From a virus, in IMG/VR virus record IMGVR_UViG_3300040985_000986, positions 1 through 45,762 of that record: DNA of 45,762 nucleotides. The stretch is one strand, 5' to 3'. Made by a program: the position numbers and the translations under genes. The notes beneath the pieces are model-generated. The model ran no database searches. It had not been told where the DNA came from and was given only the letters and a program-made list of their open reading frames with translations. Shown here in pieces: positions 1 to 45,762 of this stretch; within the stretch, counting starts at the first letter, position 1, and each line of letters starts with the position of its first letter.

Positions 1-107
1 CACAGAAAAGCGGTCTTGCGATCGGCTGAGGCGACCCTGACCCACATGCAGACCGTGTAGTCCGCATCCCCCAGTGTCAGGTATGACGCAGCCGGGGTTT
101 TGAATAT
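1..107. repeat. Terminal overlap, copy 1. It is identical to 45656..45762, which indicates a circularly closed contig or a short direct terminal repeat.
   Basis: Base-by-base comparison: cacagaaaagcggtcttgcg...ggggttttgaatat occurs at both ends of the window with no mismatch. Confidence 0.95.
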
Positions 108-182
108 CGGAAACGAGCCCGAGCTTGCACTGTCCTGGTCTAAAAATCGTGCGGTGCCCACCGAACTAACTCCCCACCATGG

Positions 183-680
183 TTAGCTCGCTGCGTAGGA
201 AAGGTGAACAGCACATACCTCAGCATCACCGCTAAGTGCCCCATCGGGGTTTGCGCTAACGTCGCGGTAGATCTTGAGAATGAAGTAGTCGCCTGTGACG
301 GCACTGTCTTGCTGTGCGCCGGTCGTCAGCGTCACCGTGGCGCGAACCGGCACCAGCGTCGTTGTGCTGACCGAAACGTCACCAGATAGCACAGCAGTCG
401 CGAACGCTGCCGCAGTGATCGCGGTCGTGTCAGTGGCGACGCTATAGGCCAGTGCCTGCACGCCGAACTCCACAGTTCCGGTCGTTGCCGTTGCCCAGAA
501 GTCAATATCCACCGTCATCGACCCGGCCAAGGCGGGGAGTTGACCGATTCGCCAGATGCCGCCTTCGTCTGCGGAGTCATCGAATCCGTAGTGGTCGATC
601 TCGCCGACTACTTTGTATTCCGGTAGCGTCAGGCTGTCGGCCGGCTGCATCGCGGACATTGGTAGATTGATTTCGGCCAT
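183..680 (-). CDS. Hypothetical virion-associated protein (165 aa), beta-rich.
   Basis: Long ORF in the co-oriented structural operon downstream of the portal gene. T/V/A/S-rich, beta-type composition. Its stop lies 21 nt upstream of the likely GTG start of the LamG gene that crosses the circular junction. Confidence 0.65.
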   Translation of the reverse strand: MAEINLPMSAMQPADSLTLPEYKVVGEIDHYGFDDSADEGGIWRIGQLPALAGSMTVDIDFWATATTGTVEFGVQALAYSVATDTTAITAAAFATAVLSGDVSVSTTTLVPVRATVTLTTGAQQDSAVTGDYFILKIYRDVSANPDGALSGDAEVCAVHLSYAAS

Positions 681-686
681 GTCTGC

Positions 687-1115
687 CTACGCGAGGGTCC
701 AGATTCCAGCGGAGTTCATCGTGACGCTCAATGTGTTACCGACCGTGATGGTCACGTCAACCGGAGTGCCTCCACCAGCGTCCAGGTTGCACCAGCACAT
801 GAACTTGCCACTGGGTTTGTAGATAGCTGCATACCTCGCCACTAGTGACCCGGTCGCGGTCCACACAATAGATACCGAGTTCGTCACCTTGACGGTGGTC
901 GTGCCAGACAGAGTCATTGTGCCAAGGGAGATACCACCTAACGTGTAGCCGTTGGCAGTGGGCAACTCGTTCGTTGTGGAGTAGTCCGTCGAATCCGCAG
1001 GCGACCACAAAGAGCTGAACAGCGCAATGTTGAACGTGTCGGTAGCGAGAGCGAAGTCACCGTTGACGAGTGACGTTCGGGCAGTATCAGGGAAGGTCCA
1101 AGGTCCGGCTGTCAT
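687..1115 (-). CDS. Hypothetical virion-associated protein (142 aa).
   Basis: ORF tightly packed between its neighbours. The GY(T/A)xGG and ARYAAIY-type segments recall small phage structural or fibre-associated proteins, from memory only. Confidence 0.65.
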   Translation of the reverse strand: MTAGPWTFPDTARTSLVNGDFALATDTFNIALFSSLWSPADSTDYSTTNELPTANGYTLGGISLGTMTLSGTTTVKVTNSVSIVWTATGSLVARYAAIYKPSGKFMCWCNLDAGGGTPVDVTITVGNTLSVTMNSAGIWTLA

Positions 1116-1128
1116 ATTTGTCCTGCTA

Positions 1129-1587
1129 TTAGCTGGTGATTACTTCGAATGTAGCGACTTCGTTCATGGTTCCCGCGGGCGTTCGCACCCACAACTTCAA
1201 GACCCACGGCCCCGCTACAGCATTGTCTGCCTGGAAAACCACCGCGACCTTGGTGGCATACATGGTCTCAAATGCTGGCACTCCTGGGAGGTCTACCGAT
1301 GGCGTTCCTGACGTGAAGGGGTCAAGAGGCAGCGTGTCCTTCGCAACGAATAGCGGTATGACACTGATGTTTTCGCCGCTCTCTTCGCCATCAAGGATCG
1401 CGGTGGCGGCAGTTATGTCTCCACTGGGTTGCGGCGCCACGCCTTGGCCCTGCTGGCCCACTGCGCGGTGAATGATTCGCCGGAGCGCAGGCCCGTCGGT
1501 AGGGGCGCCTCCCGCCCGGTTGACGATCGACTGATCGCGACTGCGGTCAGTGAACCAGCCGTAGCCCCCTTGTCCTTTGCGGCGCAT
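1129..1587 (-). CDS. Hypothetical protein (152 aa) directly downstream of the portal gene.
   Basis: Its ATG overlaps the portal stop (TGATG). No recognisable motif. Confidence 0.6.
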   Translation of the reverse strand: MRRKGQGGYGWFTDRSRDQSIVNRAGGAPTDGPALRRIIHRAVGQQGQGVAPQPSGDITAATAILDGEESGENISVIPLFVAKDTLPLDPFTSGTPSVDLPGVPAFETMYATKVAVVFQADNAVAGPWVLKLWVRTPAGTMNEVATFEVITS

Positions 1588-3281
1588 CAGCTACCTGCCA
1601 CCTGTGTGAATTGCTGTTCGGGGGGTGTGGGCGCCAGGGAAGATGCCTTGGCGACGTCCCTAGCTACGCCGGCCTGCGCTTGCATCATCTCAGTCTGGGC
1701 GGCTTGGGCCTGCATCTCGTGGCGCGCTTCGCGGAGCTCGTCCGCCTCTTCGCGCGACACAAGCATGCGCTGCGGCACGCCGAGGCGCTCCGCCAAGTCT
1801 TCGACAAACTCGTCGCTGTTCAGCCTGTCGAGGATCTCAGGCTTCATTTGCGCGGCCGCGCCGGCCGTAGCCATAAACCGGTCGATGCTCTTGGCGCCAA
1901 CCGCGCGCTGCGTCTGCGCCAGCATCGAGACGAACTCGATCTCGACGGTGTTGCCTACGAGCTCTTCGGGGATTGGTGGCAACTCACCCGCTTCCAGCAG
2001 GTAATTGAAAGTGAGGTTGACGAGCGGCTCCAGAAGTTCGTTATGTAGTCGCTCAAGCGCCGGCCCGAGCATGAGGAGTTTCTCTTCGTGCCGCTCGGCA
2101 ACCTCAGTTGCGGTCATACTTTTGTCGGTCTGCGCGATCATCAAGAACATGTCGGCGAACCACGCACCGTTGATGCGCGAGCGAATGTCTTGGATGTCCG
2201 CCAGTAGCGGTTGCAGATGCTGTCCCGGCTGCCACAGCGGGCCCGCGCGGTTCGAGCCTGTCGCGTCTGTGTAGTTCTTGCCTCCAGGCGCCAGGTCAGT
2301 CTCTTGGTTCTTCATGTCCGACGGCAATAGCATGCTCGGGTCAGACGCAAAGTCGATCATCTGACTCTTGCGATACTGCTCTTGCTGCAGCTGTATCACG
2401 TCCCCGAGGCCGTTCATGCCAGGGCCCGAACCGTAGTCATCGCCTGGGATCAGCGACCAACGGGGAACCACTGCCGGGAAACGGTTGAACCCAGACTCGC
2501 GCAGCACATTACTCGTGCGGTCTGGTTGCTGCGCGACCTCCCAGTATACGGAGCGCCACGGCATGTTCTCGTTGTCGCTCGCCCGGAAGTCACGGTCCAT
2601 GCGTGGTTCAATCGCGTGGCGCACAGTCACCGGCTCGTCCTGCCCGTTGTTCTCGGCCAACGTGCGGACGCGATCGCTAACTTTCTCGATGCCGAACTCG
2701 CGCACGACCTGCGCGACCGACATCTCCGTCTCGCGGTAGAGCGTCTGCACGTCTCCGTCAGGGCCCGACGCTGCCCTGAATTGCCCGAAGGGCAGAACGT
2801 GCATGTGCACTAGCCGGTCGGGGTGAGGCACTAGAATCGCGGCCGCAGTGCCGTAGAGAGGGCAGTCCGTGTATATCTGCTGCAGGCTACGGTAGACGTT
2901 CGAACCAGAGAACGTCTTCAGAATGATGCGCGTGACGTCGTCGAGGAACACGCGGATGTCGTGCTTGCGCGAGAGCTCAGGGTCGCGGACTCCCATACGG
3001 AACCACGGCCGCGCAGGTGAACTCGCGCCGGCGGTCAGGCCCGCAGACAGAATCTGGATCGAGCGCTGTGGCGTGTTGTCGATGATGTCTTCGTTGCGCG
3101 CCCACCCCTCGTTCCGGTCCTCGGTCCAGAACCGGCCAGACCAGGGTAGGTAGTTGCGCGCGATCTCCTGCCCGTGCGCGCGCCAAGAACTGAAGATCGT
3201 GTCGAGCTTGTGCCACCTGTCCTGCATCTGCTGGACTAGCGTCTGCCCGCTCTTGTTCCGTTGGTTATCGGCGGCTGCCAT
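1587..3281 (-). CDS. Portal protein (T7-type head-to-tail connector), 564 aa.
   Basis: Size, position downstream of the terminase, and an N-terminal region (...NYLPWSGRFW...DIIDNTPQRSIQILSAGLTAGASSPARPWFRMG...) typical of podovirus head-tail connector portals, recognised from memory. Confidence 0.85.
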   Translation of the reverse strand: MAAADNQRNKSGQTLVQQMQDRWHKLDTIFSSWRAHGQEIARNYLPWSGRFWTEDRNEGWARNEDIIDNTPQRSIQILSAGLTAGASSPARPWFRMGVRDPELSRKHDIRVFLDDVTRIILKTFSGSNVYRSLQQIYTDCPLYGTAAAILVPHPDRLVHMHVLPFGQFRAASGPDGDVQTLYRETEMSVAQVVREFGIEKVSDRVRTLAENNGQDEPVTVRHAIEPRMDRDFRASDNENMPWRSVYWEVAQQPDRTSNVLRESGFNRFPAVVPRWSLIPGDDYGSGPGMNGLGDVIQLQQEQYRKSQMIDFASDPSMLLPSDMKNQETDLAPGGKNYTDATGSNRAGPLWQPGQHLQPLLADIQDIRSRINGAWFADMFLMIAQTDKSMTATEVAERHEEKLLMLGPALERLHNELLEPLVNLTFNYLLEAGELPPIPEELVGNTVEIEFVSMLAQTQRAVGAKSIDRFMATAGAAAQMKPEILDRLNSDEFVEDLAERLGVPQRMLVSREEADELREARHEMQAQAAQTEMMQAQAGVARDVAKASSLAPTPPEQQFTQVAGS

Positions 3282-3284
3282 GGG

Positions 3285-3617
3285 TTACTCTCCCAGCAGT
3301 GCTGCAGTGCCAAGCCGCAAGGCTTCGGGGTCGACACCGCCGGCGCCGCTCATGCGGGTGCGCCCTTGCGTAAGGCTACCCTCCGCCTCTTCGGCTTCTA
3401 GCATAGCCATCGGGTCGGCCTGTTCACGGTTAGCGGCAGCATCCTCTCGCGCCTCACTCCGCTTCTGGGCTACCATCTGACCTTGGGCCTGCTTCTGCTG
3501 CTGCTCCTGCCTGCCGCGTGCTCTCTTGGCCTCCGTCTGCTGCATTCTTGCTTGCCCGGCACCTGCTCCTGCTGCGATAACAGCGCCAATAATTGCGCCT
3601 ACTCCTGCACTTACCAT
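3285..3617 (-). CDS. Hypothetical small protein (110 aa) with an N-terminal Gly/Ala-zipper hydrophobic segment and a Q/E/R-rich tail.
   Basis: Starts MVSAGVGAIIGAVIAAGAGAG, followed by a charged low-complexity region. Lies 3 nt upstream of the portal start. Confidence 0.55.
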   Translation of the reverse strand: MVSAGVGAIIGAVIAAGAGAGQARMQQTEAKRARGRQEQQQKQAQGQMVAQKRSEAREDAAANREQADPMAMLEAEEAEGSLTQGRTRMSGAGGVDPEALRLGTAALLGE

Positions 3618-4063
3618 TCGATCTGCTCCTCGTAAAATACTTCGAACTTCGTGAACCGGTCTTTGCTGTCGAGCACACGCTCGAACGCCGACCCCGCTTT
3701 GGCGCCCCAGAGAACCGACGTGGCGGTTAGTGAACGCGCGGCGCGGGAAAATGCGCTCATCAGCTGCTCACACGTAGCTGCGTTACGATGGTCTGGGTCA
3801 ATGTAAAAGACGTCGACCTGCGCGTAGCACCAGCTTTGGTGTTGTATGTGCTTGTCGACGAAAAACCCGGCGACGTAGCCGACGAGCTCTTCGCCAGCCC
3901 AGGCGCCGAACACCAGCAGCTTGTGCGCTGCTTCGGCCAAGGAATACACAGACCAGTCGATGTCGAGCTCGCGGTGGCCCGTCTCCTGCCCGTTCGCTTC
4001 CAGCAGTGCTTCGCCTTGCTCTTGCAAGTCGCAGCACCGGAGTCTGTCTACTCGGACGTCCAC
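3611..4063 (-). CDS. GNAT-like N-acetyltransferase candidate (150 aa).
   Basis: The segment ELVGYVAGFFVD...VDVFYIDPDHRN..CEQLMSAFSRAAR resembles the GNAT beta4-alpha3 core. The canonical Q/RxxGxG/A motif is degenerate, so the call is tentative. Confidence 0.45.
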   Translation of the reverse strand: MDVRVDRLRCCDLQEQGEALLEANGQETGHRELDIDWSVYSLAEAAHKLLVFGAWAGEELVGYVAGFFVDKHIQHQSWCYAQVDVFYIDPDHRNAATCEQLMSAFSRAARSLTATSVLWGAKAGSAFERVLDSKDRFTKFEVFYEEQIEW

Positions 4064-4299
4064 TACCAGAGGGCGATTGTGTTTGTCGGGACGACGCCCA
4101 CGCCCTTGGCCTGGATCTCAAGGATGGTGCCCACTGGCACCGAGTTGAATGCGACAGTGGTGTCGTCGGTCAGCACTACGTTCACCGTGCCGCCAGTTGC
4201 GACGTAGAGTGCCGAACACGGGTTGTCGAAGGTAGAGGAGTTAGTCGCTAGCATCGCGTGGACGTAACGAGCTTTTGTCGTGCTTACAAAGTCGGCCAT
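4063..4299 (-). CDS. Hypothetical small beta-rich protein (78 aa).
   Basis: ORF between terL and the GNAT-like gene. Its end abuts the next start. Confidence 0.55.
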   Translation of the reverse strand: MADFVSTTKARYVHAMLATNSSTFDNPCSALYVATGGTVNVVLTDDTTVAFNSVPVGTILEIQAKGVGVVPTNTIALW

Positions 4300-4338
4300 A
4301 GGGTAGAGCGTGCCACAAAGGACGCCCGCTCTGGGCCC

Positions 4339-5712
4339 CTAGCGCTCCCGCCAGTGCTTCATCGGGTGGTAGCTCCCGCGTCGTGCCTCGTTCCGTGGCC
4401 GCTGCGCCACTGGCGGCGCGAACGGGTGGGTGGGGTCATAGTCGACGTGGATGTTCGGCGGCGGCAGGTCAGCGGCGAACGTGAGGGCCAGCGCGTCCCC
4501 TATGTCAGGCGATCCGGCATCGGGCAGGCGCTTGCGTATCTCGTCCTTGGACTCCAGCTTGTAGCGGCCGCGCACGTCGAACTCGTAGATCGGCGTCGCG
4601 AGCTCTTGCTTGAGCGTGAGCTCGTCTTGGATGGCACCGCCTGCGTCGATCCAGTCGCGTAGCTTGAACCACATTTCGGTGCGCTTGTTTATGTAGAGCT
4701 CCTCCTTGCCGGCCTTGCCTCCGAACGGCACCTCAATCACCGAGTAGTGGAGCATGCGAAGCCGGTCGATCACACCAGAGTCGGCCGCGTCAATGAACAC
4801 GGCGTGAGGCTTGTGCTGCTCGATCTCCTGCGAGACGCGCGCGGCCAGCTGCATGTTGTCCATGCTCCGCATCACGATAGGCGTGAACATCTGCAGCCCC
4901 TGGCGGCGCACGATCACCGACCGGTCGTTGCCGAACCGGGCGCCGTCAACGCCGAGCACGATGGGCGACGCCGCGAGGTCACCCGGCGGGTATTTGCGCG
5001 TGGCAGCGATCTGCACGTCGTGCAGCGACATCAACTGGTCGTCGCCCTGCGCCGAGAAGTCGCACATCATCTCGCGGGCGAACGCCTGCTCCGACATCGT
5101 GTCCCGCATCTCTTCGATCTCGCGAGGGGAGAGGCCCTCGGTCTCGTAGCACGTCCAGAGCCCGACGAACCAGTCCTCGCCCGCCGCCATCCGAGCCAGC
5201 CCCATGTGGTAGATCTGGCTGAACAGGTCGACCCGCTTGACGGTGCCGATGAACAACGCGCCGCCTTCCCGGTCAGCGAGCGCCGGGCGGCAGACCTCGA
5301 ACCATAGCTCGGGCTTCATCTGCGCGACCTCGTCGAGCACTGCGAAGTCGAGACGCAACCCGCGAAGGGCGTCTGGGTTGTCAGCACCAAAGAGGCGCAC
5401 GATGGCGCCGTTATGCTTGAGCGCGACGGAAAGCTCAGACTCGTTGACTGACACATGCCCCGTCGCGATGAAAGGTGCGACGATCTGCTTCAGCCGCGCC
5501 CACGCCACGGCCTTCGCCTGCTTCAGCTGCGGCGCCACATAGACGAACATGCCGAGCGGCTGCGCGAACGTCATCGCGCGGTCGAGCAACTCCATCAACG
5601 CGAGCTCCGTCTTGCCGGCGCGGCGATGCAGGACCAGCACGTTGAATCGTCGCACGCCCTGGTGCGCGGTGCGCTGCCACGCGCGCGGCGTGTATGGGAT
5701 GGTTACCCGCAT
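4339..5712 (-). CDS. terL: Terminase large subunit (457 aa from the ATG at 5712; the track ORF extends to 5754).
   Basis: Walker A-like HRRAGKTE, Walker B-like FAVLDEV, and a C-terminal nuclease-type region. The ATG at 5712 overlaps the stop of the upstream 100-aa ORF by 10 nt, which favours this start. Confidence 0.9.
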   Translation of the reverse strand: MRVTIPYTPRAWQRTAHQGVRRFNVLVLHRRAGKTELALMELLDRAMTFAQPLGMFVYVAPQLKQAKAVAWARLKQIVAPFIATGHVSVNESELSVALKHNGAIVRLFGADNPDALRGLRLDFAVLDEVAQMKPELWFEVCRPALADREGGALFIGTVKRVDLFSQIYHMGLARMAAGEDWFVGLWTCYETEGLSPREIEEMRDTMSEQAFAREMMCDFSAQGDDQLMSLHDVQIAATRKYPPGDLAASPIVLGVDGARFGNDRSVIVRRQGLQMFTPIVMRSMDNMQLAARVSQEIEQHKPHAVFIDAADSGVIDRLRMLHYSVIEVPFGGKAGKEELYINKRTEMWFKLRDWIDAGGAIQDELTLKQELATPIYEFDVRGRYKLESKDEIRKRLPDAGSPDIGDALALTFAADLPPPNIHVDYDPTHPFAPPVAQRPRNEARRGSYHPMKHWRER

Positions 5713-6005
5713 TGTAGTTTGTCTAGCTCCGCTTGGATGGCCACGCGCAGCCACGCGCGCGGCTCACGCTCTAGCTTCTCGTGCAGGTCGACCAGCTGGT
5801 TGACTCGCGTGCACTTCAGCATCTCGTTGCGCTCGGGTGGAGGCGGCGGGGCTGCGGCCTTACGTGCGGGGCGCGCCTCGCGGATCGTCTGCAGGCGCAG
5901 CAACGTGCACGGCTTGCACTTGCGCCGCGTCTTGCCATAGGTGTCGATGTAGGTGTAGGTGTTCTTCTGAACCTTCAGGTGCCCACGGGCGCATGCGTCG
6001 GTCAT
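5703..6005 (-). CDS. Zinc-ribbon protein (100 aa), C-x3-GH ... C-x2-C type.
   Basis: Contains CARGH...GKTRRKCKPC followed by a proline stretch and a helical tail. Translationally coupled on both sides (ATGA at 6002-6005; overlap with terL). Confidence 0.6.
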   Translation of the reverse strand: MTDACARGHLKVQKNTYTYIDTYGKTRRKCKPCTLLRLQTIREARPARKAAAPPPPPERNEMLKCTRVNQLVDLHEKLEREPRAWLRVAIQAELDKLQCG

Positions 6006-6178
6006 TGGGCCGCGTAGATCATGGACACTTGCGGTGCCTCAACCTCGACGAAGGTGTTACCGAGCTCGCGCGCATACACCTTGTTGGCTGCACGCACCAC
6101 GTCGACGGAGTCGGCGACGATCGCATCGCCGATGTGGTTGGACTTCTTGTCTTCGAACACGCAGGGAGAATGGCTCAT
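6002..6178 (-). CDS. Small hypothetical ORF (58 aa), below the ORF-track length cut-off.
   Basis: Hand translation gives MSHSPCVFEDKKSNHIGDAIVADSVDVVRAANKVYARELGNTFVEVEAPQVSMIYAAQ. ATGA overlaps at both ends fill the gap between terS and the zinc-ribbon ORF. Confidence 0.45.
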   Translation of the reverse strand: MSHSPCVFEDKKSNHIGDAIVADSVDVVRAANKVYARELGNTFVEVEAPQVSMIYAAQ

Positions 6179-6639
6179 AGTATGTCTTCGATGCTATCCG
6201 CCGGCAGCACGCGGTGCTCGGCGTCCTTCACTTGTTCCGACGTCCGCGGCACGCCAGTGATGACCTGCAACGACGTGGCGCCGCTGTGCTCGGTCTTGGT
6301 CTTCGGTTGGTAGTCTTCGAGCAGCCGTTCGGCCGCCCACTGCCTCGCCTTGATGCGCGCCTCCATCGCTCGCACTTGCAGCGCGTCGGTCGCGAACTCT
6401 AGCTCGTCGGCGAGGGCGATCACCTCGTCGGCCTGCTCGCGCACGTAGTCCTCGCGCGCCTGGCGGTAGGCATCGAACAGGTCTGGGTGTTTGCGCAGCG
6501 CTGCGCGGAACTTCAGCTTGGTGAAGCCACCGAAGTCGCCGACGTTCTTGCACGCGTGATCGATGCGAATGCCGCGCGCCACGCGGTCGATGACGACGAC
6601 GGCTGCGTCCTTCACTGCGAGTGCATACTTGCGTGTCAT
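6175..6639 (-). CDS. terS: Terminase small subunit candidate (154 aa from the ATG at 6639; the track ORF extends to 6687).
   Basis: The segment ...ALQVRAMEARIKARQWAAERLLEDYQPKTKTEHSG resembles the conserved helix of phage small terminases. It lies two genes upstream of terL. The ATG at 6639 forms an ATGA overlap with the upstream HTH ORF. Confidence 0.6.
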   Translation of the reverse strand: MTRKYALAVKDAAVVVIDRVARGIRIDHACKNVGDFGGFTKLKFRAALRKHPDLFDAYRQAREDYVREQADEVIALADELEFATDALQVRAMEARIKARQWAAERLLEDYQPKTKTEHSGATSLQVITGVPRTSEQVKDAEHRVLPADSIEDIL

Positions 6640-6818
6640 TTGGGAGGTATCCGCTTCAGGAATGGGCGCCGAGTGTAGCGCAGCCACTTGCGCACCGTCT
6701 CGTATGGTTGGCCGACGACGGTAGCCACTTGCCGGAAGGTGAGGCCGTGACGCTCGCGCAGGTCGCGCGCATACCGCACGACGTCGTCGTCGACCTTCCC
6801 TCGCGGCTCGCTGCTCAT
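6636..6818 (-). CDS. Small helix-turn-helix protein (60 aa; internal start of the 115-aa track ORF).
   Basis: The segment LTFRQVATVVGQPYETVRKWL is HTH-like. The upstream part of the track ORF is Arg/Gly-rich off-frame-looking sequence. The start at 6818 forms an ATGA overlap with the preceding ORF. Confidence 0.5.
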   Translation of the reverse strand: MSSEPRGKVDDDVVRYARDLRERHGLTFRQVATVVGQPYETVRKWLRYTRRPFLKRIPPK

Positions 6819-7021
6819 CCGCACCACCAGCGGATGAGCAGCGCGAGCGCGGCGCCGGCCACTGCCAGCACGAGCCACACCGCGACCAGCATGCTGCGCT
6901 GCGCCTCTGCGTCGTGGCCCGCTGCGTCGATGCGCTTGTCGAGCTCGGCGACGAGCGCCGGCAGGCCCTGGCTCGAGGCCCACACGCGCAGGCTGCGTAG
7001 CTCGATCAGCAGCTGCGTCAT
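6815..7021 (-). CDS. Small protein with a C-terminal transmembrane helix (68 aa from the ATG at 7021).
   Basis: Contains MLVAVWLVLAVAGAALALLI. ATGA overlaps at both ends. Confidence 0.5.
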   Translation of the reverse strand: MTQLLIELRSLRVWASSQGLPALVAELDKRIDAAGHDAEAQRSMLVAVWLVLAVAGAALALLIRWWCG

Positions 7022-7218
7022 TTGGCGTCCGAGGGGAACGCCAGCTGCCGCTGCTCGCCGCACCAGTCGTCGACTGACACCTCAGGCCACGCGGGATACG
7101 GGATGCCGTCTTGCGGCAGCATCGGTGGAGGGCGGAGGTGGCAGTAGCCCCGAGGGATGTCGTCGGGGTCGCTGTCCTTGTTGATCTCGAAGAACTGGCA
7201 GGTGCGGCATCGGTTCAT
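7018..7218 (-). CDS. Small Cys-rich protein (66 aa).
   Basis: The pattern CRTC...C...WCGE resembles a small phage protein family, from memory. Confidence 0.55.
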   Translation of the reverse strand: MNRCRTCQFFEINKDSDPDDIPRGYCHLRPPPMLPQDGIPYPAWPEVSVDDWCGEQRQLAFPSDAK

Positions 7219-7223
7219 GGCGC

Positions 7224-7595
7224 CTAGCCTACCACGTCAGCCCACGGTTGGATAACCGCAAGCACACTACCTGGTCTGCGCACCTCGCCGGACCAGCAGC
7301 CGGCCAGCAGCTGCACGTCGACATCGTCTCGGCCGTTGGCCTCGAACACGCCGTCGAGCGCACCCTTGCACCCGGCGATCAGGTTGTCGAGGTCGCGGCG
7401 CCGCTTGTCCGGCGGGGTGAACACCAGCAGCACGCGCAAGGGCCCCAGGGGCAGCGCTGCGGCCGTGATGGCTGCGCCGCCTGCCTCGCGTCGCTGCCTG
7501 CGCCGCTCGCGCGTGCGCGCGTGCACATGCGCGCCACTGTTCGGCATGCACGCTCGAGGCGGCCAGCACAACTCGATCTCTACGCTCTCATTCAT
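7224..7595 (-). CDS. rusA: RusA-family Holliday junction resolvase (123 aa).
   Basis: The motif PPDKRRRDLDNLIAGCKGALDGV matches the RusA catalytic Asp cluster. RBS GAGAGGA lies 7 nt before the ATG. Confidence 0.85.
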   Translation of the reverse strand: MNESVEIELCWPPRACMPNSGAHVHARTRERRRQRREAGGAAITAAALPLGPLRVLLVFTPPDKRRRDLDNLIAGCKGALDGVFEANGRDDVDVQLLAGCWSGEVRRPGSVLAVIQPWADVVG

Positions 7596-7633
7596 TGTCC
7601 AATCCTCTCATCTCTTCCCTGTCGTGCCCTGGT

Positions 7634-7827
7634 CTACGGTTCTTGTAGAACCGTAGCCCGTCAACGGGCTACCGACTCACAGGCGCCAAAGTAGCCCGTC
7701 GTAGCCCGTGACTGGCGACAAACCACTACCCCACAAACACTTGTGGACCGTTGGGCTCGGTAGCCCGTGGCTAGCCCGTCGGTGTCTGAAGGTGTCCAGA
7801 CTCCTCGGTAGCCCGTTAACGGGCTAC
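7634..7827. repeat. Iteron/operator cluster with eight copies of GTAGCCCGT (one variant), a candidate origin or regulator-binding array.
   Basis: Two copies form 9+2+9 palindromes at 7653..7672 and 7808..7827. Direct copies lie at 7691, 7701, 7760 and 7771 (the last is CTAGCCCGT). An overlapping 9-bp inverted repeat CTACGGTTC/GAACCGTAG is at 7634..7656. All lie in the only sizeable non-coding gap (241 bp) of the minus arm. Confidence 0.6.
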
Positions 7828-7836
7828 CATTTCACA

Positions 7837-9945
7837 TCATAACACGCGATCCTCCAGCCACTTGCGGCCGTGTTCGGTCACCTTCATACACTGGTGCCTA
7901 CCGTTGCCGCTCACCTCAACGAAGTTCAGACACTGCCTCAGATCACGCCACAGGGCCCGCCACTGCTGCTGCGTCAACTCACCGCACGCCGCAGCCTCTA
8001 GATCAGTCGCGCGGGTGCCTCGCATAATCTCGATGAGCACCTCCTCGACCACCGCCTGCATCGGTGCCGGCACGAGCTCAGGGTCGCTGCCATTCTTCCA
8101 AGGAATGACCACGCCGCCGGTCTCCATTTCACCGTGCCGGTCCTCGCCGAGCTCGACGCTGCAGATCTCGAAACTGATCGCATCCAGCCGCTGCCAGTTC
8201 TTGCACTTGACCGGCTGCACCTTGACCAGGTCACCGGTCCTCGTCCACGGCTCCTGCGGCGCTCCGCCGAATGCTTCCGCGGCCGCTGGTTTGCCGGCCC
8301 CGCCGGGCACCTGCGAGATGCGGAACTCGGCGTCTGCAGCAGCAATGAAAACGCTCGAACCGCGAGCCCTTGTGTCCTTGTCCTGGCCCGAGTGATGCAC
8401 AAACCCAACCAGGCACCTGAACGTGCGCTGCATCGCCGCCGCGTTCGCCATCGCTGCACTCATGTCCTCGGTGCTGTCCTCCGATCCGCGGCCGTAGTTT
8501 GTCGCGAGTGTGTCGAGCAACACGAGCACCGGTTCGGCCTGCAGCACATCGACAATCGCTTGTGCGTGCCGCTGCATCTGTTCCGCGTCGAGCAGCTGCG
8601 TCGGTGCCGTCGAGAACACCACCGGCACATCCTTCGGATCGATGCCGCGGATCGCGCACTCGGCCGCGAAGCGCGCGGCCACACCGCTGCCGTCCTCGCC
8701 GACGATCACAGCCACGGGCCCGTGCAGGTGCACCGCCATGCCGTGCCAGGTGTCCTCGCCACATGCTATCGCCATCGCCAGCGACAACGCGACCAGGCTC
8801 TTGCCCGCGCCTGGCTTGCCGAACAGCTGCACCAGCCCGCGCCGCGGCAAGAACCCTTGGATCGCAAACTCAGCCGCGCCCATCCAGTCGCGATACGCGG
8901 CGCCATCCATATACAACGGCACGTCCGAAGCGCAGGGAAGCGCTGCGTGCGCTTCCGACGGAAGCGCAACTTCGCCCCACTCGACGGGCAATGGCGGCGG
9001 GCTCGTCGCGTCAGGCGCGAGCTCGCACAACGTGCCCCAGCCCGGCCGGTGCTCCGGCGGATCTACTGCGAAGCTGTGCCATCGCTTCTCTGCGTCGTCT
9101 GCGCTGTAGTTTGGGGCCGTTGCGCTCCATTCGTCCCAGACTTCGAATGGTGTGCCCAACTTGAAACAAGCCATGCCTGCTGCGATCCACGACTCATGCG
9201 GGGTAGCGTCGATCTGCCCCAACATGTGCTGCACTTCGCGGATCGTGCGCGGCACCTCCGATGTCGAGCTCGACTCGCGCTCTGGTCGACGCAGCAACTC
9301 AACCATCGGCGCCGGCGGGTCGTCCTCGCGCAGCAACCCCCACTCGCCTGATGTGTTGCCGACCACGTCACCGGTCACCGTCATGTAGCGACCGCTCGTG
9401 TAGCACTCCAGGTGCGCGCCGGGACCGAACGCATCGCGCGACGAGCTCCGCCAACTAGCCGGCAATGTGCCGGCGTAGATCTGGTGCACGCCGTCGCGGC
9501 CGGGGCTGCGCTCAGTGTAGGTCGGCGGCATGCGCTTGAGCATCGCGTGCGCGGCGTCGATCAGCGCGTCGTTCACGATGACGTGGTCGTAGTCGACAGC
9601 GACGAGCTCCTGGCCGTCGATCATCACGCCGAGACATGCGACGCGATCGTCGGCGAGCGCATACCCGCACGCCTCCTCGAACGTCATCCACGTCGCGCGG
9701 TCGGTCGAGCTCGCCGCGCCGCCGGCGTAGCCGTTGCTACTCAGCGGCGCCTTGCTGCTGAGTGTGCGACCGTCGGCGCGCAGCACCGGGCTGCGATCAG
9801 CGCAGACCCAGATCCGTCGCCGCCTCAATTCTTCCGGCACGTTGCGCAGCACGCGGTCGATGTCGTCTGCGGTAATCCGGGGCAGAATATCTAGCCTCGG
9901 CCCTTTGCGGCCGCGCGGGCCGTCGCTACTCTCTGTGGCAGTCAT
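7837..9945 (-). CDS. Bifunctional primase-polymerase with PriCT-like domain, RecA-type (AAA_25/RepA-like) helicase and a C-terminal winged-helix-like tail (702 aa from the ATG at 9945).
   Basis: Prim-pol motifs LVAVDYDH, SPGRDGVHQIY and ECYTSGRYMTVTG. PriCT-like WIAAGMACFKLG...WDEWS...KRWHSF. Walker A GKPGAGKS. RBS GAGAGGAA precedes the ATG at 9945, whereas the track start at 9984 falls inside a hairpin. Confidence 0.9.
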   Translation of the reverse strand: MTATESSDGPRGRKGPRLDILPRITADDIDRVLRNVPEELRRRRIWVCADRSPVLRADGRTLSSKAPLSSNGYAGGAASSTDRATWMTFEEACGYALADDRVACLGVMIDGQELVAVDYDHVIVNDALIDAAHAMLKRMPPTYTERSPGRDGVHQIYAGTLPASWRSSSRDAFGPGAHLECYTSGRYMTVTGDVVGNTSGEWGLLREDDPPAPMVELLRRPERESSSTSEVPRTIREVQHMLGQIDATPHESWIAAGMACFKLGTPFEVWDEWSATAPNYSADDAEKRWHSFAVDPPEHRPGWGTLCELAPDATSPPPLPVEWGEVALPSEAHAALPCASDVPLYMDGAAYRDWMGAAEFAIQGFLPRRGLVQLFGKPGAGKSLVALSLAMAIACGEDTWHGMAVHLHGPVAVIVGEDGSGVAARFAAECAIRGIDPKDVPVVFSTAPTQLLDAEQMQRHAQAIVDVLQAEPVLVLLDTLATNYGRGSEDSTEDMSAAMANAAAMQRTFRCLVGFVHHSGQDKDTRARGSSVFIAAADAEFRISQVPGGAGKPAAAEAFGGAPQEPWTRTGDLVKVQPVKCKNWQRLDAISFEICSVELGEDRHGEMETGGVVIPWKNGSDPELVPAPMQAVVEEVLIEIMRGTRATDLEAAACGELTQQQWRALWRDLRQCLNFVEVSGNGRHQCMKVTEHGRKWLEDRVL

Positions 9946-9970
9946 GGTTCCTCTCTGGTAAGGGGGACAC

Positions 9971-10009
9971 CGCAGGCCGCACACGTTTGGTCAACGTGTG
10001 CGGCCTGCG
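9971..10009. promoter_or_regulatory. Perfect 17-bp inverted repeat with a 5-nt loop, in the divergent control region between the two arms.
   Basis: CGCAGGCCGCACACGTT-tggtc-AACGTGTGCGGCCTGCG, followed on the plus strand by TTCTTTTC. An unusually AT-rich tract lies at 10049..10072. Confidence 0.5.
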
Positions 10010-10149
10010 TTCTTTTCGGGAGAAAGAAAGCTACAGCCACGGGCAGGGATAAAAAAACTTCAAAATATCTTCAGACACCACTGGACACCTCCCGACAGTT
10101 ATGGGAGAAGAGGGGCTCGCGAAAGTCCTAACCACAACCAACCAACACG

Positions 10150-10980
10150 ATGACCAACAGCTTTACCGACCGCAACACCGCCCGCAAGATCGCCAACTTC
10201 ATCGCCAGCGATGCCCCGCACAACCTAAGCCAGGGCATCCCTGGTTGGGATTGCGTCGACTCCCCGCTGCACGGCAACCGTGACGCCGAGCGGCTCGATG
10301 CTCCCGCCAGATACGACTGCTACTACGTCAAGACGGAGATGGACGGCTCGCCTGTGCAGAGCACGCTAGCCGACCTCGAAGCCTCGCTCGCTGGCGACAA
10401 GAACGCTTCGATCGACACCAAGGTGCTCAAGGTAGTGGTGCTGCACTGGGAACGACAGCTGCCAGGATGCTGGCGCACCTTCGAACTGCTGACGCTCAAG
10501 GACGCCATCGCCGAGATCAAGCGCACCGGTCGCGACAGCATCATTGGTCGCCTTCATATCTGGCCGAACGGCTCGGACAAAGCTCGCAGCTATGTCAACA
10601 ACGTCATCTACGAGCAGACCAACCCTGAAGGCTACGCCGAGATGGTCGCCGAGATCGCTCCGACACCGGAATACAGCTCTGCTGAGAAACTAGCTGACGC
10701 AAGGGCTGCCGAGAACAAGCCGACCACCGAAGACGTGCGGGCCATAATGATGGCCAGAATGTCACCGAAGACCAAGGCAAGTGGCGCTGTCGCAACGAAC
10801 ACGACCAGCCAGGAGCTGTCCGACAAGATTGTCGCCGACCACGCCTTCGCCGCGCGGCCGACCTGCAATCGCTGCAGCGGCAAGCTCACCCAGCTCGACA
10901 TCGCCGGCAGCCTGAGCGAGCTAGGCTTCGACGTCTACGAAGCCATCTGCGGCACCTGCTACGACGCCCACTACTGCTAA
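10150..10980 (+). CDS. Hypothetical early protein (276 aa) with a C-terminal CxxC...CxxC zinc ribbon.
   Basis: First long ORF of the plus arm. Contains CNRCSG...CGTCYDAHYC. No other motif recognised and no clear SD sequence. Confidence 0.6.
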   Translation: MTNSFTDRNTARKIANFIASDAPHNLSQGIPGWDCVDSPLHGNRDAERLDAPARYDCYYVKTEMDGSPVQSTLADLEASLAGDKNASIDTKVLKVVVLHWERQLPGCWRTFELLTLKDAIAEIKRTGRDSIIGRLHIWPNGSDKARSYVNNVIYEQTNPEGYAEMVAEIAPTPEYSSAEKLADARAAENKPTTEDVRAIMMARMSPKTKASGAVATNTTSQELSDKIVADHAFAARPTCNRCSGKLTQLDIAGSLSELGFDVYEAICGTCYDAHYC

Positions 10981-11008
10981 CCCCAACCCAAGACACGAGG
11001 ACGCGACC

Positions 11009-11293
11009 ATGACACTCAAGCCAACCACCACCGACTGCCAGTGCTGCAAGCAGCCTCGCCGCCTCATCGACAAGCGTCGGTATACCTGCCGCACCTGCGG
11101 CGACAAGATCCACTCCTGCTGCGCGTTGGATGGAACGGCTAACGACGCTACCTGCAAGCCGTGCGCTCAACAGGCGCGTGATGCCATGAGGGCTGACAAG
11201 CGGCGCAGCCACACCTGCGCGGTATGCGACAAGCGAGTCACGCACTGGCACGTATTCACCGGCCAAGGCTGCGCCGGGCGACCAACCAACTAA
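11009..11293 (+). CDS. Cys-rich zinc-finger protein (94 aa).
   Basis: Has 12 Cys, mostly in CxxC or CC pairs (CQCC, CRTC, CC, CKPC, CAVC). RBS GAGGA precedes the ATG. Confidence 0.65.
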   Translation: MTLKPTTTDCQCCKQPRRLIDKRRYTCRTCGDKIHSCCALDGTANDATCKPCAQQARDAMRADKRRSHTCAVCDKRVTHWHVFTGQGCAGRPTN

Positions 11294-11320
11294 CCCACCC
11301 CTTACCCGGAGACCAGAACC

Positions 11321-11614
11321 ATGACACGCTCAAAGAAGATGCACTGCGACAACTGCACGACCGAAGACGCGATCCACGGCACGATGCACCCGAAGTGGTT
11401 GCCGACGACTGGGCCAGCTGCTCGGCTAACCCAGGGAACACTTCTTCGAGCCCGCAACCTCACCGACACGGTCTGGGAGTGCATCAACTGCCACGCCCAG
11501 AAGCCACGCCGCGTCTGCAACTCGAAGGTCACCAAGCTGATCAACTCCGATGCCGGCCTCGACGCCATCATCGATCAGATGATCGCTGACCGCGAGGCGA
11601 GGACGCAACAATGA
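11321..11614 (+). CDS. Zinc-ribbon protein (97 aa) that carries one copy of the 43-bp repeat.
   Basis: CDNC ... CINC pairs. RBS GGAG. The repeat at 11409..11451 lies between the two CxxC pairs. Confidence 0.65.
   Translation: MTRSKKMHCDNCTTEDAIHGTMHPKWLPTTGPAARLTQGTLLRARNLTDTVWECINCHAQKPRRVCNSKVTKLINSDAGLDAIIDQMIADREARTQQ
11409..11451. repeat. 43-bp perfect direct repeat, copy A. The partner is at 28387..28429.
   Basis: ctgggccagctgctcggctaacccagggaacacttcttcgagc is identical at both loci, with mismatches immediately outside on both sides. Confidence 0.95.
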
Positions 11615-11838
11615 GAGTAACGAACCAAAGCGTAGCGGATCGACTCCGCCAAAGGGGTTTCGGTGGCATTCAAGCCGACAACCTGAGCATCAACGATGTG
11701 CAGTTCGCCTACGACCAGCTTCGAGACGAAGCAGGTAACCCGCAGCGCGTATATGACGGGCCGCGAGGTGGCGGGTTCGCACGAGGCATTTCCGAGGCTC
11801 GCGTCGATGCGATCATTGACCTTCTCACAACCAACTAA
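11611..11838 (+). CDS. Hypothetical early protein (75 aa).
   Basis: ATGA overlap with the upstream gene. Ends in the conserved CAACCAACTAACCC junction. Confidence 0.6.
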   Translation: MRVTNQSVADRLRQRGFGGIQADNLSINDVQFAYDQLRDEAGNPQRVYDGPRGGGFARGISEARVDAIIDLLTTN

Positions 11839-11864
11839 CCCCCACCAACCTGGAGACCAGAACG

Positions 11865-12152
11865 ATGAACAGCTACGAATACCAAGAGAACCGCAGCAAA
11901 CTAAGCGAAGCCGAGAGGGTATCTTGGCTCCGCAAGAACTGGGCATTGCAGATCGATTCCCTGGACGTTCTCATGCTGTGCGAGCTAGCCGCCAAAGGGC
12001 TTGAACGCGCTTCCCTCGACCAACCCAACTCCACTACCGAGGAGAAACGATTGGCGCGATCGCAGGCGTGGATAGCTGACCAACCCAACTCCACTACCGA
12101 GGAGAAACGATTGGCGCGATCGCAGGCGTGGATAGCTGACCAACCCCACTAA
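11865..12152 (+). CDS. Hypothetical early protein (95 aa) containing an exact in-frame 20-aa duplication.
   Basis: The peptide DQPNSTTEEKRLARSQAWIA occurs twice in tandem. RBS GGAG. Confidence 0.6.
   Translation: MNSYEYQENRSKLSEAERVSWLRKNWALQIDSLDVLMLCELAAKGLERASLDQPNSTTEEKRLARSQAWIADQPNSTTEEKRLARSQAWIADQPH
12018..12137 (+). repeat. Perfect tandem duplication, 2 x 60 bp plus 9 bp of a third unit.
   Basis: 12018..12077 equals 12078..12137 base for base. The next 9 nt (gaccaaccc) restart the unit. Confidence 0.95.
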
Positions 12153-12179
12153 CCCAACCCAAGACACGAGGACATTGAC

Positions 12180-12341
12180 ATGACACTCACGACACAAGAC
12201 CAACAAAGCGAAGCCGCCAAGCTCCGCATTCGCCGCCATCGCGCACGCCTGCTGATGCAGCACCCCTGGTATGGCAGCATCGACACATTAGTCAGGCAAG
12301 CAGCTGCCGACGCTGCCGCCGCCGCTGCCGGAGGCTTCTAA
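12180..12341 (+). CDS. Small hypothetical ORF (53 aa), below the track cut-off.
   Basis: Hand translation gives MTLTTQDQQSEAAKLRIRRHRARLLMQHPWYGSIDTLVRQAAADAAAAAAGGF. It is preceded by the same 21-bp box plus GAGGA RBS as the gene at 11009. Confidence 0.45.
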   Translation: MTLTTQDQQSEAAKLRIRRHRARLLMQHPWYGSIDTLVRQAAADAAAAAAGGF

Positions 12342-12375
12342 CGATGACCCCCACCCCTAACTAAGGACTGAGACC

Positions 12376-12648
12376 ATGACTAAGACCTACACCGACTACA
12401 TCGCCGAACTCGACGACCTGCTCGTGGATACGCGCGGACAGGTAATGACAACCGAAGTGGCACTTTCCATCACGGTCCTCACTGGCCGCGCCGTGATAGC
12501 TGCTCGCGCCGAACTGCTCGACCACATAGGCCAGCCCGCCAACGGTGAGGACATCGACCGCACTGCTGACATATCATGCCCCCGCACTGCTGAGATGGTC
12601 GCCGAGCAGAACTACGAGCGATACATGACCGTGCGGGAGAAACAATGA
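12376..12648 (+). CDS. Hypothetical early protein (90 aa).
   Basis: ORF with an upstream GGACTGAGACC leader. No motif recognised. Confidence 0.6.
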   Translation: MTKTYTDYIAELDDLLVDTRGQVMTTEVALSITVLTGRAVIAARAELLDHIGQPANGEDIDRTADISCPRTAEMVAEQNYERYMTVREKQ

Positions 12649-12694
12649 GCGGCGGACTAGACACCGCCAGACACAACGCTACTCTACTGAAGCC

Positions 12695-13393
12695 ATGACA
12701 TACACCAACGACAAGTTCAACGGGCGCAGCACCACACCGCTGCGCGTCTACAAGAAGGACGGCACAGCCATACCCTTCGACACCCCCTTCGCCAGCTTGC
12801 GCGAGGTCTGCGAAGTGCTGCGCGCCGAGGGCGGCAGTTTCTCGATGTCGCTAGTCCGCGACATCGAATCGGTGCGCGGCCCGACGGCCAAGCAGGCGGC
12901 CTGGGCGCACAAGCTAGCCACTGACGCGATCACGCCGCGCACCGTCGAGCCGACGGTCGGCGGCCTCGCGCCGGTGATCGCGATGCTCGACAAGGCTGCT
13001 CGCCACCAGAAGCGCATGCCCATGATCGAGCTCCGCGCCGGCGATCAGCGCGTCGTGATCAAGCGCCGCAAGGACGGCAGCGCAGCCGTCACCGATGGGC
13101 GCCCCTACGGCGACAACACGCTGTTCGGCTTCGTCGAGGCGGGCGGCAACTACCGCCCGACGCGGGGCAACTTGCGCGCGGTCGAGACCGTGCTGCGCGA
13201 GCTCGCCGCCGACCCGGCGAGGGTCGCAGGGCAACACGGCGTCGCGACAGGCAACTGCTGCTTTTGCAACACGGCGCTGTCCGACAGACGTAGCCGCTCG
13301 GTCGGCTACGGCCCGACCTGCGCGGGCAAGTTCGGCTTGCCATGGGGCGACACCAGCGCCGCCGACGCCGCCGACAAGGCGGCCAAGGCATGA
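12695..13393 (+). CDS. DUF6011-type zinc-binding protein (232 aa).
   Basis: The C-terminal CCFCNTALSDRRSRSVGYGPTCAGKFGLPW matches the DUF6011 signature as I remember it. Confidence 0.65.
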   Translation: MTYTNDKFNGRSTTPLRVYKKDGTAIPFDTPFASLREVCEVLRAEGGSFSMSLVRDIESVRGPTAKQAAWAHKLATDAITPRTVEPTVGGLAPVIAMLDKAARHQKRMPMIELRAGDQRVVIKRRKDGSAAVTDGRPYGDNTLFGFVEAGGNYRPTRGNLRAVETVLRELAADPARVAGQHGVATGNCCFCNTALSDRRSRSVGYGPTCAGKFGLPWGDTSAADAADKAAKA

Positions 13394-13545
13394 GCCCCCG
13401 CGCACGCTACAGGAGGGCCATGGGGCGGCAAGACCGCCAAGGCGTGAGCCCTCGCACACGTTACAAGCTGGAGCTCGTCGGCGCCGGCATTCTTATCGCC
13501 CTCACAATCCTCGGCGGCCTCGCCGCCATGTGCCTGATCAGATGA
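13390..13545 (+). CDS. Small membrane protein (51 aa from the ATG at 13390).
   Basis: ATGA overlap with the upstream gene. Duplicated SPR(A/T)RY(R/K) segment, then a TM helix LVGAGILIALTILGGLAAMCLI. Confidence 0.45.
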   Translation: MSPRARYRRAMGRQDRQGVSPRTRYKLELVGAGILIALTILGGLAAMCLIR

Positions 13546-13778
13546 TGAACCTCTACGAAATCACCGGCATGGCCGACCGCGACCGCGCCATAATCGCGGC
13601 GCCTCACCCTACGGCCGCGGACGAGCTCTGCCCGTTCTACGTCGACACCATCGATCAGATCGGCACGGTCAACGTCGAAGAGGCGCGCGTGCTGCTCGCA
13701 GTGAACGAGCACGACGTCGCCGCCGACGGCGTCTGGGTTCGCGTCGACGTCATCGACGACAGCGGGCTGATCTCGTGA
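13543..13778 (+). CDS. Hypothetical acidic protein (78 aa; the real part of the 227-aa track ORF).
   Basis: MMNLYEITG... begins right after the previous stop. The upstream part of the track ORF overlaps the DUF6011 gene in an Arg/Pro-rich frame. Its stop overlaps the GTG start of the SNF2 gene (GTGA). Confidence 0.5.
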
Positions 13779-15103
13779 GACCCTTTGCCTACCAACGCGC
13801 CGGCATCGACTTCCTGGCCGACAATAAACGCGCGGCCCTGCTCGACGAGCCAGGGCTAGGCAAGACCGGTCAAGCGCTCGAAGCGATCAACAGGATGCGG
13901 GCCAAGCGCACGCTGCTGATCGTGCCGCTGGTCGTCGTGCCCAACTGGGAACGTGAACTCGGCATGTGGTCGCCGTGGGCCAGTTACCAACGGCTCGCGA
14001 CAGGACGTGCCAAGGTCGACCCTGACGTGTCTGTCGTGATATGTCCGACGTCGCTACTGAGTCGACGCAACAATGTCGTCGAGCAGCTGGCCGGCCAGGA
14101 CTGGGACGTCGTCGTCGTTGACGAGGCGCACCACTACAAGAATCACGAGTCGACGCGCACGGTGAACCTTTACGGCCGCGCCGGCATCGCAGTGCGCGCC
14201 GAGCACCTCTGGCTGCTATCCGGCACGCTGGTGCCGAACAATCCCTCTGAGGTCTGGACGCACCTGCTGCACCTGGCCCCAGAAGCGATGGCGCGCAACG
14301 GGCGCCCGATGTCGCACTACGCATTCGTCCAGCGCTACTGCGAGTTCGAAGAGACGCGGTTCGGCCGCAAGATCGTCGGCGCCAAGAACACGGCCGAGCT
14401 CCGCGACATCATTAGCAGCTGTTCGCTAAGGCGCCTGCAGCGCAACGTGCTCGCCGATCTGCCGGCCATGCGCCGAGCTACCGTCGACCTGCCCAAGCCC
14501 ACCAGAAAGCAGATGGCGCCGCTGTCGGATCTGCTGGACAGGATGTCCGAGGAGCTACGCACCGACGTGCGCAAGCTCGACGGCGCCGAGCTCTTGCAGG
14601 TGTTCCAGCAGTCGGACAGCTTCAGCACATACCGCCGCCTGTGCGGCGAGCTCAAGGCCGAGCTCGCCGCCGAGTGGCTGGGCGAGGAGCTCGACTCGGG
14701 CATGGCCAAGGTCGTCGTGTTCGCGCAGCACCGCGGCGTCATCGCGGAGTTGGCGGTGGCGCTGGCCGACTACGGCGTCGAGCAGATCCACGGCGGCGTC
14801 AAGGCCGACGCGCGGCAGGCGGCGGTCGACCGGTTCCAGCAGCAGCCCGACGCACGCGTGATCATCTGCCAGCTGACGGCGGCGTCGGTCGGCATCACGC
14901 TAACCGCGAGCACCAACGCAGTCTTCGTCGAGGCCGACTGGGTGCCGGGCACCAACATACAAGCAGAGAAACGCATACACCGCATCGGGCAATCCCACCC
15001 TGTGCTGGTCCGATATTTACAGCTGGCCGATTCGATCGACCAGATCATCACCGAAGCTCTGGTCACTAAGACCAGCATGATCGCGGCCCTTGAGACGGCC
15101 TAG
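13775..15103 (+). CDS. SNF2/RAD54-family helicase (442 aa).
   Basis: Motif I LLDEPGLGKTGQA, motif II VVVDEAHHYKN, and C-terminal helicase motifs (...GVKADARQAAVDRFQ..., QAEKRIHRIGQ). Confidence 0.9.
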   Translation: MRPFAYQRAGIDFLADNKRAALLDEPGLGKTGQALEAINRMRAKRTLLIVPLVVVPNWERELGMWSPWASYQRLATGRAKVDPDVSVVICPTSLLSRRNNVVEQLAGQDWDVVVVDEAHHYKNHESTRTVNLYGRAGIAVRAEHLWLLSGTLVPNNPSEVWTHLLHLAPEAMARNGRPMSHYAFVQRYCEFEETRFGRKIVGAKNTAELRDIISSCSLRRLQRNVLADLPAMRRATVDLPKPTRKQMAPLSDLLDRMSEELRTDVRKLDGAELLQVFQQSDSFSTYRRLCGELKAELAAEWLGEELDSGMAKVVVFAQHRGVIAELAVALADYGVEQIHGGVKADARQAAVDRFQQQPDARVIICQLTAASVGITLTASTNAVFVEADWVPGTNIQAEKRIHRIGQSHPVLVRYLQLADSIDQIITEALVTKTSMIAALETA

Positions 15104-15112
15104 CATTAGTCC

Positions 15113-15140
15113 TTGACACTCCTGGGCATGTTCTTACAGT
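15113..15140 (+). promoter_or_regulatory. Sigma70-like promoter candidate.
   Basis: TTGACA (15113..15118), a 16-nt spacer, then TACAGT (15135..15140). It sits in the 62-bp gap before the gene at 15166. Confidence 0.4.
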
Positions 15141-15165
15141 CCTGCCCCCAACCCACTAGACACAT

Positions 15166-15627
15166 ATGAAAATCTCCATCGACGTCACCCCCGAGTCTCC
15201 CGAAGAACTGGCCCGCCTGTTCGCTTTCATCTCCGGCCGTGATGGCATCGAGTTACCCCCACTGGCAGCGGCAGCTGTGGCTAAGGCTTCGGTGGCCGAG
15301 AACGCAGCCGCAGAAGCCGAAGAGATCACGACGGCGACCAAGAAGGCCGCCAAGAAGGCGACCAAGAAGGCGACCAAGAAGGCGAAGAGCGCCGACACCA
15401 AGGAGGCCAAGTTCGCGGAGGCGAAAGCTGAACCCGCCGCAGACTCGCGTAAGCAGGTCGAGAACGACTTGCGCGCGTTCGCAGCGGAGCACGGCATGCC
15501 ACAGTTGCGCGACGCCCTCAAGGACGCGGCGCTGCCCCGCCTGCAGGATGCGAGCGACGACGACCTGCCCAAGTTCCGCGCCGTCCTTGACGGGTTGCGT
15601 GGCGCACAGCAAGGGGATCTCCTCTAG
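15166..15627 (+). CDS. Ala/Lys-rich protein with a KKA(A/T) repeat (153 aa), possibly nucleic-acid binding.
   Basis: TKKAAKKATKKATKKAK is encoded by 12-bp tandem repeats at about 15343..15385. It is the first gene of the DUF2800/DUF2815/polymerase block. Confidence 0.6.
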   Translation: MKISIDVTPESPEELARLFAFISGRDGIELPPLAAAAVAKASVAENAAAEAEEITTATKKAAKKATKKATKKAKSADTKEAKFAEAKAEPAADSRKQVENDLRAFAAEHGMPQLRDALKDAALPRLQDASDDDLPKFRAVLDGLRGAQQGDLL

Positions 15628-25700: not shown

Positions 25701-28700
25701 ACCTGCCGTCGTCCCACAACTGCCGAACTTGCACTCGGTCCAACACCATCACGTCGTTGAACCCCGCGACAAGCAAAGTAAACGACACGACCTTGTTGTC
25801 GATGCCTACGCCTTCGCTCATCAGAGCAAACTCTCTGCGGATCTGCTGGCCCGTTTGCTGCGGGTCAGACAGCATGTCGTGCAGCTTTTGCAGACCTGTC
25901 ACGCCATTCTTGTCTTTCTTAGCGAGCTTGAACAGGAACGACTTGCCGAACGCGTTAAGGTTGTGCCCCGAGCTCGCGCCTGGCATGCCGCTACCTTTAG
26001 GTGCGACCTTCTTCGACCATCTCAAATACGCTTTGACATCTTTTTTCGTGAACGTGCCGGCCGCAGCTTTTGCTATCCACTCTTCGGCGCCCTTAAACGC
26101 GTCGATGAACAGCGACTCTTGGGTGTAGGGGCTGACGCCACGGGACAAGAACGACCAGAGGAACAACTTGCCTGTGGTCGCTACGTCAATCTTGCCTTCT
26201 GTGTAGAGTTTACGAAACAGCGCCGCGTTCTCGAAGCCGTGGGTGGCGTCTTCGATCTGCCCCTTCGACAACTTACCCAGCTTCTGTGCCATCCGAGAGC
26301 CTGCTAGGTCTCGGATAAACGCGTAGGGTGGCACCGGCACTTCTGCGGATGCGAACGCTTCCGCCTGCATCAGCGACCACGCTTCTTGGCTTGTGTGCGC
26401 GTCTGGGTGCGCGGCGAGTAGGGCGTCGACTGCGGCAAGCTGCGCGGTCGCGTTTTTGTTCGTTGTCTTCTGCCCGATATTAGGCTTCTTGGGCAGCTTG
26501 ACCCGGCCATACAACCGAACGCGGAGCTTGGGCCAGAATCCTAGCTTGTTCCCTCGCGTCACTCGTTGCCCCGGCTTCATCTCGCGCGAGCTAGTTTTCT
26601 TCCCGCCCTGCTGGAACGTTGTCGATGTTGCAGGCGTGGGCTTGGCCCGCGTGAGCAACTGCAATGTCCCGGTGCTGTCCTCCATGCGGAATATCAGATC
26701 TCCGCGGGTCAGTTGGTCTTCATTTAGTGTGTCGTCCGGTGCCTTAGCCAAGCGCTCTTCCGGCGTCAAGGATTGGCGCGACTGCGTCATGCGCGCCTCC
26801 GCTTCACCCGCGAGGCGCTCGTAGAGCTCGTGAAGAAGCACCTGCTGCTGCTCCGTTGTCTTCCCTCGTAGCTCAACCCGGCCAATAATATCTTTGAGCG
26901 TCGTTTGCGGCCACATCGCAGTGCCCAACGTCTGCTCGTCGAGATTAGCGAGTTCGCGGCGCAGTTCGATGAACTTGCGCTGCACTTCGGCGAAGTCGGC
27001 ACGAAGCAGCTTCTCGCGAGCGCTTTGATGCACGACTAGCGGGCGGCCTGTGGGGCCTGAGTAATGCTCAAGCGCGAGCTTGAGCCCCGCCGCGTCCAAC
27101 GCGTAGTCGACAAGCTGGCGAAGTTTGACAACGTTGGCGTTGTTGTTTGGGTCCGCCGCCATCTCATCCAACTTATTATGCGCCGTTGTGCGCGCGACCT
27201 GCAGTTGTCTGACCACGTCGTAGGCAAACATGTCGGGGTTACCCCCCGCAGCGAAACCCTCGCGGTGCTGGATTATGTGCTGGATCTCATGCAGCAAGAC
27301 GTCGCGCTGCTCTGCTTCGGTGACCAGGTCGCTCGATATCCCGATGCGCGCCGGCTTACCTCCAGAAGGGCGCAGGTAATAGCCGCGCGAGCCAGGGGCC
27401 ATATCCTCGACGACCACCTCGATGTTTGCGAGCTCCGGGTATGCCGCGAATAGCTCTGGGTGATCCAGCACTCGGTCGAGCTTTGATGGCTTCGACGCTG
27501 TCGCTTGGTCAACCCGAGCTTCGGCGTTCGCCAGCCCCGACCGCGCCGTGCGCAGCTCCTTCTGTAGGTGGGCTATGAGCTTTGTCCTGTCCATCCCGTC
27601 TTTTTTTGACTTCTCGTATGCGTCGAACACTTGGTCCGACAGTCGCTGGACCTCGCTACGTCGCCGCGAGACCGCCTGTTTGCGCTTCTCCGACTCGTCT
27701 TTGCGTTCTTGTTTCGCGTCCGGGTAGTTGGGGAGGTAGGGCACCGACCGCATTTTTGCGTTGTGGTCTGATAGCTCCCATCGCGCCTTGCCGTCGGGCC
27801 CGACGTGCCACCCTGTTGCTTGGCGGATCTCTTCCGCCGTCGCGCCGGCGAGGTCCATCGCTTTCGCACGCTGGAAAGCTGGCATGTCGGCGGAGGCGGC
27901 GCCCGTGCCGGCGAACTGGTTGAACACCTTCGTCCTGTCGAAGTCTTCCGGCATTGCCGTGACGAAGGTGTCTGGGTCGAACCCCACCAGCTTGGCCAGC
28001 TGTGACGGCAAGATCAAAGTCCCTTTGACGACCGACGCCTGCTCGGCCCTTGCGCGCAGCCCCTGGACGAGCACCGTCGCCGCATCGCGCGCGGCCCGCG
28101 CGTCGCGAACGCCTGCCTTGATCGTGTTCGCCGTGATGTTGTCGATCAGGCCGGCGGTGTCTTTGTCGACTTGGTCTCGCAGATCGCCGGCCTTCTTCAG
28201 CCCCTTCTTCAGCCGCTTCTGCTCGTCAGTGAGCGCCGCTTCCGCAGCCTCCATCTCAGTCAGCGTGTAGCTGTCGGCAGAAGGCTTGACGTGGTTGACC
28301 AAGCGATCTTGGAACTCCGTCTCTGCGATCTCGCCGCTGAAGAACACGGCGCCATCCAGCACGATAGTCGGCTGCTTCTCCGCCGGCTGGGCCAGCTGCT
28401 CGGCTAACCCAGGGAACACTTCTTCGAGCTCTTCGACAGTCAAGCCGGTGTCGTCTAGCGCCTTGGTGAACTCTTCCCTCGGGACGTGCACTTCTTGCAG
28501 CTTGGTGCCGCGCCACATCTTGCGCATGAGCATCACCATCTTGCTCGGCGCTCGCTGTTGGTAGGTGCTGCCCTTCACTCCTTCCTGCACTTCCTTGTAG
28601 ACCGTCCCCTGCGCAGCTGCCGCTCGGATCTTCTTGCGCTCTGATAGATGCCGCAGTGCCGGCCCCATCTGACTGATCAGGCCGACGCCGATGAACGCCT

Positions 28701-30066
28701 GCCCCGCGGTGTCTACCGAGATCTGCCACATGTCAGACAAGAGCGTCTCGTCGCGGAGCGCAGCTTCGATAGGTGCGATCTCGCGGATGTCTTCGAGGAA
28801 CCGCTTACCGACATCGCCATCTAGCGTGACCATCCCGTCGGGGTCGAGGAACTCTACCGGCCTGCCAGTCACTCGCCTGAATACGTCGGGAGTCACGCGG
28901 ACCTTGTCGCCGTCCTTCACTACGCGGCCGCCGCCCGGCATGTTGATCTCGGCGCTTGATAACACCTCGTTCATCCGGTCGCGAGCTTCGGTCACCTTCT
29001 TGCCGAAGTATTCGCCAAGCGCCGTCACGTTCTCCTGTGCCACTTCTTGCCCGACTTCAGAAGTCAGCGACGCAATGCTGCGGCCGATAGTCTTGCGCCA
29101 CGCGCGAGTCGCGGTCGGTGTGTCTAGCGCGCTACCGAGTAGGCGCCGGGTCAGCCCGCTGCGGTTGGCGAGGTTCCGACTAGCCATGCCGAAAGGCTTG
29201 GCGAAGAAGGCCAACGTGCCCATCTCGATGGCGGAGTTGACCCAGCCTACCGTGTGCGAGTTGCGCCTGGCTACGTCCTCCGCAATACCCGCTTGCTTGT
29301 ATTGGTGGTAGGCCAGCCCGCCTTCGAGCTCATACGTGTGGATCGCAGCCGGCACGGTTCCGGCGAGACCTATCGCTAGCGGCAGCAGCGCCGGCGCCGC
29401 AGGAGGGATGAACGCAGCGAGGGCAGACGCGCCAATGGCGACACCCGTCTCCCAGATCGCCATCTGCGACATCGTCTGCGCGGTCAGGCCGAAGAACCCG
29501 TCAACGTGACCCAGCGCATCCATACGTTTGACGATGGACTGGTAGTGCTCCTTCTCCCCTTCAGTGCGGAACAGGCCGCCCTGGGCACGTAATTTGACCG
29601 CTGCCTGTGCGAGCTCCTCCATCACGTTCGCCGACTCCCAGCCGGCGGACATCTTCTCCAGCGCTGACAGCTTGTCGAAGTCGTCGATGGCCAGCGCAGC
29701 GAAGTCTGGGTCCTGCATCTGCCGATATAGGATCGGGGAGTTGCGCGCGAGGTCTAGGCGCTCGATTTGCTTGCTCGCGTATAGCTGGCGAGACTTATCG
29801 ATATTGTCGCGGATGACTCTGCGGTCCATCCCGAGCTCGATATTGAGCTCTTGGATCTCTTGGGCTAGGTCGGGGTCCGTTTGCAGTTGGTCCTGCATCA
29901 GGCGCATGAACTGCCGGTCTTCAATTAGCTGATCTTGCGCGACCATCGCGCGCAACCCAGGGGCTATAGGGCCCTCGTATCCACGCTGCTGTGTCCGTTG
30001 AGGTGCTGGTAAGCCCGACGCGAAGTCCGGGTCGTTAAATGCGGGGACGCCGCTAAAGCCACCCAC
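19789..30066 (-). CDS. Giant polyvalent internal-virion/ejection protein (3,425 aa) in the T7 gp16 position.
   Basis: Uninterrupted 10,278-nt ORF. Its GTG start overlaps the upstream stop (TAGTG), with GGAG 10 nt upstream. It has hydrophobic segments at both ends, a long R/E/K coiled-coil region, HEIQH and HEFAH zincin motifs, an ART-PolyVal-like segment and an HhH-like segment. Confidence 0.9.
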   Translation of the reverse strand: MGGFSGVPAFNDPDFASGLPAPQRTQQRGYEGPIAPGLRAMVAQDQLIEDRQFMRLMQDQLQTDPDLAQEIQELNIELGMDRRVIRDNIDKSRQLYASKQIERLDLARNSPILYRQMQDPDFAALAIDDFDKLSALEKMSAGWESANVMEELAQAAVKLRAQGGLFRTEGEKEHYQSIVKRMDALGHVDGFFGLTAQTMSQMAIWETGVAIGASALAAFIPPAAPALLPLAIGLAGTVPAAIHTYELEGGLAYHQYKQAGIAEDVARRNSHTVGWVNSAIEMGTLAFFAKPFGMASRNLANRSGLTRRLLGSALDTPTATRAWRKTIGRSIASLTSEVGQEVAQENVTALGEYFGKKVTEARDRMNEVLSSAEINMPGGGRVVKDGDKVRVTPDVFRRVTGRPVEFLDPDGMVTLDGDVGKRFLEDIREIAPIEAALRDETLLSDMWQISVDTAGQAFIGVGLISQMGPALRHLSERKKIRAAAAQGTVYKEVQEGVKGSTYQQRAPSKMVMLMRKMWRGTKLQEVHVPREEFTKALDDTGLTVEELEEVFPGLAEQLAQPAEKQPTIVLDGAVFFSGEIAETEFQDRLVNHVKPSADSYTLTEMEAAEAALTDEQKRLKKGLKKAGDLRDQVDKDTAGLIDNITANTIKAGVRDARAARDAATVLVQGLRARAEQASVVKGTLILPSQLAKLVGFDPDTFVTAMPEDFDRTKVFNQFAGTGAASADMPAFQRAKAMDLAGATAEEIRQATGWHVGPDGKARWELSDHNAKMRSVPYLPNYPDAKQERKDESEKRKQAVSRRRSEVQRLSDQVFDAYEKSKKDGMDRTKLIAHLQKELRTARSGLANAEARVDQATASKPSKLDRVLDHPELFAAYPELANIEVVVEDMAPGSRGYYLRPSGGKPARIGISSDLVTEAEQRDVLLHEIQHIIQHREGFAAGGNPDMFAYDVVRQLQVARTTAHNKLDEMAADPNNNANVVKLRQLVDYALDAAGLKLALEHYSGPTGRPLVVHQSAREKLLRADFAEVQRKFIELRRELANLDEQTLGTAMWPQTTLKDIIGRVELRGKTTEQQQVLLHELYERLAGEAEARMTQSRQSLTPEERLAKAPDDTLNEDQLTRGDLIFRMEDSTGTLQLLTRAKPTPATSTTFQQGGKKTSSREMKPGQRVTRGNKLGFWPKLRVRLYGRVKLPKKPNIGQKTTNKNATAQLAAVDALLAAHPDAHTSQEAWSLMQAEAFASAEVPVPPYAFIRDLAGSRMAQKLGKLSKGQIEDATHGFENAALFRKLYTEGKIDVATTGKLFLWSFLSRGVSPYTQESLFIDAFKGAEEWIAKAAAGTFTKKDVKAYLRWSKKVAPKGSGMPGASSGHNLNAFGKSFLFKLAKKDKNGVTGLQKLHDMLSDPQQTGQQIRREFALMSEGVGIDNKVVSFTLLVAGFNDVMVLDRVQVRQLWDDGRFNGYNLYDGVKTKRVVSGKEKQVVLTGSALTDLTMGARGILIYEAIERALTPKVKEVYAKLGRSQDASVGRYHWESWVADSEQEASHGTLSAILEDVKGADHAIARVVAKQGEYATYEYGAGYFVSADGVSGFVYVGPSGKQYTFDVAAFRGFLAEIKKPKNGVVPRGTKTKDPKSGKTKTKNWSITQKTEGLGGPWWSHPDINQEQLDKLAAEWSGADGRRNVDAAVGPASAEDAVGPRPVGPDRGGAPVRGEKAALFDPKMRRRAQDRQQASTVFFQQGATFDESAYRPEVVAWAKEQFGGRVGTNGQPVWQNFARWFGDSKVVDAEGKPMVVYHTTAAEFDVFFPGSHFGTSQAAQDRMQTRGGVNAEGGRTIPAFVTIKNPLRVEDNVASDEAALLNYLIQNKLTNVDGVEMRAIGPVKALQDAGFDGLVYANKVEDRGEDSYVAFDPNQIKSTNNEGNFSTDEDGLLHQQNSEEGPRGSFDPATLRVILYKKHDPTTLVHEFAHLLFEIDSRMALQGLASPQQLRDMQILLDQFGKGRFASLQDYLTAPAEMREEMHEGVAYSFEDYMSKGVAPSKELANVFERLAKWMVKMYRNVRDTVAVNYHDATGETLPALSDDVRFVFDRWLAADEEIELRLREEAVGRLLRATKADGESLDELDRLLLQELVFDHEREAKSKLRDVFMTELRKLRTLRGRAARKLQRSSRAERKKREAEERDRIARTDRIGRILNFLSSGDLLNDDGSVSQSSLQMRLDGALERLRIALDEREELTKELSERQPELEATIENATTVITAKRADIAAEKRMLATLRKSAAPNQELIDQTIEFLAYTEAQVQGLDSARTAAKEELKALRSDIKRFVSVIEKEEKRVAVAKKGAAGVEGKRLRAFLTTDERVPERYRTDNVEQAEITDVEQFAQDLGYGSADSMFDELRRALIGEERQQREIQSGGVKYTLPGDSAGAALTNMVNDATDERMLSEVPHLADPAQMQYEIDAALSNEAIVKLRAAEIKLMEKLPPTYQEMVRVAKEIARRDVAKLTAGDLFGRKNLVRSFTEQARRAERKAAMHRGDPSKVGLHQRTALYFRAMANEAVRTRAAIEKHSDKLKSRLKFRPGNGKREDTLARNYGGATIETARLMLDLLGVEVGSGLRDQGPPWTGLSEADPERQMLEQALGDVESVISTDGTLMQQTVEQAMESLEYVEGVLVQGKWARMFELEGRTAQLDEIIRRLREQVEAEGTPEKSRKTTTREDIKGKIRQWNYTTQRVEALLFAMDGDDQGLLSQLIFVPLRNAEDQVEINLAAVIEKLEPLLRMVRDEVGASAELSRPITTGTDATGAPLLPDRSRKTQDPDVLDNGKMDILGMLLHCGNLSNLRRLLLGFGWATERADGSIDATRWWEQVRQWEAAGIVTKADWEFCQGVWNIYEEELLPMTQEAHYAMLGRRMELVDKGLSVLGQRVMEDGTVVKVQGGYVPAGRDPKLRSPKGERNAQDTLLGFQRSIATINKGHTKNRVDEPDPDPLDINPINQIMHFRQAIIFAQMGPAHKKVATLLRQRDVESLLERLSPGIYKNILDPLMETAATLSSTLVSARGADMLDGIDFVDKLRSNYGTAAMFANVVNSLQGVTGVLLAQMSGQVKTRFLMEGISGGHTKAEIYELSPFMATRHRLGVSAFEMQNRVLNLVESGKFQSVKEAQRWLSKNTYWMQEIIQHPVDLIVWRGAYAQAIDEGKGNRQAINAADGAVRRTQADTAVTAMAKVEKGGRFAKMWTQFLSWFLSLGSMRASAMRRATLARRQNDGTRAMWVVRVVMSKEAMAGFFTLFIGELIATAFRAEDDEEKDALDTWLIDPLLMTALAIPRSLGPVGAFAGTLGAKAVPLVVPSLSRDLAFQQRMPDPAAIAIIDQIGRTAANLLEDGADRSDVLNSMELAAKMVGIPLHVITQRLRRGFDLFDEEKIEPSAMSAFTGRR
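28387..28429. repeat. 43-bp perfect direct repeat, copy B. The partner is at 11409..11451.
   Basis: Identical plus-strand string. Here the coding strand is the opposite one (it encodes ELEEVFPGLAEQLAQ of the giant protein). Confidence 0.95.
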
Positions 30067-32309
30067 TAATTCCCGCTCCGTTTGTTGGCCGCGGAAAAGT
30101 CAGCGCCCTGCGCCTCGTTAGATGTAGAGGTCCATGCATCGTAGTCCTCAATGTCGCCTCCCGTCGCAACCTCAACAGGTTTAGCTGATTTCAACGCCAC
30201 GACATCATAGCGCATACGCTCGATGGCGCTGTCGACCGCAAACCTGCGCGTCTCCGCTTCTTGCGCGGAGATGTCGGGTGCTTCAGGGTCCCCATGCTGT
30301 GCGATAGCGTAGCCTCGGTAAACTGCATCTTGGCCCCTCTGATCCCATGCATAAGCAGCGGGCCTCGCAGGCGTCGCCTTTAGTTCTTCGTAGATTCGCA
30401 GTGAGTCAGGGTGCACCTGCTGCGCAACGTAGTCGAAGTCTGCACCTACCGAAGGGTCGACATTTGCCGCGAGTGGGTTCATATTTTCGGTGAGCTTCTG
30501 CGCTTCCGCCAAGGTTGTCGGCCTGTCGTAACGGAGCCAAAGCTCCTCCGCGCGTCGCGAGATGGACTTAGGGTCGACCTCGCGGTCAGGGAAGTAGAGC
30601 GTCTTTGCTACTTGCTCCATGTGCTCGCGCACGTCCATGCTGATGTCTGTCATCTGGAGTCGTCCGTAGCGCGTGTCGCCGCGCACCTGCGAAGCCACGG
30701 TTGGGTCCATCACGGCCGCGAGCTCGCGCGGCACGGGGTGGTCCCCGTCCCCGTAGGACCAGATTGTGTCGCTGAACAGCTTGTCGAGCGCTTCGATCTT
30801 CTCGTCATGCGTCTGGCCGCGTGCGTTGATCACGCCTAGCGCCGTGTCAACCATGCGTAGGTCGACGACGGGCTTGTCGGGGTCGCTTCTGTCGAGCGCC
30901 CACGCATACCCCTTCAGCTTCTGCCGGACTATCGACTCCAGGCTGACGCGGTCGCCTTCCTTAAACGTGATACCGTGCGCGTCTGTGTAAGCTCGGCGCA
31001 CAAACTTTGCTTTCTCTTCCGACATGCCCGCCGTGATCTTCGTTAACGCGGCCGGGTCTGGGATTCGCACGCGGAGGAGCTCCAAGTTCTTCGTGTCGTA
31101 AGCCAGCGCGATGTTGCGGTAGGTGTTATCCGCGTCCTCCTTACCGGATTTGGTCAACATGCGACGCAGCGTCAACTGACCAGCGCGCGTCGACATCAGT
31201 CGCCGAACAGCATCCGGGTTACGTTCCTGCAAGTCTGCAATTCCCAGCCGTGGGTCTTTGCGCAACTCTTCGGTTAGTGGGTCGGCGGCTTGCGCCACGG
31301 CTGCGTCTTCCGACGCCTTGCGATCTTGGACCTCTGCGTCGACCAGCGTGTTCGCCCGTTGATAGGTAGCAGCGTCAATATCGCCCGCGTCGAGTTTATC
31401 TTTGAGCTCTTGGCGCGCGTCGGCGTGCATCTGTGCCGTGCCGTAGCCGTCAAGCTGGGGCCCCATCTCATAGCGACCCAACGTGTCCATCGCCAACTTC
31501 TGCGCTTTCTCGTTGGTCTTTTCGACCTTGCCCATCGCCGCTTGCGCCTTCTGTTCTCTGCGCAGCCGGTTGACTAACTTCGCACGGCTAGCTTCTTCGA
31601 TGTGCGTGCCCCTGCCTTCTTTGTCGAGCTCCTCCTCCGCTTTGTCTAGGTCGCCCAGGTCGAGCAAGGTCTCCGCGTAGGTAAACTGAGCGGTCGACAG
31701 CGTGTCCTTGTAGAGCTCTTGGCGCTGTTCTTCGGACATCCCAACTACGCGCCCGTATTCGTTGATCTCGTCCCTCAAGTCGACGCGCGCACCCCAGTCG
31801 CCTGCCGCGACGTCGTCCGATAGCTGGCCATAGCGCACCTTGGACTGCGCAGCATTCGCCACCTGCGACTGCTTCGCCCAGTGCAGTCCCGCGGCCGCCT
31901 GGGCTCGGGTGAAGTCGACGGCCGTTGCTTGCTCGAACATCTCGCGAGTCTCGTCGTCGTCAAACGACGCGCGCAACTTCTTGTTCACCTCTGCGAGCTC
32001 ACGCTCGAAGTCACTGATGCCGTCGCGCGCGGCACCACCCTGCTTCGTCAGGTAACCGCTATCTCGGTCCTGCAGCAGTCGACGGATCTCTTGCGCCGCG
32101 CGGACCTGGCCTTCTTTGGCCTTCGACACGCGGGCGTTTCGCATGCCCTTATTGCCGATCTCGACAAGTTTACTGCCTGCCCTTGCCGCGGTCGAAGCCG
32201 CCTGCCCGAGCATCTGGATCCCTTCCGTCTGCTCGAATTGCTGCACCTGCGGTGCCTGGAGCGACACCATATTGGGCGTTGTCTTCTGCACGCCTGGGAC
32301 GCGAATCAT
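30066..32309 (-). CDS. Internal virion protein, T7 gp15-like by position and size (747 aa).
   Basis: Helical, charged, Q/A/E-rich sequence. It lies between the 214-aa and 3,425-aa genes, after the nozzle gene. T7 gp15 is of similar length, from memory. Confidence 0.55.
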   Translation of the reverse strand: MIRVPGVQKTTPNMVSLQAPQVQQFEQTEGIQMLGQAASTAARAGSKLVEIGNKGMRNARVSKAKEGQVRAAQEIRRLLQDRDSGYLTKQGGAARDGISDFERELAEVNKKLRASFDDDETREMFEQATAVDFTRAQAAAGLHWAKQSQVANAAQSKVRYGQLSDDVAAGDWGARVDLRDEINEYGRVVGMSEEQRQELYKDTLSTAQFTYAETLLDLGDLDKAEEELDKEGRGTHIEEASRAKLVNRLRREQKAQAAMGKVEKTNEKAQKLAMDTLGRYEMGPQLDGYGTAQMHADARQELKDKLDAGDIDAATYQRANTLVDAEVQDRKASEDAAVAQAADPLTEELRKDPRLGIADLQERNPDAVRRLMSTRAGQLTLRRMLTKSGKEDADNTYRNIALAYDTKNLELLRVRIPDPAALTKITAGMSEEKAKFVRRAYTDAHGITFKEGDRVSLESIVRQKLKGYAWALDRSDPDKPVVDLRMVDTALGVINARGQTHDEKIEALDKLFSDTIWSYGDGDHPVPRELAAVMDPTVASQVRGDTRYGRLQMTDISMDVREHMEQVAKTLYFPDREVDPKSISRRAEELWLRYDRPTTLAEAQKLTENMNPLAANVDPSVGADFDYVAQQVHPDSLRIYEELKATPARPAAYAWDQRGQDAVYRGYAIAQHGDPEAPDISAQEAETRRFAVDSAIERMRYDVVALKSAKPVEVATGGDIEDYDAWTSTSNEAQGADFSAANKRSGN

Positions 32310-32953
32310 TAGCTCTCTCCTGCGAAGACACCGGTGGACGCTGCTTGGCCGAACATGTTACCTGCTGACCCTAGCGCCACGAGGCCAGGGCTGACAGCGC
32401 TGGCCGCGCCGCGGGCGTTCTGCGCCGATACACGCGCGGCCTGTGCGGACAGGCGCGAGTTGAGCGCGGCACGTCTTGCTTGCTGCGACTGCCTGCGCAC
32501 GTTGGTTTTGATCGTGCGCGCCTCCATCCGCCGCACGATCTCCATGGACGCCCGCACCTCTGCCGAGCTCCCGGCGCCGAGTAGGACGCCGCGGCGCGCG
32601 CTGCCGACTATCGCTTGTGCGCGCTCCTGCCCTGCCTGCATCCCGCGGCGTGAGATCTCGCTGTTGCCGGCCTCGATAAGCAGCAGTGCCTGGTCTTCGT
32701 AGTCGCGCGCCTGCATGTCGGCCATCGTGCCCTGGAACTCTAGGCTCACCGCTTTGTTCTTCAGTGTCTGCCGTTTCGTCAACGCACTGAAGTAGCCGGT
32801 CACTGCCGCCAACCCCGCCGCGGACCACGCGAGAGCCTGGCCCATCCCCTTGTTCTCTTCGGCTATGGCGAAGTCCTCGCCGAGGCTCAGGTCGTCGTTC
32901 GCCCCGAAGAGACCACCGTCTAGCGGGTCGTTGATGTGTATGTCGTCAGTCAT
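32309..32953 (-). CDS. Internal virion protein, T7 gp14-like by position (214 aa).
   Basis: Hydrophobic segment ALAWSAAGLAAVTGYFSAL followed by an Ala/Arg/Gln-rich helical region. TAATG overlap with the next gene. Confidence 0.5.
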   Translation of the reverse strand: MTDDIHINDPLDGGLFGANDDLSLGEDFAIAEENKGMGQALAWSAAGLAAVTGYFSALTKRQTLKNKAVSLEFQGTMADMQARDYEDQALLLIEAGNSEISRRGMQAGQERAQAIVGSARRGVLLGAGSSAEVRASMEIVRRMEARTIKTNVRRQSQQARRAALNSRLSAQAARVSAQNARGAASAVSPGLVALGSAGNMFGQAASTGVFAGES

Positions 32954-35900
32954 CTAGTCTCCGAAGGATACACGCGCCGCAAGCGACACGACACTTGCGG
33001 GGAAAGGCTGGGCCTGCCGCACTAGTAGTTGCCCGTCTTCAGTCCACTTACCCGTCACCAAAGTGCGCTTCTCCCCTGTAGCGGGAGAGGCGCCGTCTTG
33101 CGCGTCTGTGACGGGCTGGAGATTGTCTGCGTCTGGGCCCACTGTCAGCCCTGCGGACTCGTAGAGCCGCAGCCAAGCCTTCTCGATGTTCTTTTCGCGG
33201 CCGGTGCCTAGTCCCTCGACCTGCGCCGCTATCGGCAGCGTCTGTAGGTCGCAGACGTATGGCAGCCCTGCGTGCACGTTGAGGCCCGGAGTATCCAGGT
33301 CGAAGTATGCCAAGTCTGGGTTCTGCACGTCCACTGACGGGGTCGCCGCCGGCGCAACCGCGGAGTCTGCGACAACGGAGCAAACTGTGCCTGCTAGCCA
33401 CGCGGGCGTGTAGACGCGCTTGCTTGCGAAGCGCCATCTGTCATACCAAAATGTGTAGCCGATTAAGTCGACCCCTATGGTGTCGAGTAACTTGCCGGAT
33501 ACGAAGGCGTTGTTGGTGAATCCGGTGATCAGCACCCGGAAAGTCCAAAGCGCATCGGAGGGGCCCCCGCTGATGTGGACCTCCTTGCCAACGTCCTGGG
33601 GGTCGAAGGCGACTTGGGTGTTCGTGTTGTCGGTGTTGCGCCCTTGGAGGGTCACATCGGCGCCCGCTGAAGAGCCGGCAGACGAGTCAAGGCGTATTCT
33701 GGTGTTGTAAGGCGGAAGCTGCGTCGTGTAGGTCGAAGTGTGCGCGTCGAGGCAGGCAGCCTGTTTGACGTCGGAGATGCTGAACTCTTGGATGCGCTCC
33801 ACCGTGTGGTGAACAGAGCCGTCGATGCCCCTGCGATTCACGGCAGCGTAGACCACGTCTTCGTCACCCTCGGGCACAACGGCGATCGAATCGAAAGTGC
33901 CGGCTGTCTCGTGCTGGTGCCACCCTTCGACCTTCTCCTCGGGCACAAACGTCATGCCGAGCAACTTACCGCTCGACGAACACGCCCACACGCAAGGGAA
34001 CGGCGCCTTGCCTGCCCCGAAGTCTGTTACCGTGAAATCGTCGAACAGATGCGGGGCCCGTAGGCTGACGCTCAGTGACTCGAACGCGGCGCGACGCGCT
34101 TCGTAAGCGAGCTTGCGGACGTGCCCTCCGCGCGCTGCGCAGTATACGATGTGATTCGAAAGCGCAGCCGGCTGCGCATGGTTAGCCCCGTCGTAGCCTT
34201 CTTGCCTTGCGAAGATGGTAGCAGGTGTCAGCGCGCCGTCATCGGCCGCGCGCACGCGGAACTCACCAGACAACGTCAGCAGGACCAGGTCGCGCATGCC
34301 GACGATATGGCGGACTGTCTGCGCTTGGTTCGAGGCGAGCGTGAACTTCAGCCTGTTGTCAGCCTGCACAGGTAGCGTGTAGGTGAAGTTGGTGTCAAAG
34401 CCCGTTTTCGACCCCCAGACCGTCTGAGGCCGTGCCGTGGTGGACGCCAAGAACATCCGCTGCTCGTGCCCTCCAACAGCGGACGGGTAGTTCGTCCCAG
34501 TGATCGAAGTATCAAGGAGCGGAGGCGTGCGCCCCAGATCGGGCGCGATGTTGTTGTCCACAAACCTCATGATGCCGGTGGTGGTCTCGTCGATCACTGC
34601 GTCGCCGATGTAGCCGAACAGGCCGTTCTCCTTCTTGTATATCCGGTAGCGGTCTTTCGCGTCAGGCGCGTTATAGCTCGTCACTGCGATTGTGTTAGAT
34701 GCGCCGGCGACCTCTAGGACATTTTTGAATCTGAACTCGGTTTCGTCGGGAGGCAACGACTCATCGCCCTCCTTGTTGACAAGGGTCGCCGTGTATTCTT
34801 GCGTCGTGTCAGCGCTTGAACTGCTATACACCCACTTGGCCGATAGATTAGTTGCTGCGACCGTCGGACCAGGCCAAAAGACATTCCCTTTTAGATCGCC
34901 AAGCTGCATTTTGCCCGAAACTGTGCCCGCTGTGCTATTTGACGATAAGCAAACGTAGTATTGGTCTACTCGAAACTTGCGCTCCCAAAGTGCCATCCCC
35001 GCCGGGGCGCCGCCCGTGCTAGGGTCCACGAGCAATGGGAGTTGATTTTGTAGCGCAGGGGAGCCCATCGCGCCGAGCTCCTCTACAAAGATGACGTCGC
35101 CCGGCGCAGCGACCAAATTGGAGGCTCCGGCAGGGAGTTCGAAATCGAACAACGTTCCTGCTGTCCCTGTGGACCCTATGAACGAGTTCTGCACGCCTCT
35201 TGCGGACGAGGAGTCGGCGGTAGATATGGCGGGCACCGTAACCGACGCGTCCACCGTGACTCTGCTGGCGATCCATGTCGTGGCCCCGCCGCGTATGATC
35301 TCCACCAGCGGGTAGGTGCCTGTGTTGTTCGCTATAGTCAGCACGTCACCGTTCTGACGCCATACCAACTTATCCAGGTCGGCTTGTGCGTAGCTCACTG
35401 GCAGTCGGATCTCTAGCGAGCCGTCGTCAGGTTGCCTGTGCCACCCCGCGGCCGTGGGGGCTGTGCCCCCGGCCGTGACAGACTCAGCGGCGTGGTAGAC
35501 CCCTTGGTCAAGTGCTACTGAGCCCTCCCAGTAGACGAGACTACCGGCCTCGTAGTTTGTAGCCGCATCCCACGCAGGGGGTAGGTCGGCTGCCTTGAAG
35601 GTGCGTAGATACCCAACGAAGTCTTCGGCGAAGCCGATCGATACCAGGCCCGTCGCCGACTGCCCGGTGTATAACTGAAAGCGACGCGTCGTGAAGCCGC
35701 CCCCCGGGCCGTTCACGTAGTATGACTCCGTGCCGAAGACCCCCCAGGGTAGGTCGCCGCCGGCTGAGACAAGCACCTTGACGAGGGTGTCACCGTCATA
35801 GTAGTGGCGCCTTCTACCGGTCAAAGTATTGGCGGTTGCGTTGACGGCGATGGTCACGGTCCCCAACTCGAAAGGAACTGCCCAGCGCAGAGCGACGCCC

Positions 35901-36193
35901 CGCGTGAAGAAACGCACAACTGTCTCGCCAGCTTTGTTGCGGCTGACGGCGGCGACTAGACTCTGACCCGTAGAGTAGATAAACGGGATGAGCCGCGGCG
36001 CGCTATGAGACCAGCCCCCCAACGTCGCGACCCACCGCAACCCTGGCCGTGTGCGGGCCGGCCCTTGGGGTTTGACCACCCAGTTTTTCAGTTGTGCAGC
36101 GCCCGATCGATACTGCGCCAGGTCGGGCCTGCCGTAGAGCTCAGGGGATATCTCACCACCGGCAAAAGAAAGCTGCACTGTGCGTGTGTTCAT
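32954..36193 (-). CDS. Tail tubular protein B / nozzle-like protein (1,079 aa).
   Basis: The N-terminus LSFAGGEISPELYGRPDLAQYRSGAAQLKNWVVKPQGPARTRPG parallels the T7 gp12-type opening (...LKGGISQQP...RYPDQG...NGW...GLQKRPP). It directly follows the adaptor gene. Confidence 0.7.
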   Translation of the reverse strand: MNTRTVQLSFAGGEISPELYGRPDLAQYRSGAAQLKNWVVKPQGPARTRPGLRWVATLGGWSHSAPRLIPFIYSTGQSLVAAVSRNKAGETVVRFFTRGVALRWAVPFELGTVTIAVNATANTLTGRRRHYYDGDTLVKVLVSAGGDLPWGVFGTESYYVNGPGGGFTTRRFQLYTGQSATGLVSIGFAEDFVGYLRTFKAADLPPAWDAATNYEAGSLVYWEGSVALDQGVYHAAESVTAGGTAPTAAGWHRQPDDGSLEIRLPVSYAQADLDKLVWRQNGDVLTIANNTGTYPLVEIIRGGATTWIASRVTVDASVTVPAISTADSSSARGVQNSFIGSTGTAGTLFDFELPAGASNLVAAPGDVIFVEELGAMGSPALQNQLPLLVDPSTGGAPAGMALWERKFRVDQYYVCLSSNSTAGTVSGKMQLGDLKGNVFWPGPTVAATNLSAKWVYSSSSADTTQEYTATLVNKEGDESLPPDETEFRFKNVLEVAGASNTIAVTSYNAPDAKDRYRIYKKENGLFGYIGDAVIDETTTGIMRFVDNNIAPDLGRTPPLLDTSITGTNYPSAVGGHEQRMFLASTTARPQTVWGSKTGFDTNFTYTLPVQADNRLKFTLASNQAQTVRHIVGMRDLVLLTLSGEFRVRAADDGALTPATIFARQEGYDGANHAQPAALSNHIVYCAARGGHVRKLAYEARRAAFESLSVSLRAPHLFDDFTVTDFGAGKAPFPCVWACSSSGKLLGMTFVPEEKVEGWHQHETAGTFDSIAVVPEGDEDVVYAAVNRRGIDGSVHHTVERIQEFSISDVKQAACLDAHTSTYTTQLPPYNTRIRLDSSAGSSAGADVTLQGRNTDNTNTQVAFDPQDVGKEVHISGGPSDALWTFRVLITGFTNNAFVSGKLLDTIGVDLIGYTFWYDRWRFASKRVYTPAWLAGTVCSVVADSAVAPAATPSVDVQNPDLAYFDLDTPGLNVHAGLPYVCDLQTLPIAAQVEGLGTGREKNIEKAWLRLYESAGLTVGPDADNLQPVTDAQDGASPATGEKRTLVTGKWTEDGQLLVRQAQPFPASVVSLAARVSFGD

Positions 36194-39100
36194 CGACGAT
36201 ACGAGCCGGGGTTGCTGCGGTGGCGCAAGAAGGTTGGGACGTGGTTGCTGATGTCGACGTCGCGCTTGTTGTCGCTGTCGTGCTTGGTCGCTGTCCGCAA
36301 CGCGCGCTCGGCCATCTCAGTCGCCGCGAGAGCTTTCTTCGACCCCTCTTCGCCCTTGAGGATGGCGCCAGCCAGATGGAACACTAGGCGCCACGCGAGG
36401 GCGGACGTGAACGTCGTGCTCCACTTGGTCGGGTCCGTAACCTTCGCCACGTAAAGCATCAGCGCTTCGTCAAGATCGGTCAGCACCATCCGATCGCCGT
36501 TGTCGTCAAGCTCGACCGTGTATTCGTGCTGCCCCGTGGTGCCCATCGTCTTGTAGTTGTAGCTGACGTCGGAGCGCACGAGCCCAAGCACCGACGCAAT
36601 GCCCTCGGGGTAGTCGTATGCGTATTTGTAATCTACGCGCGGTGACGCCGAACGCTTCGTCGGCTTGATCGAACGAAGCGCAAAGTCCCACGCATGGCGT
36701 TCGAGGAGCTCGTCACGCGCTAACGGCAGGAACTGCCTGCACAACTCGGCCTCGCGGGACGTATCGGTGTCGACGTTAACCATCCGCCCAGGCTCTCCCA
36801 GGTAGGACAAGGCCATGTTGCAGACTTCGGTTTCGTTGTATCCGCTACGTTCCAGTGCTTTGTAAGCGACGAACGCACGCTTACCTAGCGTGTCCATCTC
36901 GGCGCCGTGGTAGTGCAGGCCGTCCGCCGTAGGGTTGCCTTCGGAGGTGTCGCGCTCTGCGTGCACTTCCAAGTCAGTGCCGACTAGCGAGCGACTATAC
37001 GGATCCGCCTGAGCTTCCGCCTCGATGGCCGCGTTGACCGTCTTGGCGTATGGCCACACGTTAAGTGATTCGTTGATCGTGGCGTGCAACCACTTAATCC
37101 GCTCGGCTTTGATCGGCGACAGGCCCCTGTCGTAAAGGGCTTGGCGCACAGCCAGCTTGAGCCGGTTCAAGTTCTGCCTATACGTTGTCGACGTGTATTC
37201 TTCCGTCGCGTCCGCTTCGCCCTGGTTGAAGTGCACGACAACATCTTTGACCGTGGAACCCTCCTCCGTCAGCGCCAGTTTGACGCCGTCGAGCGTGTCC
37301 TCCAGGCGTGCGAAGCAGCCGTTGTCTTCACCGGGCGCCCAGCTGATCTGCTGGTCGGGGTCGTGCCAGCCGAACGAGGAGCGGCCATCGCCCGCTTGGT
37401 GCACTTCCCTGTGCGCTATGGAGGTGTTGCCGAAAGCCAGAGGGACGAAGAGCGTCCGGCGGCCGGTGTAGTTGTATAGGTCAAACGATAACTGCACCCC
37501 CGCAGTGACACCCGACGCCTGCTGCGCTGTCTCTTCGCCATAGAACGAACCTGCAACGTAACCGTCGAAAGGCATGTAGCGCCGGGGTATGGCGAACTGG
37601 CTGGGGTAGTTGAACCCCGGCGGGTGCGGGTTGAACCCGTTGTCGTTGTCGACAGTCTCCGCGTAGTGCAACCCGCTGCCCTCCTCGCCTGTTCTTTGCA
37701 GGGCTGCACCGCCGTAGGTGGCGGCGATATTGAAGGCGCTCCCCACAGCTAAAGCTGAGTAGTAGGTTTTACCCGGCGTGAGGCCGTTAGGTAGAGTGCC
37801 CGTAGTGTAGAAGCGAACCGATGTCCTGTCGGGCGCGAACATCCCCAGCACAACGATATTGCCTTGGGTTGGTGTGACAGCCCATGTCACGGTAACGGGC
37901 GCCGGGCCAGCTTCGCGGCTCCCGCGAGCTAACCCCTCGAAGGGTGCCCAAGGAAGCAGCTGGCAGAACTTCCTGAACGGGCGTTCCTGGTCGCCTACTG
38001 GAGTGGGCTCCAGCACGAAGATGTCGTTCTTCTGGGGCTCCGCCGTCCAGGCACCATCGTAGTGAACTTTCGCGAGCCCTGTCGAGGCATAAGTGACGTG
38101 AGTCCCGTGCTTCCACTGCCCTTGGTTAGCGCCCGACGCACACCGCAGGCGTAACCCTGACACTGACCCAGCAAACCGTTCCGTCTCGGCGAGCGTCACA
38201 ACACCTAGGGTCGGGACCGCGATATTCTTCCAGTCGGCGCCGCCGCGCTCGGAAGAAACCAGCCAACCTACATATGCGTTGATGCGCTCTATCGAAGGGG
38301 AGTCCCCGACAGTTGTCACCCATGTGATGGTGAGGGCAGTTCCGCCTTTATCCGTTGCGAGACGCAAACGCTCGCTGCCAGTGACTGATGTGTCGACTTC
38401 CACGACGTAATAGTCACCCGCCGGGAGGTTTGTCGGAGGAAAACCTTGAGTCGGGCCGTAGCTAACGCGCACCTGCTCGCCCACGGCAAACTCTTGCGGG
38501 GTGGACACGACAACGTAATTATTGAGAGTTTGCCCTGACGTTAGCGCCGGAGGGACGACAGGCGCCAGCTGTCGCGTGGGCCATAAAGTTCCAGTCACGT
38601 AAGGAACCGTCCACTCCCCAGTGCCGCTTGTGGGCGCGGCCGTTAGCTGGATGGCAGTCCCCGCATTCGCGTCAGCGAGCGAGGCGGCTACTTTGAACTC
38701 GGTGTCACTGACGCGAATAGCGAAATACGCTGTGCTCGCGGTTAAACCTCCGGGCACCTTTGCAACGTCCTCACTAGATTTCAAAGGCGAACCCGTCACC
38801 AAGTTATGGTTCGCGCTAGCCGTAACCGTCGAGCGAATGACCGAATGGGTTCCGCTACCCCCCGCGGAACTGAAATCTTGGAGAGCGCCAGTTGATGCAA
38901 CTGAAAGATTAAAACTATTGAGGCGGCGAATTGTGTGTGTGCCACTACCGCTAGTGGAACCATCAAACACGATATAAGTGCCACTGCCGGATACAGCCTG
39001 AAGTGCAATGCCATACTCCAAAATGCCGCTGCCGCCAGGGGCAACTGGGCTGGTGTAGTAGGTCGTGTTCTCGTCTAGTCCAGTCGGCAACCCCCCTGAA

Positions 39101-40470
39101 CCTGCGACCAGCCGCACTGGCTCGTCAAGCATATACACTTGGTCAGCCGTTGACGAGCCTAGCGCGATGTATCCTGCCGAGGTTGCGGCTATGAACTTGG
39201 CGTTTGCCACATCCTTGCGGACGTTGCGTGCGTAGTAAGTAGTTGCTGTCGAGAGAGGGGTGGGCAGACTTACTGTAGTGGTAAGGCGGACAGGCTCGGC
39301 GTTCTGTATTGGGGTCTCTGTGCCGAAAGTTGCCACTCCGTCGCTAGACGATGGGGCGGCGCCCCATGTGCTGTTGGCCCCCGTGTATTCCATGTCGACA
39401 CCCACAACAGTCGCCGGTATTGCCGAATCCCCGCTAACTCCGCGGCCTCCCCGGAGAGGGCTATCTGAAGGCACAAACCATCGGTAGCCGCTAGTCGCGG
39501 TAGTCAACTCTTTGGCGGAGAGTGTCACCGCAGGGTTGTTGTTAACGAAACCGCCGAGAAATGCGTCGAACACTAGGGGGCTTTCCGTGCTCCCCGCATT
39601 ATGCTGGAGTTGCAAGGGGACCGTGAACTCTTCCTCGTCGCTTTGCGCGGGGTTGAAAGGGGGGTCGACAACTAGCCGAGCACCGCCGCTGGCCTGACTC
39701 CAACTAGCGATCCCGAGCCCAGTGGGCGCGTAAGTGTGGGTAGAGCCTGTGCGCTTGCGCGTGATTAACGAAGGGGCGTCGAGGTCGTTGACCTTCCACG
39801 CGTAGAGCGTGCCACTGGTCGCGGAGATGTCAACCGCAGCGCCTTCGGGCCAAGTCTCGATGTTGAACGTGCTGGCGGTAACGGCGGTGACTCTGAAAGG
39901 CCCCGAACTGGGCAGCCCCAAGTTCGTGAAGTAAGAACCGAAGACCACAATGTCGTTGACATCGAAGACGTGAGTCGAGTTCGTCGTTATGGTGCTGCCG
40001 GTGGCACTTACACCCTGCGCGGACTGGCGACCCTGTTGGACGATGAAGTTCGTCGAGAACTCCCGTGCGGTGTTAGGCGCCAACGCGTTGGTTGCCGGCA
40101 CGACGTTGTAGGTGCCGGGCCAACTTCGCGCGTGCCCCGATGCCGTCTGCAACGTGCCGATAGGGTTGTAGAACGTCGCGACGCGAACAGCATCGACAGC
40201 CACGCCGCGGAGGTTGACAGTCTGCCACTGGCCGTTGATAGCAGCCCCCATCTCAGTTCCGACGTCACCTACCTGCGGCCCGCCTTTGAAGGTCGCGGCA
40301 AGGGTAAAGTCGTCGCGGTATGAGCCGGTGCTGAACTGCTTCACTCCCGAGCGTGCAGTGTTAGGCGACCTGATCGCGATCTGTGGGTGTTTGTCTTCCC
40401 ACCCTTGGATGTCGCCGACTGGTGATGCGTTCGACTGCCCGATCTCAAGAACTAGCGTATATTCAACCAT
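36190..40470 (-). CDS. Fusion protein (1,426 aa): SGNH/SASA-type esterase blocks split by a roughly 1,000-aa fibre-repeat region, with a C-terminal T7 gp11-like tail adaptor domain.
   Basis: Block I LVLEIGQSNA (40426..40440), block II-like LAFGNTSIA, block III HFNQGEADA (about 37207..37230), block V DGLHYHG (36904..36924). The C-terminus NMALSYLGEPGRMVNVDTDTSREAELCRQFLPLARDELLERHAWDFA resembles tail tubular protein A. Confidence 0.7.
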   Translation of the reverse strand: MVEYTLVLEIGQSNASPVGDIQGWEDKHPQIAIRSPNTARSGVKQFSTGSYRDDFTLAATFKGGPQVGDVGTEMGAAINGQWQTVNLRGVAVDAVRVATFYNPIGTLQTASGHARSWPGTYNVVPATNALAPNTAREFSTNFIVQQGRQSAQGVSATGSTITTNSTHVFDVNDIVVFGSYFTNLGLPSSGPFRVTAVTASTFNIETWPEGAAVDISATSGTLYAWKVNDLDAPSLITRKRTGSTHTYAPTGLGIASWSQASGGARLVVDPPFNPAQSDEEEFTVPLQLQHNAGSTESPLVFDAFLGGFVNNNPAVTLSAKELTTATSGYRWFVPSDSPLRGGRGVSGDSAIPATVVGVDMEYTGANSTWGAAPSSSDGVATFGTETPIQNAEPVRLTTTVSLPTPLSTATTYYARNVRKDVANAKFIAATSAGYIALGSSTADQVYMLDEPVRLVAGSGGLPTGLDENTTYYTSPVAPGGSGILEYGIALQAVSGSGTYIVFDGSTSGSGTHTIRRLNSFNLSVASTGALQDFSSAGGSGTHSVIRSTVTASANHNLVTGSPLKSSEDVAKVPGGLTASTAYFAIRVSDTEFKVAASLADANAGTAIQLTAAPTSGTGEWTVPYVTGTLWPTRQLAPVVPPALTSGQTLNNYVVVSTPQEFAVGEQVRVSYGPTQGFPPTNLPAGDYYVVEVDTSVTGSERLRLATDKGGTALTITWVTTVGDSPSIERINAYVGWLVSSERGGADWKNIAVPTLGVVTLAETERFAGSVSGLRLRCASGANQGQWKHGTHVTYASTGLAKVHYDGAWTAEPQKNDIFVLEPTPVGDQERPFRKFCQLLPWAPFEGLARGSREAGPAPVTVTWAVTPTQGNIVVLGMFAPDRTSVRFYTTGTLPNGLTPGKTYYSALAVGSAFNIAATYGGAALQRTGEEGSGLHYAETVDNDNGFNPHPPGFNYPSQFAIPRRYMPFDGYVAGSFYGEETAQQASGVTAGVQLSFDLYNYTGRRTLFVPLAFGNTSIAHREVHQAGDGRSSFGWHDPDQQISWAPGEDNGCFARLEDTLDGVKLALTEEGSTVKDVVVHFNQGEADATEEYTSTTYRQNLNRLKLAVRQALYDRGLSPIKAERIKWLHATINESLNVWPYAKTVNAAIEAEAQADPYSRSLVGTDLEVHAERDTSEGNPTADGLHYHGAEMDTLGKRAFVAYKALERSGYNETEVCNMALSYLGEPGRMVNVDTDTSREAELCRQFLPLARDELLERHAWDFALRSIKPTKRSASPRVDYKYAYDYPEGIASVLGLVRSDVSYNYKTMGTTGQHEYTVELDDNGDRMVLTDLDEALMLYVAKVTDPTKWSTTFTSALAWRLVFHLAGAILKGEEGSKKALAATEMAERALRTATKHDSDNKRDVDISNHVPTFLRHRSNPGSYRR

Positions 40471-40484
40471 GGTGCTCTCTATGT

Positions 40485-40518
40485 AAAAGCCCCACCCCCG
40501 CGTGGGCGGTGGCGGGGC
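40485..40518 (-). terminator. Rho-independent terminator candidate after the capsid/decoration block.
   Basis: The minus strand reads GCCCCGCCACCGC-CCAC-GCGGGGGTGGGGC (13 stem positions with one mismatch and one G-U pair, tetraloop) followed by TTTT. The placement is analogous to T7 Tphi after the capsid gene. Confidence 0.5.
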
Positions 40519-40555
40519 GTCGACCTGCTAGCGTCCCTCTCTGAAGCTGTCGTCC

Positions 40556-40768
40556 CTACAGCAGGTCGTCGATACCATCGTCAACCGCTGCCACGTCTCG
40601 GGGCACGCTCGATTGGATTGGCGACGTGTCGCCAGCTTCCAGTTCGAGAAACACGTCGGGGTTGGGCTCCCCTGAATATGCAAACTCTTCGCCCTCCTTG
40701 CGGATGACATGAGCCACATAGGCTTTGCGAAGAGCGCGCACGCGGCGCGACGTGTTCAATTCGACCAT
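40556..40768 (-). CDS. Hypothetical small acidic protein (70 aa).
   Basis: ORF between the second decoration-like gene and the terminator. Confidence 0.5.
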   Translation of the reverse strand: MVELNTSRRVRALRKAYVAHVIRKEGEEFAYSGEPNPDVFLELEAGDTSPIQSSVPRDVAAVDDGIDDLL

Positions 40769-40773
40769 ACGTT

Positions 40774-41262
40774 TTAGCTACTAGTGCTTGCTGGGTAGAT
40801 ACGCGGCCTGGTGCTCGTGTCGAGCGTCAGTTTGGTTGTGAGTGAGCCGCCGCTAAGGGCGCCCTCCCCTACCGTGTATTTCAGCCCGAAGTAGCGGCGA
40901 CCGTTTAACACGCTTGTCGGGTCGCCGTCGTGCGCGTAGATCGTGAAGTCTTCGCCCCATTGGTAAGGACCAAGAGCAAAGAAATACTGCGAGTAGAGCG
41001 TCAGGTTGGTTACCGCCAACATGGGGGCCACGACAATCTCTTGCGCGTTCGTCGTCAGCGCGGCGTTGTCTGCGACAACTCCCGAGACGGTGAGCGTCGC
41101 GCCGCCTCCGAAGTCCGCGCCCACGACCTGCATGTGCAGGAAGAGAGGTGCCCCTTCGCCGATGTCGCGAACGCTCTGCAAGTCGATCACGTTCGTCGAA
41201 TCGGCTGTAGTCGTGATTGCTTGCGCGTCTGACAGGCGCCAGTTGTGTTCAATGTATGCCAT
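40774..41262 (-). CDS. Bbp16-like capsid decoration (cement) protein candidate (162 aa from the ATG at 41262).
   Basis: AITTTADSTNVIDLQSVRDIGEGAPLFLHMQV resembles the Bbp16-type signature (S.N.IDL...RD.G.G..L), from memory. It lies downstream of the capsid gene. Confidence 0.5.
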   Translation of the reverse strand: MAYIEHNWRLSDAQAITTTADSTNVIDLQSVRDIGEGAPLFLHMQVVGADFGGGATLTVSGVVADNAALTTNAQEIVVAPMLAVTNLTLYSQYFFALGPYQWGEDFTIYAHDGDPTSVLNGRRYFGLKYTVGEGALSGGSLTTKLTLDTSTRPRIYPASTSS

Positions 41263-41306
41263 TTGTGGATCCTGTAAGGCGGGCTGCCGAAGCAGCCCGC
41301 TACGGG

Positions 41307-41861
41307 TTAGACGACGAAGCCCGACCGGTGGAAGTGCTTCAGACCTTGGACACCAGTGTCCTTGCCGATCGTCAACCACGCCTGCACTTTGCCCTGCGTG
41401 AAGGCGTTGACGCTGTCAGTGTTGCTCGCCTTCAGCGAGATGAACTTGCCTAGAACCGAGCCGTCCAAGTCGACCTCTAGCGGACGCAACGCGATCAAGA
41501 CCGCGTTGGCCACCCCAGGTAGCAAGATGCCGACATCGGATGCCGCGCCGTCCGCTACGGTTAGATCCGCGCAACTGAACGCCTGCGTCTCGCCGATGCG
41601 AGTCGGGTTGGTGCCTGCGTTATCGTCGGCCAAGAGAACGTCAAAGCGCACGTCGGCGGCATTACCGCCGGCGGAGGTGAACGTCTCAACGACGTTGAGC
41701 GCTACCCACAGGTCCATGCCGCCGCCGATGTCGTCCCACGACTGTGTGTCGGTAGGGAGTGTGATCGCGTCGGGCGCGTAGGCGGTGCCACTGGCAGCGA
41801 GCGCCCCGAGATCCCAGTCGGATGACCGGGTAAAGTTTAAGTGATGGTCACGTATTGCCAT
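41307..41861 (-). CDS. Second possible capsid-associated protein (184 aa from the ATG at 41861).
   Basis: Strong RBS AGGAGG 6 nt before the ATG at 41861. Immediately follows the capsid gene. Its composition is similar to the next gene. Confidence 0.5.
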   Translation of the reverse strand: MAIRDHHLNFTRSSDWDLGALAASGTAYAPDAITLPTDTQSWDDIGGGMDLWVALNVVETFTSAGGNAADVRFDVLLADDNAGTNPTRIGETQAFSCADLTVADGAASDVGILLPGVANAVLIALRPLEVDLDGSVLGKFISLKASNTDSVNAFTQGKVQAWLTIGKDTGVQGLKHFHRSGFVV

Positions 41862-41871
41862 TTCATTCCTC

Positions 41872-42921
41872 CTAGGAAACCACGTCTTCAGTGTTGAGGA
41901 TCGCGTCGCAGCGACGGATCGGGATGCCCATGAAGGACAAGTATTGGCGCGCCGTGCCGTAGCTCGACAAACCCTGCTCAATCGTCAGGACTGAGGACTG
42001 CTTCTCCATCGCCATACGCGACAGTGAGGAGTGGACGGTGCGGTTCATGTAGAACGCCGGCTTGCACATGCCCAGGTTCGGAACGCGATAGATCGCTTCG
42101 GCCATCTGATGGATGACGTTGCTGGTGTAGGCGTTCAACGCCTGCCCGCCGGTGAAGCCAGCGAGGTCGTCGACCTTGATGTTGCAGATGCGCGCGGCGT
42201 AGCGCCAATCCTTCACGACCAAGCCCATCTTCCAGCAGAACCAGTCGACGAGCGCCTGCATCTTGCCGGTGTAGGTGCCGGTGCCGTCAGCGGCGGAGAA
42301 GACGTCGACAGATTGCTCGCCGAGATCCTTCTGCTCCAGGCCGGCGGAGCTCCCCTTCGGGAACACAAAGTGACAGGTCTCGTCAGACCAACCGATCAGG
42401 TAGATCGAAGTCTGCGCACCGGTGCCGGTGCCGGCGCAGCTGAAGATGTTCTGTGCATTACCTGCGGACAGCGAACTGTAGCGCGGGGCGATGCCCATGA
42501 ACTTCTCAGGGTTGGCGGCCGTGTTCCCGTAGAACATCGTGGTCGCCATCTCTTGGTTCATGGCTTCGAGGCGCATGCGCGCTTCCGACAGGCGCAAAGC
42601 GCGCTCATCGTCTTCGAGGCTGGCGAGAGCAATGTCGACTTCGGAGCGCGACTCCAGCATGCCGATGCCTTCATCGATCTGTGCGGTCGTGCCGTGGCTC
42701 GGGTAGACGCCTTGGTTAACCTGGCGCCAGTAGACGTCAGGCAGACCAGTCGCGACCGTCACCCGGTGAGAGGTGGGGCCATTGGCCATCTTGAAGACGC
42801 CGTCGTCGAGAATCTCGTTCGACTGCGATAGAATGTTCGCGATGTCGGCCATTGAGCCGTTCGGATCGCGACGCTTGGCCCAGTCGGCCAAAGTGAGGTT
42901 CGTGGTTGGAAGAGTTGCCAT
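41872..42921 (-). CDS. Major capsid protein (349 aa).
   Basis: Size, position after the scaffold gene, and conserved-looking segments (LADWAKRRDPNG, FYGN...PEKFMGIAPRY, SIYLIGW, DWRYAARICNI, FYMNR) recalled from podovirus major capsid proteins. Confidence 0.85.
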   Translation of the reverse strand: MATLPTTNLTLADWAKRRDPNGSMADIANILSQSNEILDDGVFKMANGPTSHRVTVATGLPDVYWRQVNQGVYPSHGTTAQIDEGIGMLESRSEVDIALASLEDDERALRLSEARMRLEAMNQEMATTMFYGNTAANPEKFMGIAPRYSSLSAGNAQNIFSCAGTGTGAQTSIYLIGWSDETCHFVFPKGSSAGLEQKDLGEQSVDVFSAADGTGTYTGKMQALVDWFCWKMGLVVKDWRYAARICNIKVDDLAGFTGGQALNAYTSNVIHQMAEAIYRVPNLGMCKPAFYMNRTVHSSLSRMAMEKQSSVLTIEQGLSSYGTARQYLSFMGIPIRRCDAILNTEDVVS

Positions 42922-42927
42922 AGCTGC

Positions 42928-45762: not shown

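Follow-up and report, generated by a model that had tools for sequence, protein, structure and literature searches.

The window analysed here is the whole stretch of 45,762 nucleotides, with a GC content of 62%. Because the same 107 nt stand at its start and at its end, it appears to be the complete genome, assembled as a circle, of a podovirus-like phage from marine metagenomes, about 45.66 kb long. After its small genes, the plus-strand block encodes an SNF2 helicase, a DUF2800/PD-(D/E)XK nuclease, an Enc34-type single-stranded DNA-binding protein, a family A DNA polymerase and a small HTH protein. The remaining genome lies on the minus strand and encodes a Prim-Pol/AAA_25 primase-helicase, the terminase subunits, a T7-type portal, a GP7 capsid protein, Bbp16, large tail proteins and a giant gene. 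Pfam scans of the larger ORFs revealed no reverse transcriptase, integrase or transposase, and the tRNA and Rfam scans of the window were both without matches. The best matches of the DNA polymerase are at most 36% identical, and no GenBank phage was matched by blastn with both repeat regions or by tblastn with the small protein described below. The phage therefore has no cultured relative and belongs to an uncultured, marine lineage, whose members come from Tara and other marine metagenomes. The following features are at the centre of the analysis:

10150 to 19787, plus strand: block of small genes without assigned function, followed by replication genes.
11321 to 11614, plus strand: small early gene of 97 aa, zinc-ribbon-like, with the motifs C9xxC12 and C54xxC57 and a C-terminal helix.
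11402 to 11408, plus strand: left junction of the insertion, recipient CCGACGA against CCGCCGG in the donor flank (28380-28386).
11407 to 11451, plus strand: insertion of 45 nt in frame (GA plus a 43-mer), the derived, recipient copy.
19789 to 30066, minus strand: giant gene of 3425 aa, a polyvalent protein with Pfam domains.
28387 to 28429, minus strand: residues 546-560 (ELEEVFPGLAEQLAQ) of the giant protein, the ancestral, donor copy.

The two genes are linked by a 43-mer, CTGGGCCAGCTGCTCGGCTAACCCAGGGAACACTTCTTCGAGC, which has exactly two copies in the 45.7-kb genome, at 11409-11451 and at 28387-28429, both in plus-strand orientation. The initial annotation had judged such a match to be beyond chance. 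This was confirmed by 100 dinucleotide-preserving shuffles of the genome, none of which gave any 43-mer match even when up to 3 mismatches were tolerated (chance expectation 0). The wider similarity around the 43-mer spans 50 nt at 96% identity (11402-11451 vs 28380-28429). Besides this pair and the 107-nt terminal redundancy, the only exact repeat of at least 24 nt in the window is a 60-nt tandem duplication at 12018-12137. Consistent with the earlier description, the copies are read on opposite strands: the plus-strand ORF at 11321-11614 reads the segment as ..TGPAARLTQGTLLRA.., and the minus-strand ORF at 19789-30066 reads it as ..ELEEVFPGLAEQLAQ.., at residues 546-560. With two such different peptides, the statement that the pair is not a duplicated protein domain also stands, and the perfect complementarity of 43 nt between the two mRNAs holds as sequence. 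Folded as RNA, the 43-mer forms only an ordinary hairpin of 5-10 bp (z-scores of -0.3 and -2.0). Searches of IMG/VR with the exact 43-mer, with its degenerate back-translation, with single proteins and with profiles returned no matches. The central 24-mer of the repeat had no match in the GTDB genomes and thus provides no CRISPR spacer or host link.

To judge from its domains, the giant protein belongs to the polyvalent class, in which several unrelated effector and LPD domains are joined in one very large polypeptide. Above the curated Pfam cut-offs it contains LPD22 (residues 57-140), LPD23 (717-772) and ART-PolyVal (1782-1918), and residues 882-947 give a weak M78/zincin-like match. Polyvalent proteins were predicted by Iyer et al. 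to enter with the injected phage DNA (PMC5512222). Residues 440-700 of the giant protein served as the query of an exhaustive HMMER search, which gave 68 homologs. In the alignment of the best 10 of these 68 (P0007-P0015 range), the LTVEELEEVFPGLAEQLAQP segment is gap-free, and homologs keep it without indels from 61% identity down to about 23-25%, with counterparts such as LTVEEVEEVFPGLTEQLDKS in P0007 (61% identical) and ITIDDLEQVFPGIKDQYGLD in P0014 (23%). Furthermore, a Tara contig (L009) whose giant gene is 93% identical to that of the window carries the same 43-mer in the same context. Since the peptide aligns without gaps in the homologs and L009 has the identical 43-mer, the giant-gene copy is the ancestral one, an ordinary, vertically inherited coding sequence.

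We also considered whether the exact 43-mer in L009 marks a constrained nucleic-acid element and rejected this, as the two giant genes agree exactly in 41% of all 43-nt windows anyway. L009 1-687 has no blastn match anywhere in the window, and the next 3 kb are 93% identical to window 29760-26779. The stretch upstream of window 29760 (to 30066 and beyond) thus appears to have been replaced in L009.

The small gene ends in a stop codon that overlaps the start of the next gene (ATGA). Its protein family comprises seven homolog clusters, that of the window and six others, and both CxxC knuckles are kept in all of them, in line with its first description as a zinc-ribbon gene. C9, C12, C54 and C57 are invariant across five aligned sequences, and P0074 and P0075 retain both knuckles. 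The protein has no match in Pfam or PHROG. An AlphaFold2 model built on the five-sequence alignment reached a mean pLDDT of 67 and placed strands at residues 14-16, 20-22, 25-28 and 52-54, around the knuckles; motif and model together support a zinc-ribbon fold with medium confidence. The pLDDT is 74-84 in the flanks of the insert, including the strands around the knuckles, and in the C-terminal helix, and below 50 at residues 31-48, the insert region. Between the knuckles, four of the six other clusters have short loops (P0002 ...KWLPTNNLSDTVWEC, P0003 ...KWLPTRHLSDTVWEC, P0074 ...KWEPTQNLGETVWEC and P0005 ...KWLPIYGPWWEC). The remaining two, the divergent P0004 and P0075, have long loops that are homologous to each other (VDYAARGWQLNHWEPELVMALDAP vs VDLAAQQRARFHRDPMLDYGAP) and unrelated to the loop of the window. 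The low pLDDT of the insert region and the variation in loop length across the family argue that the insertion site is a tolerant surface loop. Against its nearest relatives the gene shows a dN/dS of 0.5-0.76, and on this measure it evolves fast. In P0002 (L007, L008) and P0004 (L001 10001-10420) the zinc-ribbon ORF runs 40-65 residues further, and the C-terminal extension of P0004 is Cys-rich and terminates in RPTN and the stop codon. These longer ORFs hint at fusion to an adjacent small gene or at read-through into it.

Comparison of the small gene with its relatives indicates the direction of copying. The TGPAARLTQGTLLRA segment of the window occurs in none of the six other homolog clusters. 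Across the site, the window DNA runs from TTGCCGAC through GA and the 43-mer into CCGCAACCTC. The corresponding empty site joins TTGCCGAC directly to CCGCCACCTC in L006 and TTACCGAC directly to CAACAACCTC in L007 and L008. In the DNA alignment L005, L006, L007 and L008 all lack the segment, and the gain in the window is exactly 45 nt, which lengthens the loop that separates the zinc knuckles by about 15 residues (T30-A44). In-silico excision of 11407-11451 leaves an 82-aa ORF that is colinear with the 82-aa P0003. Because the sites of the relatives are empty, the gain is a clean 45 nt and excision restores the 82-aa ORF, the small-gene copy is the derived one, copied from the giant gene of the same genome or of a co-infecting, near-identical one.

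The junctions themselves share little. On the left, the ancestral recipient CCGAC matches the donor CCGCC at 4 of 5 positions, followed by GA in the recipient vs GG in the donor; on the right, a single nucleotide (C) is shared. Such microhomology would fit template switching, although it is too short to be diagnostic. The GA would be either a 2-nt filler or a donor GG with one later change. The two copies differ at 0 of 43 positions, or at 1 of 45 if the copied tract included GG. As the copies have not diverged over these 43 nt while the sampled strains differ from the window by 3-7%, the insertion is, by this comparison, recent. One of the three reading frames of the 45 nt contains a stop codon; the frame used has none, and in it the second knuckle and the C-terminal helix stay intact, as does the ATGA overlap with the gene downstream. 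None of the usual signs of a mobile element was found in the insertion: there are no terminal inverted repeats, any target duplication is at most 1 nt, and the copies number only two.

The window is a metagenome assembly without a cultured relative, and a chimeric path or chimeric reads might in principle have placed giant-gene sequence into the small gene. We regard such an artefact as very unlikely. A separately assembled contig of 1753 nt from JGI sample 3300038307 (L004) corresponds to window 10008-11760 and differs from it at one position only, 10061. Both junctions fall within this contig, and the insert is flanked on either side by over 300 nt of context. Since this contig has the same insert and the same junctions, a chimera peculiar to the assembly of the window is unlikely. 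In addition, junction k-mers that are absent from the reads cannot arise by graph misassembly, and the insert is exactly 45 nt long, in frame and located where the relatives also differ in length. The window and L004 together represent the only insert-bearing lineage.

Taken with the junctions, these comparisons point to a recent, one-off templated insertion from the giant gene into the small zinc-ribbon gene, an origin that we consider highly probable. During replication or break repair in the phage genome pool, 43-45 nt of the giant gene would have been copied, in the same DNA orientation, into the loop between the CxxC knuckles of the small gene. As the small gene is transcribed in the opposite direction, the patch would be read antisense and would yield an unrelated peptide of 15 residues. 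The insert may have survived because it is a multiple of three, is free of stops in the frame used and fell into a loop that tolerates changes in length. The most likely route would be template switching by a polymerase, or synthesis-dependent repair, with weak microhomology to prime it (CCGnC at the left junction, 1 nt at the right one). This route is plausible, with the caveat that the microhomology is weak and that the present donor does not explain the GA. The donor is intact, the sequence has just two copies and an enzyme encoded by an element was not found, which shows, at the level of sequence, a copy-paste event. The phage encodes its own family A DNA polymerase, Prim-Pol primase-helicase, PD-(D/E)XK nuclease and Enc34-type single-stranded DNA-binding protein. 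Both the complementarity of the mRNAs and the direct repeat would then be by-products without a selected function.

Templated insertions have been described in cellular (eukaryotic) genomes (PMC8421209, PMC11724301). The insertion in this phage resembles these events, of the MMBIR type or illegitimate recombination, in that a short, distant stretch was copied to a new site and the donor stayed intact. It also resembles them in having little or no junction homology and no target-site duplication, with no element-encoded enzyme at hand. Unlike the published cases, which concern eukaryotic cells, it concerns a phage, has become fixed in one lineage and happens to be in frame, so that part of another protein is now encoded by the antisense strand of a conserved gene. 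The locus thus offers a clean, datable example of how one event of illegitimate recombination added 15 residues from the antisense strand of a conserved gene, with donor, recipient, empty site and both junctions all identifiable. The event is nevertheless of an ordinary kind; it calls for no new mechanism and settles no open question.

A diversity-generating retroelement also leaves a short repeat pair in one phage genome, with one copy at a variable position in a protein-coding gene. Template and variable repeats of such elements differ at adenines, whereas the copies in the window are identical at 43 of 43 positions, and the changed site is a loop in the middle of a zinc-ribbon protein, not a C-terminal variable region. 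Readings as a diversity-generating retroelement, a transposon or a MITE were rejected, given that no reverse transcriptase or transposase was found in the scanned larger ORFs and that there are no terminal repeats and no further copies.

The templated origin could be the same and the insert nonetheless have been kept by selection on the protein, for a re-lengthened or diversified loop in a fast-evolving early protein, perhaps one with a role in anti-defence or in taking over the host. Within the family, no part varies more than this loop. A long loop of about 25 residues is homologous between P0004 and P0075, and the loops of four clusters are short, so that the lineage of the window would have re-expanded a short loop. 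The dN/dS of 0.5-0.76 against the nearest relatives and the in-frame, stop-free state of the insert are compatible with such selection. However, an insert that is in frame and free of stops would also get past simple purifying selection that acts on the gene's downstream half. Moreover, the inserted peptide is unlike the long loop, the comparison at the DNA level is not significant (p = 0.14-0.35), and the absence of Pfam and PHROG matches gives the small protein no function on which to base the argument. We therefore think it rather unlikely that selection on the protein kept the insert, and favour templated insertion into a tolerant loop.

Recurrent capture of loops from the phage's own genome was considered separately and rejected. 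The long loop of L001 has no second copy, either in the 20 kb of L001 examined or in the window, and its similarity to the donor is not significant.

The initial annotation had proposed that the repeat is a trans-antisense element, in which pairing between the early mRNA and that of the giant gene would lead to RNase III cleavage or silencing. Perfect pairing over 43 nt is long enough for an RNase III substrate, and the two genes lie in oppositely oriented blocks, one for replication and one for structure, which makes different times of expression plausible. The pair is, however, missing in all relatives: the segment is present in none of the six other small-protein clusters, including that of the L001 genome, which is 96-97% identical to the window over the sampled flanks. 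Absence of the pair from relatives, which the annotation had itself named as speaking against the idea, is thus what the comparison shows. The target lies 1.64 kb inside a 10.3-kb ORF, away from the ribosome-binding site and translation start, and both partners are translated coding sequence. A small RNA is not delimited by any promoter or terminator at the copy, and Rfam gave no match. The 43-mer in L009 is unremarkable, given the 41% of identical 43-nt windows between the giant genes. A functional reading as silencing or RNase III processing is thus unsupported, and we consider it very improbable.

Trans-encoded antisense regulation with RNase III, as known from bacteria and phages, shares with this locus a perfect complementarity of 43 nt between distant loci. 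Unlike in the known systems, the pairing in the window is not conserved, there is no dedicated small transcript, and the target lies deep in an ORF. Co-expression and duplex-dependent cleavage are the defining evidence for such systems; here the complementarity is known from sequence alone. It is conceivable, though very doubtful, that in this one strain the insertion created a working antisense link that lowers, delays or processes the mRNA of the polyvalent protein. If so, a regulatory RNA interaction would be seen here soon after a copy-paste mutation gave rise to it, a rare view of such origins.

The retention of a direct repeat that could mediate a 17-kb deletion had also been held to need explaining. 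Recombination between the copies would delete the helicase, the nuclease, the single-stranded DNA-binding protein, the polymerase and 84% of the giant gene. As the deletion takes the replication genes, its products are dead ends and are simply lost. With a copy as recent as this one (0 of 43 positions diverged), retention does not require an explanation; the persistence of so young a repeat is not informative.

To place the insertion in its genomic neighbourhood, we compared the window with its closest genome, the Tara scaffold behind L001. The two are 96-97% identical over window 1074-10669 and 12639-22006, and at the protein level the DNA polymerase is 99% and the C-terminus of the giant protein 98% identical. 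The 2-kb early module that corresponds to window 10669-12639 has been replaced in L001, and only the zinc-ribbon gene is recognisably shared there, with 75% nucleotide identity and an unrelated long loop. The 1.3-kb early region of the insertion also holds the only other fresh rearrangements of the genome:

12018 to 12137, in the ORF at 11865-12152: perfect tandem duplication of 60 nt, in frame, repeating the 20 residues DQPNSTTEEKRLARSQAWIA.
10982 to 11023 and 12153 to 12194: dispersed repeat of 42 nt, with 83% identity and 21 nt exact.

The 60-nt duplication is flanked by the short repeat GACCAACCC and looks like a fresh slippage event. Clustering of these rearrangements fits a recombination-prone early module and marks the early genes at 10.7-12.6 kb as the plastic part of this phage lineage.

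Several smaller observations concern the early regions of the window and its relatives. The 42-nt dispersed repeat covers an intergenic stretch together with the beginnings of two genes (ATGACACTCA...). The motif (C)GACCAACCAACTAACCC closes several small early genes and was found at 11276-11301, 11826-11846 and 12137-12160 in the window and at 10400-10425 in L001. The motif contains the stop codon, with the peptide ending in ...RPTN in two genes, and after it comes a ribosome-binding stretch that is similar from case to case, GGAGACCAGAACC-ATG. Such motifs could be gene-boundary sequences that favour the exchange of modules. The early region of L006 contains exact intergenic repeats of 65 nt at 1530-1594 and 2559-2623, with a partial copy at 1088. 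They include TTGACT-17 nt-TAAGCT and are probably early promoters of the sigma-70 type in repeated form; nothing equivalent is repeated in the window.

Outside the early module, 9971-10009 holds a perfect hairpin of 17 bp with a T-rich run behind it, which is terminator-like on the plus strand. It is located at the point of divergence between the minus-strand primase-helicase gene (start 9984) and the plus-strand early block. Two inverted-repeat arms of 32 nt, at 7644-7675 and 7805-7836, are 84% complementary, with a GGGCTA/TAGCCC hairpin in each arm; the two arms are located in and next to the gap that separates the minus-strand genes 7224-7595 and 7837-9984. At 44896-45111, three tandem units of 72 nt (the second and third 76% and 63% identical to the first) fall within the gene of a 391-aa protein with a concanavalin-like lectin domain, which suggests a repeated unit of 24 residues in a probable tail or receptor-binding protein. 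Finally, a run of 12-nt repeats (GACCAAGAAGGC-like) occupies 15324-15383 within the ORF at 15166-15627, and L001 carries a similar run at about 13789-13822.

Follow-up and report, generated by a model that had tools for sequence, protein, structure and literature searches.

The window analysed here (the whole stretch of 45,762 nucleotides from the IMG/VR virus record IMGVR_UViG_3300040985_000986) contains a gene whose product opens with the first motif block of an SGNH esterase, resumes this esterase more than 900 residues later and ends as a tail adaptor. The question raised by this locus is whether the distant motif blocks belong to a single enzyme, and what such an enzyme would do as part of an adaptor. 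We interpret the gene product as a tail adaptor with an N-terminal arm that consists of a discontinuous SASA esterase and nested adhesin-like modules. For this reading, including the putative display of the arm on the adaptor ring, the deacetylation of a host polysaccharide and the replacement of a fibre, we estimate a probability of about 0.7.

A single gene with relatives in independent metagenomes

36190-40470, minus strand: fusion gene (esterase arm and adaptor), intact ORF; layout conserved in homologues P0001-P0015

The fusion gene is a single ORF with an ATG start codon, encoding 1426 aa. The motifs are located at residues 4-15 (YTLVLEIGQSNA), 1011-1019 (LAFGNTSIA), 1080-1088 (HFNQGEADA), 1183-1189 (DGLHYHG) and 1218-1228 (NMALSYLGEPG). 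The N-terminal sequence MVEYTLVLE.GQSNA is kept in independent metagenome homologues, and most of the 84 relatives with both esterase pieces have GQSN at residue 11; the start codon is therefore considered real. A Tara Oceans homologue (P0001) shares 90% identity at an equal length of 1426 aa, which excludes an assembly or frameshift artefact. An ORF split by a frameshift, named in the original prediction as an observation that would speak against it, is not borne out by this protein.

The same layout is found in 15 homologues (P0001-P0015) from independent marine and freshwater metagenomes, which are located in a syntenic block of genes for capsid, adaptor, nozzle and ejection proteins. A library search resulted in 469 matches; among those listed and analysed, 84 possess both esterase pieces, 65 of them together with the adaptor. 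Clustered at 50% identity, proteins with the fusion architecture fall into dozens of clusters. The same esterase is also fused to two other, unrelated neck/adaptor families, namely the SU10-type adaptor and the Ad1 head-tail adaptor. A tblastn search of a phage collection gave no record with the 1212-aa esterase arm on an adaptor.

Two distant pieces of one SASA-type esterase

40351-40470, minus strand: esterase piece 1 (aa 1-40) with strand beta-1 and block I; assigned by strand prediction, pLDDT and Pfam gain
36850-37638, minus strand: esterase piece 2 (aa 945-1207) with blocks II, III and V; assigned by Pfam SASA, Foldseek and conserved catalytic columns

As originally predicted, block I of an SGNH/SASA esterase lies at the extreme N-terminus. 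The motif GQSNA occupies aa 11-15 (window 40426-40440), with Ser13 as the putative nucleophile, and is conserved in relatives. The distal piece contributes block II with the putative oxyanion residue G1014 (LAFGNTSIA, 37414-37440), block III with QGEAD at Q1083-D1087 (NQGEADA, 37207-37227), and block V with D1183-x-x-H1186 (DGLHYHG, 36904-36924). The catalytic columns, taken from an hmmalign alignment of 98 relatives and the window protein, are conserved across the family. The esterase resumes 934 aa after block I, close to the spacing of about 1,000 residues claimed before.

Strand beta-1 occupies the centre of the sheet in SGNH folds; the distal piece therefore cannot be a whole domain alone. 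The Pfam family SASA (PF03629) matches the fusion protein at aa 1058-1122. The natural protein or the distal piece alone scores 20.9-21.0 bits, as compared to a cut-off of 24.8, whereas the joined pieces reach 26.9-28.0 bits and cover profile positions 5-167 (first construct). The natural sequence remains below the threshold because its two parts stand 904 residues apart. Likewise, 13 of 14 joined family members match Pfam SASA (best E 6e-18), and several natural homologues already carry a precomputed PF03629 match.

Structure prediction points in the same direction. The AlphaFold model of aa 1-1200 (mean pLDDT 57, shallow alignments of 14-16 sequences, residues 348-626 essentially unmodelled) assigns residues 1-10 to a strand with a pLDDT of 80, while residues 13-93 are below 50. 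Predicted strands at 3-11, 1006-1012, 1073-1082, 1126-1130 and 1159-1162 suggest an alpha/beta/alpha fold with a five-stranded parallel sheet that would include beta-1; the packing of this strand in the full-length model is deduced from confidence values and secondary structure only. The check suggested with the original prediction, joining residues 1-40 to the distal piece, results in one SASA-like model with a pTM of 0.76 and a pLDDT of 90 for residues 1-10, in a construct built so that beta-1 could pack. Without a contiguous beta-1, the Foldseek match to 2apj has an E-value of 9e-5 (210 columns, TM 0.56), as compared to 9e-9 (321 columns, TM 0.67) for the joined model. The top Foldseek matches of the esterase are 1zmb, 2apj, SIAE and 7kmm, and NanS and XAC1771 are also found; the joined model further matches the Pan3 tailspike (9vyh) and N4 tail chains (9lc0/9yf5).

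The two pieces also appear to evolve together. The N-terminal Ser and the distal His are both kept in 63 of 67 evaluable relatives; three relatives have lost both (P0012, P0035, P0041), one has lost Ser and Asp, and none has lost His alone. The joint loss of Ser and His has a Fisher p of 8e-5 among these 67 relatives, uncorrected for phylogeny. As judged from models and sequence comparison, aa 1-40 and 945-1207 thus behave as one SASA-type SGNH fold and active site, and the assignment of the distal blocks II, III and V to the same esterase as block I is upheld by the joined-piece results and the co-variation.

A base domain with nested repeat modules

37639-40350, minus strand: insert (aa 41-944), 904 residues; base segments align to repeat-less relatives
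39784-40002, minus strand: repeat module 1 (aa 157-229), jackhmmer i-Evalue 4.8e-6
38911-39339, minus strand: repeat modules 2 and 3 (aa 378-447 and 439-520), i-Evalues 8.7e-9 and 8.5e-10
38587-38838, minus strand: repeat module 4 (aa 545-628), the best conserved, i-Evalue 1.4e-28
38296-38526, minus strand: repeat module 5 (aa 649-725), i-Evalue 6.4e-10
37642-37836, minus strand: repeat module 6 (aa 879-943), directly before the esterase resumes, i-Evalue 1.1e-12

The region between the esterase pieces had been described as holding at least five fibre-type repeats. All five quoted anchors are found at residues 410, 579, 685 and 900, together with TTYYTSPV at 469, and an iterated profile search (jackhmmer) detects six copies of approximately 75 aa each, all with an i-Evalue of 5e-6 or less and with the consensus HG..tGd.V....g.lP.GL...t.YYV....d.f.LA.s...a..GtAIdLt..GsG. 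Repeats do not, however, make up the entire region: approximately half of it is a conserved, beta-rich domain that is also present in repeat-less relatives. This base domain comprises three segments (approximately aa 41-138, 215-354 and 717-850), with the repeat modules nested inside. The segments align with the short-insert relatives P0046, P0059 and P0054, all without repeats. The AlphaFold confidence of the insert is 70-89 at aa 120-345, 630-835 and 855-940, and below 50 at aa 348-581.

The region of modules 2 and 3 differs in length among homologues, and the stretch of module 4 has matches in other proteins, with as many as 27 copies in tandem (for example P0020). Positions 145-206 of the family profile (A1), in or near module 1, match a tail protein (PDB 10lj_C, 'Tail protein gp15', E 0.003); no solved structure was found that matches the repeat module with confidence. 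For residues 36-945, no PHROG or Pfam fibre family was matched, and the predicted domains are small beta modules. The repeats are globular modules of approximately 75 aa that also occur in the nozzle of one relative and in a small protein whose gene neighbours the capsid gene of that relative, and a fibre shaft is consequently not established.

The length of the insert varies considerably among the 84 relatives with both esterase pieces. In four proteins (P0105, P0109, P0112, P0122) the spacer consists of 83-99 aa without any repeat, and the spacing is close to that of ordinary SASA esterases. Spacers of 248-362 aa (30 proteins) contain no or one repeat, spacers of 400-700 aa (18 proteins) a median of 2, and spacers of at least 700 aa (32 proteins, up to 1027 aa) a median of 4. 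Spacer length and number of repeats are correlated with a Spearman rho of 0.90. On this comparative evidence, the insert lengthened as repeat modules were added. Two readings had been proposed, an insertion of domains into a domain or a swapped N-terminal strand, and the series supports the former, with near-normal SASA spacing at its short end and a base insert and repeats added in the longer forms.

The adaptor domain and its neighbourhood

36193-36834, minus strand: tail adaptor domain (aa 1213-1426); phrog_394, 8ck1_E, tblastn
32954-36193, minus strand: nozzle gene; phrog_376 (E 2e-126), PDB 8ck1_A Tail Nozzle (E 7e-71)
40491-40520, minus strand: G+C-rich hairpin followed by a T run, terminator-like; read from the sequence and a pattern scan

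Downstream of the esterase, a linker of approximately 7 residues (SGYNETE) leads into the C-terminal domain, whose assignment as a tail adaptor is confirmed: aa 1213-1426 match phrog_394 (PHROG 394, E 5.6e-34, positions 4-188 of 190), and family profile positions 1015-1184 align with residues 3-170 of the 222-aa Carin-1 connector 8ck1_E (E 4.1e-24). Matches at approximately 30% identity (tblastn) include BPP-1 Bbp14 and genes annotated as 'tail tubular protein A'. The more specific label of a T7 gp11-type adaptor does not hold by sequence, as the domain belongs to the BPP-1/Carin-1 sequence family (phrog_394). No sequence match to T7 gp11 was obtained, the Pfam search of the fusion protein gave SASA only, and the adaptors matched in the PDB profile search are 8ck1_E and 9efk_T only. 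Gene position and the annotations of matched records, not sequence, link the domain to T7 gp11.

As predicted, a nozzle gene adjoins the fusion gene, and its start codon overlaps the stop codon of the latter (ATGA). The gene order is MCP (41872-42921), Bbp16-like (40774-41379), fusion gene and nozzle, and is identical in L001 and L003. The terminator-like hairpin lies approximately 20 nt upstream of the ATG of the fusion gene, between the capsid and tail gene blocks; its role is predicted. Beyond the nozzle follow internal-virion genes (32309-32953, 30066-32309 and 19789-30066), after which the strand switches and replication genes begin. In agreement with the earlier observation, no T7 gp17-like fibre gene follows the internal-virion genes. 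In T7-type adaptors the beta-rich middle region is the fibre dock. Since the adaptor domain retains this region and a LamG-domain protein, possibly another adhesin candidate, is encoded at 44527-45702, a separate adhesin is still conceivable.

Proposed function and alternative explanations

In the podovirus tails solved so far the adaptor is a dodecamer, and solved relatives lead us to expect it here as a dodecameric ring on the portal clip, together with a hexameric nozzle (PMC9509320; bioRxiv 10.64898/2026.02.16.706137). In a related podovirus, the lower domain of the adaptor is a four-helix structure with the first two helices N-terminal and helix alpha-4 lining the channel (bioRxiv 10.64898/2026.02.16.706137). 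By analogy, the gene product would form the ring that joins portal to nozzle, with an N-terminal arm of 1212 residues. The chain would exit the esterase via the loop after block I, build approximately 900 residues of accessory domains, re-enter the fold at 945-1207 and pass through the 7-residue linker directly into adaptor helix 1. In related solved tails the adaptor N-terminus is located in the outer helix bundle, the usual docking place of T7-type fibres; if this holds here, twelve arms would radiate from the exterior of the ring. The accessory domains may bind O-acetylated host surface polysaccharide, which the esterase beside the ring would deacetylate, resulting in reversible, processive binding as in esterase tailspikes. 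The arm would then take the place of a fibre encoded by its own gene. On this view, every subunit of the ring probably bears a host-recognition arm of its own that includes the enzyme, with no separate fibre docked.

The strongest alternative, though an unlikely one, is an arm that acts mainly as a lectin-like adhesin or scaffold, with the esterase fold retained as a hub for binding or structure and without deacetylation as its function in infection. The accessory domains account for three quarters of the arm, and seven family members with a replaced Ser (GQLN, GQNN, GQDN, GAEN, GADN, GQEN), all of them also without the block II Gly, keep the architecture, including the adaptor where the sequence is complete. 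Not every member therefore depends on catalysis. The window protein and 63 of the 67 evaluable relatives, however, retain Ser, QGE.D, Asp and His, which argues for purifying selection on catalysis in most lineages, and the joint loss of several catalytic residues in a few lineages looks like occasional inactivation rather than an ancestral state.

Considerably less probable is a strand swap in trans, in which beta-1 completes the esterase of the neighbouring subunit and chains the arms round the ring. An excursion of 900 residues would give the necessary reach among twelve copies side by side, and the structure predictions used here are of monomers. Yet the ordinary SASA spacing of the relatives with spacers of 83-99 residues (P0105, P0109, P0112, P0122) argues for folding inside one chain, growth of an insert by nested modules is the normal route to discontinuous domains, and the halves of CE20 esterases make one domain in one chain (PMC12313940).

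It is similarly improbable that the substrate is not a receptor polysaccharide but, for example, O-acetylated peptidoglycan met during penetration, or that the esterase is cleaved off once the virion is assembled and acts as a free or capsid-bound enzyme. Foldseek lists the peptidoglycan O-acetylesterases Ape1 and PatB, albeit at lower rank; all of the best-ranked structures are SASA-type acetylesterases of carbohydrate or sialate (2apj, 1zmb, NanS, SIAE, XAC1771), and the adaptor ring at the top of the tail is distant from peptidoglycan. A processed esterase is reported to decorate the capsid of phage phi24B (bioRxiv 10.64898/2026.04.10.717836). In the fusion protein, however, the short linker contains no cleavage motif recognisable by eye, and an internal start that would yield the adaptor alone is not apparent.

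Merged genes from sequencing or assembly error, or a chance GQSN motif, have a negligible probability: their sole supporting point is the sub-threshold Pfam score of the natural sequence, and they are contradicted by the full-length homologue from another data set, by the recurrence of the architecture across clusters and by a GQSN motif that keeps its position and co-varies with the distal His.

Comparison with known systems

A tail adaptor, a virion esterase and a discontinuous SGNH domain are each of an already known kind; no published description of an adaptor fused to a split SASA esterase was found in the literature. The adaptor domain is homologous to the Carin-1 connector (8ck1_E) and BPP-1 Bbp14, with its gene likewise flanked by capsid genes and the nozzle gene. 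T7 gp11 and SU10 gp11 are functional equivalents of these two proteins. Known podovirus adaptors are stand-alone proteins of approximately 200-230 aa, to which trimeric fibres from other genes attach (PMC9509320), whereas the adaptor described here bears a covalent N-terminal arm. This arm also differs from T7 gp17-type fibres and trimeric tailspikes in that it lacks an N-terminal adaptor-docking domain and its predicted domains are small beta modules, where those proteins continue into a trimeric shaft or beta-helix.

SGNH esterases of virions have been described for the N4-like phages Moo19 and B2 (PMC11654681) and as an esterase domain of the epsilon15 tailspike (bioRxiv 10.64898/2026.07.31.742079). 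Together with Pan3 (9vyh) and N4 (9lc0), these provide the precedent for the SGNH-fold esterase predicted here on a podovirus tail, and by analogy the modification of host surface polysaccharide is likely a shared role. In these phages the esterase is part of a separate, non-covalent tailspike or appendage (trimeric where described); here, in contrast, it resides inside the adaptor polypeptide, is of the SASA subtype and is split by the insert. With the SASA/DUF303 esterases (2apj At4g34215, 1zmb, NanS 3pt5, SIAE) the protein shares GQSN, QGE.D and DxxH; the Foldseek E-values for the joined model are 9e-9 to 1e-6, but sequence identity is only 12-18%.

A discontinuous SGNH domain with an inserted ancillary beta-sandwich is known from CE20 esterases (XacXaeA/7kmm, Fl8CE20_II, PpCE20_II; PMC12313940). 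As in CE20, the SGNH fold is interrupted in sequence and predicted to form one domain in three dimensions, and the inserted beta-rich part is more variable than the core. CE20 enzymes contain a single beta-sandwich insert, and N- and C-terminal beta-sandwiches flank their catalytic domain; the insert described here has approximately 250 aa in its basic form and up to approximately 1000 aa through nested repeats, in a virion protein. We do not assign the fusion protein to CE20, because the chain opens with beta-1 (residue 3) and the last esterase helix leads into the adaptor.

A more far-reaching reading, which we regard as tentative and rather doubtful, is that the covalent arm is the only receptor-binding device of this marine phage, that twelve monomeric, enzyme-bearing arms, one on every adaptor subunit, replace the six trimeric fibres or spikes of other podoviruses, and that three neck proteins of unrelated families (the BPP-1/Carin-1-type adaptor, the SU10-type adaptor and the Ad1 head-tail adaptor) have each arrived at a neck-mounted SASA esterase. 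If true, neck-mounted SASA esterases would represent an unrecognised, widespread class of phage host-recognition apparatus.

The repeat module itself is shared with other marine phage proteins. The same unit of approximately 75 aa builds proteins of phrog_2885 ('baseplate wedge subunit') and phrog_9370 ('tail fiber protein'), where it forms long tandem arrays, whereas its six copies in the fusion protein occur singly or in small groups within the accessory domain of the enzyme.

Genome setting and integrity of the fusion gene

The two ends of the window carry a 107-bp exact direct repeat (1-107 and 45656-45762); the window therefore represents a complete phage genome of ~45.65 kb, which is either closed into a circle or terminally redundant. 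By its genes it is a podovirus with an epsilon15/BPP-1-type capsid. It encodes a primase-helicase, the small and large terminases, the portal, a protease/scaffold, a GP7-type major capsid protein and a Bbp16-like cement protein; the fusion gene is followed by the nozzle and the internal virion proteins, and the replication block lies on the plus strand. The same gene order is found on two homologous contigs (L001 and L003). The closest isolated phages are zth2-2, Limnohabitans phage DC33, the Caulobacter phages Jess A and RapA, and epsilon15-like phages, with a capsid identity of at most 57%. A scan of representative genomes for a host yields a 3.7-kb MAG fragment as the sole match. The two genes of main concern are:

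36190-40470, minus strand: fusion gene (split esterase arm and C-terminal tail adaptor)
32954-36193, minus strand: nozzle gene

The open reading frame of the fusion gene is intact (1426 aa), and the motifs quoted in the original prediction are located where it placed them: GQSNA at residues 11-15, LAFGNTSIA at 1011-1019, NQGEADA at 1082-1088, DGLHYHG at 1183-1189 and NMALSYLGEPG at 1218-1228. A Tara Oceans protein of equal length (P0001) is 90% identical to the window protein, and 14 further homologues of 1114-1473 aa share its layout. This conservation of architecture excludes an assembly artefact, be it a merged gene or a frameshift. An internal start giving an adaptor-only product is likewise not apparent, as neither a ribosome-binding site nor a conserved start exists near residue 1213.

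The C-terminal adaptor and the adjoining nozzle

Against PHROGs, residues 1213-1418 find phrog_394 ('tail protein', E = 5.6e-34), and the family profile matches the structurally solved connector (adaptor; 8ck1_E) of Carin-1, a marine podovirus, from its residue 3 (E = 4e-24), which bears out the proposed adaptor identity of the C-terminus. Using tblastn, the region shows ~30% identity to BPP-1 Bbp14 and to genes annotated as 'tail tubular protein A' or 'adaptor', and all 70 matching phage records match only the C-terminal 15% of the window protein. The designation as a T7 gp11-type adaptor holds by position and function, but a direct sequence match to T7 gp11 is absent. The downstream gene, predicted to be a gp12-like nozzle, indeed has a match in the tail nozzle of Carin-1 (8ck1_A, E = 7e-71). 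It overlaps the fusion gene, whose stop codon shares bases with the nozzle ATG.

Evidence for one esterase from two distant pieces

Five lines of evidence agree that the N-terminal piece (residues 1-40) and the distal piece (residues 945-1207) form one esterase. The natural protein, or the distal piece alone, scores 20.9-21.0 bits against Pfam SASA (cut-off 24.8) and covers profile positions 106-167 only, whereas residues 1-39 joined to 970-1210 score 28.0 bits and cover positions 5-167. Joined versions match SASA in 13 of 14 family members (best E = 6e-18). Domain tools overlook the split esterase because its halves are 904 residues apart; viral relatives are present in BFVD without names (A0A516LTA4, E = 2e-42).

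Structure models, built on shallow alignments and leaving one third of the arm unmodelled, point in the same direction. A model covering residues 1-1200 (mean pLDDT 57) places a strand at residues 1-10 (pLDDT 80), followed by 80 disordered residues; four more strands of an SGNH domain, together with its helices, lie in the distal region. The best matches of this model in the PDB are SASA-type esterases throughout (1zmb, 2apj, SIAE, XAC1771; E ~1e-4, ~210-225 columns). For the joined model, the joined window sequence was aligned with full-length natural homologues, their inserts being treated as insertions. The model reaches a pTM of 0.76, with residues 1-10 at pLDDT 90, and gives the anticipated SGNH fold, matching 2apj from end to end (E = 9e-9, 321 columns, TM 0.67) as well as NanS. 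The confidence and fold-match scores suggest that beta-1 packs into the distal esterase domain. Since beta-1 forms the centre of the SGNH sheet, residues 945-1207 alone would be an incomplete domain.

Searches of the PDB by sequence are weak: the whole-family profile does not find an SGNH structure, and the joined profile finds 2apj at E = 0.057 only. The esterase assignment therefore rests on Pfam, motifs and fold comparison. An hhalign comparison of the joined profile with P0122, a homologue with near-canonical spacing, aligns the distal piece alone (99% probability) and does not bridge to block I.

Conservation and loss of catalytic residues

An exhaustive library search returned 469 matches. 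Among the proteins listed and analysed, the distal esterase piece is found in 98 and is accompanied by block I near residue 11 in 84 of them. The block I serine and the block V histidine are both kept in 63 of the 67 proteins evaluable at both sites. Both are lost in three, by differing substitutions (GQLN/...S, GQNN/...D and GAEN/gap), serine and aspartate are lost in one, and histidine alone in none; the joint loss of serine and histidine corresponds to a Fisher p of 8e-5, not corrected for phylogeny. In total, the nucleophilic serine is replaced in seven members (P0012, P0013, P0035, P0039, P0041, P0050 and P0096). All seven lack the block II glycine, and those evaluable also lack the histidine or aspartate. 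These members appear to be inactivated esterase arms that are still held on the adaptor.

Growth of the insert

The distance from block I to the motif at which the esterase resumes (NP.PPGF) forms a graded series, and spacing and repeat count are closely correlated (Spearman rho 0.90).

Spacing between block I and the resumption motif, number of proteins, and repeats per protein
83-99 aa: 4 proteins, no repeats
248-362 aa: 30 proteins, 0-1 repeats
400-700 aa: 18 proteins, median 2 repeats
700-1027 aa: 32 proteins, median 4 repeats (window protein: 934 aa)

The shortest class approximates the canonical SASA spacing, and its member P0122 has GQSNMEGRG and a Pfam SASA match above threshold. These short-spacing relatives speak against a swap of strands in trans, from one subunit to the next, which is an unlikely alternative to one esterase formed within a single chain. 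The series offers a natural example of a discontinuous enzyme domain growing via nested module insertion.

Pairwise profile alignment to short-insert relatives delineates a conserved base domain, split in the window protein into residues ~41-138, 215-354 and 717-850 and predicted to be beta-rich (pLDDT 70-89). Nested in or beside it are six modules of ~75 aa (157-229, 378-447, 439-520, 545-628, 649-725 and 879-943), in accordance with the at least five repeat copies first proposed. The modules were found by an iterated profile; BLAST self-comparison of the insert gave none. Length variation between close homologues corresponds to region 345-720. Across the collected proteins, 496 instances occur in 124 of 163, including tandem arrays of 11 and 27 copies.

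The description of the repeats as fibre-type is only partly upheld. A repeat-only protein matches the PHROGs 'baseplate wedge subunit' and 'tail fiber protein', but on L003, the contig of a short-insert relative, the esterase-adaptor is devoid of the module while the nozzle (12211-15612) has three and a 256-aa protein adjoining the capsid gene (8417-9187) has one. Given its presence outside fibres, we read the unit as a mobile, surface-exposed module rather than a fibre shaft, one that moves between virion surface proteins. It probably binds glycans. Its profile retrieves only weak PDB matches (phi92 endosialidase 4hiz, E = 0.16; 8bke, E = 0.37).

Arrangement and putative role of the arm

The usual view of the podovirus adaptor is that of a passive ring to which trimeric fibres, encoded by genes of their own, dock. 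In the window protein, the last esterase helix is separated from the first adaptor helix by ~7 residues, and the chain would go out into the insert and come back through one esterase loop. The shared entry/exit loop and the short linker would place the esterase adjacent to the ring and let the accessory domains project away from it. The adaptor is a dodecamer in solved relatives, and T7-type tails dock one trimeric fibre per pair of adaptor subunits. In a related podovirus the four-helix lower domain of the adaptor takes its first two helices from the N-terminus, and alpha-4 lines the channel (bioRxiv 10.64898/2026.02.16.706137).

From the position of the esterase and the geometry of solved adaptors, we infer twelve covalently attached arms that would bind O-acetylated surface polysaccharide and deacetylate it by means of their esterase; the enzyme activity, stoichiometry, processing and receptor role of the arm are all part of this prediction. 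The proposed role is modelled on the esterase tailspikes of N4-like phages, epsilon15, Pan3 and N4. As originally noted, a fibre gene is absent after the ejection-protein genes; the repeat module occurs in no other window protein, and the other adhesin candidates in the window are limited to:

44527-45702, minus strand: LamG protein of 391 aa with an N-terminal Laminin_G_3 domain (concanavalin-like lectin, E = 4e-11), between the portal region and the scaffold gene
183-680, 687-1115 and 1129-1587, minus strand: three small ORFs of 165, 142 and 152 aa that immediately follow the portal gene

For the LamG protein, PHROGs give no match and the PDB only a weak one, to a protein with an S-layer domain; it might serve as a second adhesin or decorate the capsid. 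A family match is absent for all three small proteins. At their slot a related phage has a 648-aa protein to which no function is assigned, indicating a variable locus.

Relation to known systems

Adaptors, virion SGNH esterases and discontinuous SGNH domains are each already known, and CE20 enzymes such as XacXaeA (7kmm) have a discontinuous SGNH domain as proposed here (PMC12313940). New are the joining of enzyme and adaptor in a single polypeptide, a description of which was not found in the open-access literature, an insert of such size and nesting, a family of such breadth, and the recurrence of the window-type esterase on two other neck proteins. P0122 combines SASA with Pfam SU10_adaptor, and P0061 combines a split SASA with DnaT_2/phrog_477 ('head-tail adaptor Ad1'). 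With the window protein, this makes three unrelated anchors on which esterases mounted at the neck seem to have arisen. A widespread, unannotated family of adaptors bearing enzymes and adhesins would alter three matters, namely the finding of receptor-binding proteins, since in uncultured marine phages the fibre may hide within the adaptor gene, the expected symmetry (twelve arms, not six trimers), and the view of enzyme evolution that the graded insert series provides.

Further features of the genome

19789-30066, minus strand: polyvalent protein of 3425 aa, at the position of the largest ejection protein
40491-40520, minus strand: G+C-rich hairpin followed by a run of T, ~20 nt ahead of the fusion-gene start
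40557-40768, minus strand: unannotated small ORF of ~70 codons, preceding the hairpin
3611-4063, minus strand: protein of 150 aa with a match to phrog_1249 ('acetyltransferase', E = 9e-7), encoded between the genes for the large terminase and the portal

The hairpin looks like a terminator dividing the capsid and tail blocks. A tie between the acetyltransferase and the virion acetylesterase is speculative. The 3425-aa protein contains an ADP-ribosyltransferase domain (ART-PolyVal, E = 2.5e-16), LPD22, LPD23 and a weak M78-peptidase-like motif, and resembles a toxin-like protein of the 'polyvalent' kind that a 45-kb podovirus packages; its homologues on related contigs comprise 2881 and 4452 aa.
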